Virus record (IMG/VR): IMGVR_UViG_3300035698_018317 | Coordinates: 1 to 64,000 of that record | Length of the DNA stretch: 64,000 nt | Strand: one strand, 5' to 3' | In this document: one piece after another, positions 1 through 64,000 of the stretch | Numbering within the stretch: the first letter of the stretch is position 1 | How the letters are laid out: every line of letters starts with the position of its first letter | Position numbers and translations under genes: made by a program | Notes under the pieces: generated by a model | Database searches by the model: none | What the model saw: the letters and a program-made list of their open reading frames with translations, nothing else | What the model was told of the DNA's origin: nothing

Positions 1-190
1 AACGAAATGCTTATCAGAGAATACAAAGGCGTCAAGTTCCCTTGCCCCGGTGTCTGCACAAATAAGTGGGATACCGAAGATTGGAAACAGTGGATTGAAA
101 ATCACAGAACCAATTAGTTATTAATTAACTTGTACATGATTGGTCAGTAAGTAAACGAACGAAACACTTTAGTAAAGGATTACCACCACC

Positions 191-664
191 ATGCCGAAGA
201 AACCCACCGAAACAACTGCACTCGAAGACATCCGAGCCAAAATCGAAGAAACCAAACAGGAAATGGCCGAAAGAGACCAAGTAATCGAGGCGGCGCAAGA
301 ACTGAACGAACTGAATAAGAAAGCCAATCAGCAAATCGACATGCTGAACCGACTCGCAATCTGCGCCGACGACACCGATGTTGACTGGTTGATGGTTTAC
401 AAAACGCAGTCCCACCGCTTCAACAAAGGCGGTACGCCGCTCGAAATTCTCCATCTGCTGATTGCGGGGAAAATCGAAACCAACGATAAAAACTGCCTGA
501 CCCCGGCAGATGTACGGGACCAGTTGATAGCACTGGGATACCACAAATACGCCGCTTTCAATAACAACCAAGGCTATGCGTTGGTCTACGGTGCCTTGCG
601 AAAAATCGGGGCAATGGCCGGAATGCAATGGATGAACGCCATCCGAGTCGGCATCTACATCTAA
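191..664 (+). CDS. Hypothetical protein (probable early gene)
   Basis: 157-aa ORF with AAAGGA SD upstream, followed by a 15-bp hairpin. Confidence 0.75.
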   Translation: MPKKPTETTALEDIRAKIEETKQEMAERDQVIEAAQELNELNKKANQQIDMLNRLAICADDTDVDWLMVYKTQSHRFNKGGTPLEILHLLIAGKIETNDKNCLTPADVRDQLIALGYHKYAAFNNNQGYALVYGALRKIGAMAGMQWMNAIRVGIYI

Positions 665-678
665 AACCCACTAACCAC

Positions 679-717
679 GATATCCCGTTAGGTGAAGCTC
701 ATACCTAACGGGATATC
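679..717 (+). terminator. 15-bp stem-loop after ORF 191-664
   Basis: GATATCCCGTTAGGT / ACCTAACGGGATATC, followed by TGTTT. Confidence 0.7.
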
Positions 718-935
718 TGTTTATATTCAACCCCCTGTACATGATAATCAATTGCTTATAATAAACTAATTCGTTAGCATGTACACAATGGAGCATGAAG
801 CAAAGTAACACAATACAACGAAACTGACGAAAAGAAAAGAAAAGTAATTAGTTAAGTTGTACATGATGAGATGTAAAGTAAAACAAACAATCGCCACACT
901 AACCAAAGACGCACAGAGAAGAGAAGGAAAAGCCC

Positions 936-1292
936 ATGATTACACCGGAATCAATCACGACCCTGACCGAAGCCGAAAAGCTCCAAGCAGATGCGCTCGA
1001 AGCACACTGCGACGGAATCATCGGACCCGCAAGCCAGTTGGACCCCGCCCAGAAAGATTACGTTGTCGATATGGGTGCTTACGCCAAGGCCGCCAAGAAA
1101 GCCGACAAGGACTTTGTCCTGTCCATCAAGGTCCGGGCGAACGTAGCCACACGCTACGAAGAGGCGAACTGGAAAGTCGCTTACGATGTCGCAACGTCCA
1201 AGCTGACTTTCACCATGCCCAAGGTGAAACGCACGTACAAGAAACGTGACCCCTCGCCCGCCGTAGTCGTACCGCCCGCCGAAGCTGCATAA
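936..1292 (+). CDS. Hypothetical protein ending -AEAA
   Basis: 118-aa ORF with AAGGAAA SD. Confidence 0.75.
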   Translation: MITPESITTLTEAEKLQADALEAHCDGIIGPASQLDPAQKDYVVDMGAYAKAAKKADKDFVLSIKVRANVATRYEEANWKVAYDVATSKLTFTMPKVKRTYKKRDPSPAVVVPPAEAA

Positions 1293-1338
1293 CTGCATAA
1301 CCGCATAACTCCGAAGCTGTAAAAATATTATCGGAACG

Positions 1339-1374
1339 GCCCCGCTGGAATTCCACCAGCGGGGCTTTGTTTTA
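1339..1374 (+). terminator. Intrinsic terminator
   Basis: GCCCCGCTGG / CCAGCGGGGC stem followed by TTTGTTTT. Confidence 0.75.
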
Positions 1375-1475
1375 TATTAAGTTATTAGTTAGCATGTACA
1401 TAAGAAGGTAGTTAAAAGGCAACGTGACGCAACACCCCCGACCGGATGGCCCTATATAACTGGGCACTGCGGGGG

Positions 1476-1519
1476 AAGCCCCGGCATCGTCCCCCGAAGG
1501 GATGCCGGGGCTTTGTTTT
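1476..1519 (+). terminator. Intrinsic terminator
   Basis: AAGCCCCGGCATC / GATGCCGGGGCTT stem followed by TGTTTT. Confidence 0.75.
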
Positions 1520-1577
1520 ATATTAAGTTATTAATTAGCATGTACATAAGTAAGTGTTCAGAATGAAAGGAACAACA

Positions 1578-2018
1578 ATGTCATTGAACGTGAATTTCGA
1601 CGAATGTAAACCAGCCTTTGAAAAATGCGACAAAGGCTACAAACCCGAAGGACCATTTGCCATGGTCAAACGTGACGAAAAGGGCAATATCACACATCGT
1701 CTTACCCATACATGTCGAGCCATCGTTGGAATGCTCATGGGCCTCGGCATGGGAAGAATCACAGGAAAGACGGTTAACGAGTTCACCGAAAGAAGCGAAC
1801 TCTGGCAGGATGTAATCGGACCATGTGGACCGGGATGGTGCGATGATGCAGAGGACGAAATCAAATACGTGCGAATAACCCCCGAAGATATCCGCAACCA
1901 TATCGGCTTGGCCTCCAACGTGTCCAAAGAGACAAATGCAGTCTTCTACAAGAAGCTGCGGGGCAACGTCAAGGACCGTCTGTGGAGACTGGCCCAGAAA
2001 GCCGCCCAAGCTGCATAA
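1578..2018 (+). CDS. Hypothetical protein ending -KAAQAA
   Basis: GAAAGGAACAACA-ATG at 1578 preferred over the ORF-track start at 1554. Confidence 0.75.
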   Translation: MSLNVNFDECKPAFEKCDKGYKPEGPFAMVKRDEKGNITHRLTHTCRAIVGMLMGLGMGRITGKTVNEFTERSELWQDVIGPCGPGWCDDAEDEIKYVRITPEDIRNHIGLASNVSKETNAVFYKKLRGNVKDRLWRLAQKAAQAA

Positions 2019-2064
2019 CGAAGGTCGATGAGGTGCGACCCGCCATGCAAACCAGCTCAACAAG

Positions 2065-2099
2065 AAGTCCCCGCCCCGGATGGGTGGGGACTTTCCTTT
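2065..2099 (+). terminator. Intrinsic terminator
   Basis: AAGTCCCCGCCC / GGGTGGGGACTT stem (one G-T pair) followed by TCCTTT. Confidence 0.7.
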
Positions 2100-2157
2100 A
2101 TATTAAGTTATTAGTTAGCATGTACATAAGTAAGTGTTCAGAACGAAAGGAAACGAC

Positions 2158-2343
2158 ATGGACGCAAATCAGGCAGCAGACAAACTGGCAAAAGCCGCTA
2201 GTAAAGACACCAAAGGCAAAGGCACCGACCATCTAGGCACCAGTATGAGAGACATGCTGAAGGCTGGTGTAAGCGACGAGGTGCTGCTGACAGGCATGAG
2301 TGTGGCATCAGGGTACTTATCCCCCGAGTCCGCCGTAGCCTAA
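2158..2343 (+). CDS. Small hypothetical protein
   Basis: GAAAGGAAACGAC-ATG; sits in a motif/hairpin cassette. Confidence 0.65.
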   Translation: MDANQAADKLAKAASKDTKGKGTDHLGTSMRDMLKAGVSDEVLLTGMSVASGYLSPESAVA

Positions 2344-2364
2344 CCCCCCGCCCCCTAACCCTTG

Positions 2365-2392
2365 GCCCCGCCCCCTCCGGGCGGGGTCTCTT
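2365..2392 (+). terminator. GC-rich hairpin/terminator
   Basis: GCCCCGCCC / GGGCGGGGT stem followed by CTCTT and the conserved motif. Confidence 0.55.
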
Positions 2393-2458
2393 ATATATTA
2401 AGGTATTAATTAGCATGTACAGGGATTACTTTACTAATTAGCATGTACAAGATAGTGC

Positions 2459-2659
2459 ATGAGCAAGTCGAAGACCCTCATCATTGCTGCTCTGCTGTTG
2501 GCCCTCCCTGCTGGTATCGTACTCGCAGGAACATGGCTGACAGTGCAACGGCACAAACGGAAAGGACTCACCGATGAACATCAAGCTCGAAGCAATGGAA
2601 CAGGCACGCAGACAGGAGCAGGAACGACTCACCACGAACTGCTCACCGTGTACTCCTGA
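2459..2659 (+). CDS. Small protein with N-terminal hydrophobic segment
   Basis: 66 aa, LIIAALLLALPAGIVLAG; directly downstream of two TGTACA motifs. Confidence 0.5.
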   Translation: MSKSKTLIIAALLLALPAGIVLAGTWLTVQRHKRKGLTDEHQARSNGTGTQTGAGTTHHELLTVYS

Positions 2660-2806
2660 CGAACACTGTGCCGAGTGCCCCGGTCAAGGGTAACACGACA
2701 ACATACCAGCATCCCCGACCCCGCAGCAATGCGGGGCGGGGTTGCTTAGTTACCTTGTACATGATGGGGTGTAAGATACACCACCATGAACGAAAGGAAA
2801 CACATC

Positions 2807-3100
2807 ATGGACGCATCGAGAGACGAGAGAGTGATAGCAATCAGAGCCGACAACCTCATCGGTACAGACTCATGCTCATTCATTGATGAATGCTTGAGTG
2901 ATGCTGACATCGTAGAGGAACTAGACAGGCGTAACATAGTGTCACCTGTCGATGCTATCAAGCACCTCATCGACGCACAGCATGGACAGTACGAGCGAGG
3001 GTTGGGTACACGAGCAGGCGACGATGATGACCCCATCCTCATTCAGTTCAACGACTGGGTAGTCAGACGTGACGCTCACCTACTCACACTACCCAGCTAA
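2807..3100 (+). CDS. Hypothetical protein
   Basis: GAAAGGAAACACATC-ATG at 2807; followed by a 14-bp hairpin. Confidence 0.65.
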   Translation: MDASRDERVIAIRADNLIGTDSCSFIDECLSDADIVEELDRRNIVSPVDAIKHLIDAQHGQYERGLGTRAGDDDDPILIQFNDWVVRRDAHLLTLPS

Positions 3101-3112
3101 CCCAGCCCAGCC

Positions 3113-3146
3113 CCCAGCCCTGCCCCGGTCAGGGGGCAGGGCTGGG
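3113..3146 (+). terminator. 14-bp GC hairpin closing the cassette region
   Basis: CCCAGCCCTGCCCC / GGGGCAGGGCTGGG; no clear U-tract. Confidence 0.5.
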
Positions 3147-3547
3147 TGACGTAGTGACGTACCATGGTATGTTGCTACCTATATATGTAAAGGTATTGAT
3201 ACGATGCACCCGAAAAAAAACCACGCCACACTAAAACATAATTTAAAATTAAAAAATTATTTTCAAAAAAGTATGGCACCCACCCCCCTACCCCCCCCTC
3301 CCCCACAATAACGCACCTCTGTCTTAGTTTTGGGCCGTGGGGAAATTCGCATACATGTTACATAATTGATAACATATCAACTTTTGGGGTTTTGTATAGG
3401 GGTTAAAAAATATACACCGAATAAGGTCCAAAAAATCGGCGGGGAGTTTTGCCATATCTACATAACTTTTTTGTCAGAAATTGTTGTTTTTCCGTATAGT
3501 GTTGATATAATCCACTAATCAACTGTTAACCCAAAAGGAATAAGATT

Positions 3548-4156
3548 ATGCTAATAGGTCTCGAAAAAGAGTTTTTTTTACTGAAAGATGGTAAGCCCCA
3601 ACCTTTGAATGCGATTTCACTTCCATGTGATGAGTGTGGTTGGCTGGTAGAAGCTAGAGGTGGACCTCATCTATCAATCATAGATGCTGTTTTTAGCCTT
3701 AAATCTGCCGTTTATAAGATAGAAAGGTCTATTGCAGCGATGAATGCCAAACTGCCTGCTGACGAACCCCCATATGTTTTGAGCGACAATCCTGTAATGA
3801 AAATTGACCGTGCTACTAAAGTGAAGTGTGCTCGTAACTTTGCTAAAGGTATCATTAGTTATCAAAACTTACATGGTCATCAAAGCCACCGTCATTCTCT
3901 TTCAGAAGGTACAGCGGGTGTTCATGTAAGCTTTACAGAGAGCCAAGCGGTTTACCACGATAAGAAAAAGTATGAATATCATCGCAATTTCGATTGGCCG
4001 CAGATTTTCATCAAGTTAGATAAAGCTTTTGCTGAAGAAATCAAAGAATCAAAACGGCGTCCCGGTTTCTATGAATTGAAAACAGACGGTAGGGTAGAAT
4101 ATCGTTCCCTTCCTGCTAATGTAGATTTGGATAAGCTGATTAACGTATTGATGTAA
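3548..4156 (+). CDS. Minimal COOH-NH2 ligase (glutamate-cysteine ligase-like / phiEco32-type)
   Basis: Motifs IGLEKEFFL, LVEAR, TAGVHVSF and GRVEYRSLP; AAAGGAA SD. Confidence 0.6.
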   Translation: MLIGLEKEFFLLKDGKPQPLNAISLPCDECGWLVEARGGPHLSIIDAVFSLKSAVYKIERSIAAMNAKLPADEPPYVLSDNPVMKIDRATKVKCARNFAKGIISYQNLHGHQSHRHSLSEGTAGVHVSFTESQAVYHDKKKYEYHRNFDWPQIFIKLDKAFAEEIKESKRRPGFYELKTDGRVEYRSLPANVDLDKLINVLM

Positions 4157-4223
4157 ATAAATAGTCCTGTTTCGTTCTAGCAGCGTGCTCCGTCTTTGGC
4201 GAGATGATTGGCCCGCTGCTTTT

Positions 4224-4463
4224 TTATAGTTCTGCCCGTGCTTGTCGTCTATCTTCTAAGTCATCCCAGAGTCCACATTGGGCTAATTCGTTATCTGACA
4301 TTTGAGCGGTTGCTCGTTCTATTTGGGCTTCTAGTCTAGCTACTTTATCTTGGTCATAGTCCATAGCGTTTTCGGCTCTGCTTAGAGTGTCCATCCAGCC
4401 CAGTACTCTTTCTATTCTTTGGGTGGCTTCTTTTAACTTGATATGTTCTAAGAATGATTTCAT
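4224..4463 (-). CDS. Small protein with capsid-targeting-like N-terminus
   Basis: Starts MKSFLEHIKLKEA; ATGA overlap with the upstream gene. Confidence 0.65.
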   Translation of the reverse strand: MKSFLEHIKLKEATQRIERVLGWMDTLSRAENAMDYDQDKVARLEAQIERATAQMSDNELAQCGLWDDLEDRRQARAEL

Positions 4464-4738
4464 TGTTTCCTGATGGATGGGAATTTAGGCATCGGCACAC
4501 CGGGAATCTGTCGTGTTGGTTCAGGTTCAGTATCAATGAGTTCATCGGCGAATTGTTCAACAGCTTGTCCGTATTGTTTATACAAGTTTTGTAATTGTTG
4601 TATTTTCCCTCTGTCATCCAGTTCGACATGTTCCCAGCTATCTTTTATACCTTGAAGTTGTCTTATTATTACATCGAGTAATTTATCTACGCCAAATTCA
4701 CGTTCTTCTTTAAGTTGCCATTCTTTATATGATTTCAT
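4460..4738 (-). CDS. Small protein with capsid-targeting-like N-terminus
   Basis: Starts MKSYKEWQLKEE. Confidence 0.7.
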   Translation of the reverse strand: MKSYKEWQLKEEREFGVDKLLDVIIRQLQGIKDSWEHVELDDRGKIQQLQNLYKQYGQAVEQFADELIDTEPEPTRQIPGVPMPKFPSIRKQ

Positions 4739-4743
4739 AATCG

Positions 4744-4959
4744 TTATTGTAAAACTCTCATCAGGTCGGTTAATTCTCCCACAGTTGCTAACTCTCCTTC
4801 TTCGCCATTAACATTTAAATGGTCTTGATATGCGAACGCTTTGTTAGCTTCATGTACATTAGAAATCATGTATAAAACTGCCATGCGTATCAGATATTTT
4901 TGTCGCTCACGAGTGTCTTCATTTAATTGTACGTTTTTATATTCTTTGAATGATTTCAT
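4744..4959 (-). CDS. Small protein with capsid-targeting-like N-terminus
   Basis: Starts MKSFKEYKNVQLNED; TATATA 5 nt upstream of the ATG. Confidence 0.7.
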   Translation of the reverse strand: MKSFKEYKNVQLNEDTRERQKYLIRMAVLYMISNVHEANKAFAYQDHLNVNGEEGELATVGELTDLMRVLQ

Positions 4960-4995
4960 AACTTTATATACTCATTCTAAAATTATTATTTTGGA

Positions 4996-5340
4996 TTAGC
5001 CATTTAATCTATAGACGAGTAGTGCATCTTCCATATTATAAGCTTCATATGAGTTCCATTTGATTGGATATTTATCAGGGTTATTTACGTAATTTATAAT
5101 TTGGAATTTTGAAACATATTTGTTTATTATGGCTTTAATGCCATCTTTAGAGATGGATGTTTTATGACATGCTCTTGTTTCAGGTGTAAAATCCCAACGT
5201 ATTTCAATATCTTTGTATTCGCTATAATCGGTCCATTTTGATGTTGACCGTTTGGAAAGTTTAAGTAATCTCTTAGAGAGGGGTGGGTTTAAGGTTATGG
5301 CTGGTTTTTCCCATCCTAATTTTAGTTTCCTTGTATTCAT
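4996..5340 (-). CDS. Hypothetical protein
   Basis: 114-aa ORF, no motif recognised. Confidence 0.55.
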   Translation of the reverse strand: MNTRKLKLGWEKPAITLNPPLSKRLLKLSKRSTSKWTDYSEYKDIEIRWDFTPETRACHKTSISKDGIKAIINKYVSKFQIINYVNNPDKYPIKWNSYEAYNMEDALLVYRLNG

Positions 5341-5406
5341 AACATATTATAAGGAATAATTAGGATTTTGCAAAGACTAATGGATTTATATTTAAAAGGG
5401 AGCACC

Positions 5407-5610
5407 ATGAAATTTGAAGAATTTGTTATTTCTAAAGAAGGCCAACTTAACGAAGGAGATACCTCACAGAGTTATTCCCTTGCAAACAGATTATATATTG
5501 CTTTAGAAGAGGAAGTAGCTCGTTGGGGACCAATGCAACGTTTTGGCCGTGAAATTAGGGCCAATGAAGAACTTTTACAAGCTCTTTCAGCTTGGCGTAA
5601 GATACACTAG
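5407..5610 (+). CDS. Small protein with capsid-targeting-like N-terminus
   Basis: AAAAGGGAGCACC-ATG; starts MKFEEFVISKEGQLNEG. Confidence 0.65.
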   Translation: MKFEEFVISKEGQLNEGDTSQSYSLANRLYIALEEEVARWGPMQRFGREIRANEELLQALSAWRKIH

Positions 5611-5612
5611 GT

Positions 5613-6092
5613 TTATTCACCATGCCATTCATTTATATGGCCACTATATGGAATACATTCTTTAAATTTTTGTATTAATACTGAATCTGGTAATGCTTCG
5701 TTAATACAATCGTTATAGTCTTCCATATTGAGGGATATTTTATAGACATGAGATGAATTACATCCATACCAATTATCTGACATTGACCGCATCGCAAGTT
5801 CTTTGTTATCTACGGATAAACAAATTGCTTCATACCAACTTGTTTTTTTGCCTGTAAATTCATCAAATTTATGGTTTAACTTTAGAGTCCAGAAATCCCA
5901 TCTTAAAGGTTTGCCTTGTTTTTTACAATATTGAGGCAAGTTGGTTGATTCAACGAATTTCAAGAAACACTTTTTTATAAATTGTTTAACTTTGTTTCTA
6001 TCTTTTCTTCTTTCTCTAGACTCTTCAGTGCCTCGTACTACTAACACGGCAAAGGCAATAACGGCTGTTGTGATTATTATTGGTATCAACAT
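5613..6092 (-). CDS. Hypothetical protein with N-terminal TM anchor
   Basis: 159 aa, hydrophobic N-terminus, GGAGA SD. Confidence 0.65.
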   Translation of the reverse strand: MLIPIIITTAVIAFAVLVVRGTEESRERRKDRNKVKQFIKKCFLKFVESTNLPQYCKKQGKPLRWDFWTLKLNHKFDEFTGKKTSWYEAICLSVDNKELAMRSMSDNWYGCNSSHVYKISLNMEDYNDCINEALPDSVLIQKFKECIPYSGHINEWHGE

Positions 6093-6184
6093 AGTTTTCT
6101 CCTATCACATTCATTATAGGTGTGATATGGGGTCTTGTAAATCAGGTTATTGACAACTGTATAGAATAATGATATACTGTATTT

Positions 6185-6373
6185 ATGAGTGAATGGAAAG
6201 CGTATCCTGTAGAGTCATTAGGCATTGTTAGAATGATAGCCCATCCTACTACTGGTAGTGATTCGGACCTTTTAGATGATGAGAAAGTCATAGTTGCTTT
6301 GTCTCATCAGCTTGCTGCTGTGACATCAGAATTAAATGAATGTAAAGAATATATTCTTAGTTTTGACACTTAA
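6185..6373 (+). CDS. Small hypothetical protein
   Basis: 62-aa ORF preceded by TTGACA and TAGAAT/GATACT promoter-like elements. Confidence 0.45.
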   Translation: MSEWKAYPVESLGIVRMIAHPTTGSDSDLLDDEKVIVALSHQLAAVTSELNECKEYILSFDT

Positions 6374-6641
6374 TCCAAGTTTTATTAACAACCCCTTCGA
6401 ACGTATCATCTGTGAACATATATGTTTTTGAGGATAATCCACCTTCATCAATTCTAATTGTGGCTTCCCATTGGCTATCATCTGAGCCTTTATCGAATTT
6501 GATATACCAAGCTACGTCATCAATTTCTTTTAATTGATTTTGTATTGTGCTTGGTTTAGAATTGTTTGAGGGGTCATTTGGTTTAGAGGGGCATCCTAAA
6601 ACAAACATAAGCATAGTCAATAACAGGATTGTAGATTTCAT
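6357..6641 (-). CDS. Putative lipoprotein
   Basis: Signal peptide with lipobox VLGC. Confidence 0.6.
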   Translation of the reverse strand: MKSTILLLTMLMFVLGCPSKPNDPSNNSKPSTIQNQLKEIDDVAWYIKFDKGSDDSQWEATIRIDEGGLSSKTYMFTDDTFEGVVNKTWIKCQN

Positions 6642-6652
6642 ACTGTTATATA

Positions 6653-7100
6653 GGTTATTAACTTGGTATAATACTGTGGGCGAGATATTTTTTGGAGATG
6701 GGACTCTTATATGTTATGGAATTGAAAGAAAGTATGCGAGAGTGGATGGATGTGGACATGGCTCAACATGAGTTAGCTAAGTGTTTAGGTGTTTTTGGTC
6801 TTCATACGGAAATGCGGCATTATAAAAGTGTTTATTGGTGTAACAATGATTGGGGTAATGAGTTATATGAAATTTTATTAAAATTGGCATCATTAGGTTT
6901 GCTTGAGCATCGTGAAGAGCCGGATATTCAATTTAGGTGGAACCCTAGATGTTCGCCACCTGATGATGACGGGTTGATAAGTTAATAACTTGGTATAATA
7001 CTGGGGGCGAGAAATTTTTTGATGGTGGGAGCCGCTGGAAAGTTATTAACTTGATATACTACTGGGAGCGAGATATTTTTTTGCGATGGGAGCCGCTGGG
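6653..7100 (+). repeat. Three copies of a ~50-nt motif GTTA(T/A)TAACTTG(G/A)TATA(A/C)TACTG.GG.GCGAGA.ATTTTTT
   Basis: Copies start at about 6654, 6981 and 7042; the last two share GGGAGCCGCTGG. Confidence 0.75.
6716..6985 (+). CDS. Hypothetical protein
   Basis: ORF lying between motif copies 1 and 2. Confidence 0.55.
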   Translation: MELKESMREWMDVDMAQHELAKCLGVFGLHTEMRHYKSVYWCNNDWGNELYEILLKLASLGLLEHREEPDIQFRWNPRCSPPDDDGLIS

Positions 7101-7110
7101 TGCCCGGACA

Positions 7111-7162
7111 CGTCTTGGGTAACAATATACAACGTTAGTGTTGTATATTGTTACCCAAGACG
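7111..7162. repeat. Perfect 23-bp inverted repeat with 6-nt loop
   Basis: CGTCTTGGGTAACAATATACAAC-gttagt-GTTGTATATTGTTACCCAAGACG. Confidence 0.9.
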
Positions 7163-7167
7163 AGATG

Positions 7168-7425
7168 TTAATTCGTTGTGGATAGCACAACTGCGGGGAC
7201 GCCGCCATCTGGGATGTCTTCTTCATCCCAACCGTTCTTCCTGTCTGATTCGGTTATAGGCCACGGGTATGTGTCGCCGCTCCAGCTATTCTCTGCTACA
7301 TACTTAACACCTTGGTAAGCATTATACAGAGGCGAGTAACTATTACCTTCACCATCTTTAGACATCACAACAATACTATCTTGGTCAAGCTTTTGTAGTT
7401 CGGCTATCAATTCAGAAACTTTCAT
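7168..7425 (-). CDS. Hypothetical phage protein
   Basis: 85 aa, MKVSELIAELQKL-type start; ATGA overlap with the upstream gene. Confidence 0.7.
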   Translation of the reverse strand: MKVSELIAELQKLDQDSIVVMSKDGEGNSYSPLYNAYQGVKYVAENSWSGDTYPWPITESDRKNGWDEEDIPDGGVPAVVLSTTN

Positions 7426-7805
7426 TTTTTAAGCCCTAACATTCTTAGTATCGTTGGAAGGGCTTCGTGACGTTTAACTATTCTGTTATACCTTCTTTTT
7501 ACTAATCTCGCTTTTTTGGATGTTCTAGTAGTCCATACAGGAGTTTTACTTAATCTTTTAATATTATAAACGGACGATATAGAGATGGCCAATTGCTCTT
7601 CTTTTTTGATATGAGCCTCAAGGATTTTCCCAAGGGATTTCCAAGAATAATAACTGATACGGAAGTTTTCACGTTCTAAGAAACGATTCATTATTACAAG
7701 ACCATCGGAGATTTCTAAGTCTTTTCCCCAAACCATATACTTCTTACGTGAGCCATACTCTTTCTTAAGTGTTATCAGATATTTGTCGCTCTCATTTATT
7801 TGCAT
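7422..7805 (-). CDS. Hypothetical protein
   Basis: 127-aa ORF with AAGGAAA SD. Confidence 0.65.
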   Translation of the reverse strand: MQINESDKYLITLKKEYGSRKKYMVWGKDLEISDGLVIMNRFLERENFRISYYSWKSLGKILEAHIKKEEQLAISISSVYNIKRLSKTPVWTTRTSKKARLVKRRYNRIVKRHEALPTILRMLGLKK

Positions 7806-7868
7806 GTTGTTTTCCTTGGTAAGCGTCTAGTATACCAAAAAATTATGATTTTGTAAAACATCTTTTTA

Positions 7869-8078
7869 TTACGACACTTTGTTGATAGCATCTTTCCACG
7901 ACGCAAACCACAGAGCATCTTCAAACGCTTCTTCCCAACCATTACTGCGGCTCCCATCGGGAAAAAACATCTCGCTATAATACTTATTCCCTTGGACTAA
8001 GACGTACCTAGGATATTCTTCTGGACCTACACGTTTAATTATTTTTTGTTTAGCAAATTCTGGGTTGTATTCATTCAT
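7869..8078 (-). CDS. Hypothetical protein, paralog of 8071-8307
   Basis: Shared KRVGPE..PRYVL.QG.KYY and AF.DALWF segments. Confidence 0.65.
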   Translation of the reverse strand: MNEYNPEFAKQKIIKRVGPEEYPRYVLVQGNKYYSEMFFPDGSRSNGWEEAFEDALWFASWKDAINKVS

Positions 8079-8307
8079 TTTTGTTTTTCTTAAAGAAGTT
8101 TCGATTAAAGTATGATTCTCCACCAGCTAGCGTTTCAAACCACAATGCGTCTGGAAACGCTCCAAACTCACCATCGGCACAATAATACTTACCTCCTTGA
8201 GCCAAGACGTACCTTGGAAATTTTTCTGGACCTACACGTTTAATAGTGATATCAAAATTATCACGAATCCATTCTTTCCATAATTTCAAACTCTTATATT
8301 CTTTCAT
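8071..8307 (-). CDS. Hypothetical protein, paralog of 7869-8078
   Basis: GAAAGG SD; starts just past the end of CRISPR array 1. Confidence 0.65.
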   Translation of the reverse strand: MKEYKSLKLWKEWIRDNFDITIKRVGPEKFPRYVLAQGGKYYCADGEFGAFPDALWFETLAGGESYFNRNFFKKNKNE

Positions 8308-8333
8308 TTTATTACCTTTCAAAATATCCTAGT

Positions 8334-8973
8334 CAAACACCCCTACGCATGTAGGGAAAACCTCGGACGACGCTGTTTATGGCGGACCCTCCGTAGGGAC
8401 ACCCCTACGCATGTAGGGAAAACGACCTGCTTGAACGCTTGGAAATTTCTGGTACAGGGACACCCCTACGCATGTAGGGAAAACAAATAAAACAATCAGG
8501 AGACAAAGAGTTGGCTAAGGGACACCCCTACGCATGTAGGGAAAACGCTCTGTAAGCTGTCGTAAGGAAGACTCAGTGGGGACACCCCTACGCATGTAGG
8601 GAAAACTTAGAACTTTCTATGTTGCCGTTAGAACCCTCAATGGGGACACCCCTACGCATGTAGGGAACACGCTGCTGATTTGGCAACATTCAGAGCAGAT
8701 GAAGGGACACCCCTACGTTGTAGGGAAAAATTAAACAATCGTTTTTTCAACAGAAAACCCATTGGTACACCCCTACGCATATGTAGGGAAAACATAAAAA
8801 GAGGAGAAATAAAACGAGAACACTGGGTACACCCCTACGAATGTAGGGAACCTATCGTTGCGATACTCAGACGTGGTATTCCTTGGGGACACCCCTACGC
8901 ATGGTAGGGAAAATGGCCAAGTGGTTCACCGTGGCCAACCATGAACCGGGAACACCCTTACATGTAGGGATAC
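8334..8973 (-). CRISPR. CRISPR array 1: 11 repeats, 10 spacers, type I-E
   Basis: 28-nt repeat GTTTTCCCTACATGCGTAGGGGTGTCCC (minus sense). Plus-strand repeat starts at 8334, 8396, 8457, 8519, 8579, 8643, 8704, 8764, 8826, 8886 and 8948; spacers 32-36 nt. Confidence 0.97.
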
Positions 8974-8975
8974 AA

Positions 8976-9545
8976 TCATCGGCTTAACAGCAACATTCCA
9001 AATCCAAAAGATTTACCTTTGCCTATACCTTTTTTAATGGTTTGAGAGAAATCTTCTGTAGAAGTTATTTTTAACTTACCTTTGAAAACAACTTTGTTAT
9101 GTGTTTGTTTACCTATTTTGTCTTTGAATTGTATTGATGATGGTTGTCCTATATTAAGACCACATATAGTAAACCCATGCTGTTTACCTTTTCTCACAAT
9201 CCAACGCACTAAATCTTTTTCTTCAGTAATAGCTCTATATTTTTTATTTTGTTTAACAACAGGATTTGCTGTTAATACAAAATTAAATATTTTTCCGTCC
9301 TTTACACCGACATCAAATTGTTTAACATCTGCGTGGAACTTTTTATCTGACCAATTAGGTTTTGTTTCAGACTGTACCAAAACAGAGTCATCACAAACAA
9401 CATATAGGACATTATGGTTCTGTCTAGCCATTCCTTTTTCATCGGGGAATCCAGACATTACGGTTCTATGTATTTGATAATTTGATGCAATAAGTCTATA
9501 ACATTCTGGGGTTGGTTTAAATTTTAATTTTGATAAGAACATCAT
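8976..9545 (-). CDS. cas6e: Type I-E crRNA endonuclease Cas6e
   Basis: YQIHRTV, VLVQS, F.LTANP and C-terminal G-loop GIGKGKSFGFG. Confidence 0.93.
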   Translation of the reverse strand: MMFLSKLKFKPTPECYRLIASNYQIHRTVMSGFPDEKGMARQNHNVLYVVCDDSVLVQSETKPNWSDKKFHADVKQFDVGVKDGKIFNFVLTANPVVKQNKKYRAITEEKDLVRWIVRKGKQHGFTICGLNIGQPSSIQFKDKIGKQTHNKVVFKGKLKITSTEDFSQTIKKGIGKGKSFGFGMLLLSR

Positions 9546-10162
9546 TCTCCTTTACCAAAGTCAACATGAACAGATTGGATGTTTCTAGCCCCATATACTT
9601 TATCTGATATAGGAACATCCTCAACTCGTTCGCTGTCTATTGTTTTTTCATTAGTTTCTACAATAAATCTAACAACATTTTTTGCAGGTAGTTGTTTAAG
9701 AGCATCAAATGGGTTTTCATCATTTGTGACTTTAGAGATAATTGGTGTCGTAATAGGACATGCCAACCTTCCCATATAAAGATGATAACATGGATGGTTT
9801 AAGCCTTCAGTTATTTCATCCACGAGTATGTCATCGCCTGTCAATGCGACAGTGAATTGACTATCGGAAGAGAGGTAATATCTCCATGTTTGAACACTTT
9901 GTTTCCCTTTTCCAATCAATTTAACGAAATTACCAGCATTTTGGTAGTCGCATTCTTTTACACCTTGATTATCAACTCGCACCGCCATTCGAAGGCTAAG
10001 AAGTTCCTTAGCCTTCGAATGGTTAGAACGGATTCCCATAGCGGATTTAATTAAGCCTAGTATTCCGCTATAAGTTGGTTCATTGCGAGTTTCTCGATAA
10101 ACATGCTTGCTGCTATCGCCCCAACTCTGCATACCTTTAAGTGTTAATATAATGGTTTTCAT
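9542..10162 (-). CDS. cas5e: Type I-E Cas5
   Basis: MQSWG, EPTYSGILGLI and LYMGRLACP; start moved to 10162 (AAGGGA SD). Confidence 0.93.
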   Translation of the reverse strand: MKTIILTLKGMQSWGDSSKHVYRETRNEPTYSGILGLIKSAMGIRSNHSKAKELLSLRMAVRVDNQGVKECDYQNAGNFVKLIGKGKQSVQTWRYYLSSDSQFTVALTGDDILVDEITEGLNHPCYHLYMGRLACPITTPIISKVTNDENPFDALKQLPAKNVVRFIVETNEKTIDSERVEDVPISDKVYGARNIQSVHVDFGKGE

Positions 10163-10166
10163 TTTT

Positions 10167-11267
10167 TTATCCCTTAAGAGTATCCACAACTTTTTCGCAT
10201 ACTTCTTGTAAGGACATCTTGCCGTCAATATCCTTTAAGGAGCATACAAACGTGTGAGAAGGTTTATTTCCAAAAGTTTCTTCTACTGCTTGTCGATATT
10301 CGAAGAAGTTACGGATAGCCACATCAGTAAGGCTTTCTTTATCTTTATGATTGGGAACTACTGGAGTCTCAAAAGCGTTCACATCGCTATTTGGTTGAGT
10401 ATCCAAAATGTCCACAACCACAAGGGCAGGCACAACATTATTGGCAAATGTATTAGCTTTTCCTTTTGGTACGTCCATAGCGAATGCTGAAATGAATTCA
10501 GCACATGCCTCTGCTGTAAGATTGGCGTCATCAAGATTTTCCATAAGTTTATCAACGCAAATTGAAGCATATTGATAATAGCAGGAAGAATTAAACGACA
10601 ATGAGCCAAGGTGACCAGCCCCAGTGGTATCCTCTTCCCCAGAGTCAATCTTAAGGTCATCTATTGCTGTAAAATAATCAAATTCTTCAGCAAGGGCATT
10701 CACACCCATTGCATGGGCGACCTGTACAGCGGCATAAACTTCATGGGTTTTGACGGTAGCTTGCATTCTTCCGAACATGGCAACATCGACAGTGATGCCA
10801 ATAGGTTTCCCATGAAGTATTTTCTTGATATTCTTGATATCAAAATCGTCTTCCTTCATTGCCACAACAACTCTGTCAATAATGCTATCAATTTCTTTAT
10901 CAGACGTAAAAATCAAACAGGATGTAAGGTTTTCTTTTCCTTTTTTACTATTTCTCTTCTTGTCGAAAACTGTGTTAACGATAGCATTGGCAATATTAAC
11001 ACGAGTTTTTTCATCTTCTACAAAATCCAACTTGTTGATGATTCGTTTAAGAATCATCTGTGTTCGAATTCCGTGATAAGCATGAACTTTTTCAGCGTCC
11101 ATGTTCTCATGCCAGAATTCACGAACCATTCTCTTAAGACATTGGCTAGAAATTCTGGAGCGGCGGGAGCCACCAAATACACAATCTTTTTGTTCTCCAC
11201 TATCATCCGCATTAGGTCTAGACACGGGGTAGTTCTTCAATAATCCAATCTTTACAAATTTTGACAT
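10167..11267 (-). CDS. cas7e: Type I-E backbone subunit Cas7
   Basis: NADDSGEQKDCVFGG.RRSRISSQCLKR, DVAMFGRM, VQVAHA and DYFTAIDD. Confidence 0.95.
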   Translation of the reverse strand: MSKFVKIGLLKNYPVSRPNADDSGEQKDCVFGGSRRSRISSQCLKRMVREFWHENMDAEKVHAYHGIRTQMILKRIINKLDFVEDEKTRVNIANAIVNTVFDKKRNSKKGKENLTSCLIFTSDKEIDSIIDRVVVAMKEDDFDIKNIKKILHGKPIGITVDVAMFGRMQATVKTHEVYAAVQVAHAMGVNALAEEFDYFTAIDDLKIDSGEEDTTGAGHLGSLSFNSSCYYQYASICVDKLMENLDDANLTAEACAEFISAFAMDVPKGKANTFANNVVPALVVVDILDTQPNSDVNAFETPVVPNHKDKESLTDVAIRNFFEYRQAVEETFGNKPSHTFVCSLKDIDGKMSLQEVCEKVVDTLKG

Positions 11268-11284
11268 TTTTTTAATTCCTTCTG

Positions 11285-11815
11285 TTATGCCATTTCTGGC
11301 GAGTTAATTTTTTCTTTTTTTGATTCTACTTTTTTTACTGGTTGTTCCCAAAAATCTTTTGAGAATTTGTTTTGAACCCACATATCATCTTCTTTCCACC
11401 ATGTTAATCCTTGTAACAAATCAGCCCAATTAATCGGAATTCTTTTAGCTGCTGATAATCGTATCAGTGTTCCAAGATGTTGGAATACTGGGATTTCTTC
11501 TGTAGCATCTAGGAAAGAAAGAAATTTCCTATTCATTCCTTCTTCGCTATATTCCTTAATTAATGGTTTAATACTTTTACCAAATGATTTTGTGTCTGTA
11601 TGACGTGGGTTGATTGCGAATAAGCGTGCTGTATGAATGAAACAGAGATTACTCCAAGATTCATTTTGTGTTGGAAGGTATGGGTAAATATACCTACCAA
11701 TTTGAAACAGCTTAGTTGGGTTACTTTTCTTAAATTTTGACAATATAGCTGGGCCTCTTTTGCTTTTTGTCAATTTAACTAAATGGTCTATAAAATTGTC
11801 TATTCTTTTATTCAT
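11285..11815 (-). CDS. cse2: Type I-E small subunit Cas11 (Cse2)
   Basis: Lies between cas8e and cas7; helical, with INWADLL and KDFW motifs. Confidence 0.88.
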   Translation of the reverse strand: MNKRIDNFIDHLVKLTKSKRGPAILSKFKKSNPTKLFQIGRYIYPYLPTQNESWSNLCFIHTARLFAINPRHTDTKSFGKSIKPLIKEYSEEGMNRKFLSFLDATEEIPVFQHLGTLIRLSAAKRIPINWADLLQGLTWWKEDDMWVQNKFSKDFWEQPVKKVESKKEKINSPEMA

Positions 11816-13232
11816 TTTTCTTTCCTTTATTAAACAGGATGATTTCGAAACTTTTTAAATTTCCTTTTTGGTACAAGTATTCTAACACATTTTTTCGGCT
11901 CCCACTCATTAACTTTCTTGTTTCGTTCATGAATAATTTGTGGGCCACTTCTCTTATTTTTTTCACAAAAGATATTTTTGCTTCTACTGTCTTTTGAGAC
12001 ATGAATTCTAGAAATAAGGTGTTAGCTTCGCTCCAGAATAAAACTTTAACTTGTTCTGGACTTTCTAAAGTAAATTGTTTATAGAGACGATAAACAAAAC
12101 TTCTCAGGTGAACTCCTACACGATTAGCTTCTTCAACAACTTGACATATAATTTCCTGAATATCATCATTTTTGATACAGTCGGTTGAAAGAGGTAGTAC
12201 ATCTTCTGAAATCATTTTATATTTGGTTAATTTATCATCCATATAAAATCCATATGATTGATATCCAAAATCAATCATATCATCGAAGATGTCTAAGTTT
12301 TCATTGTTTGCAAAAACATACTCACCGTCTGCAACTCCAGCCTTGACAGAAATCACAAAGGATTTGAAATTATTCCATAAATGTTCAGCATGGGAAAAAC
12401 GGAGAGGTTTATACCCATCTTTGGTGTTTTTGTATACTACGAATGGGTCACGTAATCCTTCAATCGGTTCATTACCCTTATCCCAATACATATAGGAAAA
12501 AGTTCCATTGTCATTAGGAAGTAATTTGATGCTTCTGGAGCAACGAGTCAAATATTGCATATATCCACGGACTTTGTTATCATTTAATACCGGGGACTCA
12601 TCCTCCCAAACGGGACTATCTTCTTCTGTCTGCGGAATGTTAAGATTTTCATCTAAAGGATGGGCATTAAGCATAAATGTTTGGAATAAATTCTTTCCAG
12701 TAAGAAGAACGGGCATTCCACGTTGGCTAGACGCATGAAAAGTAGAACGATGTTCGCCAAGTCCTTTGCCAGTATTTAAGGCAAAAGATTGAAGTGTCAT
12801 CAATTGAATAGCTACATCTTCAGCTTGAACAGACGTAGTTTTGATAAAATTTCTTGATGACCATGATGCATCGGCATCTGTTAAAAAATTAAGTCTATTA
12901 ACAGATTCCTTTTTCTTTGTTTGAAGTTTGGGGTCTTGTAGGAAAGGCTTTTTGGTGTCTAGTAAATCAAAGCAAAAAGAGTTCAAATAATTGGTGGTTG
13001 ATTTATCAAAACAACCTTTTTCCCAAAGTGCTTTCCACTCTTCCTCATTGTTCAATCCGTAAGCTCTATAAAGAACGGGCAGGAACATCCTAGTGAAGGC
13101 CAAATTTTGAAGAGGCTGAGAAAATGCCGTAGATTCAATTTCGTGAGCATGTTCAAAGACGGAGATAAGGTTATGGCTTCCTTGTAACGTTGAAATCCAA
13201 TTTTCAGTTTTTAAGTCGTATGATGTCGTCAT
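11808..13232 (-). CDS. cas8e: Type I-E large subunit Cas8e (Cse1)
   Basis: YDL..ENWI, PLQNLAF.R, EEEW..LWEKG and FDL....PFLQ; GAAAGGAA SD gives a start at 13232. Confidence 0.9.
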   Translation of the reverse strand: MTTSYDLKTENWISTLQGSHNLISVFEHAHEIESTAFSQPLQNLAFTRMFLPVLYRAYGLNNEEEWKALWEKGCFDKSTTNYLNSFCFDLLDTKKPFLQDPKLQTKKKESVNRLNFLTDADASWSSRNFIKTTSVQAEDVAIQLMTLQSFALNTGKGLGEHRSTFHASSQRGMPVLLTGKNLFQTFMLNAHPLDENLNIPQTEEDSPVWEDESPVLNDNKVRGYMQYLTRCSRSIKLLPNDNGTFSYMYWDKGNEPIEGLRDPFVVYKNTKDGYKPLRFSHAEHLWNNFKSFVISVKAGVADGEYVFANNENLDIFDDMIDFGYQSYGFYMDDKLTKYKMISEDVLPLSTDCIKNDDIQEIICQVVEEANRVGVHLRSFVYRLYKQFTLESPEQVKVLFWSEANTLFLEFMSQKTVEAKISFVKKIREVAHKLFMNETRKLMSGSRKNVLEYLYQKGNLKSFEIILFNKGKKNE

Positions 13233-13265
13233 GTTATTTCCTTTCTTAATTATCATCATGTCAAG

Positions 13266-13294
13266 AATATACAGTATGATAAAATAAAAAGCAA
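13266..13294 (-). promoter_or_regulatory. Sigma70-like promoter for the cascade operon
   Basis: Minus strand TTGCTT-17 nt-TATATT between array 2 and cas8e. Confidence 0.5.
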
Positions 13295-13341
13295 GAGAAA
13301 TCCCATATTGTTTTTATTTGAAAAACATATTTTTTAGAAAC

Positions 13342-13740
13342 TTAACACCCCTACGAATGTAGGGAAAACAAAAAAAAGAAGAAGGAATTTCTCCCACGAT
13401 AAGGGACACCCCTACGTTTGTAGGGAAAACTTCTCTAAAAATTTACGAGCATCAGCAACTAGCGGGACACCCCTACGCATGTAGGGAAAACCAGCCGCAG
13501 AGAGATTCCAGAGCGTTCAGTTAGGGGCACCCCTACGCATGTAGGGAAAACGCTAGGTCAGTTCTTCGGGGCCACGTCGCACGAAAGGAACACCCCTACG
13601 TATGTAGGGAAAACCTTTCTGAGTTGCAGATTCGGTCGTGACAACGTTAGGGACACCCCTACGCATGTAGGGAAAACAAGCAATAGATAAAGCATTGAGC
13701 GAAGCTCAATGAGGGACACCCCTACGCATGTAGGGAAAAC
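13342..13740 (-). CRISPR. CRISPR array 2: 7 repeats, 6 spacers, between cas3 and cas8e
   Basis: Same repeat as array 1. Plus-strand starts at 13342, 13403, 13464, 13524, 13587, 13650 and 13713; spacers 32-35 nt. Confidence 0.97.
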
Positions 13741-13773
13741 TATAACATTTAGTAGTAGAGTAATATGTTGTGT

Positions 13774-16368
13774 TTAGTATTTTTTTAGTCTTTTGAGTTG
13801 TAGTCCATTTTCTAAATCATATTTGGCTTCGAAATTTGCTCGTTTTAAATAATTATTTTCATCTAGAATCAAAAGTCCGCAATATCTAAGTGGTGTGCGT
13901 TCCCACTCTTCTCGTATTGTTTTTTGGAAATAATTAAAGTAAGGGTTTCCAATAATTGGACATTGACTTTTTTGTAATAGTTCTATTTCTTTTTTATTTG
14001 GTATTTTTGTTAAATCGGGTGCAAGTATTTTCCTTTTTGGGTCTAAGTACCACCTTTTATCCCCTTGTTTATAGAATAAAATGACCACTTTCATTGCTGA
14101 AACAATATTTCTAGTGGATAGTTTATTCTCTTTTTCTTGTTTCTTAGAAGGATTTATGTTTAAATCATTATCTTCTTTTAAAACTATACTATTTGCTAAG
14201 TTTTCTTCTTTAACTTCTTTTTTTTCTAATTTGTCATGAGCTTTATTATAAGTTTCTTGTTCTTTTTTTGTAAGTTTTTCAAATGGTTTATACACATATT
14301 CAATTAATTCTTCAACCATATCTGGGATTTTTAATTGGGTCTTATTATGCAGTATATCATAAGTTCTTTGCATAGTATAAGAATCATAGACATAATTTTC
14401 TAGCACACCATCTTCATCGAATTCATAAACGACCCCTATTCTTGGAGAACGAAGCCCTAATGGTCGATTTATGATAAAGCGATGATTCCTGCCGCCTCGT
14501 TGTAACAATAAGTCAATTGGGCATAGAAATGTTAACATATAATCGAAATCTACATTAAGACTTTGTTCTATTATCTGAGTTCCTACTAAAATGGATATGA
14601 AAGGTCTTTTAGTACCATCTTTTCCATAATCACTAAGAACTTCTTGTGTTAATTTATCTTTATCTTCATCTCTAAATCGTGCATGAATTAATTTACGATG
14701 AATATCTGGGACCATTTTAGCTAGTAATTTATTTATTCTTTGTGCTTGTTTCACTGTGTTACAGACAATAGCTAGACATCCTCCATTTTTTATTTTTTTC
14801 AGAACATGTCCCAATAATTCATAATATTGTTGAACTACAATACCATTTTTTATTTTAAAATTAGGGTTTATATAAAAATGGTCTAATTTAATTGTTTTAG
14901 TTTTTTCAGGAGGTAATTTTTTAACAATTGTTTTATTTCCAGAAACTACACATACCCTAGGGTATGGAACGTCTTCTTTTAATTCGCCACCATAAGCTTC
15001 AACAAATTCTTTTTTCATTTGTTTTGTTAAGGTGGCAGATAGCATAATGACTGAACATCTTAGATTTTTAAGTTCTTTTAACAATCTTTTAATTAAGACT
15101 TGCATATAAGTGTCATAAGCGTGTATTTCATCAAAAATTACTACTTTATTTACTAGTCCATATAAACGGAGGAAGAAGTATTTTACAGGGACGACACCAA
15201 ACAGAGCTTGGTCTATTGTGCTATCACCAAACTGTGAGAAAAACTTACGCTTTCCACTATTGAACCATTCAAATGGGGAGACAGTATCTTTTGTGTCTAT
15301 TTTTTTATACCATTCATGAGCATTAGCATTGCCATGTCCTATTTGGAAATTTGCCTCTCCATCTGTTATATTTTCTAAATAGTTAACTGTTCTATCTACC
15401 ATGGCATTTGTAGTTGCTTGAGTTGGCATAAGAATATGCATCCCACGATGTCCAACATTTGTCATTAACTTATCTGAGGCATAGAAGCCCACTTCTGTCT
15501 TTCCCTGCCCCGTACTCATTTCGACAATCAAAAGAGATGGTTCTTTTAACTTATCTGCAATTTCTATAATTGTTTTTTGTGATTCATATGGAGTTATATT
15601 CGGGAACATTTCCTCAAAGCTTAAATCTTTAATAGGACATAAATCCATTTTGATATTATCTAATGCAAATTTAGCCTTTTGAGGAAGGTCTTTTACATAT
15701 TCTTGCCATGTTGTTTCTTCCCCTGCAAAGGGGAAGAAATTTTCATCGGAAGCAATCCAATCGGAGAGAGAAAGTAATCCTGAAAAGAAGAAATAAAAGT
15801 GTTGAGGCAACTTTGCTTTCTTCCATATTTTTGACGGAATTGGGAACACCTTTTGAATCACATCTATTGCTAATTCTTGTTGTTCTTTCCACTTATCATC
15901 TTTTAAACATTTAAAGAAAAATCTTCCATCTTGTTTTCTAGGTTTTGGGAGAACTGAGTATCGCCCATGATGACCACCAAGAAGGGAACAAAGTGTATCA
16001 GGCAATTTTCCATTCATTATTTGTTTAGAAAATACTTCATGTCGGAAATGTGGTTTGTTCTTTCCATCTAGACCAAAAAAGTTATACCCATCATCTTGTA
16101 ACGGCTTATAAGCTTCAGATTGAATAGCAAAATTTGGTGTTATTTTACCAATATCATGATATGGAACTATTCCAACTACAAATTGTATTGCTTCATCTTT
16201 AGTTAATCCCAATGAATTAGCCATATATTCTAATTCTTCATCAGGCAGTATCCTAAGAAGAATTTCTTTAGCAATAAAACCCGAATCTAACATATGAAAT
16301 AAAGCAGGATGTGTTTTCTTTGTTGCTCTGTCAAATTTACCCCAAATTTTATAATCTATTTTATTCAT
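13774..16368 (-). CDS. cas3: Cas3 HD nuclease-helicase
   Basis: HDIGK, HHG, SDWIASD, STGQGKTE, DEIH, SATL and QRGGR.HR; start at 16368 overlaps the upstream stop (TGATG). Confidence 0.95.
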   Translation of the reverse strand: MNKIDYKIWGKFDRATKKTHPALFHMLDSGFIAKEILLRILPDEELEYMANSLGLTKDEAIQFVVGIVPYHDIGKITPNFAIQSEAYKPLQDDGYNFFGLDGKNKPHFRHEVFSKQIMNGKLPDTLCSLLGGHHGRYSVLPKPRKQDGRFFFKCLKDDKWKEQQELAIDVIQKVFPIPSKIWKKAKLPQHFYFFFSGLLSLSDWIASDENFFPFAGEETTWQEYVKDLPQKAKFALDNIKMDLCPIKDLSFEEMFPNITPYESQKTIIEIADKLKEPSLLIVEMSTGQGKTEVGFYASDKLMTNVGHRGMHILMPTQATTNAMVDRTVNYLENITDGEANFQIGHGNANAHEWYKKIDTKDTVSPFEWFNSGKRKFFSQFGDSTIDQALFGVVPVKYFFLRLYGLVNKVVIFDEIHAYDTYMQVLIKRLLKELKNLRCSVIMLSATLTKQMKKEFVEAYGGELKEDVPYPRVCVVSGNKTIVKKLPPEKTKTIKLDHFYINPNFKIKNGIVVQQYYELLGHVLKKIKNGGCLAIVCNTVKQAQRINKLLAKMVPDIHRKLIHARFRDEDKDKLTQEVLSDYGKDGTKRPFISILVGTQIIEQSLNVDFDYMLTFLCPIDLLLQRGGRNHRFIINRPLGLRSPRIGVVYEFDEDGVLENYVYDSYTMQRTYDILHNKTQLKIPDMVEELIEYVYKPFEKLTKKEQETYNKAHDKLEKKEVKEENLANSIVLKEDNDLNINPSKKQEKENKLSTRNIVSAMKVVILFYKQGDKRWYLDPKRKILAPDLTKIPNKKEIELLQKSQCPIIGNPYFNYFQKTIREEWERTPLRYCGLLILDENNYLKRANFEAKYDLENGLQLKRLKKY

Positions 16369-16685
16369 CACCCACCAATGCCCATGTTGTTCTTGTAAGG
16401 CCATATGATACGGCCAGATTGTAAGATATCCCACACCATTTTTTTCCATACTTTTCTTATATGGATATGAAATTCTTCAGATGTTACTAATTTTTTTTCA
16501 ATAAGTTGGAATCCCAATTCAGAATCATCAACACCCATTCTATTAAGAGCTTCCCACAAATATCCTACTATTTTATCAACTGTTCTATATTTCTTTCTAA
16601 TATCTTTATCATGCATTGCGACTTCTGCATGTTCGAATATTAGTTCGGCTGCTTCGCACACACGTTCTGATAATTCTGTACACAT
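16368..16685 (-). CDS. Small helical protein whose stop overlaps the cas3 start; paralog of 16691-16981
   Basis: Starts MCTELSERVCEAAELIFEH. Confidence 0.75.
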   Translation of the reverse strand: MCTELSERVCEAAELIFEHAEVAMHDKDIRKKYRTVDKIVGYLWEALNRMGVDDSELGFQLIEKKLVTSEEFHIHIRKVWKKMVWDILQSGRIIWPYKNNMGIGG

Positions 16686-16690
16686 TTATT

Positions 16691-16981
16691 TTACCTTTTA
16701 ATAGCGCCAGTTCGGATAATTGTCCACACCATTTGTTTCCACACAGTCTTTAAAGATTTTGCTCTATCACGGAAGTGTATCTCTGTCACAAGATTATCAT
16801 TAATGAGTTGCATCCCAAATTCGGTATCGTCTATACCAATGTTTAGAAGAACATCCCACAAATATTCTTCTACTTTAAGCTTTGTTTTGTAATAATGATT
16901 TGCATTATGTAAGGCGGCATCTCTATGTTCAAACACTAACTCAGTTGCTTCAAATACACGTTCTGATAATTCTGTACACAT
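16691..16981 (-). CDS. Small helical protein, paralog of 16368-16685
   Basis: Starts MCTELSERVFEATELVFEH; AAAGGAA SD. Confidence 0.75.
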   Translation of the reverse strand: MCTELSERVFEATELVFEHRDAALHNANHYYKTKLKVEEYLWDVLLNIGIDDTEFGMQLINDNLVTEIHFRDRAKSLKTVWKQMVWTIIRTGAIKR

Positions 16982-16991
16982 TATTTTTCCT

Positions 16992-17669
16992 TTACCAGCG
17001 TCCTCTTCTTTGGAGGGCGTTTAATCCACCACCACATCCACCTTGAGGAAATTGTAATCCATTTCTATTTTGGTTAGGTCGGTTATTATAGTTTAAGGCG
17101 TTAAGTCTTGCTCTTTCTACCTTCTGAGCGGCCAGTTTCTTTTCTGCTCTTAATTTTCTAGCCGCAGATTTTTCTAATTTTGCTTTTTTAGCAAGTTCTT
17201 CCCGAATGTATTTCCCATTTTTTATTTTAGATATTTTGGACCCTAGGGTGAACCACGTATTTTTTATAATAGGCAGATTATCTTTTAAACAAGACATGAC
17301 GAACTTCCCATTAGGAAGTTTACCAACCCTAATGGTATTATTTCCAGCTTTACAAGCGGTTACTTTTGCATCAGGGTTTAGATATAATTTATTCCTATGT
17401 CTTCTAATTGGGTATTTCTTAGTATCTACTTCCCCCATACTTGTTCGGGGCATACTTCTCAGTCTCATATCTGGTATAACGTATAATTTAAAATTGTTGA
17501 ATTGATAATATGCTCCACTTGACCTTCTTCTGGTGTCATCGGGTGCGCTGAACAGAAAACGTAGGATACAGGCTGATATGTCTAGAACACAGGCCAAGAA
17601 TATTATAAACCTGTTTTTTGCGTACCAGCTACCTATACCGTCCCATATATTCTCGTGTGGGAGTTTCAT
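16992..17669 (-). CDS. Hypothetical basic protein with N-terminal hydrophobic segment
   Basis: ORF starting MKLPHE; K/R-rich C-terminal helix. Confidence 0.65.
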   Translation of the reverse strand: MKLPHENIWDGIGSWYAKNRFIIFLACVLDISACILRFLFSAPDDTRRRSSGAYYQFNNFKLYVIPDMRLRSMPRTSMGEVDTKKYPIRRHRNKLYLNPDAKVTACKAGNNTIRVGKLPNGKFVMSCLKDNLPIIKNTWFTLGSKISKIKNGKYIREELAKKAKLEKSAARKLRAEKKLAAQKVERARLNALNYNNRPNQNRNGLQFPQGGCGGGLNALQRRGRW

Positions 17670-17756
17670 ATTATCTCTTCCTTGCATCGGTTGGTTACGA
17701 ATTATCCGTTAACTTTATCCGATTCTGCTCTACATAACAATAGGAAAGGGGAAAAA

Positions 17757-18047
17757 ATGCCTAAATTAACACGAAAAAGCCCAAAAACTAAGACGAAGAT
17801 TAAAACAGTAATCAAGCGAGTTATGGTTAAAGAGAAAAAGGAGTCTAAGAAGATTCCTTATAAAATCGAGATATTTTCTGACAAGAGCAAAAAGCCTCGA
17901 TGGAGATTGGTAAGTACAAACGGTAATATTTTAGCTACCAGTGAAGCTTACGCTCGTAAGAACACTCGAACGAAGATAGCAGAGAACCTTGCAAGTGGTT
18001 TAGGGCTATCTGGCGTAGAGGAATCTGATAGAGTTGATTTGTCGTAA
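17757..18047 (+). CDS. DUF1508/YegP-like protein
   Basis: IEIFSDKSKKPRWRLVSTNGNILATSEAY resembles the DUF1508 pattern; GGAAAGGGG SD. Confidence 0.7.
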   Translation: MPKLTRKSPKTKTKIKTVIKRVMVKEKKESKKIPYKIEIFSDKSKKPRWRLVSTNGNILATSEAYARKNTRTKIAENLASGLGLSGVEESDRVDLS

Positions 18048-18104
18048 GATGTGACGAGTTACATTAGGATATCGGCTATAAGTCGCCATATGTTGCGATA
18101 TACA

Positions 18105-18135
18105 AATACCCCCGGATGTTATATCCGGGGGTATT
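18105..18135. terminator. Hairpin between convergent genes
   Basis: AATACCCCCGGAT / ATCCGGGGGTATT, 13-bp stem. Confidence 0.75.
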
Positions 18136-18259
18136 ATTTTCGGTTATTTGCATATCAGTTTAAATTACCGGGGAGATGGTTTTTAGTCTTCAATGCTTTT
18201 CGTTATAACCTACTGTTCCACTCCAAAATATAAGAGTAGGTTATTTTCTTTTTTTTAAA

Positions 18260-18535
18260 TTATTCAATAATTACTTCTTCTATCCAATACATGTCATCAG
18301 CCAGATAGCCTTTTGTGGTTAGTGCTATTTCGGTAATTTGAGAAGCTTCTAATTCACACGTAAAATTGAACGTAGTGTAGATATAGCCTGCATCTTGTTT
18401 AATACTGGGTGAATCAACTACTGAAGAGCTAAGGACTTCTCCCCATCCATTTTCGGTTGAAACATGTTGTAGGATGGCGGCGAGTTCTTTATCTTCAACG
18501 GTTGTATCTTGAATTGTATCGAGTGCTAATACCAT
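18260..18535 (-). CDS. Hypothetical protein
   Basis: 91-aa acidic ORF co-oriented with the sigma gene. Confidence 0.6.
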   Translation of the reverse strand: MVLALDTIQDTTVEDKELAAILQHVSTENGWGEVLSSSVVDSPSIKQDAGYIYTTFNFTCELEASQITEIALTTKGYLADDMYWIEEVIIE

Positions 18536-18537
18536 TT

Positions 18538-19200
18538 TTATCTTTCTGAGGTGATTTTTAAATAACGTTTAAGTCTAATTTGTTTATTTTTTATTATATT
18601 TTGTTGTACGGCCTCTAGTTCTTGAAGTTGTTTTCCTGTAGTGTCATCTCGTTCGGCAAGATTTTTTCTAATTTTATTTAAAGCTTGCGTGATACGGGCA
18701 GAAACATTTGTAACGTGGATGCCTCTTCGTTCGGCCATTACACATCTTTTTTCTTCATCTAAAAATCGTTCTCTAAGCAATTGTTTTTCTATACTTGAGA
18801 GTTCTTTAGCGACATGTGCCATTGTTTCTTCAAAATGACATGTTCGTTGATATGGGCTAATCTTTTTATCTTCGAAATGGCTTCTTCGTTGATAAGAATC
18901 TTCGTTGTGGTACGAGATGTGATGAAGATAGCTGTTTGGCGACCGCATTTTAAATTCAGTTCTGAGTATATCGTAAGCTAGGAAATAGCCTTTAGAAACG
19001 ATATATCCCATAACATTTTTGCTTCGTTGGGCATCGTAGTATTTTTTATATGCTAATACGATTCCCAAATCTGCTGCGGAGCGTAAATCATTTAGGTGTA
19101 GGTAAGCGAAGCATGGCGTCTGTCGCAGTTTTTTGACGACATAATTGAACAACTTTGTCCAATCTTCGTCGGTAGTAGGTTGCGTTTGCACAGCTATCAT
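18538..19200 (-). CDS. Sigma70-family RNA polymerase sigma factor
   Basis: Region-2-like DLRSAADLGIVLAYKKY and region-4 HTH LSSIEKQLLRERF...MAERRGIHVTNVSARITQALNKIRK. Confidence 0.75.
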   Translation of the reverse strand: MIAVQTQPTTDEDWTKLFNYVVKKLRQTPCFAYLHLNDLRSAADLGIVLAYKKYYDAQRSKNVMGYIVSKGYFLAYDILRTEFKMRSPNSYLHHISYHNEDSYQRRSHFEDKKISPYQRTCHFEETMAHVAKELSSIEKQLLRERFLDEEKRCVMAERRGIHVTNVSARITQALNKIRKNLAERDDTTGKQLQELEAVQQNIIKNKQIRLKRYLKITSER

Positions 19201-19202
19201 AA

Positions 19203-19901
19203 TTACCTATCATTTTGCATATACTCCCTTGGTACATTCTCGGTTAACCAGACACCGTTTGTAGAAAGGTAGAATACGAATCCATCTGAAGACATTTTAC
19301 CAGAATCCACAGAAATAACAATAGGTTTTCCCCTTCTTTTCCCGACTTGTATTGCTGTGTCCTTATCTACAGACAGATGCACATGATGTCGTTTCATCTT
19401 TTTTAACCCATCATGTTGTATAATATCCCAATTTTTTTGTACGGTGCCATGATATAGCGTATCAGGAGGGGTTTGTGCCTCATAATTCAGATTTATTTTG
19501 ACACTATGGCCTTGAGACGCCCGAATTTGAGATTTATCTTCATTGAATTCGAATCGCTTTTTGTTGTTATGTTCTACAATTTCTTCCAGTTCATCCATAG
19601 AGATGTGGCAACCGGACAAAACTGCTCCTACATCTGCCCAACCTTGTTCATCGAGGGTGAGGTTGATGGTTTCTGGTTTATGCCTAAGAACTAGGCTAAG
19701 AAATTTACTTTGATTTACCATCTGCATCCCTCTTAACGGTGTCAATCCGCCACAGCAATCAATTCTTGGGTCTGGGTTACGGGAGTATTCTTCATTTTCA
19801 CTCCAGCCGCAGCTAAAGCAACCCCAAGGGCCGTGTATCACGCCGACACCTACATCGACCACATCTTGTTCACATTTACAATTACATTCTGGACATTTCA
19901 T
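19203..19901 (-). CDS. kptA: RNA 2'-phosphotransferase KptA/Tpt1 with an N-terminal Cys-rich extension
   Basis: SKFLSLVLRH, RASQGHS, LYHGT, RHHVHLS and NGVWLT; possible internal start at 19721. Confidence 0.92.
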   Translation of the reverse strand: MKCPECNCKCEQDVVDVGVGVIHGPWGCFSCGWSENEEYSRNPDPRIDCCGGLTPLRGMQMVNQSKFLSLVLRHKPETINLTLDEQGWADVGAVLSGCHISMDELEEIVEHNNKKRFEFNEDKSQIRASQGHSVKINLNYEAQTPPDTLYHGTVQKNWDIIQHDGLKKMKRHHVHLSVDKDTAIQVGKRRGKPIVISVDSGKMSSDGFVFYLSTNGVWLTENVPREYMQNDR

Positions 19902-19939
19902 ATGAATGATTATAGTGCTTTTAGAGGTATTTGTAAATC

Positions 19940-20365
19940 TTATTTAAGATATTTTTTGATAAGGTCACTGGAATTTTTTAGAAGAGCGGTTAAACCGAAG
20001 TGTTTTGGAGAAACTTGTTTTAATTCTGCGAGTGTTGCCCACTTAGCTTTATCTGTTTCGAAGTTTAGTTTTGGTTTGAATTCATTTACTAAGCCGATAA
20101 AGTTATGGAATTTAAGGTGTTTATCTTCATAAACATAGGCTGGGAAGAGTTCCATATCGCCTTTAAAGCCTGTTTCTTCCCTAAATTCACGTAGGGCTTC
20201 CTTTTTCATATCACTTGATTCAGCTTTCCCGCCGAAGGATGCCCATGTTCCCGGTTCAGGTCCGTCTTGCCCTCTGAGTCCAACAAGGATTTTTCCCTCC
20301 GGTGAAATAGCTAGTATTCCGGCCCCGGTGATACGATTTATATATTTTTTGAATTCAAGTAGCAC
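19940..20365 (-). CDS. Nudix hydrolase
   Basis: GTWASFGGKAE...ALREFREETG; GTG start. Confidence 0.88.
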   Translation of the reverse strand: MLLEFKKYINRITGAGILAISPEGKILVGLRGQDGPEPGTWASFGGKAESSDMKKEALREFREETGFKGDMELFPAYVYEDKHLKFHNFIGLVNEFKPKLNFETDKAKWATLAELKQVSPKHFGLTALLKNSSDLIKKYLK

Positions 20366-20382
20366 ATCTTATGTATCTTAGT

Positions 20383-20652
20383 TCATCTGTTTTTTACGGC
20401 ATTTCTTTCATAGCAGAATTTACAATTACCTTTATGGGTAAGTCCACCCGGAGACCCATTTCCAAGTTTTTCTCGGTATAAGACATATTCACAGTCTTCT
20501 ACAATAATGACCACGCATACACCTTTTGGATTCTGCTTGATGTCTGATTTACTTGTGCTTTCAGTGCATCCAGATAATCCAGACAATAAACCTGTCATAA
20601 TAAATACGACTAACGCTGTTTCTATTCCAAATTTTTTAATTCTTTTCAACAT
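20383..20652 (-). CDS. Putative lipoprotein
   Basis: Signal peptide with lipobox LSGC. Confidence 0.6.
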   Translation of the reverse strand: MLKRIKKFGIETALVVFIMTGLLSGLSGCTESTSKSDIKQNPKGVCVVIIVEDCEYVLYREKLGNGSPGGLTHKGNCKFCYERNAVKNR

Positions 20653-20653
20653 G

Positions 20654-21355
20654 TTAACTCCTAATAACTTTTTCTATATTTTCTCGTGCTTTAGCTTCGA
20701 ATTTTTCTTTAAACAAATCTGTTCTGAATATGCTTTTTCTCGCTAGAAGAGTTTGGAAGAACTCTATTCTTCCTTTTTCGTATTCTTCTTCCCCGACAAC
20801 GGGAACGAATTCTTCTTTAACTAATTGGTCAGCATACAGGAAGACTTCTTCTTCTCGTGCAAAATGGGACAGGTCAAGGTCCATTACTAAGTCAGACCCT
20901 TCTGGCCAAGTATTATCAGTATCTTTCATAAAATCTTTTGTGTATAGAATAATGCATTGTGCGTGAGAACCAACATGTGGCGGATTAGTTTCACCCACAA
21001 GAGCTTTCATAAACAAAGAACTTCTTTCTTCGGAATCTTCCCTTAGTACTTCATATATGGAATCATGAAACCAGATAGCAAGTTGCTGTGCTTTTGATAG
21101 TTTTATATTATGTTTTTCTGCCCATTCGAACATACTAAGCACATGTACTAGCGTATGGTATTTCCGGTCAGTACCTAGCATATACTTAAGAACGGTGTTG
21201 GTAATAGCACGAGGATATGGTGTCTGTAACCCTAAATCATGAAGAAGTGTAGACAGACCCCAAAACATATCTATAGCTCTACGGTAATCGTCCACCCAAA
21301 TAAGATTATTCTTAAATGACTCGGACATTTTGATATAATCGAAATCTTCGTACAT
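20654..21355 (-). CDS. HD-superfamily metal-dependent phosphohydrolase (COG4339-like)
   Basis: RKYHTLVH, AIWFHDSIY, DLDLS and EYEKGRIEF. Confidence 0.75.
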   Translation of the reverse strand: MYEDFDYIKMSESFKNNLIWVDDYRRAIDMFWGLSTLLHDLGLQTPYPRAITNTVLKYMLGTDRKYHTLVHVLSMFEWAEKHNIKLSKAQQLAIWFHDSIYEVLREDSEERSSLFMKALVGETNPPHVGSHAQCIILYTKDFMKDTDNTWPEGSDLVMDLDLSHFAREEEVFLYADQLVKEEFVPVVGEEEYEKGRIEFFQTLLARKSIFRTDLFKEKFEAKARENIEKVIRS

Positions 21356-21358
21356 AAT

Positions 21359-21949
21359 TTACCTCAATAATTCGACAAAGCAGATTAGCCCATCACCATG
21401 TTGGGCTGACGGTGGTGAATAACGATTGTTTGTTATTAATCTGGATTTAAACATTTTACCCTTTTCAAGTTTTATGTAATCAGTCCAATAAAAGATGTGG
21501 TATATTTTATCTTTATTTGTTTTAACAAAAGCTAAATTACCAAATACGTATTTTTCTTTAACGACAAAAGTTGTATATTTTTTTTCTTCTTTCTTTTCTA
21601 CCTTTTCTACTACTTTCTCTACTTTCTTTTCCACTTTCTTTTCTTCTACTGCTTTTTCTACTATTACTTCTATTTTTGCTTCTGCTTCTACTTTTTCTAC
21701 TATTACTTCTATTTCTGCTTCTTCTTCTACTTCTGCCACTACTTCTATTTTTGCTTCTGCTACTGCTACTTCTTCCACTACTTCTGTTTCCACTTCTGCT
21801 TCTTCCACTACTTCTATTTTTGCTTCTGCTATCTTTTCTGTTTCTGCTACTTCCGGGGCATCAGGAAAACAAACAGTGAAGAAGAAAAACAAAGATGCAA
21901 ACAGGGCAAGGAAACAGAGTGTGGTTAGTGTGATTTTTTTAAGAGTCAT
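21359..21949 (-). CDS. Membrane-anchored protein with a Glu/Val/Ala/Lys-rich repeat stalk
   Basis: N-terminal TM segment, repeated AEAKIEV(V/I)(E/A/V)E, small C-terminal domain. Confidence 0.7.
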   Translation of the reverse strand: MTLKKITLTTLCFLALFASLFFFFTVCFPDAPEVAETEKIAEAKIEVVEEAEVETEVVEEVAVAEAKIEVVAEVEEEAEIEVIVEKVEAEAKIEVIVEKAVEEKKVEKKVEKVVEKVEKKEEKKYTTFVVKEKYVFGNLAFVKTNKDKIYHIFYWTDYIKLEKGKMFKSRLITNNRYSPPSAQHGDGLICFVELLR

Positions 21950-22142
21950 GATTTATGGGCCTCGGTCTTGGTCTCAAAGATTCGGAAAAAGCTTCGGATA
22001 TTTTGGCCATTGCATTCTCATCAATTTCAAATGAGAGTCTATTAGCAAGCATCGGTATCGAATGCTGGACATTCATAGGGCCGAAAGTGCCAAAAGCTAT
22101 TGCTTGTACACATAGTTCTATTTCACGTTCGGTCAATTTCAT
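21939..22142 (-). CDS. Small hypothetical protein
   Basis: 67-aa ORF whose ATG overlaps the restored stop of the frameshifted lipoprotein gene. Confidence 0.55.
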   Translation of the reverse strand: MKLTEREIELCVQAIAFGTFGPMNVQHSIPMLANRLSFEIDENAMAKISEAFSESLRPRPRPINHDS

Positions 22143-22452
22143 TTATTTTCTTCTTCTTCTTCTTTTGTGAATTTTACGAACTCGGATATTTCTACTAATT
22201 TATGTCGCTCAATGATATGCGACCTTAATTTTTTATTATACAATTTAATATGGTAAACATCGAAAGGCTCACCATCTTTATTTTTTCTTCAGTAATTCTG
22301 AATATTTCACCTACGGGATAAGGGTATCCTCTGGGATACGGGAGATTGTTTGTTACACAAACTACTTGTCCAACTTCGTACATTCTTTCTTTTTTGCATC
22401 CTGCCAAAGAAAAAAGAGTGAGAATCAAAATTATTGGTAATATTTTATACAT
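22139..22452 (-). pseudogene. Frameshifted member of the SH3-like lipoprotein array
   Basis: Lipobox LAGC. One extra A in the A6 run at 22281-22286 restores the family C-terminus YHIKLYNKKLRSHII...SEFVK. Confidence 0.7.
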
Positions 22453-22473
22453 TGGTTAGCTCCAATTCGGCAT

Positions 22474-22704
22474 TCATCCTATGATACCATGAGAATACGC
22501 CGCTAACATGGCGGCTTTTTCTTTAATTTCAACTGCCGTTACAGGATTTGGGTCAAAGGCAACGGCTTCTTGTGCTTTCTCGTGCCAATAAGCACGGGTT
22601 GGGTCTTCAAGGCATGACAAGTGTTTGAGAGCGATACTCAAAGCGGTCTCTGGCTCTGAATTCATAGACTCAGAATTAAGTGTATTTGGTTTAAATGGCC
22701 ACAT
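22474..22704 (-). CDS. Unrelated small ORF inserted in the lipoprotein array
   Basis: MWPFKPN..., lacks the family motif. Confidence 0.5.
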   Translation of the reverse strand: MWPFKPNTLNSESMNSEPETALSIALKHLSCLEDPTRAYWHEKAQEAVAFDPNPVTAVEIKEKAAMLAAYSHGIIG

Positions 22705-22709
22705 CTTTT

Positions 22710-23003
22710 TTACCTCGGGTCTGGAATGAGTTGACATAAAACATCTTTTTTATGTCTTATGACTACATGGCCTTTCATTTGGCCGCAGAGAACTTTTATG
22801 TGATAAACAATATCTCTTGTTGAATTATCACATCTTGTGATACGGTGTATTGGGCCTCTCCATTCTTGGTCATCTTTTAAGCAAACAACGTCACCTACTT
22901 GGAAAATCTGTTCTTCATTATTGGATAACTGCTGGTATATTGTGATGCCTATGGCACTAAATACAATGCCAACAATGAGTATAATCACTATTATTTTTCC
23001 CAT
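22710..23003 (-). CDS. SH3-like array member (TM-anchored, no lipobox Cys)
   Basis: FQVGDVVC...GPIHRIT...YHIK...KGHVV...PDPR. Confidence 0.75.
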   Translation of the reverse strand: MGKIIVIILIVGIVFSAIGITIYQQLSNNEEQIFQVGDVVCLKDDQEWRGPIHRITRCDNSTRDIVYHIKVLCGQMKGHVVIRHKKDVLCQLIPDPR

Positions 23004-23004
23004 T

Positions 23005-23283
23005 TTATTTACCCTTTTCTATTTCTATGAATTCACGTATATTACTTAACTGGTTTAGCACGATGACATGCCCTTTTAATTTTGGCTTATACAATTTGAC
23101 ATGATAAGTGAATTTTTTATCGACGTTATGTTCATGTATATCTTTAGTGATTTTGAACACTTCACCAACGGCATAGTCGTCGTCTACGATGCAAACCTTT
23201 TGACCAACTTTGTACATAGGTTCTTGTTTGCATCCTGTCAGAAGAAAAAGGGCTAAAATTAAAATTATGGATGTTTTATACAT
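23005..23283 (-). CDS. SH3-like array lipoprotein
   Basis: Lipobox LTGC; YKVGQKVC; YHVKLY; KGHVIV. Confidence 0.8.
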   Translation of the reverse strand: MYKTSIILILALFLLTGCKQEPMYKVGQKVCIVDDDYAVGEVFKITKDIHEHNVDKKFTYHVKLYKPKLKGHVIVLNQLSNIREFIEIEKGK

Positions 23284-23289
23284 TATATT

Positions 23290-23583
23290 TTACCTTGGGT
23301 CTGGAATGATTTGAAACACTTCATTTGTTTTTTGTCTAAAGACGATATAGCCTTTTCTGTTTTTGTATAAAATTTTCACATGATAAACACAATATGTATC
23401 GGTAAGACCCTTTTCGGTCATTTTTGTACTTTTTGTGACACGAATTATTGGTCCTTGGAGTGTGGGGTTGTCTTTTATACAGACAGTTTCACCTATTGAG
23501 TAAATCTGTTTTTCATCTTTCCCGCATCCAATGACGCAAAACAAGAGAACAAGTATAATCCATATTTTATTCATTTTGTTCAC
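23290..23583 (-). CDS. SH3-like array lipoprotein
   Basis: Lipobox VIGC; YSIGETVC; YHVK; KGYIV; PDPR. Confidence 0.8.
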   Translation of the reverse strand: MNKMNKIWIILVLLFCVIGCGKDEKQIYSIGETVCIKDNPTLQGPIIRVTKSTKMTEKGLTDTYCVYHVKILYKNRKGYIVFRQKTNEVFQIIPDPR

Positions 23584-23855
23584 CTTGGGTCTTCTGAGAA
23601 TTTGTTTATTTCACTTGCCCTTTTTTCATAAATCACACTTCCACCTAAATCCTTTTTGTGAACCGAAACGTAATAAATGAACATTATACGATTGTTACTG
23701 GGGTTGGTTGCTTGTTCTACCTTGTCTATCGTTCCAACCATACTTCCATCTATGATACAGACCTTTTCGCCGACTACGAACTTTTTCTTTTCATCTTTGC
23801 ACCCCACAATACAGAGGGCACAAAGTAGAAGGGGTATAAATAGTAGCTTTTTCAT
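23580..23855 (-). CDS. SH3-like array lipoprotein
   Basis: Lipobox IVGC; FVVGEKVC; EDPR. Confidence 0.8.
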   Translation of the reverse strand: MKKLLFIPLLLCALCIVGCKDEKKKFVVGEKVCIIDGSMVGTIDKVEQATNPSNNRIMFIYYVSVHKKDLGGSVIYEKRASEINKFSEDPR

Positions 23856-23857
23856 AA

Positions 23858-24124
23858 TTATCTTTCTTGTGCTATGAATTCGAATACATCTTCTTCTATC
23901 ATTCTGTATACAGCGTATCCTTTTTCGGGTACTAAAACCTTTACATGGAAGATGCTATATGGGCCTTTTACAATAATGCGTTGGATAGTTCCTACTTCTC
24001 CGGTTCGCAAAACCACTTTATCTCCCTCTTTGAAAATTGCTTCTTTTTTTTTGCAATCTGGGTTATGCCCACATCCCATGAAGAAGCAACAAAGCATCAA
24101 AATGACAATTAGTTTTTTTGGCAT
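23858..24124 (-). CDS. SH3-like array lipoprotein
   Basis: Lipobox FMGC; FKEGDKV; FHVK; VFEF. Confidence 0.8.
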   Translation of the reverse strand: MPKKLIVILMLCCFFMGCGHNPDCKKKEAIFKEGDKVVLRTGEVGTIQRIIVKGPYSIFHVKVLVPEKGYAVYRMIEEDVFEFIAQER

Positions 24125-24131
24125 AGCATCC

Positions 24132-24425
24132 TTATCTTTCTTGTTCTATGAATTCGAGTATATTTTCTTCTGCCATTCGGTGAACAACATATCCTTTTTC
24201 TGTTTTGCTGAAAATTTTTACATGGTAGCTGTAGATGGGTGCATTACAGCCGCCTTTACCTTTCTTTGATACACGATGGATAGTTCCTGTGTCTCCTGTA
24301 ACCCGCAGAGACACTTTATCTCCCACTTTGAAAATTGCTTTATTGTTGCTTGCGCAATTATCGCTATGTTCACATCCCATGAAGAAGCAACAAAGCATCA
24401 GAATGACAATTAGTTTTTTTGGCAT
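24132..24425 (-). CDS. SH3-like array lipoprotein
   Basis: Signal peptide identical in amino acids to that of 23858-24124; FKVGDKV; YHVK; ILEFIEQER. Confidence 0.8.
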   Translation of the reverse strand: MPKKLIVILMLCCFFMGCEHSDNCASNNKAIFKVGDKVSLRVTGDTGTIHRVSKKGKGGCNAPIYSYHVKIFSKTEKGYVVHRMAEENILEFIEQER

Positions 24426-24434
24426 AGATAATCC

Positions 24435-24770
24435 TTATCTTGGTTGTTCTACAAATTCGAATACGTTTGATTCGGGAACTCTGTGTACAACATGTCCTTT
24501 TAAATCTTCATTAAAAACCTTTATATGATAAAGGCTATCTGGACCTTTTGTTATACGAAGAATAGTTCCTATAATATTAGGTCGCATAACAACTTTGTCT
24601 CCGACTTTTAAAATCCCAACTTGTAAAACATATTCTTCTTTAGCCTCTTTAGCTGTCTCAGGAGTATTTGTAGTATCTGTAGTAGTATCTGTAGCTGCAC
24701 ATCCTATTATTAGAGCACAAAGCAATGCCGTCAACATCGGTACAAACATAATATCAATCAGTTTTGACAT
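24435..24770 (-). CDS. SH3-like array lipoprotein
   Basis: Lipobox IIGC; Thr-rich linker; LKVGDKV; YHIK; KGHVV; VFEFVEQPR. Confidence 0.8.
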   Translation of the reverse strand: MSKLIDIMFVPMLTALLCALIIGCAATDTTTDTTNTPETAKEAKEEYVLQVGILKVGDKVVMRPNIIGTILRITKGPDSLYHIKVFNEDLKGHVVHRVPESNVFEFVEQPR

Positions 24771-24778
24771 AGGTTATC

Positions 24779-25078
24779 CTACTTTGGATTTTCGATGAAT
24801 TCTAATATGTCTTTTTCTTTTATTTTGTATACGATATGGCCTTTTTTCTTTTCATCGTAAACTTTTACAGAATACACATATGAAGGCCACGTTTCTGTGA
24901 CCTTACAGATAACTCCAACTATGGTTGGTTTTTCTATGATAACTCGTGCTATGGAAGTGGGTTTATAAATAACCACTTTTTCTCCAACCTTGTAAATGGC
25001 TGGCGTGGACTCAAGAGCATCGCCACATCCTACTATGAAGCAACAAAGCATGAGAATAGAAATCAGTTTTTTTGACAT
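24779..25078 (-). CDS. SH3-like array lipoprotein
   Basis: Lipobox IVGC; YKVGEKV; YSVK; KGHIV; ILEFIENPK. Confidence 0.8.
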   Translation of the reverse strand: MSKKLISILMLCCFIVGCGDALESTPAIYKVGEKVVIYKPTSIARVIIEKPTIVGVICKVTETWPSYVYSVKVYDEKKKGHIVYKIKEKDILEFIENPK

Positions 25079-25153
25079 AGGTTCACCTTCTGGCCGTTAT
25101 CATATAAGCATAGCCAGAAGGATTATAGGTTCCCCTTATCTGTTTGTAAAGTC

Positions 25154-26224
25154 TTAGCTGACCCAAATCACATGTTTTTTTGCTCTGGAAGCGGCTGTAT
25201 AGGCCCATCTCGTATGGTCCCAAAACTTACATTGCTGTTCAAGGACCATTACATTGTCCCATTCATCCCCTTGAGATTTATGTGCTGTGATGCAATATCC
25301 ATAATCGAAAGGCAACGGGTCATCCTGTGAACCTTGGAAATCACATTTTTCCTGATTAAACTGTTCTGGGTCAAAGAATACACGATACATTTCATCATTA
25401 GAAGTGAATTCTATTTGGTTTTTCAATTTTCCTGACATAGTTGTTATATGTCCTTGCATCCCATTGAATACCCCTAATTTTTTATGATTTTTCAAGCACA
25501 TGATTTTGTCACCAACTACAGGCCAGTCAGCATCGAATTCTTTTCTATATCTGACTTTTTTGTTCATAGCGACTCGTGTTTTGTTGAATGCACATATGAT
25601 TTGGTCTGCATCATCAATATAATTGTTTATCTCATAGTTTTTTATAAAAACTACTTTTCCTTCTATACTTCGGAAGGAGGTGGCCGGATAACCCATTCTG
25701 ATATGTTGAGCGAAGTGAGCAATTTCTCCAGCATTTCTATGTATTTTTTCTAATCGTAAATCCGGGTCCATCATTAACTTCATTCCTTCACCAACGGGTT
25801 CTAATTGCCCGTGGTCGCCCACAAAGATGATAGGCAGTCCAAAGGAGCATAAGTCTTGATAAATGGTCTTACTGACCATTGAGGCTTCATCTACGATGAT
25901 TCCATCGAAGGCCAAGAACTCGGCCAGCCTAAAGACAGGACTTCCATGTTTATCGAGAATCATTTTCCCGTCTTTATCTAAAACAGGTTTATATATTAAA
26001 CTATGAATTGTAGAAGCGGAATCTATCCCTTTTTGCCTTAAAACATTTGCTGCTTTTCCTGTGAATGCACATATGGCATAAGTAGGTAATACTTCATGAA
26101 GGTAAGAAACGACTGTCGATTTGCCCGACCCTGCCCAGCCTCCAATTGTGGTTATTTTGTTGTCAAATTTAAGAACTTCTTGTACAACATATTCTTGTTC
26201 ATTAGTTAATTTAATATTTTTCAT
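25154..26224 (-). CDS. RecD/Dda-like SF1B DNA helicase
   Basis: GWAGSGKS, DEASMV, GDHGQLEPV and YCITAHKSQGDEW. Confidence 0.9.
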   Translation of the reverse strand: MKNIKLTNEQEYVVQEVLKFDNKITTIGGWAGSGKSTVVSYLHEVLPTYAICAFTGKAANVLRQKGIDSASTIHSLIYKPVLDKDGKMILDKHGSPVFRLAEFLAFDGIIVDEASMVSKTIYQDLCSFGLPIIFVGDHGQLEPVGEGMKLMMDPDLRLEKIHRNAGEIAHFAQHIRMGYPATSFRSIEGKVVFIKNYEINNYIDDADQIICAFNKTRVAMNKKVRYRKEFDADWPVVGDKIMCLKNHKKLGVFNGMQGHITTMSGKLKNQIEFTSNDEMYRVFFDPEQFNQEKCDFQGSQDDPLPFDYGYCITAHKSQGDEWDNVMVLEQQCKFWDHTRWAYTAASRAKKHVIWVS

Positions 26225-26288
26225 ATTTTATTTCTTTTGTTGGTGGACTCGCAGGCACCGGACTATATAATTGTATAAGGATTATACC

Positions 26289-27164
26289 ATGAATGAATTT
26301 ACAAAACAATGCCCATCTTGCGGAAAATTAATTAATTGCAAAACAAAATATTACTTAAAAGAGTCAAAAAGAAAAAATAGGAATTGCCAATCATGTGCAG
26401 CAAAAGAAAGAATAAAAAAATACGGAAACAATGATAGTTTTAATAAAATATCAAAAAAAGGAGCACAATCCGGCGAGCTAAACCCATTTTATGGAAAAAA
26501 ACATTCTGACGACGCTAGAAAAAAAATAAGTGAAAATACCAACCGAGAATGGATGAATACAGCAGAATATAAAGCAAAGGTGTCTAAGCAATGTTCTGGT
26601 AAGGGCAATCCAATGTATGGAAAAATATGTTATCAAATTTGGTTGGAAAAATATGGCAAAGAAGAAGCAGATAGACGTAAAGAAGCAAGAAGACAGAAAG
26701 CTTCCAAAAGTCTTTCTGGAGCTAATAATCCGATGTACGGCAAACCATCACCACAGGGGTCAGGTAATGGTTGGAATGGATGGTATAAAGATTGGTTTTT
26801 CAGAAGTTTGTTAGAATTGTCCTATGTTGTAAATGTATTGGAAAAACAAAATAAAAAATGGGTAAGTGCTGAATATATTAAAATACCATATGAATCATAT
26901 GATGGACATCAAAGGACTTACCGACCAGATTTTTTAGTCGATAGTCATTTGCTTATAGAAATTAAGCCCGCTAAACTTGTTAATACACGTTTGGTGCAAA
27001 TTAAAAAACAAGCGGCTATCCAATATGCAAAACAAAAAGACATGGATTATCAAATTATATCACCACAAATGATATCTAAGTCTAATTTGATACAATTGCA
27101 TCAGGATGGACAATTTAAATTTACTGAAAAATATGAAGAGAAGTTCATTCAATATTATAGATAA
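26289..27164 (+). mobile_element. Free-standing putative homing endonuclease (Zn finger + NUMOD3 repeats + TnsA-like PD-(D/E)xK domain)
   Basis: CPSC..CQSC, NPFYGKKHS, NPMYGK twice, YRPDF..IEIKP. Confidence 0.75.
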
Positions 27165-27215
27165 TTGTTTAAAGTCTATATATAAAATTTTAATATAAAG
27201 ACCATATATAAATTC

Positions 27216-27785
27216 ATGAGCATAACTTGTCAATATACAGATAACAACGGGGAGTTACAGTCAGCCCAAATTTGTGCTGGCTTAACTGAAGAGGGAATGG
27301 TTCCGGCTATCACCTTATGTCAACAGCCAGAACTTCTTGTAACGATTCCTAGTTACGGAAATGAATGTGAAGTAGTGGCTTTAGAAACAGACCCTATTCC
27401 GCCTACACCTACTCCCACAGGAAACGTCCAAAAACAATTATGGTTTTCATCGGTTATTGACTTTACGTTTGCCGGTAATACAAACATATACCGAGTTCCA
27501 GATGGTTATTATTTAATGATTGACACATTAGAGATTGTCACGCTACAGATAACTACTCCGGGGACCGCCCCAACTGTAAAGTTTGGTACTAGCGCAAATG
27601 ATGATTTATTCTTTGGGCCAACCTTAAGTCAATCAAATGCCGAAAATGCTCGTCATGTGGCTGAAATACCTCAGAATTTAGTTACTGCAACTAATTACGT
27701 ATCAGGTGGGGTTCATTTGAAATCTACGGCAGCGGTTCATATTGGATTGTTTATTTTTACTGGATACTTAATCGAAACAGTTTAA
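27216..27785 (+). CDS. Hypothetical protein, possibly virion-associated
   Basis: 189 aa, Thr-rich and beta-like; TATATA 5 nt before the ATG. Confidence 0.65.
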   Translation: MSITCQYTDNNGELQSAQICAGLTEEGMVPAITLCQQPELLVTIPSYGNECEVVALETDPIPPTPTPTGNVQKQLWFSSVIDFTFAGNTNIYRVPDGYYLMIDTLEIVTLQITTPGTAPTVKFGTSANDDLFFGPTLSQSNAENARHVAEIPQNLVTATNYVSGGVHLKSTAAVHIGLFIFTGYLIETV

Positions 27786-27786
27786 A

Positions 27787-28092
27787 CTATTTTAAGAATT
27801 TTTTTTCGTAAGCTCTGTATATTTTGCTGTACTCTTTACCCCATATTGTACCATGAAATTCGTCTTCTTTTTCCCATGCTTTTGCATGACCCATTTCATG
27901 TAATAATGTATCTATTGCTGCCTCTTCAGATAGCATCTTATTAATTCTTATGAGATATTTGCCCTTTATCAGTTCACAATCCCCACAATAATCATCTGGC
28001 ATTTTTACTCGACGCACCCTAATGGGATGGTCAAATAAACAATGACTTCTTAGATATTTCGAAATTCTGTAATATCTGTCGTACTCACTCAT
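27787..28092 (-). CDS. Small HExxH metallopeptidase (SprT/ImmA-like)
   Basis: TLLHEMGHA...HG..W. Confidence 0.7.
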   Translation of the reverse strand: MSEYDRYYRISKYLRSHCLFDHPIRVRRVKMPDDYCGDCELIKGKYLIRINKMLSEEAAIDTLLHEMGHAKAWEKEDEFHGTIWGKEYSKIYRAYEKKFLK

Positions 28093-28205
28093 TAAAAATA
28101 TTTATTCATCATAAAAAATATATCTTATCTATATTAAGATAGGTTCAGACCTTGATGGCTGACCAACGACCGGATGCATAGTGCAACGGTAAGAAAGGAA
28201 AAAAG

Positions 28206-28718
28206 ATGTTAAGAGTACGAGAATTATCAAAAAGAGACGATTTTTTATGGCCCATTCAGTTCCAATTCAATAAGTTGTTTGATGAGTTTTTTTCAAATAA
28301 GAAATTAGATGCCTCAAAACATTCTGTTGGATATCCCAAAATGGACATTTTTGAAACAAAAAATAAATGGGTTATTCAGGTAGCTATTCCGGGTGTTGAC
28401 CCTGACCTTATAGGAGTAGAAATTACTCCTGAGAATACTGTTCGAATATATGGGGAAATGACTGAAAAACGACTTCCTTCTAACCTTGAACTCGGTGGTA
28501 AATTCGAGAAATCACCTGCCCGAGGGGAACATTATGAAGCCATATATTACATGAAAGAACTTAGAAGGTCTAAGTTTGAACGTGAAATATATTTACCTGA
28601 AAATCTAGCGGGAGAGCCAGAAGCTATTGTGAAAGATGGAATGCTCACATTATCATGGGATTTTGAAGTAACAGAAGAAGAACCAGAACCCAAGTTGGTC
28701 GAAATTAAACGAGGGTAA
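28206..28718 (+). CDS. Small heat-shock protein (Hsp20 family)
   Basis: PKMDIFET...VAIPGVD, FEREIYLP and DGMLTL; C-terminal VEI motif. Confidence 0.88.
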   Translation: MLRVRELSKRDDFLWPIQFQFNKLFDEFFSNKKLDASKHSVGYPKMDIFETKNKWVIQVAIPGVDPDLIGVEITPENTVRIYGEMTEKRLPSNLELGGKFEKSPARGEHYEAIYYMKELRRSKFEREIYLPENLAGEPEAIVKDGMLTLSWDFEVTEEEPEPKLVEIKRG

Positions 28719-28726
28719 TATCAACT

Positions 28727-28756
28727 AAAAGACCCCGCTTCGGCGGGGTCTTTTTT
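28727..28756. terminator. Bidirectional intrinsic terminator
   Basis: AAAAGACCCCGC-TTCG-GCGGGGTCTTTTTT between convergent genes. Confidence 0.9.
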
Positions 28757-28762
28757 ATTTAT

Positions 28763-29524
28763 TTAACGTTTGTTACGCCAAACGGAGTCTAGGGTAACAG
28801 GCATATGTACGATATTTGCTTCTGCACCGGGATAAGGCGGATAAACTTGATGGATGATAAATTGTTTTGTTTTTCCGGCTTTGAGTAATTCTCGTGCCAC
28901 ATTTTTAAACGCCTCAATGTGGTCTTTTCTATCATCCCATATTTCAATGATATCAAATCCTTTGTAATTTGCTACAAGTGTATTGACAACATATGTTTTA
29001 TGAGCAAGCGTATTGGAATCAGGTTTTTCTGTGCCTTTTTTCGATGTTCTTGTAGGATAACCTTTTTCGGTCATAAAGTCTCCCGTATAGTACTCTTGAT
29101 GAGAATTGGGAGACTTTTCTTCTGGGTGAACCATATCTTCTTTTGAGTCAACGGCTGATTGGAATTTTTCCCGAGATTTTTCATTGGCAGAACCAATGAC
29201 TCTTCGGCCATACAATTCTTGTTGTCTTAGGACGTTTCTAACGTGGGCAGAAGCAACGCCTCTTCTCCCGGTAAGAAGAATAGCTACAGTATTAGGGTCG
29301 TTCTTTGCTTCTTTAAAAGCATCAACCACTTCTTGATTTACGCTTCCATCATAGAATGGTGCCGTAAGGGAGTCTTTACTTCCCCACCAATCTTTACCGC
29401 TCCATCCGTGTTGAGGGTCATCTGTTTTTGGTCTTTCTGGTACATTAGCAATTGTACCATCAAAGTCGAAAACAGATAGACGACGAGTAGGAGCTTCTTC
29501 CACATATTGTCGAAATTCGCCCAT
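28763..29524 (-). CDS. HAD phosphatase, Swiss-Army-Knife RNA-repair-like family
   Basis: VFDFDGT, DPNTVAILLTGR and IEIWDDRKDH. Confidence 0.75.
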   Translation of the reverse strand: MGEFRQYVEEAPTRRLSVFDFDGTIANVPERPKTDDPQHGWSGKDWWGSKDSLTAPFYDGSVNQEVVDAFKEAKNDPNTVAILLTGRRGVASAHVRNVLRQQELYGRRVIGSANEKSREKFQSAVDSKEDMVHPEEKSPNSHQEYYTGDFMTEKGYPTRTSKKGTEKPDSNTLAHKTYVVNTLVANYKGFDIIEIWDDRKDHIEAFKNVARELLKAGKTKQFIIHQVYPPYPGAEANIVHMPVTLDSVWRNKR

Positions 29525-29539
29525 TCTTTCATTCCTAGC

Positions 29540-31096
29540 TTACTTTAACGTTTTTTTGAATGCTTCAGCTTCTAAGCCACTGATGATTTCACCACGTTGA
29601 TGCGGTGGTACTTTACCAGAACCATTGCACTCTTCGCAACCCATTCCGTTACATTTTTTACAGGTATCTCCACCTGATGCTTCTATATCACCCCATTTTA
29701 CTGAGGGTTGATGACCTGCGAAGGCTTTAACTCGTTTTGCCCACCAGCCACCTCTACGGTTTCTTTTGGTGCCGGGAGCGTTGAACATTTCTACCCAATC
29801 TCTAATTTGTTGGGCTGATAAACCAGTTCCTTGTTTTCCTTTAAAGAACTGACTAACTTGGTTGGGTTGGAAATTCTTTAATTTAAGCAGAAACAGGACG
29901 GCTCGACGTTCTTCTATTTGCCAACCAGTCGCTTTTGATTCTTTCCCAACTTGTCGCAGGGAGCTTAATGTTTCAGCTACTTTTTCAATAGGATTATACC
30001 TAAGAAGCCAAGCAAGAGCCAGAGGTTTATCATTTTTATCAGAAAATTCTGCTGGAACTCCTTTAGCTTGAGCAAAATTGACTCCGGGGAATATAACCGG
30101 AAGTAATTTTGTCCTATCATAAATAGTAAGATATTTCTTTGAATCTATGTCTGGGTCTAATAGACCTTTCAAAAATTCATCTCTGATTCTTTCAAGAGAG
30201 ATACGTTCTGGGAGATTCATGAAATTTGGAATTGCCTTGGCAATTTCCGGGTCAAGTTTATCTCCTTGTCCAAATCGGCATTGGAATCGGATTGCTCTCA
30301 TAATACGAACAGGGTCTTCCTCAAATCTTTCTTGAGCTTTTCCAACTGTTTTTACCTTACCATGTTTCAAGTCATGAAGACCTCTTCCAGTTGGGTCATA
30401 TAACTTTTTATTTTCTCCATCTGCTTTAGTCAATTCAATATAAAGAGCATTAATTGTCAAATCTCTTCTACTGGCATCTTCCTTCGGATTATCCACAAAA
30501 TCAACTTCTGATTGGCCATTTTCTGTACCTTGGCCGACCTTTGCATCTTTACGGAAGGTTGCGATTTCAAATTCTTCTTTTTCTACCACAGCGCTAATAA
30601 CAAAGACTTTTTTCTCTTCACTATTATCTCTTCCTTTTATGAACCAAAGTTTTGTATCACCCTTTTGGGCATCTTCTATTTTTCTTGTTTGTCCATCTTC
30701 ATCATAGAATTTTGAAGGAAGGTTTAGTTCATCTCCTTCTTTTCCGCTTTTATCACCAGTTCTTTTGAATCCGGCTGATGCGAGGATGGTTGCCACTTGA
30801 GCGGGAGTAGCATTGGTGGCTAAATCATAATCTTTAACAGTTTTACCTTTGATGAAGTCACGCACGGGACCACCTACCAAGTAAAGTGTTTTCTTGGGCA
30901 TGGCTACGTCTTTACCGCTGGTATCTTTTTGAAGTACGATGCTTCCGCTATTCAGAAACGCTCTAACTATTGGGCGTAATTTTTGTGGAGGTATAAATCC
31001 TTTGTCAAGAGGGGCCGCAGCAGATTCGGCTTTCCAATCTTTGCTACCTTTTTCCTCTTTCAACATCACGTATTTTTTAAAGCTTCTTGTATTCAT
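29540..31096 (-). CDS. Class II tRNA nucleotidyltransferase (CCA-adding/poly(A) polymerase family)
   Basis: LVGGPVRD..KDYDLAT, EIATFR, RRDLTINA, EDPVRIMRAIRF and SLERIRDE; C-terminal CxxC..CxxC. Confidence 0.9.
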   Translation of the reverse strand: MNTRSFKKYVMLKEEKGSKDWKAESAAAPLDKGFIPPQKLRPIVRAFLNSGSIVLQKDTSGKDVAMPKKTLYLVGGPVRDFIKGKTVKDYDLATNATPAQVATILASAGFKRTGDKSGKEGDELNLPSKFYDEDGQTRKIEDAQKGDTKLWFIKGRDNSEEKKVFVISAVVEKEEFEIATFRKDAKVGQGTENGQSEVDFVDNPKEDASRRDLTINALYIELTKADGENKKLYDPTGRGLHDLKHGKVKTVGKAQERFEEDPVRIMRAIRFQCRFGQGDKLDPEIAKAIPNFMNLPERISLERIRDEFLKGLLDPDIDSKKYLTIYDRTKLLPVIFPGVNFAQAKGVPAEFSDKNDKPLALAWLLRYNPIEKVAETLSSLRQVGKESKATGWQIEERRAVLFLLKLKNFQPNQVSQFFKGKQGTGLSAQQIRDWVEMFNAPGTKRNRRGGWWAKRVKAFAGHQPSVKWGDIEASGGDTCKKCNGMGCEECNGSGKVPPHQRGEIISGLEAEAFKKTLK

Positions 31097-31097
31097 T

Positions 31098-31655
31098 TTA
31101 TTGTTGACCTTTTAACATGGCAGTCATTCTTTCAGGATGCGTTTTCGATATTCTCACTACATAGACTTCTTTACCGTCTTGTGTCGTCCATGATTGTAGT
31201 ACCTTTCCTAATTCTGACAAGTTCCCATTTTGAATTTCTTTTTGGACTCTATCATCTGAGATAGCAGCCTTTACCGCTTGTGTTTTTCTCTTTTTAGCAT
31301 ATTCTGTCGGAGAAAGTAGTCCTTTATCTCCTGAAGGGTCCATTTGAATCTCTATTTCTAAATCATTTGCGCCCATTTCATATTTATTTACATCCATGCC
31401 TGTGAAGCCCATAAATGGTTCTGCACCAGAATCTTTCATGGTATCTAGCATTCTATTTCTGAAAGCACTACCGATTCCTGTTGTGGCTTGAGTAGTCCAT
31501 TTTCCTAAAGTAGAATGTCCTTTTTGAGATAAATAATCTCCGACTCCTCTTGGCATATCCATTGCGGGTTGTGAATACCTCATTTGCCGAACTTGTCTGG
31601 TTCCCGGCAAATTACCTTGTAACTCTTGAAGTTGTAACCACTCTTTAAATTTCAT
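31098..31655 (-). CDS. Hypothetical protein with capsid-targeting-like N-terminus
   Basis: Starts MKFKEWLQLQE. Confidence 0.7.
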   Translation of the reverse strand: MKFKEWLQLQELQGNLPGTRQVRQMRYSQPAMDMPRGVGDYLSQKGHSTLGKWTTQATTGIGSAFRNRMLDTMKDSGAEPFMGFTGMDVNKYEMGANDLEIEIQMDPSGDKGLLSPTEYAKKRKTQAVKAAISDDRVQKEIQNGNLSELGKVLQSWTTQDGKEVYVVRISKTHPERMTAMLKGQQ

Positions 31656-31663
31656 ATCTTTTC

Positions 31664-32158
31664 CTATAACGGAGCTTGTAGTCCTAATCTAAATAGGAGA
31701 TACGCAGCCAAAAGTACCCAAACAATTTGTATTACAAATCCAAATGCTGATTTCCATCTTCCTTCATTTTGTTGTGATTGGCCTTGAAGTTCTTGAATAT
31801 TAGCAGCGTTTTGGTGACTTCTTTCATCTGATGCTTGAATAATAGGGATATTAGTATCACATTTATTCTGAAGCGATTCTAAATGAAGGTTCGTATCATG
31901 TACTCTGTCAAATAGTTTTCCTATGTCTCTTTTATATGAGTCAGGACTGGTTGCTTCTACCACAGAAAGTCTCGCAGACATTTTACTAATAGAGTCACTC
32001 ATGTTTTCTATTTTTTTATCTGTTTCATCTTGCTTTTTCATGACAACTTGAACTCGTTCGTCAATCCTAGTGGAAAGTTCGAATAAGTTCTTTATTGACT
32101 CGGAAACTTGCAAAAAATATTGTTCGCCGACTGTCGTGTTGTTCACTGAATCTCCCAT
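31664..32158 (-). CDS. Coiled-coil protein with C-terminal TM segment
   Basis: Heptad-like body followed by AFGFVIQIVWVLLAAYLLF. Confidence 0.65.
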   Translation of the reverse strand: MGDSVNNTTVGEQYFLQVSESIKNLFELSTRIDERVQVVMKKQDETDKKIENMSDSISKMSARLSVVEATSPDSYKRDIGKLFDRVHDTNLHLESLQNKCDTNIPIIQASDERSHQNAANIQELQGQSQQNEGRWKSAFGFVIQIVWVLLAAYLLFRLGLQAPL

Positions 32159-32208
32159 TAACGTACCTTAAATAAATGAAACGTTGTATTCTCTACTATA
32201 TATACATC

Positions 32209-32673
32209 ATGGAAGCCAAAGAAAAAGAAAAGCTTGAGATAGAAGAATTACCTGAGAATATGAAAGACATGATTCCATCTATAAACGTGGGTGAAATTCA
32301 AAAAAAAGAAGAAGAAGAACCATTAATAACTGATGATGTCCTCCTAACTATGTATGCGGAGATTGCGAATAACATTCGAGGAGACCGTGGTGAAATAGAC
32401 AATATTTTAAATAATTTCGTAGATATGGTGTTTAATGAAGGAGACTCAACTACTTCAAGTAAAGAAGCAGTAGTCAACCTTATCAAGTTGAGGTCTGAAC
32501 AATCTGATAAGATGACAAAAGTTGCAGATTTAATGACAAGAATAAAATTAAAAGAAAGAGATACTTTTCCACGTTATATGGCAGCTTCTCAAAATAATAC
32601 CATAAATATAGGTGGAGATAGAAGAGCGTTGTTAGAAGCGATTACAAAAGCAAAAAGTGCCCAAAAGGATTAA
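32209..32673 (+). CDS. Hypothetical protein, possibly T4 gp16-like small terminase
   Basis: Helical core and a C-terminal QNNTINIGG motif reminiscent of T4-type small terminases; weak similarity. Confidence 0.35.
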   Translation: MEAKEKEKLEIEELPENMKDMIPSINVGEIQKKEEEEPLITDDVLLTMYAEIANNIRGDRGEIDNILNNFVDMVFNEGDSTTSSKEAVVNLIKLRSEQSDKMTKVADLMTRIKLKERDTFPRYMAASQNNTINIGGDRRALLEAITKAKSAQKD

Positions 32674-32674
32674 T

Positions 32675-33973
32675 ATGAGTAATAGACATAATTTGGATGA
32701 TTGGTTGGTAGAGGCTGACACACCCGCTGCGTCGGGACAACCAGACCCGATGGGTATGACCCCATCTAGTGACCCTGCGGATATATCGCAGGACATGAGT
32801 GACCCTAATGTTGCAAATATGCAGCAGCAAAATGCTCCTTCGGAAGACCCAAACAATCCAGAGGATGTGAATCAAGACCCAATAGCACCGGATATGCCAG
32901 AACCACAAAACGAAGTAACAGATTTCGAAGTGTGGAAAAATGAATATCTGAAAGAGTCCATCATAGGAAATGCAAATGAACTGATGGACTTGTTGAACCA
33001 AGTACGTGACAAAGAAAATCTTAAACCTTATCAAAGAAAATTTGTTGAAGACAATGTAAATATCCAATTGGTCCGATTGAATTCTAATGTGGATAAAGCA
33101 TCTAAAGAAATACGAAGACAAATAAAACAACAGTTAGATAAAAACAATCCGGCTACGTCAGTAGTCAACCATGTAACATCAGTATTAGAGACAATGCCTG
33201 AATTGAACAGCATTTTCATCAAGTTATGTGGATACACAGGTCAAAAAGGTGATTTGCATAGAAAGTTTATCGCTGGTTTACTGGGTGGAGTTCAAGTTGG
33301 AAGTGGTGGAAATAATGAAGATATTATTTACAATGAAAAAGAATATTCAATATTGTTTTCCACTCGTTTCAATTCCAGATGGGGTGATGTCATGTTAGGC
33401 TCTTGGAGTTTAAGAAGTGATGACGCCGAAAGATATTTGGAAGAACCTGAATTAAAAAGATTACAAGAAGGAAGCCCAGAAGAAAAAGATGCGTTAAGAA
33501 GAAGAATCGTTATTGATTCAATAGCTCAACTTTTTGAAACAAGAGCTTTTTATATCAACGTAGTAGCAGATGATGGAACTCTCTTCACTCTTGGGTGGGA
33601 TATAGCTAACTCTTTGAGAAATGCGTTTGTAGAAGGAAAATTAGTTGTAAAAACAAGACAATCTGGTGACTCAGAAGCAATGATAGATGACCAAGGTAAA
33701 ATTATTCCTTTAATGGACATCAGTATTGCTTACGTAAAAGAGACGGGTCAACAGGATGAAGAAGGAAAGCCGGAAACTGAGGAAGTTGAATTTATAGACA
33801 GAAAAGACGGAATGCTTTTCTTAACTGCTGATTTGAAACTTATTCGAGAGGCATCCGTTGCTCTACAAGGTACATCATTTAAAGAAACACCTTATACGGG
33901 AAACCCCTCAGATTTAATGACGTTAAAACGATGTGTCTATTCTGCTCATGATTTGCTGATGAGGCAATGCTAA
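32675..33973 (+). CDS. Hypothetical protein, probably virion-associated
   Basis: Acidic, Pro/Gln-rich N-terminus starting MSNRHNLDDWLVEA; head of the structural region. Confidence 0.7.
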   Translation: MSNRHNLDDWLVEADTPAASGQPDPMGMTPSSDPADISQDMSDPNVANMQQQNAPSEDPNNPEDVNQDPIAPDMPEPQNEVTDFEVWKNEYLKESIIGNANELMDLLNQVRDKENLKPYQRKFVEDNVNIQLVRLNSNVDKASKEIRRQIKQQLDKNNPATSVVNHVTSVLETMPELNSIFIKLCGYTGQKGDLHRKFIAGLLGGVQVGSGGNNEDIIYNEKEYSILFSTRFNSRWGDVMLGSWSLRSDDAERYLEEPELKRLQEGSPEEKDALRRRIVIDSIAQLFETRAFYINVVADDGTLFTLGWDIANSLRNAFVEGKLVVKTRQSGDSEAMIDDQGKIIPLMDISIAYVKETGQQDEEGKPETEEVEFIDRKDGMLFLTADLKLIREASVALQGTSFKETPYTGNPSDLMTLKRCVYSAHDLLMRQC

Positions 33974-33982
33974 AGGAAAATA

Positions 33983-34501
33983 ATGCAAAAATTTACAGAC
34001 TTTGTTGGCAAAAAAGAACGAGATGCTAGAAAACAACTCGGAATTATAAAGAAAATTCTTGAAAAGAATGATTATCAGGTCTCTGATTTTCTTGAAGAAA
34101 TAGGAGACCCTTACATATTCGTTAAGGCACCAAATACAAATGAAGAATTGTCATTTGAAGGCATTAGAATATACAAAATAGGAAGTGATATAGCATACAG
34201 AGTTCAAAACGAAGAAAAAACTCAGCCTTATGGAAAAGCTTATTCTATTGCTGTAGAAGAAATGTATGACGACTTTATTTCTGATAAGTTTAAAGAAGAA
34301 AAAGCTGGTCAAGAAGTAATGGAATCCGTATTTAAGGAAATAGAAAGATTTTTTACACAAAGTTTGATTGCTGAAAAGCAACTTCGTTCCGCAGAAATAG
34401 AAAAAAATAGGGACCAACTGGGCAGAGTCATCATAGGTGGAAGTGGCACAGGAACCGATTATAGCAACCTGATATCTAAAACAAGTGTTGGTAGCAACTA
34501 G
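33983..34501 (+). CDS. Hypothetical protein
   Basis: AAAGGAA SD; starts MQKFTDFV. Confidence 0.7.
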   Translation: MQKFTDFVGKKERDARKQLGIIKKILEKNDYQVSDFLEEIGDPYIFVKAPNTNEELSFEGIRIYKIGSDIAYRVQNEEKTQPYGKAYSIAVEEMYDDFISDKFKEEKAGQEVMESVFKEIERFFTQSLIAEKQLRSAEIEKNRDQLGRVIIGGSGTGTDYSNLISKTSVGSN

Positions 34502-34517
34502 CCCGTTGTAATATAAT

Positions 34518-35003
34518 ATGCCTTTATTGCCGCAACCAACAAATCCTGTTGTAGGGAACCTCTTTCAAGCAATGAATAAACCTTCAACAGTAGGACAAAT
34601 ACAGAGGGGGAGTATAGTTGTCTTCAATTATATGATGTGGAGACATGACCCTTATCCTTTAGTTCTTGTTAGTAGCACAAGACCCGGACAAGGCATTAAA
34701 GGGGTTAATCTTCATTATTTGACATTCCCATACATCAAACAATTATTAAGAAATAGTTTGATGTTTTCCTACAGCAGTATTAAAGGGGATAAATATATGG
34801 TGAAATCATTCAGAAGTTATAAGTGGAATGGTATTCGTCAAGTAAAAGTTTTAGATACAGATTTCCTTTTAAGAGTAATGGGCACAGTAAGGTCGTTTGA
34901 CCCTAATCAAATTCAAGCAATACGAGAATCAGTACAAGAACAAATAAATCGTGTGGTAAATCCTCCAGCAGAACCTACACAACCTACAGGAGTTTTGGGA
35001 TAA
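34518..35003 (+). CDS. T4 gp2-like DNA end-protector protein
   Basis: VFNY...DPYPLVLV...GVNLHYL resembles the gp2 family pattern. Confidence 0.55.
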   Translation: MPLLPQPTNPVVGNLFQAMNKPSTVGQIQRGSIVVFNYMMWRHDPYPLVLVSSTRPGQGIKGVNLHYLTFPYIKQLLRNSLMFSYSSIKGDKYMVKSFRSYKWNGIRQVKVLDTDFLLRVMGTVRSFDPNQIQAIRESVQEQINRVVNPPAEPTQPTGVLG

Positions 35004-35082
35004 ATTTGATTATGAAGAACTAAATAGAATTAGGAGTCCTCACCCCGTTCACAAAGATGTTTCTAACTAGACGGAAATAAAT

Positions 35083-38000
35083 ATGGCACAAGATGGTATC
35101 GGAAGACAAATAGGCGATGTTGATGCTCAGCAACTCATGTCACAGATGATGAAGACTCTTGATGCGCAGAAAAAAGGCAAAAGTAAACCTTCGAAAGACA
35201 CAAAGGAAATGCTTGACCTTCTTACGAAGATGAGCGAGGACATAGAAGAAAGTCTAGAAGCAACTAAAACGTATTACAAAGAAGTAAAAAAATTCCAAAA
35301 CGACGAAAAGAAAACAGATAAAAAACAATTAAAAAATGATGTTGGGGTTCAGAAAGCATTAAATGATGTTGTAGCAGGCATGAAGAAAGGTGCTGGCGGC
35401 TTTGGTGGAGGTCTCGGTGGAGGCGGTGGCAAGGGCGGTGGCGGTGGTGCTGGCGGTGGGGGCTTGTCCGGTGGCAACAAAGCTTTAAGCATAGCAAGTG
35501 GTCAAATAACTGGAATGCTTGGTGGCACTGGAATGCTACAAAATATTTGGAAAGGAACTGTAGAGCATGAGATAGAATTCATGCAAAACATGCGTAAAAT
35601 TGCTTTCCAAACTCAAGGAATAACTGGTGACACTGAGGGACTACAAAAAGCATGGCAGGAAACAGGAAAGGTTGTAGCTCAAACAGGTAAAAACTTAACT
35701 ATGTTCCAAAGGACATTGGTTACACAATTGAAAAAAGGTGTGATGAGTCGTGAAGACGAGCTTAAATTAACCAAAACAAGTTTGAACTTATCAACAATGA
35801 TTGGTTCTCAAGCAGGGGCAACCGCAGACACCTTCCATAATATGCACGTAAGTCTTGGATTAAGTAATAATCAAATGGCTGAATTTTCTCGTGGTGCTCA
35901 AGAGGTTGCAAAATCTACTGGAGTTACAGGAGATAATTTACTTAAAGCAGTAAGTGCTGCTGAAGGTCTTGTCAAAGCAATGAGAAATGCTGCCACTATG
36001 AGTGCGCAAGCATCTAAAAATATATTAGCTATACAAGCTGGTGCTCAAAAGATGGGCGTCGGCGAACAAACCGATAAACTGATGAGGGGAATGGCTAGTA
36101 GTGCAGAATTGTATTTAAAAGCATCATCAGGCACACAAGCATTGTTATTCCAAGCGGCTGGTACTATGGGGAGGATGAATGAACTAACCAGTGGTACTAT
36201 TGCAAATAGTAAAGCTGGTATGGCAGATATGGCCCAAGGTTTGGAGCAAATATTCAAGAACTTTGGGACAACCATGGAAGGTATAGATAATTTAAGTCCT
36301 CAGAGATTAATGCAACTTAACATTGCTCTTGAATCCGCATATGGCATACAAGCTGGAGAGCTAAAAAGAGTCGTTAAAAATATCCAAGAACAATCAATGA
36401 CTTATGGACAAGTTGTAGGCAAATTGACTAAAGAGATGAAAAATGCCAATTTGACTACAGAAGAAAGAATTCATTTAGAGAAAAGACTTGCTGATGTTCA
36501 TATGGGTGCGGGATTCTCATTCTTAACAGCAGTTGATGAAGCTGGCAAAAAAGCCAAATCACTACCTGATGCTATATCAAAAGCAACGAAAAAACTGGGT
36601 CCAGAATTAATTAATGAATTAGGTCTTAAGGGAATGGGGCCATTACAAAAATTCCAGAAAATGGCGTTGCTTACTGCAAATAAATTAAAAGAAGCAGGAG
36701 GAAAAGATTTTTCTGCTGACATACAAAATGCAATTTCTGGAGGAGATGTAGGAAAAGTTCGAGAATTATTGTCTGACATGAATACCGAACAACAGAAAAT
36801 AGGTATTGCACAAGCTAAAAACTTAGACCCAATTACTGCAATTCAACATACCACAGATAAAATAAACGAAAGTATTCGTGCCCTTACTGGTCCTCTTATT
36901 ATAGGAGTTCTGGGAATTTTAGGGCAAACAGGTCTTATGGCAGCATATCTTCTCGCTATGCTGGCACAAATGGGCGTCTTTGGCAAAATGGCCGGTGGAA
37001 TTAAGAAATTATTTGGTGGTGGCGGTGGTGGGGCCGCTGCTGGAGCTAGTAAAGTTAGTCAAGGATTCGGGGGCAAGGCTGCTGGGGGAGCTATCGGCGG
37101 TGCTGCTGGGGGAGGTGGCGGAGCAGACGCTATAAATAAACCAGTTGGCATGATGGGCAAAGTTGGGGAAGCAATTAAAAATGGAATAAAGAAGCTTAAA
37201 ACATTTAAATTTGCCGATGCCAAAAAACTAGTAGGATTACTGTTAAAGGGAGCTGTTGTTATTATCCTTTTATCGACGGCATTAATAGCTATAGCGGCAG
37301 CTATCATCCTAATTGCTAAAGGCATTTTGTACTTAACAGGCATGGACCCACAAGAGGCTGTTGATACTGCAATGGTAATAGCTAAATTATTATTTGCAGT
37401 GGCATTAATTGCCGGAGCAGTATTGCTAGGAGCAGCAGGATTATCTGTACTGGCTCTTTTACTTCCTGCTGTTGGTTGGATTGCATTAGCGATGGGATTA
37501 GGAGCGATTGCTTTAATGGCTCTTACTGCACCTTTAATTCTTTTAGCTGGTGCAATAATAAGTTTTACTCAAGGAATGTTAGAAACAGTTCCTAATCCAG
37601 AAGAAGCCTCTAAAGTTGTCGGTAATTTAGCAAGTGTTTTGTGGACTGCTGCAAAAATCGCAGGAGTTATTATTGGAATGACTGCCATGTTGACTGGATT
37701 AGCTGTAATGGCATTCTTTACTTGGATATTAATTCCTTTAATGTATCTTGGAGGGATAGCGTTAATGGCTCTTGCTCCTGCCGTTATATGGTTTGCTGGA
37801 GCAATAATAAGTTTGACATCATCATTATTGTCAACTATTCCTGACCCAAAAGCCGCTGCTGAGACAGCAACAAATTTATCTGATATTTTGGAATCCACTG
37901 GGTCAATTGCAGACTCTATAATTAAGGGTGTAGGTCAATTAGAAAAATTAGGGGAAATATCTATATGGTCCATAATATTTGGAGATGCAGCTAGAGGATT

Positions 38001-39594
38001 GTGGATAATTGGCCCTGTTGTAGGTATGTTAGCGAGGGCAATTAACAATATCATAACCATTCTTAAAGCAGCTTTTCCAAATGCATCAGGAGTTACCCAT
38101 AATATAAAAATAGCACAAGAAGTAATGGAAGCCATGACTTCTGTGATAGAGTCTATATCTGAAACATCTGATGCGATGGCAGGATTGGCAGCATTAACAG
38201 ATAAATGGATGTTTGGTATTTTTGGAGACAGCATCGCAGATGACATCAGAGAAGCAATCCCCGGATTAACAAAACTAGTAAGTTCTATGGCAGATTTTAC
38301 TAAGTCTGTAATAAACATTCTTCAAAAGAAGTTCCCCAATGAGGAAGGGGTTACCCACAATATAAAAATTGCTAAAGATGTTTTAGTTACTATGTCAGAA
38401 ATGTTGATGTCTTTCAGTGAGGCATCAGGTGCAATGAGTGAGCATTTAGTAGGGCTAACTGATAATTGGTTCTGGTTTGATTCGGTTGCGGATGATATTA
38501 CAGAATCAATGCCAGAATTAAAAAAACTCGTAGGTTCTATGGCAGAATTTACTGGGGGTGTAATAGACATTCTTAAAAGAGAATTCCCTAACAAGGAAGG
38601 CGTTGCGCACAATATAAATGTTGCCGCAAAGGTTTTAACAGCAATTGCTACAGCGATGACTAAGATAGCAGAAGTGACTGATGTTCTTGGTGAAAAATTA
38701 ATGCCATTAACTGATAGTTGGTTCTGGTTTGATTCTGTTGCAGACGATATTTTAGAATCAACAGATGATTTTAAAATATTTTTCCAAAGTATAACTACCT
38801 TTTTCAAAGAAGGGATTATCGGTCCAATTGATGGTCTTTTCTTAGATAATGGAGACAAAACAGTACAGAGCCTTATAAATCTGGCAAAATTAATTTCTGT
38901 TCTTCCTGAGTTCATAAATGGTGTTGGGGGAAAAATGGAAAAGCTTATGTCTGGTAACTCTAGTTTGGAAAAATTAGCTGGAATGAAAGACTCGTTTGGA
39001 GATAAATTCAGAGGAGTATCTGAATTTATTAAGCAAGGAATTCTTGACCCAATTGACGCATTGCCTGCTGCTAGTGAAATAAATAAATCATTACAAAAGG
39101 TGAATATACTATCCAATGTTTTGGGAAAACTTGTTGGTGTAATGGACCATCTTTCAAAAATCATGTCCATAATGTCTAGGACTAAGTTTGAGCCATCAAA
39201 AGCTGTTGAAGAAATAAATGGTTTAATGGCTTCTCTTGGGGGAATAGGAGGCGCTGATTTAGGAGAAGCAAAAACTGGAACTGCAATGACAGCACCAATG
39301 TCTGATGCTCATGACAAAATAAGAGCTAGACGTGCTTTAGAAAAAGAACAAAGTGGTGGTGGTAGTGGAGATATGGCACAAATTTCTGCTTCGACTTTGG
39401 ACCAAATATCTTTGTTGGGCATACTGCACGAAGATAATATGAAGATTATTAACTTGCTAACACCTTCTGATTTAACAGGAAGTGAGGAAACAGCTTCTAC
39501 TATGACTCAGAATAATAACCCAGCAACTCCGGCCCAATATGGAGGTTGGCAACAGGGTACTTCTAGCAAGAATACCACTAGAGGCGTAACATAA
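35083..39594 (+). CDS. Tail tape measure protein
   Basis: 1503 aa, Ala/Gly/Met-rich helical, hydrophobic mid-region, internal repeats; directly upstream of baseplate genes. Confidence 0.85.
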   Translation: MAQDGIGRQIGDVDAQQLMSQMMKTLDAQKKGKSKPSKDTKEMLDLLTKMSEDIEESLEATKTYYKEVKKFQNDEKKTDKKQLKNDVGVQKALNDVVAGMKKGAGGFGGGLGGGGGKGGGGGAGGGGLSGGNKALSIASGQITGMLGGTGMLQNIWKGTVEHEIEFMQNMRKIAFQTQGITGDTEGLQKAWQETGKVVAQTGKNLTMFQRTLVTQLKKGVMSREDELKLTKTSLNLSTMIGSQAGATADTFHNMHVSLGLSNNQMAEFSRGAQEVAKSTGVTGDNLLKAVSAAEGLVKAMRNAATMSAQASKNILAIQAGAQKMGVGEQTDKLMRGMASSAELYLKASSGTQALLFQAAGTMGRMNELTSGTIANSKAGMADMAQGLEQIFKNFGTTMEGIDNLSPQRLMQLNIALESAYGIQAGELKRVVKNIQEQSMTYGQVVGKLTKEMKNANLTTEERIHLEKRLADVHMGAGFSFLTAVDEAGKKAKSLPDAISKATKKLGPELINELGLKGMGPLQKFQKMALLTANKLKEAGGKDFSADIQNAISGGDVGKVRELLSDMNTEQQKIGIAQAKNLDPITAIQHTTDKINESIRALTGPLIIGVLGILGQTGLMAAYLLAMLAQMGVFGKMAGGIKKLFGGGGGGAAAGASKVSQGFGGKAAGGAIGGAAGGGGGADAINKPVGMMGKVGEAIKNGIKKLKTFKFADAKKLVGLLLKGAVVIILLSTALIAIAAAIILIAKGILYLTGMDPQEAVDTAMVIAKLLFAVALIAGAVLLGAAGLSVLALLLPAVGWIALAMGLGAIALMALTAPLILLAGAIISFTQGMLETVPNPEEASKVVGNLASVLWTAAKIAGVIIGMTAMLTGLAVMAFFTWILIPLMYLGGIALMALAPAVIWFAGAIISLTSSLLSTIPDPKAAAETATNLSDILESTGSIADSIIKGVGQLEKLGEISIWSIIFGDAARGLWIIGPVVGMLARAINNIITILKAAFPNASGVTHNIKIAQEVMEAMTSVIESISETSDAMAGLAALTDKWMFGIFGDSIADDIREAIPGLTKLVSSMADFTKSVINILQKKFPNEEGVTHNIKIAKDVLVTMSEMLMSFSEASGAMSEHLVGLTDNWFWFDSVADDITESMPELKKLVGSMAEFTGGVIDILKREFPNKEGVAHNINVAAKVLTAIATAMTKIAEVTDVLGEKLMPLTDSWFWFDSVADDILESTDDFKIFFQSITTFFKEGIIGPIDGLFLDNGDKTVQSLINLAKLISVLPEFINGVGGKMEKLMSGNSSLEKLAGMKDSFGDKFRGVSEFIKQGILDPIDALPAASEINKSLQKVNILSNVLGKLVGVMDHLSKIMSIMSRTKFEPSKAVEEINGLMASLGGIGGADLGEAKTGTAMTAPMSDAHDKIRARRALEKEQSGGGSGDMAQISASTLDQISLLGILHEDNMKIINLLTPSDLTGSEETASTMTQNNNPATPAQYGGWQQGTSSKNTTRGVT

Positions 39595-39606
39595 GAATAG
39601 GATAAC

Positions 39607-40143
39607 ATGGCAAACGGAAAAGCAACACTTGCTGGTGGCACACTTATAGAAATAGAAAATTGCTATATAGATGTTCCTAATTTTCAAAAAATTAAGATGA
39701 AAGCGCTTCCTGAATTAAGCGATTCCAAAAGTGCCTCATATAATGATGAGTCAATTATGGGAAGAGCTTTTCCATTAAAAACTTATTCTCACTCAGAAAA
39801 TAGAGCAATCTCAATGACTGTTCATTTCTACACTATTCAAGAAAAAGATAAAGATGAAAACTTAAGAGCCATGAGAGCTTTAGAAAGTGCCGTATATCCG
39901 AGAGAACAAAATGGTATGCCGTTTGTGCCTCCAGTAGTATGTAAAATTAAGTGTGGAAAATTATTGGCGGATGAGGATTTATGTGTTGTTTTAAAATCTT
40001 ATTCAGTAAAATTTCCCACAGATGTTGTCTGGGATACAACTACTTATCTACCATATAAGTTTGACGTAGAAACAACGTGGGAAGTAGTTTATAAAAGTAC
40101 AGATTTGCCGGGACAAAAAAAGATACTACAATCGGGCGGCTAG
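39607..40143 (+). CDS. Baseplate/tail-tube initiator-like protein
   Basis: Follows the tape measure; SASYNDESIMGRAFP..YS.S..R.ISMTVHF and PPVVC.I pattern. Confidence 0.55.
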   Translation: MANGKATLAGGTLIEIENCYIDVPNFQKIKMKALPELSDSKSASYNDESIMGRAFPLKTYSHSENRAISMTVHFYTIQEKDKDENLRAMRALESAVYPREQNGMPFVPPVVCKIKCGKLLADEDLCVVLKSYSVKFPTDVVWDTTTYLPYKFDVETTWEVVYKSTDLPGQKKILQSGG

Positions 40144-40154
40144 GAGAGAGAGCG

Positions 40155-40487
40155 ATGGCTAACAAAATAGAAAGAACTGAAATTCCAGCTACCGATATGG
40201 TAGACCCTTTAAGTCGATATGTTAATAGCGAAGTAATTTATTATGGAAAAAATAATCTTCTTACTTTCACCACATATAAAAGACAAGAAGTTGCAGCAGA
40301 CCAATCTGAAGATAAGTTTACAGTGATTACTTCAGGCAACGAATATCGTCCTGATAAATTATCTACTCAAGCATATGGCGCTCCTGATTTGTGGTGGAAG
40401 ATTATGGAAGCAAATGGCATATTTGATATTTGGGATTTCAAAGCTGGAATAAACATTCGCTTACCTTCAGACGCTAATATATTTTAA
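40155..40487 (+). CDS. Baseplate wedge protein, gp53/LysM-like
   Basis: YRPDKLS..AYG.PDLWWKIMEANGI. Confidence 0.75.
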   Translation: MANKIERTEIPATDMVDPLSRYVNSEVIYYGKNNLLTFTTYKRQEVAADQSEDKFTVITSGNEYRPDKLSTQAYGAPDLWWKIMEANGIFDIWDFKAGINIRLPSDANIF

Positions 40488-40496
40488 GGAGAATTG

Positions 40497-41924
40497 ATGC
40501 CTCAAAACGCTTGCACAACACTTAAAGGACGCAGACCCATTGACGGGTCCAATATATCTCCATTTGTTCATTTTGGGTTACGAAAAAGTTCTGGTTTTAG
40601 AGAGGGTGAATGGATAAGTGTCGGTAACATTTCTACTTCAGAAAGTTTAGGGAGAGAGGCGGTCATAAAAAGTTTTGAATTCGGAGCATCTGATGGGGTA
40701 ACAGCTACTATAGAAATTCTTGATGAACGTGGAGGTGCTTTTGATGCATCTGTAAGAGCAATGACATCATCTTTAGAAAATTTAGGCACAGCAGTATTCT
40801 GGTGGGGATGGATAGTTACTGATTGCGTAACTGGTGCCACTAGAATGGAAAAAGCAGGTCCAATTTATTTAAATTTAATAGACATGAATGTTACTTTTAG
40901 TGGTGGAAAAGTAAAATATAAAATAAACTGCAAAGATGCAGGAGGAATAGCAAAAGATATAACTGGTGAAGATAGCATTTGGGGTGATGAGAAAAATCCA
41001 ATGGGGATAAAAGATGGTCTAAAGAGGATGATGGAATCTACAGACCCAAAAATTAACATTAAATGGATTAACAAAGATGGCAAAGAGGGAGCCGTAGACT
41101 TCAAAGGCGACCCTAAAGGCGTATGGGAATCAAATGGTCAAGATAAATTAACTATTGTTTCAGAATGGCTGGAAAGTTTCGTTACTACAAATGATAGAGG
41201 AACATATCCTGTCTGGGATTATACAAAAGAAGAACCTACATTGTTGTTAATAGAATCAGGTAATCCCGCTTGTTATTCTACTAATTCTCAGAGAAAACCT
41301 TTTGCGGGTATTTATGTTGTAAATGGAGGAAAAGACAGTAATGTTATTTCGTTTAACCCTAGCTTAAATTGGAAGAGTTTTTGGTCCAAAGCAACCACTA
41401 GAGGTGGCTCTAGTGGTGCCCCTGCAACGGGTAAAATGGTAAGTAAAAACGAAGAAGGTGTAAAATGCGAGGCCAAATGGCAAAGCGAAAATCTAGGTAA
41501 ACAACAAAGCGTGACCGTTAACCGAAACAGCCAATGGAATGACGGAAAAGAAGGAAAAGATAAAGTTAACAAAAACCAAGTCACAAATAACCAAGCAAAT
41601 AGTGTTATAGTGTCAGCCGGACCAGTAAATGCAGAATTGAAGATGCAAGGTCAAGTAGATGACCAATTTTGGCACCCAACTCAATGCATAGGTCGAGATG
41701 CCCACATTGTTTTGATAAACCCTTTTCATTTGAGAGCGAAAGATGGTTGTGAGTGGTTAGCAGAGCCAGTTTGTAATGAAATATTCACTTCTAAAGAATG
41801 GTTAATCCAAGGAGTTGCACATTCTATTAGAGAAGGTTCATTTGTTACTACTTTAAAAGTAATGTTACCTCCTCCTTATGGTGGAAGTGGCAAAGGCGGT
41901 AAAACTTTAGAAGCGTGGTCATAA
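40497..41924 (+). CDS. Baseplate hub protein (gp27/gpD-like)
   Basis: Position between the LysM-like and spike genes; C-terminal WLIQGVAHSI..GSFVTTL. Confidence 0.6.
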   Translation: MPQNACTTLKGRRPIDGSNISPFVHFGLRKSSGFREGEWISVGNISTSESLGREAVIKSFEFGASDGVTATIEILDERGGAFDASVRAMTSSLENLGTAVFWWGWIVTDCVTGATRMEKAGPIYLNLIDMNVTFSGGKVKYKINCKDAGGIAKDITGEDSIWGDEKNPMGIKDGLKRMMESTDPKINIKWINKDGKEGAVDFKGDPKGVWESNGQDKLTIVSEWLESFVTTNDRGTYPVWDYTKEEPTLLLIESGNPACYSTNSQRKPFAGIYVVNGGKDSNVISFNPSLNWKSFWSKATTRGGSSGAPATGKMVSKNEEGVKCEAKWQSENLGKQQSVTVNRNSQWNDGKEGKDKVNKNQVTNNQANSVIVSAGPVNAELKMQGQVDDQFWHPTQCIGRDAHIVLINPFHLRAKDGCEWLAEPVCNEIFTSKEWLIQGVAHSIREGSFVTTLKVMLPPPYGGSGKGGKTLEAWS

Positions 41925-41925
41925 T

Positions 41926-43818
41926 ATGGGTAAATTTGCAGATACATTTAAAAAGATGGAGCAAAGGATAAAATTCCTTGAAGGAAGATTTTCCGAATCT
42001 GGGTATGATATTGAGAAGATTGTCCATTCTCAATTAGGAACTATTCCTCAAGACCCACAACAGCATACCTTGTTTGGGATGTATACTGCTTTAGTTATTG
42101 ATACGGCTGACCCTCTCAAACAAAACAGAATAAGGTTTTTCACTCCTCTTCTTCATAATTTGAAAACAACAATAGAGTCTCTTCCATGGGCATATCCAAT
42201 TTCGTCTATGGGCGGGTTTGATGATTCTGGTCTTAGTTGGGTTCCCCCTGCTGGTTCCACAGCATGTTTGATATTTGCAGCGGGGAATAAAGCTTCTCCT
42301 TATTATATGGGAACAACATGGCATAGGGATAGAGGCCCAGACGGAGAACATAACTGGGGATATAATGTAAAAGAATATTACGATATTCATGAAGGTCACA
42401 GAAAAGGGTTTCTTGTTGGAGAAAATGATGGTTCTCAAGTGTTACCTCCATGGAATACTGAAAATTATAATGGAATAGATGTAGATTCTATCAACGATTT
42501 CATTGAAGACCCAGAAGCTCAAAGAAAAATCACATATTCAAACATTTATGGGTTTAAAACTCCTCAAAAACACATGTTGAAAATGGTGGATGGAGATTAT
42601 AAATGTGCCCATAAAAATAAAAGAATGGAAATGATGTCTAGTGGGGGCAATTGGCTCGTATTTAAAGATGATTTTTTACATTCATTTAATCCAGATAGTA
42701 CAACAGATGATGGATGTCCACCTGACGACCTCGAAACTGAATGTGTCACTGGCAGCGATGCAGTAGCAGGAAGTCCTTATTTTAAAAATGAGAATGAACT
42801 TACACCTTGGGTTGGAGTGGGCACTCCACAAGCAAACAAGGCGGAATTACCACAATCAGGAATACAGTTCCTTAGTAGGTCAGGTCATACTTTTGGTATG
42901 GATGATTCTGTAGAAGAACCGACTGGTGTGCCGGAATGGGAAACAAGTATAGAAGACTTTGATTTTGGTTGCACTGATAAATTTACCGGGAAATCTTTTT
43001 GGGTGAGTGCCACTGGTCATCGAATTGAGATGAGTGATAAAGAAGTAGAAACTAATGTAAGAGGAGAAGAAAATTACATTAGAATACTTAGTGCTTCTGG
43101 AAATAAAATAGAATTAAATGACCATAGTTTAGATGAAGAAACAGCAGGGTCTAAAAGAGGAATAACTCTTGAGTCTACTAGTAAACATACTATTGAAATG
43201 ATAGATGAAGAGAATGTTCAAGGCTCTCCACCAAGAAAAGAAGGGGGAGAACCTAAAGCTAAAGCTAAAAAAGCTTTTATAAAAATAAGAAGTGGTTATG
43301 GGTTGGAAATCATGATGAATGATACAAACTCTCAAGAAGAGACGGCAGACCAATATATACAAATTTTTGCACCTCAAAAAGATAATACTCTTCGTGGTCC
43401 ACATCAATTGAGATTTCAAGAAGCAGCAGAGGGTCCGGGCCAAGTATTTCTTAGAGTAGGTGGAGATTATTTTTGTTCAACATATGATGGTCATACAACC
43501 ATTGTTGGTGATGTAGATAATAATCCATCAGATATGTTTGTAAATGTAAGTAACAATACCGTACATAATTCGGCTCAGTTCTATTATAACATAGCAGATT
43601 TGCATATGTTATGGTCTAAACGAGTTATGTTCTTGTTAGCCGGAGAGGATTATGAGGTTGACGGCGAATTAGGGCCGGGTATGTTCCCGGTGTTATGTCA
43701 AGCTCCATGGGGAGTTGTGACAAGCGACAGAGTTTATGCTTCTGCTTCTCCAGATGCAGCTTGTACATCCGTATATAGTTTAATGCCGTTTCATCAGTGT
43801 GATAGTGGAGACGCATAA
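41926..43818 (+). CDS. Baseplate central spike (gp5/VgrG-like, OB-fold)
   Basis: ALVIDTADPLKQNRIR, WAYP, VPPAGS...F..G..PYYMG, and repeated SGH.IE beta segments. Confidence 0.8.
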   Translation: MGKFADTFKKMEQRIKFLEGRFSESGYDIEKIVHSQLGTIPQDPQQHTLFGMYTALVIDTADPLKQNRIRFFTPLLHNLKTTIESLPWAYPISSMGGFDDSGLSWVPPAGSTACLIFAAGNKASPYYMGTTWHRDRGPDGEHNWGYNVKEYYDIHEGHRKGFLVGENDGSQVLPPWNTENYNGIDVDSINDFIEDPEAQRKITYSNIYGFKTPQKHMLKMVDGDYKCAHKNKRMEMMSSGGNWLVFKDDFLHSFNPDSTTDDGCPPDDLETECVTGSDAVAGSPYFKNENELTPWVGVGTPQANKAELPQSGIQFLSRSGHTFGMDDSVEEPTGVPEWETSIEDFDFGCTDKFTGKSFWVSATGHRIEMSDKEVETNVRGEENYIRILSASGNKIELNDHSLDEETAGSKRGITLESTSKHTIEMIDEENVQGSPPRKEGGEPKAKAKKAFIKIRSGYGLEIMMNDTNSQEETADQYIQIFAPQKDNTLRGPHQLRFQEAAEGPGQVFLRVGGDYFCSTYDGHTTIVGDVDNNPSDMFVNVSNNTVHNSAQFYYNIADLHMLWSKRVMFLLAGEDYEVDGELGPGMFPVLCQAPWGVVTSDRVYASASPDAACTSVYSLMPFHQCDSGDA

Positions 43819-44243
43819 TGGAAATTTTAGGACTACCGTATCCGATACAAAAAGACCCCAGAGGATTTTTGCATACTCAAAAAGGAGTAGAACAAGTTAA
43901 ATCCGATATGTTGGTTTTATTGCTTACGAATCCCGGTGAGAGAGTTATGTTACCAGAATTTGGAACTCCATTAAGAGACTTAATGTTTGAACCTAATGAT
44001 GGACAAATAGAAGCAAAAGCAAGAGAAATGATAATTGATTCTATCAATTTGTGGGAGCCAAGAATTGTAGTTAGTGCAATAGAGGTTTCCTCAGACGTTG
44101 ATACAGACGATTTGAACCCCCAAGACAACCAAACACAAAAAGAACATGTATTAAGTATAAAAATTATGTTCTCTGACCCCGAAAATATTCAGCAGATTCA
44201 AGAATTAAAATTGAATTTACCATTAGATGCTGGTTTAGGATAA
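43818..44243 (+). CDS. Baseplate wedge gp25-like protein
   Basis: LLLTNPGERVMLPEFGTPL..LMFEP..WEPRI. Confidence 0.9.
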   Translation: MEILGLPYPIQKDPRGFLHTQKGVEQVKSDMLVLLLTNPGERVMLPEFGTPLRDLMFEPNDGQIEAKAREMIIDSINLWEPRIVVSAIEVSSDVDTDDLNPQDNQTQKEHVLSIKIMFSDPENIQQIQELKLNLPLDAGLG

Positions 44244-44250
44244 ATAAAAT

Positions 44251-45819
44251 ATGCCGACATTAAATACAACACCGACGCCTTATGAAGAATCTGGAATAGT
44301 TAAGAAGCCTAATATATTAAGCCTTAGTTATACCAATCAAGATTTTTGGTCTATGAAGGCTAGATTGATTCAGTTCATTAATGAGAGATTTGGCCCTAAT
44401 GGAACTGTCCTACCAAATACATTTAATGATTTGGTAGAATCATCTGTAGCAATAATGCAGATAGAGAACTGGTCTTTCTTGGCTGATACTTTATCGTTTA
44501 AGATAGACCAAATTGTAAATGAAATATTCATAGACACAGTTACCGAAATAGATAACGCATTTAGATTATCTAAATTAGTAGGTTTTCAACCACAAGCACC
44601 AATAGCTTCTCGTTCGATGTGGGTTGCAACAATGAACAATCCATTATTAACAGATATTTCAATCAATACCCCTATTGCTGTAGATGTTGTTTCTGATAAT
44701 ACGCCTATCACAATAGAGCTATTCCAAGCAGACATCTTTAGGAACCCATTGTTTGATTCCCCAATAATAATCCCTGCTGGAAGTGTTACTAATACCAGCA
44801 TTATAGGATTAGAGGGAAGAACTAGAGTTGATACAATTACGGGCGATGGCTCTGTAAGTCAAACATATCAACTCGAAGATTTCCCGGTAATTTATGATTC
44901 TGTTCGTGTAACTGTTGATGGGGTATTATGGGACCAAGTAACTTATTTTACAGATTCGAATCCAAGACGAGAATATAGAATAGAATTTGATTCTGATTGG
45001 AATTGTTTTTTAATTTTCGGAAACAACAGAGCGGGTGTTATTCCATCAGTAAATTCTCAAATTCAAGCAACCTACAGAGTAGGTGGCGGAACTGTCGGTA
45101 ATATCGTAACTGGATATGTACAAACACAAACTCAAGTAAGTGTTCCGGGGTTAGGATATGCTGTGCCTGTTGATTTAAGAAACTACACAAGAGGCGAATT
45201 TGGCTACGACGGAGATACTATTGAGGATATAAGGTTAAAACTCCCATTGTGGCTACGTACCCAAGACAGGGCCGTATCAGGAGAAGATTATAAAATATTA
45301 GCAGACCAATTTGTGACAACATATCATGGACAAATTGGGAAATCAACAGCGGTACTTAGAAATCATGGATGTTCTGGAAACATAATAGATTTATATGTAT
45401 TAGCGAAAGATGGTATAAACGGTCTACAAGAAGCAGGGAATGAATTAAAAGTAGACTTAAATGAAGAGCTTGTTGATAAAAAAATGTTCACTGATTTCAT
45501 TTGTATTAAAGATGGAACTATTGTAGAGGTAGACGTACAGGTTGATGTAGCAATGGATAAATTCTACAAAAGGTCAGAAGCCGAATTTAGAACTCAAATA
45601 ATAAATAAAATTAATGAATTCTTTGATTTGAATAATTGGGAGTATGGAAAAACATTGCGAGATACTGATTTAATAAGAAGTCTATCAGACATCAAAGAAA
45701 TAGCGACAATGGACATTAATTTTGTAAAATTATCTGGTGATGATGGAACAACAATAACTACTAATTTTTTCGAAATCATCCGACCAGATGAAACAGACGT
45801 AGCGTTCATATACTCATAA
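44251..45819 (+). CDS. Baseplate wedge gp6/J-like protein
   Basis: YTNQDF, YRVGGG..GN and QDRAVSGEDY. Confidence 0.85.
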   Translation: MPTLNTTPTPYEESGIVKKPNILSLSYTNQDFWSMKARLIQFINERFGPNGTVLPNTFNDLVESSVAIMQIENWSFLADTLSFKIDQIVNEIFIDTVTEIDNAFRLSKLVGFQPQAPIASRSMWVATMNNPLLTDISINTPIAVDVVSDNTPITIELFQADIFRNPLFDSPIIIPAGSVTNTSIIGLEGRTRVDTITGDGSVSQTYQLEDFPVIYDSVRVTVDGVLWDQVTYFTDSNPRREYRIEFDSDWNCFLIFGNNRAGVIPSVNSQIQATYRVGGGTVGNIVTGYVQTQTQVSVPGLGYAVPVDLRNYTRGEFGYDGDTIEDIRLKLPLWLRTQDRAVSGEDYKILADQFVTTYHGQIGKSTAVLRNHGCSGNIIDLYVLAKDGINGLQEAGNELKVDLNEELVDKKMFTDFICIKDGTIVEVDVQVDVAMDKFYKRSEAEFRTQIINKINEFFDLNNWEYGKTLRDTDLIRSLSDIKEIATMDINFVKLSGDDGTTITTNFFEIIRPDETDVAFIYS

Positions 45820-45827
45820 GGAGTGAA

Positions 45828-48800
45828 GTGAGTAAAAAGATATATGAAAATCCAACAATTGCCGATGAAGTTCTGTTCGAGTTTGAAACTCCAGATGCAG
45901 AAGGTTGTTTAACAGCTAATCCTTATCGTATTGATACGGTAAAGATATTCTACATAGAAAGAAATTTCACAGGTGGAAACTACGGAAGATTAATTGAAGA
46001 AACCCCTAATGCTGATTTAAACGCAGAATTAGCATTGGCCCTAGAAGTTGCTTGTGATGACCCGACAGAAGAAAATTTGGCTAATGTTACTTTTATTCGA
46101 ACCGAATTAGAATTAAACACAAATAGGGAAGTAACATTTTATTCTGAAGCTAAGGTTGTAAAACAAAACGGTAATGACACGATACCAGCGTGGTTGTCTA
46201 CTGGGGACGAAGAAGATTATGAAGTAGAATTAGTTTCAGAAGACTCAGATGGATTCACCCAATATGGTCATTTCCAATTATTGTGGAATCCTCTTGGAAT
46301 GATGGCTGGAGACTATGTTTTCCAATGGACATGGACATCATATGATTCTTCACTGGATGACAAAATATCTAATTATTTTGCTTTTTCTTTAGGTGGTGCT
46401 ACCCAAATGACAACAAGCATCCCTACTCACTTTACGGACCCTGAAAAATATATAACATTGCTTGAACGATATAGAGCAGAGATGTTCAAAATGACATTGA
46501 GTGATGTAGATTTAAGTCCATGGGTTCTTTTAGGAATGGACAACGCTGTTGCAGATGGGTTTAAATTCCTTGAAGATTTAGCCAATCAAACAGTAGATTT
46601 AGTAGACGCTAATGCCGTAGCTGAAGGATTTCTCCCCGTTCTGGGAGATACATTTGGTTTACAGTTAAGGTCAGAAGACCCGACATTATGGAGAAGGCAG
46701 ATTAAAAGAGCTATTCCTTTGTTCAAACAAAAAGGAACATTAAAAGGTCTTAATTCGGCATTGTCACAAGCTAACATCATACTCAAAAAACTTACAATAT
46801 ATTGGCAAGTCATTTCAAGTTACACATACCAAGAAGATTTTGATGTAACAGAAGATTATGAAACAGTATTCGATTTGACAAGAACTGCCTTAGTTCCTGT
46901 TGATTCTAATTTTGAAATGTATTACAGGGCCGCAGATAGCGAAACATGGGATGAATTAGTTATCTCTGATTATGGAACCTTTGCGGCATCTACTGTGACG
47001 TGGATTGGTTCTACTGCTCCTACACCTTTGGCTTTGATGACAGGTGATTCCATAAGAGTAATTTATAAAGTAAAAGAAATACCCAATGCAACGGAACAGG
47101 CTCTTGAAACATACATCAGGACTCTTCCAATATCTGACCAACGTGATGAAAGAGACCAGCTTTATCCTCCTAAGAACTGGAACGTTCGTCTTATTGAAGA
47201 AGATGATGCATTATTCGATGAAATTATTGAAGTACGAAACCCATATTTCGACTCACTTGTATATGGAGATGTAAGAACCGAATTCCCATATTCTGAAAAC
47301 ATATACAATATGGAAGAATATAACGGCAGTAAAAGGGAATCTACAAATCCTTGTGATATAGATAAAGAATTCTTAGACCCTTGTTCGGGAGGGATAAGTA
47401 GTAAATTTAGCGTAGACATAGAAATAGAAAACATGTCGAATGAACGAGTTCTTGAAGCTCAAGAAATTATACAAGAATTCAAGCCATTCCACGCCGTATT
47501 ATATTCAATTAATTTATTAGGAAGTTTAAACGAATTCATTGAACCTCCTGTTGAACAAATTACGACTTTAATCCAAATAGACAAAACGGATGTTACATTA
47601 GTAGACCCAGTACAAACGATATTCAATAGAAGCATGGACCCGTCTACATATGAATCTATTTTGAGAGATACGCTTGCCACTTCTACAACTGTTGTATCAG
47701 GAGTAGGGGGGACAGGCAGTAATTCAGATGTTGCATTGTTTGCTCCTAATGTATTGATAAACGCATTCACCCCAGATTTAGATGATGATACTTTGACTCA
47801 ATTAAAAGTCTTGGCTCCATCTGCTAATGTGGGCACTTATTCAATAGATAACCCAACAGAACATGAAGCAATAATTTCTGGGTCATTACCACCCGAAGCT
47901 CCTTTGTTGAATACGTCTTCTTTCACATTCCGATTATCTAATGAAATAATTAGACAAACAGCGGCGGCAAGCATAACTCAGGACGACGTATTTGGCTTTA
48001 GTGATGATTCTGTGAACTACGTTGCATTAGGTGTTCAGACTGAACGTGATGTTTTAGAGGGTTTTGCCACTAATCCATATCAAATAAATATACCAGCTTA
48101 TGGTGGACCATTTAATATAGAGCAAATTCTACCCGATGGGTCTCTTGTTCTGGATACAGATGGTTCATTACCTCTTATAAATACAACAGGAATCACATAC
48201 ACCTTATTAGATGGTGATGGAGCAACCGTTGCTACAAGCGCTAGCGGGGTGCTAACGGTAAAACGCCGTGCTATTGTGACATTAAGAGATAACTTGGGAG
48301 ATGTAGTTCTCATAAGAGGAGTTTCTATAACTGCTACAACGATAGACGACATAAGAAACTATATTGATATCGGAAATTATACGACATATAATAGTGTTGA
48401 ATATTTCGTAAGTGGATTTATAGAAAATGAAACATTAAGTTTTTATATTGATGGATTTACAGATGGTTCTGTAAGTGGAGTTACAGTAATAGTAGAAGAT
48501 AGAGTAATTGAAAACGAAACTGGATATTTTAGTTATAGAGGACTAACTCTTACCACGGTAATAGATTACGAGGCAACATTAGATATACAAAATGGTGCTA
48601 ATCCTCCTGCTGTTCCAGTTGATGAGGATATTTTTAAAGAAAACTTCTTAATTCTTATTGGCAGTGATTATTTCGCAATTTCTGAAATAGATGGCACTAC
48701 GATAACCTTAAGTGGTCTACCACAAAATTGGCCTACAGGAGGAACCCCGGTTACGTTTGATATATTACAATTTGAAAAAGATGAAGTTTCTATAGCAGAA

Positions 48801-49004
48801 AGAATTTATCCACCACAACCGGGATATGATTTCGACTCCATAGATAGAAGAGGGCAGGAAATAATCGAATACGAAATAGCAACCGCAACGCCCCTAGCCA
48901 TGCTTGGGCTTCCTATGGCATTGAGTGCCACCCCCGGAGAAGACCATACTGTGCAACAAGAAAGTATTAATTTTGTAGTTGAGTGGCAAGATGAAGGAAA
49001 ATAA
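45828..49004 (+). CDS. Large baseplate wedge protein (gp7/tail-I-like)
   Basis: FLPVLGDTFG...WRRQIKRAIPLFKQKGT; 1058 aa. Confidence 0.7.
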   Translation: MSKKIYENPTIADEVLFEFETPDAEGCLTANPYRIDTVKIFYIERNFTGGNYGRLIEETPNADLNAELALALEVACDDPTEENLANVTFIRTELELNTNREVTFYSEAKVVKQNGNDTIPAWLSTGDEEDYEVELVSEDSDGFTQYGHFQLLWNPLGMMAGDYVFQWTWTSYDSSLDDKISNYFAFSLGGATQMTTSIPTHFTDPEKYITLLERYRAEMFKMTLSDVDLSPWVLLGMDNAVADGFKFLEDLANQTVDLVDANAVAEGFLPVLGDTFGLQLRSEDPTLWRRQIKRAIPLFKQKGTLKGLNSALSQANIILKKLTIYWQVISSYTYQEDFDVTEDYETVFDLTRTALVPVDSNFEMYYRAADSETWDELVISDYGTFAASTVTWIGSTAPTPLALMTGDSIRVIYKVKEIPNATEQALETYIRTLPISDQRDERDQLYPPKNWNVRLIEEDDALFDEIIEVRNPYFDSLVYGDVRTEFPYSENIYNMEEYNGSKRESTNPCDIDKEFLDPCSGGISSKFSVDIEIENMSNERVLEAQEIIQEFKPFHAVLYSINLLGSLNEFIEPPVEQITTLIQIDKTDVTLVDPVQTIFNRSMDPSTYESILRDTLATSTTVVSGVGGTGSNSDVALFAPNVLINAFTPDLDDDTLTQLKVLAPSANVGTYSIDNPTEHEAIISGSLPPEAPLLNTSSFTFRLSNEIIRQTAAASITQDDVFGFSDDSVNYVALGVQTERDVLEGFATNPYQINIPAYGGPFNIEQILPDGSLVLDTDGSLPLINTTGITYTLLDGDGATVATSASGVLTVKRRAIVTLRDNLGDVVLIRGVSITATTIDDIRNYIDIGNYTTYNSVEYFVSGFIENETLSFYIDGFTDGSVSGVTVIVEDRVIENETGYFSYRGLTLTTVIDYEATLDIQNGANPPAVPVDEDIFKENFLILIGSDYFAISEIDGTTITLSGLPQNWPTGGTPVTFDILQFEKDEVSIAERIYPPQPGYDFDSIDRRGQEIIEYEIATATPLAMLGLPMALSATPGEDHTVQQESINFVVEWQDEGK

Positions 49005-49474
49005 TGAAAATAGATGAAATAAAACCTAAAGGTCAAGTAGAGATTGTTATAGAAAATACTGACGGTGAAGTAGAAACCCGAGTGTTTGACAATACTGTAT
49101 TAACAAACGGACGTAATGCATTGGCCAATTGTTTGGCAAATCAAATCGGTGATAGTTTTACTTTCTATATAGACAGAATGTTATATGGAGGTAGTGGAAC
49201 TTCTGGTGGAGTTCCTAAATATGTAAGTACGAGTAGGAACGGGTTATTTGGAGCTACATTGGCTAACAAGCCAGTCATAGCAACAATCGACCCTGCAATA
49301 CCTTCTCAAGTAACATTTACATCTGTTTTATCATTTGATGATGCAAACACCACATTGAATGAAATAGCATTACGAATGAATAATGAAGATTTATACAGTA
49401 TGGCGACATTCCCAGATTTAAACAAAACAAATAGCGTACAAATTACATTCAATTGGCGTATTTCTTTTGTTTAG
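49004..49474 (+). CDS. Baseplate/tail-fibre attachment protein
   Basis: NTVLTNGRNALA...LNEIAL...FP.LNKT...I.FNW.ISF pattern. Confidence 0.6.
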   Translation: MKIDEIKPKGQVEIVIENTDGEVETRVFDNTVLTNGRNALANCLANQIGDSFTFYIDRMLYGGSGTSGGVPKYVSTSRNGLFGATLANKPVIATIDPAIPSQVTFTSVLSFDDANTTLNEIALRMNNEDLYSMATFPDLNKTNSVQITFNWRISFV

Positions 49475-49492
49475 GATATATAAGATAGAAAA

Positions 49493-50344
49493 ATGCCTGA
49501 TATTTCATTAATACCGGAAGTTCTATATGACCCGCTGCAACCTTATCAGTGGATATACGATAATCTACCTTTAGAGAATATTCTTCTCAGACAGGATATG
49601 ATTAATTCAGCAGTTGATGTTAACTCGGATATCCTTGTTGATAGTATCGGTACAGCCGGGACATTAAGCAATAGATTAGATGTATCTTTAGAGGATAATG
49701 GATATCTGAAAGTTTCGGCAATTAATGTTGCTGACCATGACATCGCTTTTCATACGGATGGAGTTAGAACATTAACGGCATCAGATATTTCTATAATAGA
49801 CCCTCTTGATGTTTATCAATTACCAAGTATTGTTTCTTTCATAAGAATGTTAGGAGCAGAAAGAGATAAATTACTTTTAGTTTCTGATGAGGCAACATCA
49901 TTACGACTTCAACTTTTCACAGAAGATATATCTAATACTGTTTTATTTGATGATGAAATTGTTGAATTAGTAGATACAGATACCATTACATGGGAGATAG
50001 AAGAACCCAACAAAATTAAGGCAAGAATGGCCTTTCCTTCTGCTGCAGCGCATGAACATAATTATGATTTAACTCCTGTCCATGCAAATATACCGACACC
50101 AGACTATACTAATTATAAGACTACTTCTGCTTCAACACCGTATATGGAAGATAGCTTAAGAGTTTATATAAATGGAATCAGGCTAAACGAAGATGATTTA
50201 GTATATGTCCCTAGTGCTGCCGCCAGTCCTACTTTCTCACAACTAAAGTTTACCGGGAATTATTCCGCTGGAACTTTTGCTCTAAGCAGTGCTATTACAG
50301 TAGCCGATGTAATCAAAATCGACTTTGACGTAAGCCTAGTTTAA
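49493..50344 (+). CDS. Virion structural protein (tail-associated)
   Basis: Acidic, with C-terminal LRVYINGIRL...F.L...I...D...IDFD. Confidence 0.6.
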   Translation: MPDISLIPEVLYDPLQPYQWIYDNLPLENILLRQDMINSAVDVNSDILVDSIGTAGTLSNRLDVSLEDNGYLKVSAINVADHDIAFHTDGVRTLTASDISIIDPLDVYQLPSIVSFIRMLGAERDKLLLVSDEATSLRLQLFTEDISNTVLFDDEIVELVDTDTITWEIEEPNKIKARMAFPSAAAHEHNYDLTPVHANIPTPDYTNYKTTSASTPYMEDSLRVYINGIRLNEDDLVYVPSAAASPTFSQLKFTGNYSAGTFALSSAITVADVIKIDFDVSLV

Positions 50345-50364
50345 ATATTAAATTGGTTTTAAAA

Positions 50365-50919
50365 ATGATTGATAAAAAACATGAATTCGGGTTCATTGTG
50401 CTTTCCCCAGAACATAATATGGGTTTGCTGCAATCTACCATGATGTCAATAAATCGTGAGTATAAAAAATCCAATGTATTATGTGTTGTAGGAGATACCG
50501 CAAAAGAAAAAGACATAGAAAATATGACTAAGTTCTGTCCTGTGGTTAAAGGAAAGAACACAATTACATCTCTTATTAATACAGGGCTTGAAAATGGCTG
50601 GCCTGAATGGAATATATTAGTTTTTGCTGGGACTCAAGTAAAAAGAATTCTTACAAAAAAGATTTTCTTATTCGCAACGAATAAGAAAGATGTCTTATTT
50701 CCTATTGTTGTAGATTATAACAGGCGTGGTTTTCCTATTCATATTTATAAAGATTTTCCAGAAGCCACATTAAATGGAATGACAATGCATAAAAGTACAT
50801 TTGATGCTGTTGGAAAATTTTCTGAAAACCCCATAAAAGTATCTAAGCAATTTTGGGGACTAGATGCCATAGACTATGGATGTAAATTTAAAGCTGTTCT
50901 TGGGGCTAAAGTAATTTAA
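50365..50919 (+). CDS. Hypothetical protein, weakly glycosyltransferase (GT-A)-like
   Basis: FGFIVLSP, ITSLIN.G..WNILV and W.LDAI..G.KF; pattern recognition only. Confidence 0.4.
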   Translation: MIDKKHEFGFIVLSPEHNMGLLQSTMMSINREYKKSNVLCVVGDTAKEKDIENMTKFCPVVKGKNTITSLINTGLENGWPEWNILVFAGTQVKRILTKKIFLFATNKKDVLFPIVVDYNRRGFPIHIYKDFPEATLNGMTMHKSTFDAVGKFSENPIKVSKQFWGLDAIDYGCKFKAVLGAKVI

Positions 50920-51440
50920 ACGTCCCCATAAACAAAACTCCATTCATCTTTATCTTTATGAAGTCCTTCATCTACCTCTTTTAGATACTCAAATAACTTT
51001 TCCCAATTAGGGAACATGAATTCAATGGGGATGAAGCCATAATACCAAACGGGGATATAAGAAATATCATTTTGATTAGTTACTAATAAAGCAGGTTTTT
51101 TTAAGTTATCTGCCACTACGATTTCATGAACGGTTCCTGCTGTGGGAACTTTATATGGCAGATAAGAGATTGTAAAATCTTGTCTGTCTATTGTGCCCAA
51201 ATCTTTTCTAACGAAGGCTTTAGCGATTTGGGCTATTTTTTCATAATCTTTAGCGGCTTGTGCTTTTTTGATTTCTGGAACCCATTGTTGTTTAGGGTCT
51301 GTAAATGGGTCAAATACGTTTATGCCTAAATTTTCAGATAATACATTTTTAGGATAATCTCTCCATCCTGCTTGTCCGTATTGAATTGGACCACCTAAAT
51401 AGCAAGACTTTCCTTTTAAATAACCTGTTTTTATACTCAT
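50916..51440 (-). CDS. Nucleoside 2-deoxyribosyltransferase-like protein
   Basis: CYLGGPI...WR, VFDP, D...D and GTVHEIVVA..KP. Confidence 0.75.
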   Translation of the reverse strand: MSIKTGYLKGKSCYLGGPIQYGQAGWRDYPKNVLSENLGINVFDPFTDPKQQWVPEIKKAQAAKDYEKIAQIAKAFVRKDLGTIDRQDFTISYLPYKVPTAGTVHEIVVADNLKKPALLVTNQNDISYIPVWYYGFIPIEFMFPNWEKLFEYLKEVDEGLHKDKDEWSFVYGDV

Positions 51441-51469
51441 ATAATATAAGATAAAAAAAAGGAGTTCAA

Positions 51470-52117
51470 ATGTCAAGTGAATTAAAGAATAAAATAAAAA
51501 AATTAATGAAAAATGAGATAGTAGAAAGACACAGCTTTTTTCAGCTTAAATATTTTGTCATAGGCAAAGAACCCACCACACAAGCAAAATTGTGGAGATG
51601 CATAAGAGAATTAGAATCACGTAACAAATCTTTGCAAGCCATTGAGTTAGAGATTGAAGAAGCAAATGATGATGTTGAACTGCTACATATAAAGACAAAA
51701 GACATGATTCATAACGGGACGGCGTTTGTGGATGATGATGAAACAAACAAAATATTAGTAAGAAAAAATGAAAGAAAAACAAAATCATTAGTTGATAAGT
51801 TAAATGATTTAAAAAGAAAAAAGAGATATATAGAAGAAGAGGCTGCGTTCTTCGTGGAAGCGTTTGAGTCTCTTGAAAAAGTAGAAAAGATTAAATCTTT
51901 TGACGATTTAGAAGCTCAAACAGAATATTGGAATGAAAAATTAAAACAAGACCTTAATCTTAAAATGATTTTGCGTCAACCGTTTGATACAGAGCTTACG
52001 AAAACTATATTAGCGTTAGATGATAAAACACCTGTAAAACAACAGATGTGCAACGTATTAGAAACATTAAGAGGCCCAGATGCAGCGTCGAAAAAACCAC
52101 AATTGGAGAATAAATAA
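51470..52117 (+). CDS. Coiled-coil hypothetical protein
   Basis: 215 aa with AAAGGAG SD. Confidence 0.7.
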   Translation: MSSELKNKIKKLMKNEIVERHSFFQLKYFVIGKEPTTQAKLWRCIRELESRNKSLQAIELEIEEANDDVELLHIKTKDMIHNGTAFVDDDETNKILVRKNERKTKSLVDKLNDLKRKKRYIEEEAAFFVEAFESLEKVEKIKSFDDLEAQTEYWNEKLKQDLNLKMILRQPFDTELTKTILALDDKTPVKQQMCNVLETLRGPDAASKKPQLENK

Positions 52118-52120
52118 ATA

Positions 52121-53110
52121 ATGCCTACTAGGATTTCTAGTTTAGATGATGGATATGAGGCGGGGCAACTTTCTGTATTCCCAGAAGCTTTGGATGATAA
52201 GGAAGATTTATACGAGGCCCATAATAATGCCGAATCTGTTTTAACCCAGAGTTTAACATATAATGGGAGAAATATTGTTGTTGAAGATGCAACAGGATTT
52301 CCTCAAACGGGTATTGTTCGCTTAGGACAAAGAGCTAATTCATACCCTTCCCCAGAATTAATTTACTATGGTTCAAGAAGTGATAATGTATTCACAGACC
52401 TTGTACGTGGTTTTGCGGGTTCAACCACTGGGGCATGGCCAAGTCACAACACTTATGTGTCAAATTCTGTAGTGGCAGAGCATCACAATGCTTCTAAGGA
52501 TGCAATAATAAATATAGAGAATGATTTAGGTTTAGAAAAATTTCCAGATGAAGATTCTCTAAATGGAATTTTACAGGCATTAGAAATAAAATATCTTGCT
52601 CCAAAACCAAGTTATCGTGCCTACCCATTAAAAGGACCGCCGCCAATGGACGTTACTTTTCATAGTGTTTCAGAAGGTCATATTATAAGATATTTCTGGG
52701 ATTTCGGAGATGGGACTACTTCCACAGAAAGGAACCCTTTCCACACGTATACGCAGGAAGGAATTTACACAGTTAGATTAAATACTATTTCTTCTAGTGG
52801 TGCTCAGGGCATATCCATCAAAAGTGGGTATATAACTATTGATGAAAACGAAGTAATACCGTTTGCTTACACAACGGCTACTACTGGAACTACAGCCGAT
52901 ACGTTTACTTTCGTAGACCAAACAGATGGAGATATAGCACAAAGACACTGGGTTTTCGGAGATGGTAATAGCTCAACAATTACCGACCCAGACGTTCATA
53001 CTACGACGCATAGTTATAGCACGGCGGGTGAATACAGACCAACATTAGTTGTTGTCTTTAGTGACCAAACGTATAAACGTGCTTTTTTAGAAACAATTAC
53101 GGTGACATAA
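52121..53110 (+). CDS. PKD-domain virion protein
   Basis: Y.WDFGDGTTSTERNP.HTYT..G.YTV.L and WVFGDG..HSYSTAGEY. Confidence 0.85.
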   Translation: MPTRISSLDDGYEAGQLSVFPEALDDKEDLYEAHNNAESVLTQSLTYNGRNIVVEDATGFPQTGIVRLGQRANSYPSPELIYYGSRSDNVFTDLVRGFAGSTTGAWPSHNTYVSNSVVAEHHNASKDAIINIENDLGLEKFPDEDSLNGILQALEIKYLAPKPSYRAYPLKGPPPMDVTFHSVSEGHIIRYFWDFGDGTTSTERNPFHTYTQEGIYTVRLNTISSSGAQGISIKSGYITIDENEVIPFAYTTATTGTTADTFTFVDQTDGDIAQRHWVFGDGNSSTITDPDVHTTTHSYSTAGEYRPTLVVVFSDQTYKRAFLETITVT

Positions 53111-53111
53111 T

Positions 53112-55403
53112 ATGACGATACCTACATCAAGCAATTTCCCTACAACATTTGATTCCGATAGTAATCTGTACGAGGTACATGATGCTCTGAGGGTTCGTCT
53201 ATCAGAAGATTATACTCCGGGGGATACGTCTATAACAATAGAAGGTGATGCGGATACAATAGCAAAATTTCCATCCACTGGATTGATTACTCTTACAGAG
53301 CAAATAAGTGAAATTGATGACCGAGCAATAAGTTTTTATTATGCTTCTAGAACTTTAACTACATTTGATGGATTAGAAATATTATCTGGATTTGACGATG
53401 ATGTTGTGAAACCAGCCACATTAACAAATGTAACACAAAATGTTATGGCATCTCATCACAATAACATCAAAGATGCTATTATTGCTATAGAAGAATTTGT
53501 TGGAGTACAAGGAACTGTTGACACAATGCCTTTTGGGGATACTATGACTGGAAGAATTAATTTTCTTCGTAATTTAGTTTTAACACCTAGAGCTTGGTTC
53601 ACTTCAGATAAAAAGGTTGGCCTTGTCCCGTTAGAAGTAGATTTTACAGACCAGAGTTTTCGTCTAGGTGACGGTTCCGTTACTTTCTTATGGGATTTTG
53701 GAGACCAAAACCCATCATACATTTCATTTGCATCACTCAATACAATATCTGTTATTAGTTATGTGCCAACAGACGAAGTAAATGTTCTGGTGCAAGACCT
53801 AGATGGTGGAAATGTAACAAAAACTTATTCTACTCCCGGCATTTATGATGTAACACTTACAGTTACGAATGAACATGGACAAGATGTAGTAGAGTTTAAA
53901 AACTTCATAGAAGCACGAACAGCCGCTCCTTTAGAGGCTGATGTAGAGTTTGATGCCACCACTGTTCAAAACAGTTCTCTTGGAGACACTACTCCTTTAT
54001 TTGACAGATTAGCAACGGCTCCGGGTGGTCCTTGGACTATACCACCTACAATACGTTCAAAAATAAATACGCTTGTAACAATGGAAGTACCAACTGGAGA
54101 AGACCCGTTAACACCGGGATACTCATATGCTGGCGAAGAATTAAGTAATGGAGTGGCTATTGACCCAATTATTAGCTATACGTGGTCGCTTGGAGACGAT
54201 TTAACGCATTCTAACAGCATGGGAGCCAGAGCTTCATACGGAATTGGTGGTGTATATGATATGAAACTCAGAACAGATACAAGTTTTGGGTCATATAGAA
54301 TTACAACATATGAAAACGTAATTGATATTATTGAAAATAGAAACCTTTGGTTGTTTACGAAGAACGGGAATGAAGTAAAAGGCAATGAGTTTGGACTAAT
54401 AAGTGAAACATTCAAAATAGCAACACAAACACTAACAGTTGCTCAGAATGATAAATTTTTGAATGGGACCGGAGAAGAAACAAGAGCCAAAAGAGAATTT
54501 AATAGGAATGTAAGTTTCACAAATGTTAATACAACTTCTTCAGGTAGTAGTGGAGAAGGACTTGCTGTATGGTCTAGTGGCGGAATTGCTGGTAGCGCAT
54601 TAAGCATACAAACTGTAGAGGCTTTTAAATATAATGGGTTTGATGACACATACACAGACCCCGCAATTACTATAACAAGACCGTGGAACTGGGTCTTCTT
54701 AAATTCTGGTAATCTTGCATACTTCCTGTTTGGCCCTGACCCACTTGCTACTCCAAACACAAACTTAACTAATCAAGAAAAAACAATATTAAACATGTCA
54801 ACGTTTACTGACTCGGATGAAACATTAGTGAATTCGAATTATTTAAACGGTGCTGAAGAGTTGCAAGAAAATCCAACAGACGGTTATACAGCAGGAGAAC
54901 CAGATTCAGGAAGGTTCTCAGTATATCGCTCTGCTTGGAAAGACCAATCAGGTTATTTCTTAAGAAATGATGGAGTGGGAGAGTTCTTCAGAATAAAAAG
55001 TTTTTATCAAACAAGTGGCACGTTAACAGAAACCGTTCAAAACTTGATAAAGTTACCAGATATGACGGGAACCACTAAATTAGAAGGTGAATTAGTAAGC
55101 ATGAGTAATGGCTTGTTCTTCTTTAACAATAGTGGAAGTATTTCCGCATATAATGATAATTCTGGGGTTTGGGAAACAGGGTCTTCTATAGTTACTAGTT
55201 TTAGAAATCTACAAGATTCAACGGCAAATGATTTCGATAACCCTGCCAATACTCTTTTGGCGACAAGTGATGGAGACAGAATAGCCTACCTCAGTTATGA
55301 TTATAGTACTAATGCAATGATAAAATTCAATGGAGTAGATTTAACATTTACTTTACTTAGTTCACGACCTAGTGGAGACCAATGGGCGATGGGAGTATAT
55401 TAA
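53112..55403 (+). CDS. PKD-domain virion protein
   Basis: FLWDFGD, TYSTPGIYDVTLTV and WSLGDD; N-terminus related to that of 52121-53110 (HHN..KDAII.IE). Confidence 0.8.
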   Translation: MTIPTSSNFPTTFDSDSNLYEVHDALRVRLSEDYTPGDTSITIEGDADTIAKFPSTGLITLTEQISEIDDRAISFYYASRTLTTFDGLEILSGFDDDVVKPATLTNVTQNVMASHHNNIKDAIIAIEEFVGVQGTVDTMPFGDTMTGRINFLRNLVLTPRAWFTSDKKVGLVPLEVDFTDQSFRLGDGSVTFLWDFGDQNPSYISFASLNTISVISYVPTDEVNVLVQDLDGGNVTKTYSTPGIYDVTLTVTNEHGQDVVEFKNFIEARTAAPLEADVEFDATTVQNSSLGDTTPLFDRLATAPGGPWTIPPTIRSKINTLVTMEVPTGEDPLTPGYSYAGEELSNGVAIDPIISYTWSLGDDLTHSNSMGARASYGIGGVYDMKLRTDTSFGSYRITTYENVIDIIENRNLWLFTKNGNEVKGNEFGLISETFKIATQTLTVAQNDKFLNGTGEETRAKREFNRNVSFTNVNTTSSGSSGEGLAVWSSGGIAGSALSIQTVEAFKYNGFDDTYTDPAITITRPWNWVFLNSGNLAYFLFGPDPLATPNTNLTNQEKTILNMSTFTDSDETLVNSNYLNGAEELQENPTDGYTAGEPDSGRFSVYRSAWKDQSGYFLRNDGVGEFFRIKSFYQTSGTLTETVQNLIKLPDMTGTTKLEGELVSMSNGLFFFNNSGSISAYNDNSGVWETGSSIVTSFRNLQDSTANDFDNPANTLLATSDGDRIAYLSYDYSTNAMIKFNGVDLTFTLLSSRPSGDQWAMGVY

Positions 55404-55404
55404 T

Positions 55405-57309
55405 ATGGCAACGAGTTTTCCACCAATTCCGGTTTTTCCAGCAGCAATAGATTCTGATTATACATTATTCTTAGTGTATAATACTTCTGAAGCTCAATTG
55501 TCTAGCAATAATCAGCCATGGTCAAATGAAATTTCAATAGTGCCAGTAGGCGACAATGACCTTGAACAATGGGGCGACAATGGTTTTGCTAATATATCTG
55601 GTGAATTATTTTACTATGATGCCGTTACCAAGAATGCCGCTGGAAAGATAAAAACACTTAGAAGGTGTGCTAGAAATTTGTCCGGTTCTCAAACTCAATA
55701 CAATCCATCTGGAACTTGGGTGAGGGGATATGTTGTAGCAGAACATCATAATCAATTGGTAGACACTACCTTAAAATTAGAAAACTATATTGGGATAAAC
55801 TACTCGACAAACACACTTACTTTAGATTATAAAATAAGAGATTTATTATCTGTTCCTGATTTCACAGATGACCACGGATGTGCTGACGTAGTGTTTACTT
55901 TTATTATTGACGAAAGTGCAAGCAATAATTCTGTTGGGACAGTAGTTGTTTTTAAGGTAGTTATAACTGGTACTTTTAATAGTTATGTGTTAGATTTTGG
56001 AGACGGCAACACAACAACAGATTTAGAAGGAACTCACACATACGCCACAAATATCACCCCAGAACCAGTTGTAATTGTTTCTAATGAAACATGCGAGATT
56101 GTTCAAACTCCGTATAATTTTGCTAATCCTAATGAGCCACCTACAGAGGAAGATGAAAGATTTGAAATACCAATACCGGAAGTGCCTGAATTCCCGGCAA
56201 TACTTATACCTGAAATAGATGTACCAGAAACAACGTTGACATTACCTCAAATAGTTTTCCCGTGTTTGGATATTGCGTTAAATCCAATGAGTATTATTTT
56301 TGTTCCACCAAATCCAGTGCCAAGTATCATTGAATTTGGGCCTGTGGATATACCTTCTATTATCAGTGTAACTGATAGCATACCTTCTATTATCAGTGTA
56401 ATAGATAGTATACCTTCTGTTATCAGTTTAATAGGTAGCCTACCTTCTGTTATCAGTTTAATAGCTGATTTAACAAATATTACTCTTATTGGACTAGCAG
56501 ATATTACTCTTATTGGCGTAACAGATATTACTCTTATTGGCATATCAGATATTAGTCTTCTAGGAGTAGAAGATATTACTCTTATTGGCATATCAGATAT
56601 TAGCCTTCTTGGAATATCAGACATTAATCTTCTAGGAGTAGAAGATATTACTCTTATTGGAATATCAAATATTAATCTTCTTGGAATATCAGACATTAAT
56701 CTTCTTGGAATACGAGATATTAGCCTTTATGGAATACGGGATATTAGTCTTATTGTTCCTGATATTACCGTATCTATTGTATGTAGTAGTGGTGCCGCTG
56801 TCATGGGCTTGGAAGCTCCTGTTGAAGCTATGGCTAGTTTCGATACTGGTTCCGAAGCTATCCCCAATGTAACTGAGTTCAGTAAAGAAGACGGGACTAT
56901 TTTGGACCAAAGGGAAGTAGAAAGATTATCAGAAGATATAAAATTAATTCATAATTTACCGATGGAAATACAACTTAATTCTGAAACCCTTCCAGAATCT
57001 ATTAAAATAGATTCATCAGATATTCCCGGTGTAATAGATTTGAAATTAGACGGCAATTTCCCATCTGTGTTGAAAATAGATGCTAGTGGTTTGCCAGAAA
57101 GTATTCAGGTCATTGGTATACCTGAATCTATAGAATTAAAAGGAACTATTCCTGACGAAATTAAAATAACTGCACCAGAAGATTTAGAAGTGCCACTAGT
57201 TTATAGAGGTGGCCCTATACCTATAAAATTTGATGAAACGGCATTCCAAAATGCGGATGGTGAAGACTTCCCGTGTTTTGCTATCGTTCCTTGTCCTTCT
57301 AAAAAATGA
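55405..57309 (+). CDS. PKD-like virion/fibre protein with a tandem 8-aa repeat shaft
   Basis: Shared N-terminal domain (VAEHHNQL), LDFGDGN, then I(T/S/N)L(I/L)G repeats. Confidence 0.8.
   Translation: MATSFPPIPVFPAAIDSDYTLFLVYNTSEAQLSSNNQPWSNEISIVPVGDNDLEQWGDNGFANISGELFYYDAVTKNAAGKIKTLRRCARNLSGSQTQYNPSGTWVRGYVVAEHHNQLVDTTLKLENYIGINYSTNTLTLDYKIRDLLSVPDFTDDHGCADVVFTFIIDESASNNSVGTVVVFKVVITGTFNSYVLDFGDGNTTTDLEGTHTYATNITPEPVVIVSNETCEIVQTPYNFANPNEPPTEEDERFEIPIPEVPEFPAILIPEIDVPETTLTLPQIVFPCLDIALNPMSIIFVPPNPVPSIIEFGPVDIPSIISVTDSIPSIISVIDSIPSVISLIGSLPSVISLIADLTNITLIGLADITLIGVTDITLIGISDISLLGVEDITLIGISDISLLGISDINLLGVEDITLIGISNINLLGISDINLLGIRDISLYGIRDISLIVPDITVSIVCSSGAAVMGLEAPVEAMASFDTGSEAIPNVTEFSKEDGTILDQREVERLSEDIKLIHNLPMEIQLNSETLPESIKIDSSDIPGVIDLKLDGNFPSVLKIDASGLPESIQVIGIPESIELKGTIPDEIKITAPEDLEVPLVYRGGPIPIKFDETAFQNADGEDFPCFAIVPCPSKK
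56320..56763 (+). repeat. Intragenic tandem repeats: PS(I/V)I units followed by about twelve 24-nt units
   Basis: Repeated GATATTA(C/G)TCTT(A/C)TTGG-like units encoding DITLIGIS, DISLLGVE and variants. Confidence 0.9.
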
Positions 57310-58145
57310 GAATAAAAAAACATTCAAATAACAACAAATACTTATCTACTGATTCTGGTGTTTGGGTAAGAGATTTCTGTACAACTGCAAAAAGGTTTGA
57401 AGATATTAATCACTTAATTCCTCAGAAAGACTTTTCTGTTCTTCTTAATAATGAATTAGAAAATAGAAAAAGACGACATCCCAATATTGATAACGAAAAT
57501 GTTGTGATGCGTAATATCGTCATTGTTTCTGATGGGTATGATTTTGAAAGCAAACAAGAAATTTTGGCTGATTTGCCAGATGATGTTTTTATAATAGGAA
57601 CTAACAAGGCGTTAAAGCGTTGGTCTCTTGTCGGCAGAAAGACAATGAATTATTATGTGATAAATAATCCATATGTGGATGCTATGTCTTTTATTCCTAA
57701 AAAATATTTTCCAACATGTATTGCTTCCTCAAGAACATATCTTGAATTTCTAAAAAACTATCGAGGAACAAAATATACATATTTTCCTGTTTCAGAAGAG
57801 GGGTACTCTGGATTGAATATGGACTCGAATTATAAAATAGATGATTATAGAAACCCAATATGTGCTGCTATTGGTTTGGCTTACAAATTTGGGGTTCGAA
57901 AATTAGCACTATTTTGTTGTGACACTTCGTTTAAGGATAATCGTCCCGGTGCTGAAAAATTGGAAAATGGATTCTGGGCTTATCCACAACAAAAATTATC
58001 CCACGAGTTAATTGATGGTAATTTACATTGGCTTTCTGCTCAGGGTGTTAAAATATGTGAACATACTAATGATTACAAATTTACTAATGCTACATATATA
58101 AAAGAGGAAGATATTAAAAGGTTTTTTGAAGATGACAATGAATGA
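57306..58145 (+). CDS. MptE/DUF115 (Maf-like) nucleotide-diphosphate-utilising protein
   Basis: IVIVSDG, IIGTNKAL and AAIGLAYKFGVRKLALFCCD. Confidence 0.5.
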   Translation: MRIKKHSNNNKYLSTDSGVWVRDFCTTAKRFEDINHLIPQKDFSVLLNNELENRKRRHPNIDNENVVMRNIVIVSDGYDFESKQEILADLPDDVFIIGTNKALKRWSLVGRKTMNYYVINNPYVDAMSFIPKKYFPTCIASSRTYLEFLKNYRGTKYTYFPVSEEGYSGLNMDSNYKIDDYRNPICAAIGLAYKFGVRKLALFCCDTSFKDNRPGAEKLENGFWAYPQQKLSHELIDGNLHWLSAQGVKICEHTNDYKFTNATYIKEEDIKRFFEDDNE

Positions 58146-58440
58146 TAAATTTTCGGTAGATGATTTCAAAAAGTGGATGACAACTCACAATGAATCCCAA
58201 CATGATTTTATTAAACAAAAAACTAATGCTCTTGTTGGAACAAAAGTAGAATCCAAAATAGATGCAGATAGAATCGCTGCAAAGATAACAACAGATGATT
58301 TCGTTGATGAATTTTCTCTTGCAGAATCTTTTTCAAAAGATGGTGGGGAAATTTGCGAAGTCGATGGAAAACAATTTAAAATTCAATTGGAAAGTGGTGA
58401 TACATTTTATATCCATCGTTGTTACGTAACACGTATTTAA
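58138..58440 (+). CDS. Hypothetical protein
   Basis: Overlaps the upstream stop codon. Confidence 0.65.
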   Translation: MNDKFSVDDFKKWMTTHNESQHDFIKQKTNALVGTKVESKIDADRIAAKITTDDFVDEFSLAESFSKDGGEICEVDGKQFKIQLESGDTFYIHRCYVTRI

Positions 58441-58823
58441 TATTTCTTTCTTCTTAACATTGTCTTAATTGGATTATTCAATTTTCTATTGATTTCTATT
58501 GGTTTTGGTTTATCTTTTGGAACATATACTTTACTTTCATATTCTTGGCAAACGGACGAATAGCTTAATGGAAGATTTTTATACTTTCTTTTCTTAAGAC
58601 CCTTTCTCAAAGAATCATAATTTTCTGCTCCTTCAACCCATAACTCCCATAGCATTTTATTTTCTAATATTTCTTTGGATATTATAGATTCCATTTTAGA
58701 AGGAAGACTAAGCTCTTCTACATTATTGACTCTTGTTGGTGGAAAGTAATCTTTTCCATTAATGACGCTGAGAACTCGAATTCCCTTTTTGTCTCGTCTT
58801 GCTAGATATAGGTAAAGTTTCAT
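58437..58823 (-). CDS. Hypothetical protein
   Basis: 128 aa with AGGAG SD. Confidence 0.65.
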   Translation of the reverse strand: MKLYLYLARRDKKGIRVLSVINGKDYFPPTRVNNVEELSLPSKMESIISKEILENKMLWELWVEGAENYDSLRKGLKKRKYKNLPLSYSSVCQEYESKVYVPKDKPKPIEINRKLNNPIKTMLRRKKY

Positions 58824-58955
58824 ATAGTTTTTTGAACAACTCCTCTAATACTATAGTAGTATAATTATCTGGTGTAGAGCCAAATTGATTAAAAAAATCA
58901 AAGAAAGCTTGTTGAGACATCTGTTTTCTCATATCCTTACTCATATACCATAGAT

Positions 58956-59630
58956 ATGGTAAGAATAGCATTTAATGATAGAGAAAAATTTGGTCATGTT
59001 TTAGTACCTGCCCATCATTATTCGGTAATAAAAAATAGATATTGCATAGCATACTTTGGTCCTATGACAGAGTATATTATCCAATTAAATGCTTTATTCC
59101 CAATTATAGAAAAACAATTTCCAAAATTAGAATTATATTTAGCAATAAGAAATGAATTATTGTGCCTTGTGGAAGATAGGCAAAGAATCATACTAAAAAA
59201 TGAAATGCCTGACTTTAAAGATAAAATAGCGTACATTAGAGAAATAAAATCTGATTTACGCCAGCATCCCGTGCTTACAATATTAGAAGAGTCCGAGATA
59301 AAAATACCCAAAAACTCATTTCCTGTTAATGAAGAACCCAGCACAAAATGCGTCATAGTTACACACGGAATCAATCCTCCCACACAATCATTAAATGAAA
59401 AACAAATCAAAAAACTACATGACATGTGCCAAGCAGAAGGATATCAGGTAGAAATAGATTCTAATATAGAAAACGCAGGATGGGTAGTTGGTGTAGAAAG
59501 CCCAAAACTATACAAAGCAGGAATAAAAGGTATTAGAACTTCTCTAGTACCTACAGGCATTGGGACTAAATTATATAAAATGATGTTTTCTAATGGTAAT
59601 ATATTACTAGAATTAAGTTCGCAAGTATAG
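58956..59630 (+). CDS. Divergent GT9-like (GT-B) protein
   Basis: YFG...EYIIQL..L, P.L..L.E..I and AGWVVGVES..LY.AG..G; loosely parallels 60336-61331. Confidence 0.4.
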   Translation: MVRIAFNDREKFGHVLVPAHHYSVIKNRYCIAYFGPMTEYIIQLNALFPIIEKQFPKLELYLAIRNELLCLVEDRQRIILKNEMPDFKDKIAYIREIKSDLRQHPVLTILEESEIKIPKNSFPVNEEPSTKCVIVTHGINPPTQSLNEKQIKKLHDMCQAEGYQVEIDSNIENAGWVVGVESPKLYKAGIKGIRTSLVPTGIGTKLYKMMFSNGNILLELSSQV

Positions 59631-59679
59631 ATAACTTGAAGACGAAATGTTAGACACTTGACATCATAGGGAGATAAAA

Positions 59680-60258
59680 ATGAGTGTATTTAGAGTAGCC
59701 TTAAACAACATTGACCAAGGTAGATTAGACATTAATCCTATTACTGGTCTACAATCAGACCCAAGTATCCAGAGAACTGTTTATGTCATGGGACCGAACC
59801 AAGTAAATCGTCTGCTAGCAGACGGCGAAACGTTCACGGATTGCAACTACTGGAAACAGTTTGCTTATCCTCAGACGACCAAGGCATTAGCGTTCGTAGA
59901 AGTAGTCACAGATGACGGAAGTGTTTGGGCCAATGGTTCAAGCAGCAATGTCGTTGACAGTGACACCTTGACTGGTGCTGCTGGTAGCATTTATTCCACA
60001 GCCGGAAATACGTGGGATATCGAAGCTGAGCATGATAGTTATGCAATTTACACCCGTATCATTAACACTGCCGCAACTGGCACTGTTAACATTCAGTTGA
60101 ATGATACCGCAATCTTCTCGCTGGGTGGCGGCGAAGAAATGGTATTCGATATCGGCGACCTTGCTATAACCAAGGTAGCAGTTGGAAACAACAGTTCTGG
60201 TGCTGTAGATTCGCCAATCGAAGTTATTGCTTTGATTCAGTCGATTTGCACTAGCTAA
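59680..60258 (+). CDS. Probable virion structural protein
   Basis: GGGAGA SD; acidic and Thr/Ser/Gly-rich; followed by a strong terminator. Confidence 0.6.
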   Translation: MSVFRVALNNIDQGRLDINPITGLQSDPSIQRTVYVMGPNQVNRLLADGETFTDCNYWKQFAYPQTTKALAFVEVVTDDGSVWANGSSSNVVDSDTLTGAAGSIYSTAGNTWDIEAEHDSYAIYTRIINTAATGTVNIQLNDTAIFSLGGGEEMVFDIGDLAITKVAVGNNSSGAVDSPIEVIALIQSICTS

Positions 60259-60283
60259 TCCATGGTAAATTTTATGGGGAGAG

Positions 60284-60314
60284 AAAAAGCCCGCTCTTTT
60301 GAGCGGGCTTTTTT
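60284..60314 (+). terminator. Intrinsic terminator
   Basis: AAAAAGCCCGCTC-TTTT-GAGCGGGCTTTTTT. Confidence 0.9.
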
Positions 60315-60335
60315 GCATTTTAACTATATTAAAAC

Positions 60336-61331
60336 ATGGTTAAACTTTTTCAAAAACGACGTAATAGAAAACCAAGAACATCTGAGTTCAAACCTTTGTC
60401 TATAAAGAGATTTAGTGAAATAAGAAACAATATCTTAGTAATAAGAAAATTAGGCGGAATCGGAGATATTGTTATGCATCGTTATATTTTCGAAAGTCTG
60501 AAAAAAGTAAATGAAGACATAAAAATCACATTTGCATGTCCACCAGAATTTCATGAATTTGTAGATGAACACCCTTATATTGATAAATTAGAAAATAGTA
60601 ATACAATAGATTATTCAGATTATATCATATCATTTGATACCACAAGGTGTTGTTTAAGAACCGAATACTCTACCTCTCCAAAAGTAACAATGAATCGTCC
60701 AGATATATGGGCAAAGCATTGTGGCATAAAAATCAATAATTATGATATGCATTTCGATTTAACGGATGAGCAGAAGAAATGGGGAGAAGATAAAATAAAA
60801 GAAATAAGAAATGGCGTAGATGGGCCTTCTGTTTTGTTATCTCCATTATCAGTAGCTATGGATAGAAGTTTTACGAATGACCAAATAAGGATGATAGTAA
60901 AAAACTTACGCAAGATGGGATATTTTGTATTTGGCACACATCATCTTCCCGTTTCGGTATTTAGTGAACTTAATGTTCCATTATTAAGGAAACTACCTCC
61001 AAAAAATTGGATATCAACAATTAATGCTGCTGATTATGTGATAACTGTTGATACAGGTACGTTTCATATAGCCGGGGGATTAGGTAAGCCTATGGCTGCT
61101 ATGTTTACATGGACTGACGGGAAAGTTCGTGGGAATCATTATGATTTTATCCTAATGCAAAATCATCGTGATGATGGATGGAATTGTGGTCCTTGTTGGG
61201 TTCCTTGCAAAAGATATAACGGACCATATAAGCCTTGTTGTACTGAACTATCTGAAGATATGATTATGGCAAGCATAAATAAAATGTTAAATAAATGGCC
61301 GTATCAAACTAAGGTAATCATAGATGGTTAG
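60336..61331 (+). CDS. Glycosyltransferase family 9 (heptosyltransferase-like)
   Basis: ILVIRKLGGIGDIV, HPYID and ADYVITVDTGTFHIAGGLGKP. Confidence 0.85.
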   Translation: MVKLFQKRRNRKPRTSEFKPLSIKRFSEIRNNILVIRKLGGIGDIVMHRYIFESLKKVNEDIKITFACPPEFHEFVDEHPYIDKLENSNTIDYSDYIISFDTTRCCLRTEYSTSPKVTMNRPDIWAKHCGIKINNYDMHFDLTDEQKKWGEDKIKEIRNGVDGPSVLLSPLSVAMDRSFTNDQIRMIVKNLRKMGYFVFGTHHLPVSVFSELNVPLLRKLPPKNWISTINAADYVITVDTGTFHIAGGLGKPMAAMFTWTDGKVRGNHYDFILMQNHRDDGWNCGPCWVPCKRYNGPYKPCCTELSEDMIMASINKMLNKWPYQTKVIIDG

Positions 61332-61569
61332 AAATATAAAACCTGATAAAGTGAAAACAAGTGTCGTTACCAAAAATGGTGAATGCAAAATTGAACTTAC
61401 TCTTAATATTAATATAAATTCTGAAGGCGTGACTGTTAACGCAAATGCAACTGCCGCTGAAGAAAAGAAGAAAAAATATATTGATAAGGAAGAAGACAAT
61501 GTGGCATGGGCTATCCCTGAATTTGACAGTGAAAAAATAGACTTTGGTAAACAAAAAATTGGAGATTAA
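61324..61569 (+). CDS. Small hypothetical protein
   Basis: 81 aa; overlaps the GT9 stop and lies directly upstream of the actin gene. Confidence 0.6.
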   Translation: MVRNIKPDKVKTSVVTKNGECKIELTLNININSEGVTVNANATAAEEKKKKYIDKEEDNVAWAIPEFDSEKIDFGKQKIGD

Positions 61570-61570
61570 T

Positions 61571-62587
61571 ATGGCTGGAATAGGCTTTGATTGCGGAACA
61601 TACAATTTAGTTTGTTGTAAACGCAACGAAAAAAACGAATTAGAATATAAAAGAGAAGTAAATGCTTTCATTGAAATGCCTATAGAAAATAGGTTCGTTT
61701 TCAACATGATGAAAGATGCTGGAGTTCCTCTTATTGAAAGAGCGGATGCGGGTGTTGCATATGCTTTGGGTGAAGCAGCAGTTAACATTGCTTATACCAT
61801 GAATAATGTAGAACTAAAAAGGCCCATGAAAGATGGATGCCTAAATCCAAAAGAAAAATATGCTCAACAGATTATGAGCATCATGATGCATAGTCTTATA
61901 GACACATCGGATAATGGCGAACCTGTTTATTACAGTGTTCCCGCAAATGCAATTAACGAAGAGACGGATTCGGATTATCATGGAAAAGTATTAGAAGCCG
62001 TATTCAAAGCATTTAAGGATGATGATGATAATAAGGTTGAACCATTCCCCATTAATGAAGGTTTGGCATTAGTTTATTCTGAATTAAAGAAAAAAGCTTA
62101 TACTGGATTGGGAATTAGTTTTGGAGCAGGAATGGTAAATGTTTGTTTTGCAAACAGTGGATTCCCTGTGTTTGAGTTTTCAATAGTAAACTCGGGTGAC
62201 TGGATTGATAAGATGGCGGCAAAAGCCACTGGCGAAACATCAACTTTCATTAATAAAGAAAAAGAAAAGCTTGATTTGACGGTTGACTCAGATTCATTAG
62301 TTCAACGGGCAATTAAGGCTCAATATGAAATTATGGTTCAAAAGACTGTAACAGAAATAAAAAGAGGATTAGAAGAATCAAATAACAAAGCTAGAAACCC
62401 CGGACATCCTATTGATATAGTGATTTCTGGTGGAACTAGTTCCCCCAAGGGTTTTAAAGAATTATTTGCTGATATTGTGGAAAAATCACATCTCCCGATA
62501 GACTTAGGAGATATTATCAGGCCAAAAGACCCTCTTTATTCTGTGGCTCGTGGATGTCTATTCGCCGCAGAAATGTCGATGCAATAA
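61571..62587 (+). CDS. Actin-family ATPase (salactin/volactin/MamK-like)
   Basis: Phosphate-1 GFDCGT, connect-1 INEGLA, phosphate-2 GISFGAG, adenosine ISGGTS and connect-2 VARG; GGAGA SD. Confidence 0.85.
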   Translation: MAGIGFDCGTYNLVCCKRNEKNELEYKREVNAFIEMPIENRFVFNMMKDAGVPLIERADAGVAYALGEAAVNIAYTMNNVELKRPMKDGCLNPKEKYAQQIMSIMMHSLIDTSDNGEPVYYSVPANAINEETDSDYHGKVLEAVFKAFKDDDDNKVEPFPINEGLALVYSELKKKAYTGLGISFGAGMVNVCFANSGFPVFEFSIVNSGDWIDKMAAKATGETSTFINKEKEKLDLTVDSDSLVQRAIKAQYEIMVQKTVTEIKRGLEESNNKARNPGHPIDIVISGGTSSPKGFKELFADIVEKSHLPIDLGDIIRPKDPLYSVARGCLFAAEMSMQ

Positions 62588-62607
62588 ACCAAAGAAAGAA
62601 GGAAAGA

Positions 62608-63207
62608 ATGAATGAAATGAAAGAAAAGCTTCTAGACGAAATAAAAGAAGAGCTTAAAGGTACATTTAAACATCGTTTGTTTGATAAAAAAAATGATAGA
62701 GATTTTGAAACAGCATATAAAAACATGTGCGTTGATATGTTAAAAGATATATTAGACAATAACTCTGTGAAAATAAGATGGACTAAAGATGAAAATCTTG
62801 AAGAAAAGGAATTGAAAATGGATGAATATAAGCGAGGGTATATATATGACCCAATGAGTGAAGACAAAATATTGAGAGATGACATGCCAGCAAAACTAAC
62901 CTATGAAGACGCCCGAGAAAAAGCCACAGTTGACATCAGAAGCGAACATAAAGTGTGCGGAAATAATGATGATGGCTTCTGCGTTGAATCAGTAAGATTA
63001 GCAGGAAACAAAAAACATAAAACTCAAAACTCGTATGTTGATAAAATACACGAACATGTAGAAATACTTAGAAAATTCACCTCTGGAGAAGAAATGTTAA
63101 AAGAGATGTCGTATGTAGTTCGTGGTAAAATGAGTTCAATCATGCAGGAAATGTGCGATAAGATTATAGTAGAAACTAAGAATTTCAAACATTCTTTAAA
63201 TAAGTAA
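62608..63207 (+). CDS. Hypothetical charged helical protein
   Basis: AAGGAAAGA-ATG directly after the actin gene. Confidence 0.65.
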   Translation: MNEMKEKLLDEIKEELKGTFKHRLFDKKNDRDFETAYKNMCVDMLKDILDNNSVKIRWTKDENLEEKELKMDEYKRGYIYDPMSEDKILRDDMPAKLTYEDAREKATVDIRSEHKVCGNNDDGFCVESVRLAGNKKHKTQNSYVDKIHEHVEILRKFTSGEEMLKEMSYVVRGKMSSIMQEMCDKIIVETKNFKHSLNK

Positions 63208-63246
63208 AATTCGTAATTCTCAAACAAAGAAAGAAGGAAAGAAAGT

Positions 63247-63477
63247 ATGGAACCCGTAATTCAAAAAGAAGTGTGCGATTTAGGTGCTGGTGCTTATATG
63301 CTTATGCATGGGTACAAAGTAATAGGTCGCAGAGGTCGTTGTATCATTTTTGAAGTAGAGCAAAGTGCAGATGACGAGTTCGAACAGAAGCAACTTGAAT
63401 ATTTATCTAGTGAATTTCACAGATTTGATTCTTGTTTAATGTCGTTGAAGAAGATTAATGAGTACATGCCCAAATAA
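63247..63477 (+). CDS. Small hypothetical protein
   Basis: 76 aa; same 19-nt purine leader as 62608. Confidence 0.65.
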   Translation: MEPVIQKEVCDLGAGAYMLMHGYKVIGRRGRCIIFEVEQSADDEFEQKQLEYLSSEFHRFDSCLMSLKKINEYMPK

Positions 63478-63501
63478 TTATTATATGACTATATACCTAT
63501 A

Positions 63502-64000
63502 ATGATACAGCACAACACAATCATAGAAGCGGCAGACCCAGCATTTGAGCAATTAAAAAGCGATGTTGACCGAATTATATCTTCTTTTCAAGACAGACTT
63601 GTTCGTTCAGTAACAAATGTTGTTTCTAATGCGGTACAGTATGCTCGTCAGGAAGGCCCACAGGGACCACAGGGAGCCTCACAAGGGACTTCGCAAGGAG
63701 TATCACAGTCAGGGCATCCTAAATCTCTTCCTTGGTTTAAATATGGAGTACGTGGGTTTTTAAATAAACTCTGGCATGGAGATAGTTCAAGTAATCCAAA
63801 TTACCAAACCGAAGGTATGACGCTTGAATCATATATTCATCTAGAAGAAAAAGTAGATGAAGCCGTAGACATAATTATAGAAGAAATGCTATGCGAAGCA
63901 GGGGTTGCAACAGGTGACCTTCAATCTGGTTGGATGGATGTATTCAAAGATTTCAGAAATGAATTATTTGTAACAATACAAAAACATTTAGCTGGTAAAG
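63502..64000 (+). CDS. Hypothetical protein, 3'-truncated by the window edge
   Basis: Open frame from ATG 63502 (MIQHNTIIEAADP...) to the window end; absent from the ORF track. Confidence 0.65.
   Translation, partial: MIQHNTIIEAADPAFEQLKSDVDRIISSFQDRLVRSVTNVVSNAVQYARQEGPQGPQGASQGTSQGVSQSGHPKSLPWFKYGVRGFLNKLWHGDSSSNPNYQTEGMTLESYIHLEEKVDEAVDIIIEEMLCEAGVATGDLQSGWMDVFKDFRNELFVTIQKHLAGK

What the first reader, a model, noticed from the sequence alone, without database searches (positions are those of the whole stretch)
8643..8978. Leaderless arrays with reversed degeneration polarity
Seen: in the transcribed (minus) sense array 1 begins 2 nt after the cas6e stop codon, and its first six repeats are variant while the next four are perfect. 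Array 2 begins only 33 nt after the cas3 stop. Known: Cas1-Cas2 integrates at the leader end, so degeneration normally accumulates at the trailer. Inference: these arrays are updated by another route (recombination with a host array or internal integration), or are frozen.
Basis: partly seen in the sequence, partly recalled or inferred. Interest (0 to 1): 0.6.

Follow-up and report, generated by a model that had tools for sequence, protein, structure and literature searches.

The report
Phage CRISPR array with self-regulating guide
A giant salt-lake phage carries a CRISPR system that cannot add spacers, and the odd repeats next to cas6e are an old inherited block holding a guide that probably turns down the phage's own cas genes, not a sign of spacers entering at the wrong end.

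Summary
The window is the first 64 kb of a 225 kb phage record. It carries cas3, array 2 (7 repeats), cse1, cse2, cas7, cas5, cas6e and array 1 (11 repeats), all on the minus strand, with no cas1 or cas2. Array 1 starts 1-2 nt after the cas6e stop. R1-R6 are variant, R7-R10 perfect, and R11 has a decayed 3' end. Array 2 starts 33 nt after the cas3 stop and has ordinary polarity.

- The variant repeats are not decayed: none of 19 changes breaks the 7-bp stem.
- Array 1 showed no differences in the contigs that cover it, from four runs and four other assemblies.
- Only one spacer, Sx (8731-8763), with its flanking repeats R4 and R5, is shared by three lineages. In a relative that has cas1-cas2, this unit lies between cas6e and cas1.
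- Sx positions 2-16 match the region just upstream of cse1 (13292-13306), with mismatches only at positions 6 and 12 (family-wise p about 7e-4). This is the signature of known self-repressing CreR-type mini-arrays.
- Relatives with cas1-cas2 also have very short leaders (15-37 nt) and normal polarity.

Array 1 is best read as a composite, static, operon-embedded array. This is a new variant of known kinds.

The parts
13774..16449 (-). cas3 (HD nuclease plus helicase). The true start may lie downstream of 16449, because the called ORF overlaps the upstream ORF.
   Evidence: Pfam Cas3_HD 1e-31, Cas3-like_C_2, DEAD and Helicase_C; ORF list
13741..13773 (-). 33-nt gap between the cas3 stop and the first repeat of array 2
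13342..13740 (-). Array 2: 7 repeats and 6 spacers. R1, R2 and R5 are perfect. R3, R4 and R6 are variant in the loop or handle. R7 is terminal with a decayed 3' end. Polarity is ordinary. Its first spacer (13678-13712) is an 8-bp hairpin followed by a U-rich tail.
13292..13309 (-). Predicted target of guide Sx. 13306-13292 (ATGGGATTTCTCTTG) matches Sx positions 2-16 except at guide positions 6 and 12. It is preceded by AAT (13309-13307).
   Evidence: the same pair is present in relative L003
13266..13294 (-). Putative promoter of the Cascade operon: TTGCTT (13294-13289), 17 nt, TATATT (13271-13266). The -35-like hexamer overlaps the last 3 nt of the Sx target. Read by eye; the consensus scan did not list it.
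   Evidence: Sequence. This 58-nt block has 3 differences from L003, while third codon positions are only 73-87% identical. Promoter function is inferred.
11808..13259 (-). cse1/cas8e. The likely true start is the ATG at 13232, which follows GAAAGGAAAT and aligns with the start in L003.
   Evidence: Pfam CRISPR_Cse1 1e-51
11285..11815 (-). cse2/cas11
   Evidence: Pfam CRISPR_Cse2 9e-15
10167..11267 (-). cas7e
   Evidence: Pfam Cas_CT1975 3e-88
9542..10228 (-). cas5e. Relatives have 206 aa, so the true start is probably near 10162.
   Evidence: Pfam Cas_Cas5d 4e-31
8976..9545 (-). cas6e, with its TGA stop at 8978-8976
   Evidence: Pfam CRISPR_assoc (Cse3) 4e-36
8704..8974 (-). Array 1, cas6e-proximal old block: variant repeats R1-R5 with spacers S1, S2, S3 and Sx. 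R2-R5 keep a 7-bp stem; R1 keeps only 4 bp.
   Evidence: repeat variants shared with L008 and L003
8731..8763 (-). Sx, the fourth spacer of array 1. It is the only spacer shared by the three lineages and is the predicted self-regulating guide. Its pairing part is 8762-8748.
8334..8703 (-). Array 1, distal block: S5, R6 (one substitution), then R7-R10 perfect and R11 terminal. Spacers S5-S10 are specific to this lineage.
8071..8322 (-). Next gene, a small ORF of unknown family. Its ATG lies about 26 nt after R11, so the array is packed between genes with no trailer.

Best explanation
Array 1 is a composite, static array that lies in the 3' untranslated part of the Cascade operon of a giant phage. 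The phage's type I-E system has no adaptation genes.

Shown:
- The arrays read in minus sense.
- They have no free-standing leader.
- The variant repeats next to cas6e keep the Cas6e hairpin.
- The unit R4-Sx-R5 is inherited in three lineages.
- The presence or absence of cas1-cas2 between relatives maps to R5.
- The array showed no differences in any sample that covers it.

Inferred:
- The operon, array included, is transcribed from a promoter just upstream of cse1.
- Cas6e cuts the transcript at each hairpin.
- The crRNA carrying Sx loads into Cascade and binds next to AAT over the -35 region of that same promoter. Only 15 positions pair, which is too few to call in Cas3, so the result is negative feedback on Cascade expression, as in CreR-type mini-arrays.
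- The perfect distal block is what remains of the ordinary array that follows cas2 in relatives. An exchange at repeat R5 that removed cas1-cas2 (or added them in the relative) joined the two blocks.

On this reading the 'reversed polarity' comes from old, selected repeats sitting in front of a younger block. It does not come from integration at the far end.
For: Orientation:
- The repeat has the I-E layout: 5 nt, a hairpin, then 7+1 nt of handle.
- Both terminal repeats decay at their 3' ends in minus sense.
- The arrays point the same way as the cas genes.
- The Sx match lies at the spacer's 5' end only when read in minus sense.

Selection on the repeats: 19 changes fall in the flank, loop and handle, and none breaks the 14 stem positions (uniform expectation 2e-6).

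Stasis:
- Pieces covering the arrays from four runs had no other letters and no joints.
- L004 and L005 are 100% identical across the whole array, and L006 and L007 across the part they reach.
- No Cas1 or Cas2 was found in 225 kb.

Inheritance:
- R4-Sx-R5 is shared by the window, L008 (91% nt identity) and L003 (87%). All other spacers differ.
- In L003 the unit ends 12 nt before the cas1 ATG.
- The first 22 nt of Sx are identical between the window and L003 although dS is 0.24-0.60.

Target:
- The Sx match is the longest seed-anchored match of all 16 spacers in the 225 kb, and it lies between array 2 and cse1.
- Mismatches occur only at positions 6 and 12.
- Only 2 of 3000 sets of shuffled guides do as well in that region.
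- The same guide-target pair occurs in L003.

Precedent: I-E mini-arrays with partial, seed-anchored matches to the cas8 promoter have been described, and one was shown to repress it (PMC10120712; bioRxiv 10.1101/2023.03.10.532045).

Relatives with cas1-cas2: their arrays start 15-37 nt after cas2. In L015/L016 the repeats are perfect and the first spacers differ.
Against: - There is no RNA evidence; no RNA run holds the stretch.
- The promoter was read by eye, and the consensus scan found no excess of promoter-like sites.
- The system's PAM is unknown because no protospacer was found. AAT is therefore only compatible.
- The Sx match was noticed before it was tested.
- The contig of the cas1-cas2 relative L003 ends 12 nt after cas2, so the array that the fusion model needs was not seen.
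- Cas1 and Cascade give conflicting trees, so the direction of the event (loss here or gain there) is open.
- S1-S3 differ between the window and L008 although the repeat variants around them are shared. A purely static old block does not explain that.
- The record is estimated to be 44% complete, so cas1-cas2 could lie elsewhere in the genome.
- Contigs hide rare array variants.
Confidence: 0.55

Rival explanations
1. The arrays are, or recently were, updated by a non-canonical route. This could be integration at internal or distal repeats by a Cas1-Cas2 supplied in trans (by the host or a co-infecting phage), or exchange of spacer cassettes by recombination between arrays. New perfect repeats would then arise away from the cas6e end.
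For: The window and the L008 lineage both lack cas1-cas2 at this locus, yet they share none of their spacers except Sx. This holds even between repeats that share odd variants. Perfect repeats R7-R10 lie in the distal half. Cas1 and Cascade trees conflict, which shows that modules recombine in this clade. A paper on a salt-lake huge phage proposes use of host adaptation genes (PMC7416419).
Against: No cas1 or cas2 is found in the 225 kb. No array with this repeat turned up in 185,579 species genomes, apart from one lone degenerate unit in a Treponema MAG, or in JGI metagenomes apart from the phage's own contig. None was found in IMG/VR. No array polymorphism appeared in four runs and four assemblies. 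Contigs with identical spacers carry the phage's own flanking genes. R6 carries a substitution that R7-R10 lack, so they are not copies of R6.
Confidence: 0.2
2. Array 1 is a decaying relic with no working parts. The variant repeats are neutral drift in a frozen array, and the Sx match upstream of cse1 is coincidence.
For: There is no adaptation module. No target was found for any spacer. R1 has lost most of its stem. The match is only 13 paired bases in AT-rich DNA.
Against: None of 19 repeat changes breaks a stem. The first 22 nt of Sx and the 58-nt block around its target are more conserved than third codon positions. The family-wise chance of such a match in that region is about 7e-4. The cas genes are intact with dN/dS well below 1.
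Confidence: 0.2
3. The arrays are transcribed and extended from the other end: plus-strand transcription with the leader on the 8330 side. The degenerate repeats would then lie at a normal trailer.
For: The perfect repeats lie towards 8334.
Against: Only about 26 nt separate R11 from the start of the next minus-strand gene. In plus sense the repeat would have 7 nt before the hairpin and 5 nt after, unlike I-E repeats. The last repeat in minus sense has the typical decayed 3' end in both arrays. Array 2 would then have reversed polarity instead. The Sx seed match fits minus sense only.
Confidence: 0.03

Closest known systems
CreR / cr-like regulatory mini-arrays of type I-E (Salmonella enterica, E. 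coli): Shmakov et al. 2023 (PMC10120712); Liu et al. 2023 (bioRxiv 10.1101/2023.03.10.532045)
   Same: Two repeat-like units flank a spacer whose 5' part matches the cas8e (casA) promoter region next to a PAM-like motif. Mismatches fall at every sixth position. The seed is conserved while the 3' part drifts, and the stem-loops are kept while their bases vary. The unit is conserved among related loci, and in L003 its distal repeat is decayed.
   Different: The known I-E cases stand alone in the cas3-cas8e gap and are reported as transcribed opposite to cas3. Here the unit lies after cas6e, in the same sense as the operon, as the fourth unit of an 11-repeat array, in a phage. No experiment supports this case.
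CRISPR-Cas systems of huge phages that lack adaptation genes (Al-Shayeb et al. 2020, PMC7162821); the ~528 kb Ace Lake huge phage (PMC7416419)
   Same: The phage record exceeds 200 kb, has intact effector genes, no cas1/cas2/cas4 and short arrays (11 and 7 repeats; the reported median is 6). It comes from a salt lake.
   Different: Those reports do not describe array polarity, arrays embedded in the operon or self-regulating guides. The Ace Lake phage was typed 'putative I-C', whereas this system is I-E by Pfam. Whether it is the same phage was not shown.
Canonical E. coli K-12 type I-E locus (own knowledge; also described in PMC10120712)
   Same: The gene order cas3, cse1, cse2, cas7, cas5, cas6e is the same, as is the repeat layout with an 8-nt 5' handle.
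   Different: E. coli has cas1-cas2 and an AT-rich leader with an IHF site before the array. Here there is no cas1-cas2, one array starts 1-2 nt after cas6e, and a second array lies between cas3 and cse1.
Vibrio phage ICP1 type I-F system (Seed et al. 2013, cited in PMC7162821; details from own knowledge)
   Same: A phage-borne type I system with its own arrays.
   Different: ICP1 keeps adaptation genes and gains spacers. This phage shows neither.

Membership tests
Type I-E CRISPR-Cas | Cas3 with an HD nuclease and a superfamily 2 helicase | tested here: met
   Pfam Cas3_HD, DEAD, Helicase_C and Cas3-like_C_2 on 13774-16449
Type I-E CRISPR-Cas | Cascade genes cse1/cas8e, cse2, cas7e, cas5e and cas6e in that order | tested here: met
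   All five Pfam families score above their cut-offs, in canonical order on the minus strand
Type I-E CRISPR-Cas | Repeat of about 29 nt with a hairpin and an 8-nt 5' handle, cut by Cas6e | tested here: inconclusive
   The layout 5 nt + 7-bp hairpin + 7(+1) nt fits. Cleavage cannot be tested here, and no Rfam CRISPR-DR family matched.
Type I-E CRISPR-Cas | Adaptation module cas1e-cas2e next to the array | tested here: not met
   No match to PF01867 or PF09707 in the 225 kb record, while the control genomes matched. The record is estimated to be 44% complete.
Regulatory mini-CRISPR (CreR / cr-like RNA) | Two repeat-like units flanking a spacer-like sequence inside a cas locus | tested here: met
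   R4-Sx-R5, 8704-8793
Regulatory mini-CRISPR (CreR / cr-like RNA) | Unit conserved among related loci while ordinary spacers vary | tested here: met
   Shared by the window, L008 and L003; every other spacer differs
Regulatory mini-CRISPR (CreR / cr-like RNA) | Partial, seed-anchored match (10 nt or more) to the promoter region of an effector cas gene | tested here: met
   15 positions with mismatches only at 6 and 12, at 13306-13292 upstream of cse1. 2 of 3000 shuffled sets do as well. That the site is a promoter is inferred.
Regulatory mini-CRISPR (CreR / cr-like RNA) | Target flanked by the system's PAM | tested here: inconclusive
   The flank is AAT in the window and in L003. The base after the 28-nt repeat is T in 17 of 26 spacers. 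This would fit a PAM ending in T if, as in E. coli, that base derives from the PAM (own knowledge). No true protospacer was found to define the PAM.
Regulatory mini-CRISPR (CreR / cr-like RNA) | Stand-alone element in an intergenic gap, two repeats only | tested here: not met
   In the window it is unit 4 of an 11-repeat array. In L003 it is part of a 3-repeat mini-array between cas6e and cas1.
Regulatory mini-CRISPR (CreR / cr-like RNA) | Represses the target promoter through the effector complex | not testable with these tools
   Needs a reporter assay; no RNA runs are available
Adaptation-less CRISPR-Cas of huge phages | Phage genome over 200 kb with effector genes and short arrays but no cas1/cas2/cas4 | tested here: met
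   Virus record of 225,284 bases; baseplate and tRNA nucleotidyltransferase PHROGs
Canonical leader-driven CRISPR array | Non-coding AT-rich leader with a promoter and integration signals before the first repeat | tested here: not met
   The gaps are 1-2 nt and 33 nt. Relatives with cas1-cas2 also have only 15-37 nt.

The most novel reading that the evidence does not exclude
A giant phage runs a self-contained feedback loop. The guide that represses the Cascade promoter is carried inside the array that forms the 3' end of the same transcript, so Cascade output is set by competition between this guide and the defence guides. In addition, in lineages without Cas1-Cas2, spacer cassettes are swapped between phage arrays by recombination within repeat cores. 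That would keep the odd repeat ends while replacing the spacers, and it would be an integrase-free route of array renewal.
Probability: 0.15. Interest if true: 0.7.

Novelty: new variant of a known kind. Interest (0 to 1): 0.5.

Why it matters
Repeat degeneration is widely used to orient arrays and to tell old spacers from new ones. This case shows that the rule can fail because a conserved regulatory unit and an ordinary array have been joined, not because integration is unusual. If the Sx guide does repress the cse1 promoter, self-regulation by crRNA-like guides would extend to phage-borne systems and to guides hidden inside normal-looking arrays. Searches for stand-alone mini-arrays would miss such guides. 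The case also gives a small natural I-E module (effector genes plus arrays in one transcript) whose feedback could be tested directly.

Tried and rejected
- Close relatives in IMG/VR: the exact repeat, Cas6e, Cas1 of L003, Cas7 and a conserved promoter 28-mer all found nothing. GenBank phages had no match to the 9 kb locus.
- Host arrays: a loosened repeat pattern in 185,579 species genomes gave one lone degenerate unit beside an I-E locus of a Treponema MAG. JGI metagenomes gave only the phage's own contig.
- Spacer targets: none in the phage's own 225 kb beyond chance 11-15-mers, none in GenBank phages at E up to 10, and none in IMG/VR for Sx and two high-complexity spacers.
- Idea that Sx is a relic of the short leader seen after cas2 in L015/L016: the local alignment is not better than shuffles. 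Rejected.
- Promoter and terminator scan of 8000-17800: promoter-like sites are at chance level.
- Rfam: no family matched at gathering score.
- RNA evidence: no RNA run holds the stretch.
- Kin genomes cannot be drawn for a virus record.
- The upstream region of cse1 in the L008 lineage, wanted as a covariation test at guide position 15, was not recovered: seven contigs all stop inside cse1.
- The array downstream of cas2 in the L003 lineage was not recovered.

Full report
**What is there**

The window is the first 64 kb of a 225,284-base virus record that CheckV rates 44% complete. Baseplate proteins and a tRNA nucleotidyltransferase mark it as a large tailed phage. DNA runs labelled salt lake metagenome hold it.

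On the minus strand lie, in order:
- cas3 (13774-16449)
- array 2 (13342-13740)
- cse1, cse2, cas7, cas5 and cas6e (8976-13259)
- array 1 (8334-8974)
- further small genes

All six cas genes match their type I-E Pfam families well above the cut-offs. No Cas1 or Cas2 is found anywhere in the 225 kb, although the same searches hit the control genomes. These are the only two arrays in the record.

**Checking the observation**

Read in minus sense, the consensus repeat is GTTTTCCCTACATGCGTAGGGGTGTCCC.
- Array 1 begins 1-2 nt after the TGA stop of cas6e.
- R1-R6 are variant, R7-R10 are perfect, and R11 is perfect except for its last three bases.
- Array 2 begins 33 nt after the cas3 stop. Its first two repeats are perfect and its variants lie further on.

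Two points should be added. The unusual polarity concerns array 1 only. Array 1 also has an ordinary decayed terminal repeat at its far end.

**Orientation**

Four things point to minus sense.
- The repeat then has 5 nt, a hairpin and a 7(+1)-nt tail. This is the layout of I-E repeats with an 8-nt 5' handle (own knowledge of the E. coli and Thermus repeats).
- Both terminal repeats decay at their 3' ends.
- The arrays share the direction of the cas genes.
- The one informative spacer match, described below, lies at the 5' seed end only in this sense.

On the far side only about 26 nt separate R11 from the next gene's start. No leader fits there either.

**The variant repeats are not decayed**

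Leaving out R1 and the two terminal 3' ends, 19 changes separate the repeats from the consensus. Six are in the first four bases. Nine are in the loop or lengthen it; this count includes the one-base insertion in R2, which the script placed at the stem edge but which leaves the stem intact in the fold. Four are in the handle. None breaks the 14 stem positions. Under a uniform spread that has probability about 2e-6.

Relatives add a wobble-compatible change and a compensatory pair: L003 has CCCCAC/GTGGGG in place of CCCTAC/GTAGGG. The hairpin that Cas6e should bind is therefore under selection. Only R1 has lost it, keeping 4 bp.

**Relatives**

Proteins 90% or more identical to Cas6e led to short metagenome contigs of three lineages.

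*The same phage.* L004 and L005 are 100% identical across all of array 1 and the genes beyond it. L006 and L007 are identical as far as they reach. Logan contigs of four runs from four samples covered both arrays in pieces with no differing letters, no insertions or deletions and no joints. Contigs hide rare variants, but nothing suggests gain or loss at either end.

*L008, L009 and L002.* These are 91% identical in the cas genes and have no cas1-cas2 after cas6e. Their array also starts right after the stop and also has variant proximal repeats. All its spacers differ, with one exception.

*L003.* This contig is 87% identical and does carry cas1-cas2. Between cas6e and cas1 it has three repeats and two spacers.

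The exception is Sx (window 8731-8763) together with its flanking repeats R4 (handle GTGTACC) and R5 (starting TTTTT). This unit is present in all three lineages. In L003 it ends 12 nt before the cas1 start codon, and its distal repeat has a decayed 3' end. In the window and in L008 the same repeat has a normal 3' end and is followed by lineage-specific spacers. The difference 'cas1-cas2 present or absent' therefore maps to repeat R5.

The direction of this event cannot be settled. Cas1 groups L003 with L011 (69% identity), whereas Cas5 and Cas6e group L011 with L012. The adaptation and effector modules have therefore been reshuffled in this clade.

**Short leaders are normal in this clade**

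- In L012-L014 the array starts 15 nt after the cas2 stop.
- In L015/L016 it starts 37 nt after the stop. The repeats there are perfect, and the first spacers differ between two samples that share identical cas2 and gap sequences.

The L015/L016 pattern is what acquisition at the cas-proximal end gives. The lack of a free-standing leader therefore does not by itself argue for another route.

**What Sx may do**

Taking the 8-nt handle into account, the guide starts at the second base of Sx. Guide positions 1-15 (8762-8748, ATGGGTTTTCTGTTG) equal 13306-13292 (ATGGGATTTCTCTTG) except at positions 6 and 12. Those are the positions that type I complexes do not pair. The site is preceded by AAT and lies between array 2 and the cse1 start.

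- Among all 16 spacers, this is the longest seed-anchored match anywhere in the 225 kb.
- The other 15 spacers reach at most 6 positions in that region.
- Only 2 of 3000 sets of composition-matched shuffled guides reach 15 there.
- L003 has the same guide, the same target and the same AAT flank.
- The first 22 nt of Sx are identical between the window and L003, whereas its 3' part differs. The 58 nt around the target differ at 3 sites. In the cas genes dS is 0.24-0.60 and third-position identity is 0.73-0.87.
- The last three bases of the target are the first three of TTGCTT. That hexamer, with TATATT 17 nt further on, could be the operon promoter. This was read by eye and is an inference.

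The pattern matches published regulatory mini-arrays. In I-E, I-F1, I-B and I-D loci the spacer partially matches the promoter region of cas8 (or its counterpart) next to a PAM. The seed is conserved, the sixth position is often mismatched, and the stem-loops are kept while their bases vary (PMC10120712). A Salmonella I-E element of this kind repressed the casA promoter about 8.6-fold through E. coli Cascade, and the repression was relieved by competing crRNAs (bioRxiv 10.1101/2023.03.10.532045).

**Most likely working**

Shown:
- minus-sense arrays packed into the operon;
- intact hairpins in the variant repeats;
- the inherited Sx unit;
- no differences in the arrays in any sample that covers them;
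- no adaptation genes in the DNA held.

Inferred:
- One transcript runs from upstream of cse1 through cas6e and array 1.
- Cas6e releases the crRNAs.
- Most crRNAs serve interference with Cas3 against unknown targets.
- The Sx crRNA brings Cascade to the operon's own promoter and lowers its output.
- The proximal block is old because selection keeps it.
- The distal perfect block is the remainder of the array that follows cas2 in relatives, joined to the old block by an exchange at R5.

I put this at about 0.55.

**Rivals**

- *Updating by another route* (trans-acting Cas1-Cas2, internal integration or recombination). This rival keeps some weight, about 0.2. The window and L008 share odd repeat variants (TGTAT, AGGTT, GTGTACC, TTTTT) but not the spacers S1-S3 between them. 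A static block does not explain that. No compatible host array was found.
- *Neutral relic with a chance match*, about 0.2. The spared stems, the conservation and the shuffle test speak against it.
- *Plus-strand reading*, about 0.03.

**Limits**

- There are no RNA data.
- No protospacer was found, so the PAM is unknown.
- The contigs of L003 and of the L008 lineage stop short of the decisive parts.
- The record is incomplete.
- A paper on Ace Lake describes a complete ~528 kb huge phage with a CRISPR-Cas system lacking cas1, cas2 and cas4, typed 'putative I-C' (PMC7416419). The size fits 225 kb at 44% completeness, but identity with this record was not shown.
- That paper reports identical spacers on contigs assigned to bacteria. 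Here, the contigs with identical spacers carry the phage's own flanking genes, so such assignments need care.

**Novelty**

The parts are known: phage systems without adaptation genes, compact arrays, and self-repressing mini-arrays aimed at cas8 promoters. The arrangement is new. The regulatory unit sits after cas6e, in the sense of the operon, as one unit of a longer array in a giant phage. The resulting false 'reversed polarity' is also new. I rate it a new variant of a known kind, with interest 0.5.

Noticed in passing
window 1-4000: This block has 48% G+C against about 36% elsewhere. It holds small plus-strand genes, each preceded by a GC hairpin with a T run and then a conserved ~40-nt motif (TATATTAAGTTATTAATTAGCATGTACATAAG). 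This looks like terminators and phage-specific promoters. No tRNA and no convincing Rfam match was found.
   Followed up: partly
window 13678-13712 (minus): The first spacer of array 2, right after cas3, folds into an 8-bp hairpin followed by a U-rich tail (z = -3.8; 0 of 200 shuffles fold as well). The terminator scan also lists it. It may end or attenuate cas3 transcripts inside the array.
   Followed up: partly
window 16368-16685 and 16691-16981; 7869-8123 and 8071-8322 (minus): Pairs of paralogous small ORFs flank the cas locus on both sides (repeat families D8, D12, D10 and D15). For those searched (both upstream ORFs and 8071-8322), no credible Pfam or PHROG match was found, only a sub-threshold Phosphodiest hit for 16368-16685. 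They could be regulators or anti-defence genes.
   Followed up: partly
window 13232 vs 13259: The called cse1 start (ATG at 13259) is probably wrong. The ATG at 13232 follows GAAAGGAAAT and aligns with the start in L003, where the upstream ATG runs into a stop.
   Followed up: yes
L003:1-210: The cas1-cas2-bearing relative also has an array between cas3 and cse1. Its repeats use the stem CCCCAC/GTGGGG instead of CCCTAC/GTAGGG, a compensatory pair change. Its mini-array after cas6e keeps the CCCTAC type.
   Followed up: partly
L001:5540-5720: A Treponema MAG has three unlike repeat-like hairpins just upstream of, and divergent from, the cas3 gene of an I-E locus (cas3, cse1, cse2, cas6e). It resembles the mini-arrays reported near cas3.
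   Followed up: partly
L017:643-2399: In an L011-like I-E locus, cas2 is cut short at 56 aa by an IS605-type element carrying OrfB/TnpB and a Y1 transposase.
   Followed up: no
L012:2709-2843 and L014:1174-1254: The first spacers after cas2 in two samples are similar but diverged (about three quarters identical by eye). In L012 the second repeat is degenerate. This cas1-cas2 lineage therefore also carries an old-looking proximal unit.
   Followed up: no
window 172,600-173,000 of the full record (outside the window): A partial match of one spacer picked up GGTTCGAGTCC motifs, which suggests tRNA genes in the phage. The match itself is at chance level.
   Followed up: no

What the first reader, a model, noticed from the sequence alone, without database searches (positions are those of the whole stretch)
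8362..8395. A spacer that encodes the catalytic motif of an amino-DNA methyltransferase
Seen: from its third base the spacer reads CGG ACG ACG CTG TTT ATG GCG GAC CCT CCG TA = R-T-T-L-F-M-A-D-P-P-(TA.), using GC-rich codons unlike this phage's main body. Known: DPPY is motif IV of N6-A/N4-C methyltransferases, in Dam-like enzymes often in a TLFYLDPPY context. If the crRNA-sense PAM is AAT, the next coding base is T and gives TAT = Tyr, completing DPPY. Inference: the phage CRISPR targets an MTase gene of the host (restriction-modification or epigenetic control) or of a rival element.
Basis: partly seen in the sequence, partly recalled or inferred. Interest (0 to 1): 0.75.

Follow-up and report, generated by a model that had tools for sequence, protein, structure and literature searches.

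The report
Phage CRISPR spacer resembling methyltransferase motif
The last spacer of a CRISPR array carried by a large phage from an Antarctic salt lake reads, in one frame, like the catalytic DPPY region of a Dam-type DNA methyltransferase, so the phage's own type I-E CRISPR-Cas system was probably once aimed at such a gene on a foreign element, but no matching target DNA could be found in any collection searched.

Summary
Window 8362-8395 is a 34-nt spacer, 62% GC in a 37% GC phage, and its + strand frame 3 reads RTTLFMADPP followed by TA.

It is the last spacer, next to the terminal repeat, of an 11-repeat array. The array lies behind a complete phage-borne type I-E interference module: cas3, cse1, cse2, cas7, cas5 and cas6e, with a second 7-repeat array. 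No cas1 or cas2 was found in the 225-kb record. The crRNA is most likely read from the - strand.

The methyltransferase reading is statistically well supported:
- 141 D12-class (Dam-like) enzymes show the context T-L-F-Y-x-DPPY.
- A matrix built from them scores the spacer at 24 bits, inside the family's own range.
- None of 300,000 composition-matched random 34-mers reached that score, and the other 15 spacers scored below -13 bits.
- The peptide TTLFMADPPY occurs in a D12 methylase on an integrase-bearing element of a Victivallales genome.

No protospacer was found in GenBank phages, PLSDB, IMG/VR, GTDB genomes, JGI metagenomes or four salt-lake and marine runs, three of which hold the phage. 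The target gene, its owner (host or rival element) and the PAM therefore remain inferred.

This is a new member of a known kind (huge-phage CRISPR-Cas without adaptation genes) and of modest interest.

The parts
8362..8395 (-). Spacer A1_S10 (34 nt, 62% GC), the last spacer of array 1. Its reverse complement (the + strand, frame 3) reads RTTLFMADPP+TA.
8396..8423 (-). Repeat R10, a perfect 28-nt consensus repeat. It supplies the 5' handle of the S10 crRNA.
   Evidence: 7-bp stem with tetraloop, -9.7 kcal/mol
8334..8361 (-). Terminal repeat R11. Its first 25 nt, including the hairpin, match the consensus; the last 3 nt have diverged. It supplies the 3' hairpin of the S10 crRNA.
8334..8974 (-). 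CRISPR array 1, with 11 repeats and 10 spacers of 32-36 nt. Repeats R1-R5, next to cas6e, carry indels or substitutions; R7-R10 are perfect.
8976..9545 (-). cas6e (Cse3/CasE), 189 aa
   Evidence: PF08798 3.6e-36, TIGR01907 3.5e-25
9542..10228 (-). cas5e (CasD), 228 aa
   Evidence: PF09704 3.9e-31, TIGR01868 3.9e-29
10167..11267 (-). cas7e (Cse4/CasC), 366 aa
   Evidence: PF09344 2.7e-88, TIGR01869 3.2e-72
11285..11815 (-). cse2 (CasB/Cas11e), 176 aa
   Evidence: PF09485 9.2e-15
11808..13259 (-). cse1 (CasA/Cas8e), 483 aa
   Evidence: PF09481 1.2e-51, TIGR02547 1.4e-24
13342..13740 (-). CRISPR array 2, with 7 repeats and 6 spacers, between cas3 and cse1. The terminal repeat has diverged at its 3' end.
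13774..16449 (-). cas3 (HD nuclease plus helicase), 891 aa
   Evidence: PF18019 1.1e-31, PF22590 1.1e-28, TIGR01587 1.6e-63

Best explanation
The phage carries its own type I-E interference machinery (Cascade genes plus Cas3) and two short arrays, but no adaptation genes in the part recovered.

Proposed mechanism:
1. The arrays are transcribed from the - strand together with, or just behind, the cas genes.
2. Cas6e cuts at the base of each repeat hairpin.
3. The unit R10-S10-R11 yields a mature crRNA whose guide is the reverse complement of window 8362-8395.
4. This guide was captured from the motif IV (DPPY) region of a D12-class, Dam-like N6-adenine DNA methyltransferase gene. That gene lay on a GC-rich foreign replicon, most likely a competing mobile element (prophage, integrative or conjugative element) rather than the host core genome.
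5. On meeting that DNA beside a PAM, Cascade would form an R-loop and recruit Cas3 to degrade it.

Shown: the array, the cas genes, the intact flanking repeats, and the statistical fit of the peptide to D12 motif IV.
Inferred: the strand of transcription, the methyltransferase origin, the mobile-element owner, and present-day activity.
For: - All six type I-E interference genes are full-length and above curated cut-offs.
- Both terminal repeats diverge at their 3' ends when read on the - strand, which is the strand of the cas genes.
- The repeat folds as 4 nt, a 7-bp stem with tetraloop, then 6 nt, as expected of a Cas6e substrate.
- The repeats flanking S10 keep the hairpin.
- The peptide RTTLFMADPP scores 24.0 bits on a D12 motif IV matrix built from 141 independent sequences. 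The family's own range is 19.0-36.9, and 17% of members score lower. No random 34-mer out of 300,000 reached it.
- In the phage's own 225 kb, six frames, the only other window of at least 10 bits is its genuine D12 methylase.
- TTLFMADPPY occurs in a 354-aa HTH-D12 methylase (PF02086). That gene lies beside an integrase, a transposase and further methylases. Its 52% relative lies beside a recombinase, a ParB-methylase, DUF5131 and an AcrVA2-like gene.
- Published huge phages carry CRISPR systems without Cas1/2/4 whose spacers hit other phages (PMC7162821).
Against: - No protospacer, exact or with synonymous changes, was found in GenBank phages, PLSDB, IMG/VR, GTDB species genomes or JGI metagenomes, including contigs of the Ace Lake sample that carries the phage (L007).
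- None was found in 401 genomes of the phylum that holds the nearest peptide match.
- None was listed in four sequencing runs, three of which hold the identical phage and one a relative (listing truncated).
- The evidence is 10 codons, and the family matrix was chosen after seeing the peptide.
- M at position -2 is rare in the family.
- FMADPP+TA also occurs out of frame or in non-coding DNA.
- A hydrophobic-DPPF string occurs in the phage's own tail sheath protein.
- The spacer is 62% GC while the phage is 37% GC, which is odd for anything that shares its host.
- It is the oldest spacer, there are no adaptation genes, and the repeats nearest cas6e are decayed, so the system may no longer be in use.
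Confidence: 0.55

Rival explanations
1. Chance resemblance. The spacer comes from some other gene, another frame or non-coding DNA, and the DPP string with its context is a coincidence picked out by reading 16 spacers in six frames.
For: - Five of six frames are open.
- DPP with a Tyr/Phe-compatible end arises in about 1 of 900 random 34-mers of this composition.
- FMADPP+TA occurs 18 times in IMG/VR, and 16 of these are in short or stopped frames.
- TLFMADPP also occurs in a non-coding palindrome in sediment contigs.
- A real non-methylase protein of this phage has LAIVDPPF.
- Many conserved motifs exist, so some 24-bit match to some family is not rare if one looks everywhere.
Against: - The hypothesis was fixed on DPPY before the context was tested. 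The upstream T-L-F adds about 10.7 bits.
- None of 300,000 random sequences reached the score, and the other spacers score below -13 bits.
- The TA that follows fits Tyr.
- The only long-ORF carrier of TLFMADPP in GTDB plus JGI is a D12 methylase.
Confidence: 0.2
2. The spacer is a fossil. It does derive from a methyltransferase gene, but it was inherited with the array (for example when the cas locus was captured from a bacterium) and has no current target or use.
For: - It is in the leader-distal, oldest position.
- No cas1 or cas2 is present in 225 kb.
- There is no leader between the cas6e stop codon and the first repeat, and repeats R1-R5 are decayed.
- No target was found in the assembled contigs of the Ace Lake sample or in the runs laid.
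- The GC content is foreign to the phage.
Against: - The repeats around S6-S10 and nearly all of array 2 are intact, and all interference genes are full-length.
- The record is only about 44% of the genome, so adaptation genes may lie elsewhere, or the host's could be used in trans (PMC7162821).
- The cas genes are fully ameliorated to the phage's GC, which argues for long retention under selection.
- The phage is identical across three runs, spacer included.
Confidence: 0.15
3. The target is a methyltransferase gene of the host chromosome (a restriction-modification or orphan Dam gene). The phage removes or represses it while supplying its own methylases.
For: - The phage encodes its own D12 methylase (record 107061-107759) and an N6_N4 methylase (record 136544-137428).
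- Huge phages with spacers against host genes that they themselves replace, such as sigma-70, are published (PMC7162821).
Against: - The spacer is 62% GC with GC-rich third positions, against a 37% GC phage, and phage GC usually tracks host GC.
- Cas3-equipped type I-E would shred the host chromosome rather than tune one gene.
- The nearest bearers of the peptide are in mobile elements.
- There was no match in 185,579 species genomes.
Confidence: 0.1

Closest known systems
CRISPR-Cas systems of huge phages without adaptation genes (Al-Shayeb et al. 2020, PMC7162821)
   Same: It is a large phage with compact arrays (7 and 11 repeats) and an interference module. No Cas1/Cas2 was found. Its spacers are presumed to hit competing elements or host genes.
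   Different: This one is a complete canonical type I-E set with Cas3 and Cas6e. The systems highlighted in that paper are the I-C variant, type V and Cas-phi. No target of any of its 16 spacers is known.
Ace Lake 528-kb huge phage, cluster 24 (Panwar et al. 2020, PMC7416419)
   Same: It comes from the same lake and the same anoxic zone. A 4.3-kb contig identical to the window comes from Ace Lake, 24 m, 0.1 um fraction. Both carry CRISPR-Cas without cas1/2/4, and in both the spacers have no IMG/VR match.
   Different: That phage is 56% GC and was typed I-C. This one is 36.8% GC and type I-E, so it is a different phage.
Type I-E Cascade-Cas3 of E. coli and S. thermophilus CRISPR4 (from memory)
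   Same: The gene set and order from cse1 to cas6e are the same, with cas3 upstream. The repeat is 28 nt with a 7-bp stem and tetraloop near its centre. Spacers are about 33 nt.
   Different: - No cas1-cas2 and no leader.
- An extra array between cas3 and cse1.
- Spacer lengths of 32-36 nt.
- Carried by a phage.
- No Rfam CRISPR-DR family matches the repeat.
Vibrio phage ICP1 type I-F CRISPR-Cas against PLE (Seed et al. 2013, from memory)
   Same: A phage-borne type I system with Cas3-type nuclease, used against another genetic element in the same cell.
   Different: ICP1 has Cas1 and acquires spacers, and its target is known and experimentally shown. Here neither holds.
D12-class N6-adenine DNA methyltransferases (Pfam PF02086, Dam-like), as the presumed source of the spacer
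   Same: The motif IV context T-L-F-x-x-D-P-P-(Y) matches. A 10-residue identity exists with one member that is fused to an HTH domain.
   Different: Only 10 codons are available. M-A replaces the usual Y-[LVC] before DPPY. No gene with this DNA sequence is known.

Membership tests
CRISPR array | Three or more near-identical direct repeats of 23-50 nt, separated by unique spacers of similar length | tested here: met
   Array 1 has 11 repeats and array 2 has 7 repeats of 28 nt. There are 16 unique spacers of 32-36 nt, and none recurs elsewhere in the 225-kb record.
Type I-E CRISPR-Cas | Cascade genes cse1 (cas8e), cse2 (cas11e), cas7e, cas5e and cas6e | tested here: met
   All five are above the Pfam and NCBIfam curated cut-offs and lie in canonical order on the - strand.
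Type I-E CRISPR-Cas | Cas3 with an HD nuclease and an SF2 helicase | tested here: met
   PF18019, PF00270 and PF22590 match, and TIGR01587 scores 215 bits. The catalytic residues were not inspected one by one.
Type I-E CRISPR-Cas | Adaptation module cas1-cas2 | tested here: not met
   PF01867 and PF09707 have no match in the 225-kb record. The record is about 44% of the genome, so absence from the whole phage is not proven.
Type I-E CRISPR-Cas | Repeat with a stable internal hairpin followed by a 7-8 nt handle (a Cas6e substrate) | tested here: met
   Read on the - strand, the repeat is 4 nt, a 7-bp stem with tetraloop, then 6 nt, at -9.7 kcal/mol. There is no Rfam match. Processing itself was not tested.
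Type I-E CRISPR-Cas | PAM-dependent DNA interference | not testable with these tools
   No protospacer is known for any spacer, so no PAM can be derived.
Target = amino-DNA methyltransferase (D12 class, PF02086) | Motif IV (D/N/S)PP(Y/F) preceded by a hydrophobic strand | tested here: inconclusive
   DPP is present and the Tyr codon is only begun (TA). The context T-L-F fits 141 family members, at 24.0 bits and p below about 3e-6 per spacer under a random model. This rests on 10 codons only.
Target = amino-DNA methyltransferase (D12 class, PF02086) | The protospacer lies in a gene that has the whole methylase domain (motif I FxGxG and so on) | tested here: not met
   No protospacer was found in any collection. 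The only gene with the peptide is 25/34 identical at DNA level, too far to be the target.

The most novel reading that the evidence does not exclude
The phage uses its CRISPR-Cas to eliminate or silence a Dam-type methyltransferase of its host or of a resident element, while bringing its own D12 and N6_N4 methylases. This would be an epigenetic takeover, analogous to the published sigma-70 case in huge phages. It would also be the first case of a virus aiming CRISPR at DNA-modification machinery.
Probability: 0.07. Interest if true: 0.6.

Novelty: new member of a known kind. Interest (0 to 1): 0.3.

Why it matters
Phage-borne CRISPR-Cas systems are thought to serve in conflicts between mobile elements, but few of their spacers have identified targets. 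A spacer that can be assigned to a gene family from its coding content alone gives a hint of what such a phage fights. Here that is an element carrying an orphan Dam-like methylase, a typical anti-restriction gene. The case also shows a way to read otherwise unmatched ('dark') spacers, by scoring their six-frame translations against family motif matrices. The case itself adds a complete type I-E module to the catalogue of huge-phage CRISPR systems. It does not change what is known about how they work.

Tried and rejected
Searches for the protospacer, none of which found a credible target:
1. BLAST of the spacer against GenBank phages gave no hit. Against PLSDB it gave only 18-25 nt partial matches in unrelated genes, E 0.9 or higher.
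2. Exact 31-mer: none in IMG/VR or GTDB genomes.
3. Wobble-degenerate patterns: none in IMG/VR. One GTDB hit and four JGI hits were found. These were the phage's own array (L007), two copies of one Victivallales D12 gene (25/34 identical) and two non-coding palindromes.
4. The PAM-proximal 20-mer with wobble positions free, and the exact PAM-distal 20-mer, in IMG/VR: best 23/34, and none.
5. Pattern with up to 3 mismatches in 401 genomes of the phylum of the Victivallales genome: none.
6. Contigs of four salt-lake or marine runs laid on 8300-13800: no listed piece confined to the spacer, but the listing was truncated.
7. Word-based protein search around the L005 motif in 5.8 billion proteins: only that gene and a fragment of it.

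Other searches that led nowhere:
- Self-targeting: no spacer matches elsewhere in the 225-kb record.
- The arrays BLASTed whole against phages gave one 25/27 match of spacer A1_S8 to a human-gut phage contig at E 0.7, taken as chance.
- Two array-2 spacers have no match in IMG/VR.
- The repeat has no match in IMG/VR.
- There are no close Cas7 relatives in IMG/VR.

Ideas rejected:
- That this is the published 528-kb Ace Lake huge phage. The GC contents are 0.56 and 0.37.
- That a generic 'hydrophobic + DPP[YF]' rule is diagnostic. The phage's tail sheath protein has it.
- Host assignment from the Atlas neighbours of Cas7, Cse1 and Cas3. The taxa were mixed: Bacillota, Verrucomicrobiota, Actinomycetota and Pseudomonadota.

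Full report
**What is at the coordinates.**
Window 8334-8974 holds eleven copies of a 28-nt repeat, spaced 60-64 nt start to start. A second set of seven copies lies at 13342-13740. The stretch 8362-8395 is the 34-nt unique sequence between a perfect repeat (8396-8423) and the outermost repeat (8334-8361). The spacer is 62% GC. The whole 225,284-bp virus record is 36.8% GC and the cas genes are 31-39% GC.

**Surroundings.**
Between and beside the arrays, all on the - strand, lie these genes:
- cas3, 13774-16449
- cse1, 11808-13259
- cse2, 11285-11815
- cas7, 10167-11267
- cas5, 9542-10228
- cas6e, 8976-9545

Each is above the curated Pfam and NCBIfam type I-E cut-offs. Cas1 (PF01867) and the I-E Cas2 (PF09707) have no match in the record. 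The record is estimated at 44% of the genome, so their absence from the whole phage is not proven.

The element is a phage. The window also encodes a baseplate wedge protein, a Dda-like helicase and a tRNA nucleotidyltransferase, and the record encodes a tail sheath protein. A 4,293-bp JGI contig is 100% identical to window 6704-10996. Its prefix belongs to Ace Lake, Antarctica, 24 m (anoxic zone), 0.1 um fraction, November 2013 (supplement of PMC7416419). Many salt-lake runs hold the phage. It is not the 528-kb Ace Lake huge phage described in that paper, which is 56% GC and was typed I-C.

**Orientation.**
Three things point to transcription from the - strand:
- The cas genes are on the - strand.
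- Read on the - strand, both outermost repeats (8334-8361 and 13342-13369) keep their first 25 or so bases and diverge only at the 3' end, as terminal repeats usually do.
- Read that way, the repeat is 4 nt, a 7-bp stem with tetraloop, then 6 nt. This is the layout of Cas6e substrates as I recall them for E. coli and S. thermophilus CRISPR4. I could not confirm the latter sequence in the paper library.

No Rfam repeat family matches, so this remains an inference. On this reading S10 is the oldest spacer, not the newest. The unit R10-S10-R11 has both hairpins intact, so it can be processed.

Array 1 starts one base after the cas6e stop codon, without a leader. Its first five repeats carry indels or substitutions, while R7-R10 are perfect. 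This is the reverse of the usual decay gradient.

**Is the peptide more than chance?**
DPP with a Tyr/Phe-compatible continuation appears in 1.1e-3 of random 34-mers of this composition. With an open frame and three of four hydrophobic residues ahead, the rate is 8.5e-5.

Such a generic rule is not diagnostic. The phage's own six-frame translation has two DPP[YF] strings, one in its D12 methylase and one (LAIVDPPF) in the tail sheath protein. FMADPP+TA occurs 18 times in IMG/VR, and only two of these lie in long open frames.

The stronger test uses the family context. A degenerate search for T-L-F-M-A-D-P-P found one coding carrier in the GTDB species genomes and in the JGI metagenomes. It is a 354-aa protein of a Victivallales genome with an N-terminal HTH and a D12 methylase domain (PF02086), reading SPTTLFMADPPYFPG. 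An exhaustive HMMER search with that protein gave 10,004 relatives.

Of the best 150 listed, 141 had a usable DPP[YF] window once the query gene and its fragment were set aside, and these are independent of the spacer. They show T at -5 in 114, L at -4 in 91, F at -3 in 100 and Y at -2 in 102. A log-odds matrix from these 141 gave the following results:
- The spacer's frame scores 24.0 bits. Family members score 19.0-36.9, and 17% score lower than the spacer.
- None of 300,000 random 34-mers reaches this score (maximum 18.2).
- The other 15 spacers score -13 to -32 bits.
- In the phage's 225 kb, the only other window of at least 10 bits is its real D12 methylase (19.5 bits).

Caveats:
- The matrix was chosen after the peptide was seen.
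- With thousands of families, some 24-bit match somewhere is expected.

I weighed this against a rough prior for a spacer falling on motif IV of such a gene in mobile DNA, about 1e-5 by my own estimate. From this I put the methyltransferase origin at roughly 0.75-0.8.

**The target itself.**
The target was not found. The searches are listed under Tried and rejected. The Victivallales gene is only 25/34 identical, and its differences fall where the pattern allowed them, so it is a relative of the presumed source at best.

The four runs laid on 8300-13800 show the identical phage three times and a relative of roughly 90-95% identity once. No listed piece was confined to the spacer. However, 37 pieces and 14 loose ends were not shown, and one depth bin in run X1 has unexplained extra depth.

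Panwar et al. likewise found no IMG/VR match for the spacers of the other Ace Lake huge phage.

**Host or rival element?**
The Victivallales methylase lies among two N6_N4 methylases, DUF3102 genes, a phage-type integrase and an rve transposase. Its 52% relative lies beside a serine recombinase, a ParB-methylase, DUF5131 and an AcrVA2-like gene. Both are integrative mobile elements.

The spacer's GC (62%, with 8 of 10 third positions G or C) is far from the phage's. Three of the 16 spacers are 60-62% GC, and the rest are 27-53%. A GC-foreign, broad-host-range element is therefore more plausible than the host core genome, but this is inference.

The phage has its own D12 and N6_N4 methylases. 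Their motif IV DNA is unrelated to the spacer.

**PAM.**
Nothing can be derived. The base after the repeat is T in 9 of 16 spacers, which is too weak for a PAM-derived position.

What the sequence does fix is this. On the crRNA-sense strand, the base just 5' of the protospacer must be a purine for the codon after DPP to be Tyr (TAY). A pyrimidine gives TAA or TAG. The I-E PAMs I recall (AAG in E. coli, AA in S. thermophilus) end in a purine, so the reading is compatible with them. In the Victivallales homologue the equivalent triplet would be AAA.

**Verdict.**
The methyltransferase origin is likely but rests on ten codons, and the owner of the gene, the PAM and present activity are open.
- The system is a further example of the known class of huge-phage CRISPR-Cas loci without adaptation genes (PMC7162821).

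Noticed in passing
window 8704-8974: The five repeats of array 1 nearest cas6e (R1-R5) carry indels or substitutions in the loop or stem, while the distal ones are perfect. The array starts one base after the cas6e stop codon, with no leader. This is the reverse of the usual decay gradient and suggests a deletion that removed cas1-cas2 and the leader.
   Followed up: partly
window 13342-13740: A second array of 7 repeats sits between cas3 and cse1, only 33 nt after the cas3 stop codon. This is an unusual place for a type I-E array.
   Followed up: partly
window 7869-8322 (- strand): Two paralogous small ORFs (84 and 83 aa, with DNA repeats D3 and D5 72-86% alike) lie directly downstream of array 1. 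They have no Pfam match and their function is unknown.
   Followed up: partly
window 6652-7099: Three copies of a roughly 60-nt unit contain TTGGTATAATACTG-like boxes (77-100% alike, two of them in tandem). They are possibly repeated promoters.
   Followed up: no
window 1-3000: An island of 45-53% GC lies in a 37% GC phage. The motif TGTACATGAT occurs four times on the + strand (131, 736, 858, 2756) where 0.24 are expected. The ORFs there have no Pfam match. It may be a foreign insert or a separately regulated module.
   Followed up: partly
window 8300-13800, run X18: A marine-metagenome run holds a relative of the cas locus, with many substitutions and small indels (most pieces under 95% alike). 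Related phages therefore exist outside the salt-lake samples.
   Followed up: no
window 8789-8822 (spacer A1_S3), run X1: A short contig matches only these 34 A-rich bases, with unrelated A-rich flanks. This is probably a low-complexity coincidence and not a protospacer.
   Followed up: no
window 8489-8515 (spacer A1_S8): There is a 25/27 match to a human-gut phage contig (MT836591.1) at E 0.7, taken as chance.
   Followed up: no
L006 (about 283, 1946 and 3799) and L008 (about 83): Sediment-metagenome contigs carry a repeated perfect palindrome, TTTATGGCGGATCCGCCATAAA, three times on one 4.7-kb contig. It translates as LFMADPP on both strands by accident.
   Followed up: no
G000:C1:145276 (L032 124-2508): The phage tail sheath protein (794 aa, PF17482) contains LAIVDPPFG. 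This is a real non-methylase example of a hydrophobic strand followed by DPPF.
   Followed up: yes
window 8334-8974 and 13342-13740: Spacer lengths vary from 32 to 36 nt, which is wider than the fixed 32-33 nt usual for type I-E.
   Followed up: no

What the first reader, a model, noticed from the sequence alone, without database searches (positions are those of the whole stretch)
19203..21355. KptA-Nudix-HD cluster: NAD/ADP-ribose-linked nucleic-acid end processing
Seen: kptA, a Nudix gene and an HD phosphohydrolase gene lie within 2.2 kb on one strand. Known: Tpt1/KptA uses NAD+ to remove RNA 2'-phosphates, releasing ADP-ribose cyclic phosphate, and can ADP-ribosylate 5'-phosphate ends; many Nudix enzymes hydrolyse ADP-ribose or NAD caps. 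Inference: a writer/eraser or repair/clean-up set countering RNA-damaging or NAD-based host defences. No RNA ligase was recognised in the window.
Basis: partly seen in the sequence, partly recalled or inferred. Interest (0 to 1): 0.6.

Follow-up and report, generated by a model that had tools for sequence, protein, structure and literature searches.

The report
Phage KptA–Nudix–HD RNA-end gene cluster
A huge salt-lake phage carries an intact NAD-dependent RNA 2'-phosphotransferase gene beside a small Nudix hydrolase and a phosphodiesterase-like HD enzyme; it looks like a local variant of the NAD-dependent RNA-repair sets already described in jumbo phages, but the three genes are linked only in this phage's close kin.

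Summary
On the minus strand lie an HD-type gene (20654-21355), a small lipoprotein-like ORF (20383-20652), a Nudix gene (19940-20365) and kptA (19203-19901).

- **KptA:** it reaches NCBIfam's equivalog cut-off and keeps the R-H-R-R tetrad.
- **Nudix:** it is a minimal MutT/RppH-like enzyme, not a recognisable ADP-ribose pyrophosphatase.
- **HD protein:** it matches no Pfam model. It belongs to a very large uncharacterised family (12,362 clusters). Its confident model most resembles class-I cyclic-nucleotide phosphodiesterases (Z 13-16).
- **Genome:** the window is the first 64 kb of a 225-kb, about 44% complete virus record.
- **Linkage:** the trio and its order recur in three related contigs. 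They are absent from more distant kin, which keep only HD. None of 189 other KptA or HD loci links KptA to HD.
- **Other KptA loci:** these carry NADAR, Macro, 2H, metallophosphoesterase and Thg1 genes. None of NADAR, Macro or 2H was found in this record.
- **Repair context:** an RNA ligase, a small kinase and 11 tRNAs lie elsewhere in the record. A HAD "Swiss-army-knife" phosphatase and a CCA-type nucleotidyltransferase lie 7-10 kb upstream.

Best reading (about 0.4): a clade-specific KptA RNA-repair set in which HD and Nudix replace 2H and Macro/NADAR. Nearly as likely (about 0.33): unrelated accessory genes in a variable island.

The parts
20654..21355 (-). HD-superfamily metal-dependent phosphoesterase (233 aa) with a fold like class-I phosphodiesterases. 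It belongs to a large family without a Pfam model.
   Evidence: PHROG 19425, E 9.5e-30. The family has 12,362 representative clusters. H67, H71, H97, D98, T139, D159, D161 and E182 are invariant. The AF2 model has pLDDT 93. VIA-align gives Z 13.2-16.3 to PDE1/2/3/4/5/7/8/9 catalytic domains, against 10.8 or less for small HD hydrolases.
20383..20652 (-). 89-aa lipoprotein-like ORF with a lipobox-type LSGC motif, lying inside the cluster. It is probably an accessory insert and not part of the chemistry.
   Evidence: sequence; PHROG 19356, unknown function. The same slot is empty in L003 and holds a DUF3293/SAM-lyase-like gene in L002.
19940..20365 (-). Minimal Nudix hydrolase (141 aa) of the MutT/RppH-like branch.
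   Evidence: PF00293, E 7e-10. The best solved relatives by sequence are BdRppH 3EES (5e-5), NudG and MutT. R59, E60, E63, E64 and G66 of the Nudix box are invariant.
19909..19937 (-). Promoter-like site (TTTACA-17-TATAAT, 11 of 12) in the 38-nt gap between Nudix and the kptA ORF.
   Evidence: Consensus match only; the total number of sites in the region is not above that of shuffles.
19722..19901 (-). 60-codon Cys-rich (zinc-ribbon-like) segment, in frame with and upstream of the KptA domain. It is either a fusion or an upstream ORF that has lost its stop.
   Evidence: PHROG 6115 on residues 2-40, E 6.8e-5. It is absent from the KptAs of L002 and L003 and from 75 other phage KptAs. No Shine-Dalgarno sequence precedes ATG 19901, whereas GAGGG lies 6 nt before the internal ATG at 19721.
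19203..19721 (-). Tpt1/KptA RNA 2'-phosphotransferase domain (residues 61-232 of the ORF).
   Evidence: PF01885 and NF002014 above their cut-offs. R73, H74, R127 and R171 are invariant in alignment A2.
18538..19200 (-). Sigma-70-like factor gene, 2 nt after kptA. It is kept downstream of kptA in L003.
   Evidence: TIGR02937 at 2.8e-5 and PHROG 1740. L003 has a Sigma70_r4 gene in the same place.
28763..29524 (-). HAD 'Swiss-army-knife' RNA-repair-type phosphatase in the same co-directional region.
   Evidence: PF10307, E 3e-16. It is syntenic in L002-L004 and in L010.
29540..31096 (-). PolyA_pol/CCA-type tRNA nucleotidyltransferase (518 aa).
   Evidence: PF01743, E 8.7e-27, and PF12627.

Best explanation
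This is a clade-specific variant of the NAD+-dependent, KptA-centred RNA-repair sets of large phages.

- KptA transfers an RNA 2'-phosphate to NAD+, giving a clean 2'-OH, nicotinamide and ADP-ribose 1'',2''-cyclic phosphate. The protein is shown to be intact here; the reaction is established chemistry of the family.
- The phosphodiesterase-like HD enzyme is inferred to open a ribose cyclic phosphate. Its substrate would be either the 2',3'-cyclic end of cleaved RNA, which creates KptA's substrate, or KptA's by-product ADP-ribose cyclic phosphate.
- The Nudix enzyme is inferred to split the ADP-ribose derivative into AMP and a ribose phosphate.

HD and Nudix would thus fill the roles that 2H, Macro and NADAR proteins hold beside kptA in other phages. 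The ligase, kinase, HAD phosphatase and CCA-type nucleotidyltransferase encoded elsewhere in the genome would complete repair of tRNAs cut by host anticodon nucleases.
For: - KptA reaches the equivalog cut-off and has an invariant R-H-R-R tetrad (tetrad and two-step reaction as in PMC8120803).
- The genes are packed with gaps of 1-38 nt on one strand. The order HD-(variable slot)-Nudix-KptA-sigma is kept in L002, L003 and L004, while flanking and intervening accessory genes vary.
- Elsewhere, 14 of 80 phage KptA loci carry NADAR, Macro or 2H within 6 kb. Some carry the whole set together with metallophosphoesterase and Thg1.
- This 225-kb record has no Macro, NADAR or 2H.
- The HD model resembles cyclic-nucleotide phosphodiesterases over its whole length, Z 13-16. 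It keeps an H-x3-H, HD, D pattern.
- HD-family genes sit next to RNA ligase genes in Rhodococcus phage NiceHouse and near one in L006.
- HAD_SAK_1 and a CCA-type nucleotidyltransferase lie 7-10 kb upstream.
- An RNA ligase, a second Nudix, an NMNAT-like gene, an AAA_33 kinase and 11 tRNAs lie elsewhere in the record.
- KptA-Nudix linkage has precedents: L037 (KptA directly followed by an NMNAT-Nudix-kinase protein) and a KptA-Nudix fusion in Bodo saltans virus (PMC9503650).
Against: - No KptA-HD linkage exists outside this clade: 0 of 80 KptA loci, 0 of 29 viral and 0 of 80 bacterial HD loci. Five of 50 KptA-bearing records hold an HD gene, and never adjacent.
- More distant kin (L010, L104, L105) keep the helicase and HD genes (L010 also HAD_SAK_1) but lack Nudix and KptA.
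- The Nudix is MutT/RppH-like. Its closest outside homologues are not KptA-linked.
- In other phages, HD-family genes sit beside ribonucleotide reductase or NAD-salvage genes.
- The only ligase is 108 kb away. By its domains (N-terminal OB plus PF09414) it looks like a nick-sealing ligase. From my own knowledge, such ligases are not known to leave a 2'-phosphate.
- The record is only about 44% complete, so the absence of 2H, Macro and NADAR is not proven.
- A low-depth contig variant may lack Nudix altogether.
Confidence: 0.4

Rival explanations
1. This is a neighbourhood by descent, not a system. KptA, Nudix and HD are three independently acting accessory enzymes that happen to sit together in a variable, accessory-gene-rich stretch of this phage clade. 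HD would be a nucleotide or cyclic-nucleotide phosphoesterase, Nudix a house-cleaning or NTP/RNA pyrophosphohydrolase, and only KptA would deal with RNA 2'-phosphates.
For: - Each family occurs widely without the others.
- HD predates the Nudix-KptA pair in the lineage.
- The slot between HD and Nudix holds different unrelated inserts: a lipoprotein here, a SAM-lyase-like DUF3293 gene in L002, and nothing in L003.
- Upstream lies an array of about ten paralogous small lipoprotein genes whose number varies between relatives.
- A promoter-like site separates Nudix from kptA.
- Nudix genes near HD-family genes occur at about the rate expected by chance: 3 of 29 and 3 of 80 loci.
Against: - The trio stays contiguous in three diverged contigs (68-85% identity by tblastn) while its surroundings change.
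- All catalytic motifs are kept.
- The functional 'syntax' parallels full KptA islands elsewhere, which combine KptA with a cyclic phosphodiesterase, an ADP-ribose-derivative hydrolase, a phosphatase and a nucleotidyltransferase.
- This record lacks the usual partners.
Confidence: 0.33
2. This is a 5'-end capping writer/eraser set. The RppH-like Nudix makes 5'-monophosphate RNA ends, or removes caps. KptA ADP-ribosylates 5'-phosphate ends of RNA or DNA to protect or mark them. HD trims the products.
For: - Bacterial, archaeal and fungal Tpt1 enzymes ADP-ribosylate 5'-phosphorylated RNA in vitro (PMC8120803).
- The best solved relative of the Nudix by sequence is an RNA pyrophosphohydrolase, BdRppH 3EES.
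- The extra zinc-ribbon-like N-terminus on KptA could add nucleic-acid binding.
Against: - The Nudix-RppH similarity is weak (E 5e-5) and no better than that to NudG or MutT.
- No physiological role for 5'-capping by Tpt1 is known.
- The known erasers are macrodomains, and none is present.
- The zinc ribbon is unique to this genome and may not be translated with KptA.
Confidence: 0.1
3. This is a counter to NAD+- or nucleotide-signal-based host immunity. The PDE-like HD degrades cyclic nucleotide or cyclic ADP-ribose-type signals, and the Nudix hydrolyses ADP-ribose-type products. KptA would be incidental.
For: - The HD fold is closest to cyclic-nucleotide phosphodiesterases.
- The phage invests in NAD metabolism elsewhere, with a Nudix gene beside an NMNAT-like gene.
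- The literature proposes such roles for phage Nudix, 2H and Macro enzymes (PMC7824862).
Against: - The HD family is abundant in bacterial chromosomes of many phyla without defence context.
- No sensor or sponge genes are nearby.
- No substrate evidence exists.
Confidence: 0.1

Closest known systems
KptA-based NAD+-dependent RNA-repair gene sets of jumbo phages (Iyer, Burroughs, Anantharaman, Aravind: PMC7824862, 2021; PMC9503650, 2022; RNA-repair 'syntax' of Burroughs and Aravind 2016, cited there)
   Same: A phage-encoded KptA sits in a very large phage genome that also has an ATP-dependent RNA ligase, a HAD 'Swiss-army-knife' phosphatase, a nucleotidyltransferase, a kinase and tRNAs. A Nudix enzyme beside KptA has been proposed to process ADP-ribose derivatives.
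   Different: The usual partners (2H, Macro, NADAR, Thg1, metallophosphoesterase) are absent from the 225 kb available. A PDE-like HD protein and a MutT-like Nudix stand beside kptA instead. The linkage is seen only in one narrow clade.
Yeast/plant tRNA-splicing clean-up pathway, described from my own knowledge: Tpt1, then a 2H cyclic phosphodiesterase (Cpd1), then a macrodomain phosphatase (Poa1), then an ADP-ribose Nudix (Ysa1)
   Same: The logic is the same: a 2'-phosphotransferase whose cyclic-phosphate by-product needs a diesterase and further hydrolysis.
   Different: The diesterase here would be an HD metal enzyme rather than a 2H enzyme. There is no macrodomain. The Nudix is not of the ADP-ribose pyrophosphatase type. 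No ligase known to leave a 2'-phosphate junction was identified.
Class-I cyclic-nucleotide phosphodiesterase catalytic domain (PDE1-PDE10, LmjPDEB1, yeast Pde2)
   Same: The HD model aligns over 216-226 of 233 residues with Z 13.2-16.3. It shares an H-x3-H, HD, D metal-site pattern; the mapping to PDE residues is from memory and was not tested.
   Different: There is no detectable sequence similarity: no PDEase_I or HD Pfam hit, and no PDB hit by profile. The protein is about 100 residues shorter, and its substrate is unknown.
HD domain of E. coli CCA-adding enzyme, which has 2',3'-cyclic phosphodiesterase, 2'-nucleotidase and phosphatase activities (Yakunin et al. 2004, from my own knowledge)
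   Same: It is a precedent for an HD enzyme healing 2',3'-cyclic or 2'-phosphate RNA ends in a tRNA-repair setting.
   Different: It belongs to a different HD subfamily. The nearest tRNA-processing enzyme in the fold search reached only Z 7.2.

Membership tests
Tpt1/KptA RNA 2'-phosphotransferase (PF01885; NCBIfam NF002014) | Full-length match to the family model above the curated cut-off | tested here: met
   PF01885: 177.9 bits (cut-off 26), profile positions 3-176 of 177. NF002014: 240.4 bits (cut-off 239).
Tpt1/KptA RNA 2'-phosphotransferase (PF01885; NCBIfam NF002014) | Catalytic Arg-His-Arg-Arg tetrad | tested here: met
   R73, H74, R127 and R171 are invariant in A2, within the LRH, IRxxQGHS and RxxVHL motifs. 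The tetrad is defined in PMC8120803.
Tpt1/KptA RNA 2'-phosphotransferase (PF01885; NCBIfam NF002014) | NAD+-dependent removal of RNA 2'-phosphate | not testable with these tools
   Needs an enzyme assay.
Nudix hydrolase superfamily (PF00293) | Nudix domain match and Nudix box GX5EX7REUXEEXGU | tested here: inconclusive
   The domain is above the cut-off (39.5 against 21.1 bits). The REUXEEXGU half is intact and invariant. The first Glu is Asp and the spacer is one residue short.
ADP-ribose pyrophosphatase subfamily of Nudix | Closest similarity to ADPRases, and the downstream Pro marker (Dunn et al. 1999, from memory) | tested here: not met
   The best NCBIfam and PDB relatives are MutT, NudG, RppH and MTH1. 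Pro lies 8, not about 16, residues after the box. One JGI record names a 72%-identical homologue 'ADP-ribose pyrophosphatase YjhB'; this is an automatic label.
HD superfamily of metal-dependent phosphohydrolases | H...HD...D metal-binding motif on an all-alpha fold | tested here: met
   H67, H71, H97, D98, D159 and D161 are invariant in 84 sequences. The model is all-helical with pLDDT 93. The fold hits are all HD-superfamily or PDE proteins.
HD superfamily of metal-dependent phosphohydrolases | Match to Pfam HD (PF01966) or any curated HD model | tested here: not met
   No Pfam or NCBIfam hit at E 0.01 for the window protein or for eight family representatives. Only PHROG 19425 matches.
Class-I cyclic-nucleotide phosphodiesterases (PDEase_I) | Sequence membership and cyclic-nucleotide hydrolysis | tested here: not met
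   Sequence membership: there is structural resemblance only (Z up to 16.3, 11-15% identity). Foldseek gives E 0.03-0.09 and the sequence profile finds no PDB hit. Cyclic-nucleotide hydrolysis was not tested.
KptA-centred phage RNA-repair system | RNA ligase and end-healing enzymes encoded by the same genome | tested here: met
   An RNA ligase (PF09414 plus OB domain) at 127.7-129.0 kb of the record, HAD_SAK_1 at 28763-29524, and AAA_33 kinases at 134.4 and 196 kb. None is adjacent to kptA.
KptA-centred phage RNA-repair system | 2H, Macro or NADAR enzymes for ADP-ribose cyclic phosphate | tested here: not met
   No match in the 225-kb record. The record is about 44% complete, so absence from the phage is unproven.
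KptA-centred phage RNA-repair system | Gene neighbourhood conserved across unrelated lineages | tested here: not met
   The trio occurs only in L002-L004, the phage's close kin. It is absent from L010, L104, L105 and from 189 other loci.

The most novel reading that the evidence does not exclude
The large, structurally unsolved HD family found here (12,362 clusters, no Pfam model, fold like class-I phosphodiesterases) would be a ribose-cyclic-phosphate diesterase. In this phage clade it would have displaced the 2H enzymes. KptA, HD and Nudix would then form a self-contained pathway that removes RNA 2'-phosphates and converts ADP-ribose 1'',2''-cyclic phosphate into AMP and a ribose bisphosphate, which could re-enter PRPP and NAD synthesis.
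Probability: 0.15. Interest if true: 0.65.

Novelty: new variant of a known kind. Interest (0 to 1): 0.4.

Why it matters
What KptA/Tpt1 does in bacteria and phages is still unknown, because no bacterial pathway is known to make internal RNA 2'-phosphates. A phage clade in which kptA travels with a phosphodiesterase-like HD enzyme and a Nudix, instead of the usual 2H, Macro and NADAR partners, offers a compact three-enzyme set that can be tested in vitro. It would also give a first functional handle on a very large uncharacterised HD family. If the genes prove independent, the finding reduces to one more jumbo-phage kptA, which is already described.

Tried and rejected
- **DNA similarity to deposited phages:** none found.
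- **Rfam and tRNA scans of the window:** nothing found.
- **First HD fold, with 8 sequences:** too poor to use, pLDDT 57. Refolding with 84 sequences worked.
- **Sequence profiles of the HD family against PDB:** only spurious PCNA and CpcJ rows.
- **Fusion partners of HD-family proteins:** the longer members (288-762 aa) gave no Pfam domains.
- **Conserved neighbours of the HD family in 80 bacterial loci:** only lineage synteny (Mesorhizobium) and generic GGDEF regulators.
- **G041, the one KptA phage with an HD gene 7 kb away:** the genes between are unrelated (HTH, DUF7168), and KptA pairs with Thg1 there.
- **Idea that the two Nudix and sigma-like loci of the genome are a duplication:** rejected. 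The sigma-like proteins are unrelated by BLASTP and the Nudix proteins share only the Nudix-box region.
- **Other phage KptAs reported as matching the N-terminal extension (L020, L098):** they are ordinary 178-aa proteins.
- **DUF3293 in L002 as a possible NAD enzyme:** rejected. It groups with phage SAM-lyase-like families.
- **RNA sequencing runs:** none hold the locus, so co-transcription could not be tested.
Full report
**What the window is.** The window is the first 64 kb of a 225,284-bp IMG/VR virus record. CheckV rates the record about 44% complete, so this is a very large phage. Its GC content is 36.8%, a simple gene call gives about 309 genes, and there is no sign of a non-standard code. 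Near-identical sequence occurs in salt-lake metagenomes from many studies, and none of those runs is RNA. Deposited phages show no DNA similarity.

**The observation.** It is confirmed at the stated coordinates, and all genes are on the minus strand.
- kptA (19203-19901, 232 aa) matches PF01885 end to end (E 2.6e-52). It just clears NCBIfam's equivalog cut-off (240.4 against 239 bits) and matches PHROG 5470.
- Aligned with five other phage KptAs, the catalytic Arg-His-Arg-Arg residues (R73, H74, R127, R171) are invariant. The tetrad and the two-step reaction yielding ADP-ribose 1'',2''-cyclic phosphate are as reviewed in PMC8120803.
- The Nudix gene (19940-20365, 141 aa) passes PF00293.
- The 'HD' gene (20654-21355, 233 aa) matches no Pfam or NCBIfam model. 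It does match PHROG 19425 'phosphohydrolase' at 9.5e-30.
- An 89-aa lipoprotein-like ORF lies between HD and Nudix. A sigma-like gene follows kptA after 2 nt.
- The gaps are 1, 17, 38 and 2 nt. The 38-nt gap holds an 11-of-12 sigma-70-like match.
- With random gene order, such a trio within four genes would arise with probability about 4e-4 (post hoc).

**KptA's unusual N-terminus.** The ORF begins 60 codons upstream of where the KptAs of relatives begin. The extra part is Cys-rich and matches a small phage protein family (PHROG 6115). No Shine-Dalgarno sequence precedes the first ATG. A GAGGG lies 6 nt before the internal ATG that corresponds to the start used in relatives. Seventy-five other phage KptAs are mostly 175-204 aa and have no such domain. 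Whether a fusion protein is made remains open.

**The Nudix.** Its best curated and solved relatives are MutT, NudG, RppH (BdRppH 3EES, E 5e-5) and MTH1, not ADP-ribose pyrophosphatases. The catalytic REUXEEXGU half of the Nudix box is intact. The first Glu is Asp and the spacer is one residue short. Homologues at 38-50% identity lie in other phages between terminase and portal genes, or beside a NadR-type kinase. None lies beside KptA or HD. The substrate cannot be read from the sequence.

**The HD protein.**
- A profile search of 1.8 billion representatives found 12,362 clusters, 8,097 of them at E 1e-10 or better. None of the members I tested has a Pfam domain.
- In 84 members, H67, H71, H97, D98, T139, D159, D161 and E182 are invariant.
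- With that alignment, AlphaFold2 gave pLDDT 93 and pTM 0.91.
- Foldseek found only weak matches, all class-I cyclic-nucleotide phosphodiesterases.
- The exhaustive structural search put 17 such phosphodiesterases on top: Z 13.2-16.3, 216-226 of 233 residues aligned. The small HD hydrolases came well below (2pq7 at 10.8, YpgQ 9.1, SpoT 8.5, YedJ 8.4).
- No family member has a solved structure by sequence.
- I read this as a metal-dependent phosphoesterase with a phosphodiesterase-like architecture. Its substrate is unknown.

**Do the genes co-occur in relatives?** They do in close kin.
- L002, L003 and L004 come from three different samples. By tblastn, HD is 68-72% identical, Nudix 74-77% and KptA 77-85%.
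- All three keep the order HD, Nudix, KptA. L003 also keeps the sigma-like gene. The wider synteny with the helicase, SprT, HSP20, HAD_SAK_1 and PolyA_pol genes is also kept.
- The surroundings vary. The lipoprotein array upstream has about ten copies here, four in L002 and none in L003. The slot between HD and Nudix holds a lipoprotein here, a DUF3293/SAM-lyase-like gene in L002 and nothing in L003.

They do not co-occur in more distant kin.
- L010, L104 and L105 have the helicase at 52-54% identity (and HAD_SAK_1 at 46% in L010). They keep the helicase and HD genes but have no Nudix or KptA.
- The same holds for L005 and L006, whose HD is about 36% identical.

They do not co-occur elsewhere either.
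- None of 80 IMG/VR KptA loci has an HD-family gene within 6 kb, and only one to three have a Nudix.
- None of 29 viral and 80 bacterial HD loci has KptA. Nudix genes lie near HD at about the chance rate.
- Among 50 whole KptA-bearing records, five hold an HD-family gene, never adjacent. In the closest case (7 kb) the genes between are unrelated, and KptA pairs with Thg1.
- Among cultured phages, the organism names listed for the 98 KptA-bearing and 20 HD-bearing records do not overlap apart from different 'uncultured' records; three further organism names in the KptA tally were not displayed.

**What normally stands beside phage kptA.** I clustered the neighbours in the 80 loci and annotated representatives. 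This gave NADAR (12 loci), metallophosphoesterase (10), Thg1 (8), 2H/LigT (7) and Macro (6). Fourteen loci have at least one of NADAR, Macro or 2H, and several loci carry the whole set. This matches the published picture of KptA-based, NAD+-dependent RNA repair in jumbo phages, with ADP-ribose cyclic phosphate processed by 2H, Macro, NADAR and Nudix enzymes (PMC7824862, PMC9503650). In cultured phages such as phiCD211, Ea35-70 and AD1, kptA stands among unannotated genes.

**What this genome has and lacks.** The 225 kb contain no Macro, NADAR, 2H, RtcB, T4-type Rnl1 or NAPRTase gene. They do contain the following.
- One RNA ligase (PF09414 with an N-terminal OB domain) at 127.7-129.0 kb. It is followed by a second Nudix, an NMNAT-like gene and another sigma-like gene.
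- Small AAA_33 kinases at 134.4 and 196 kb.
- Eleven tRNA genes, for Ser, Leu, Tyr and Phe only.
- Within the window, a HAD 'Swiss-army-knife' phosphatase and a CCA-type nucleotidyltransferase 7-10 kb upstream of the trio.

**Interpretation.** The parts match the modular 'syntax' of RNA-repair systems but use different families. A CCA-type nucleotidyltransferase stands where others have Thg1, HAD_SAK_1 where others have a metallophosphoesterase, a PDE-like HD where others have 2H, and a Nudix where others have Macro or NADAR.

My best explanation (confidence about 0.4) is a clade-specific KptA repair set. HD would open a ribose cyclic phosphate, either on the RNA end or on KptA's by-product. 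The Nudix would split the ADP-ribose derivative. The integrity of KptA is shown here; the roles of HD and Nudix are inferred.

HD-family genes beside RNA ligase genes in Rhodococcus phage NiceHouse, and near one in L006, give modest independent support. HD genes beside ribonucleotide reductase or NMNAT-Nudix genes elsewhere point instead to nucleotide metabolism.

The main rival (about 0.33) is that the three are unrelated accessory genes kept together only by descent in a variable island. A 5'-phospho-ADP-ribose capping set and a counter to nucleotide-signal immunity remain possible, at about 0.1 each.

**A loose end.** Low-depth contigs in two salt-lake runs join position 19851 to 20664 and so skip 812 nt, which covers the 89-aa ORF and Nudix. 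The 24 nt between the two sides read, on the minus strand, as the first four codons of the Cys-rich ORF. This may be a co-occurring strain in which HD directly abuts kptA. The flank is only 31 nt, and I could not verify it.

**Verdict.** The general idea is already published. What is new is the particular pairing, which is restricted to a narrow clade, and the recognition that the 'HD' protein belongs to a huge uncharacterised family with a phosphodiesterase-like fold. This is a new variant of a known kind, with interest 0.4.

Noticed in passing
window 8322-16449: A phage-encoded type I-E CRISPR-Cas interference module lies on the minus strand: Cas6e 8976-9545, Cas5 9542-10228, Cas7 10167-11267, Cse2 11285-11815, Cse1 11808-13259 and Cas3 13774-16449. 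Beside it is a CRISPR array of about 10 repeats (core GGGACACCCCTACGCATGTAGGGAAAAC, spacing 60-62 nt) at 8322-8913. No cas1 or cas2 was recognised nearby.
   Followed up: partly
window 22225-25078: An array of about ten paralogous small (75-111 aa) genes lies between the RecD-like helicase gene and the HD gene. Most carry a signal peptide and a lipobox-like Cys, then a conserved 'VGxxVC...G.I.R/K' core. The copy number differs in relatives: four in L002 and none in L003.
   Followed up: partly
window 1-4000: This stretch has 48% GC against about 36% elsewhere and a strong A-over-T skew. It has only short ORFs overlapping on both strands, and no Rfam or tRNA hit. Its nature is unknown.
   Followed up: no
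window 16368-16981: Two tandem paralogous small genes (105 and 96 aa, both starting MCTELSERV) lie directly downstream of cas3. The one tested (16691-16981) has no Pfam match.
   Followed up: no
window 6979-7099: Two tandem 61-nt copies, 85% identical, lie in a gene-poor stretch upstream of the CRISPR array.
   Followed up: no
G000 127.7-134.8 kb (L103:5689-12817), outside the window: A second RNA/NAD locus holds an RNA ligase with an N-terminal OB domain (447 aa), a Nudix (141 aa), an NMNAT-like cytidylyltransferase-fold protein (241 aa), a sigma-like protein and a 153-aa AAA_33 kinase.
   Followed up: partly
G000 171.8-180.4 kb, outside the window: Eleven tRNA genes are restricted to Ser (5), Leu (3), Tyr (2) and Phe (1). 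These are almost only the long-variable-arm tRNAs.
   Followed up: no
window 19851-20664: Low-depth contigs in two salt-lake runs skip 812 nt (the 89-aa ORF plus Nudix). They join the 3' end of HD to the start of the Cys-rich/kptA ORF. This may be a strain variant without the Nudix.
   Followed up: no
window 26271-27164: A homing-endonuclease-like gene (NUMOD3 repeats plus a TnsA-like nuclease domain) lies on the opposite strand between the helicase and SprT-like genes.
   Followed up: no
window 21359-21949: A 196-aa protein has an N-terminal membrane anchor and a long acidic E/V/K-rich repeat region directly upstream of HD. Contig depth peaks and small indels fall in its repeat (21502-21796), suggesting length variation or cross-mapping.
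   Followed up: no
L030, L054, L062-L064 (IMG/VR): These are compact 'full' KptA islands, with NADAR, Macro, 2H, metallophosphoesterase and (except in L054) Thg1 within 6 kb of kptA. L037 has kptA directly followed by an NMNAT-Nudix-AAA_28 protein.
   Followed up: partly
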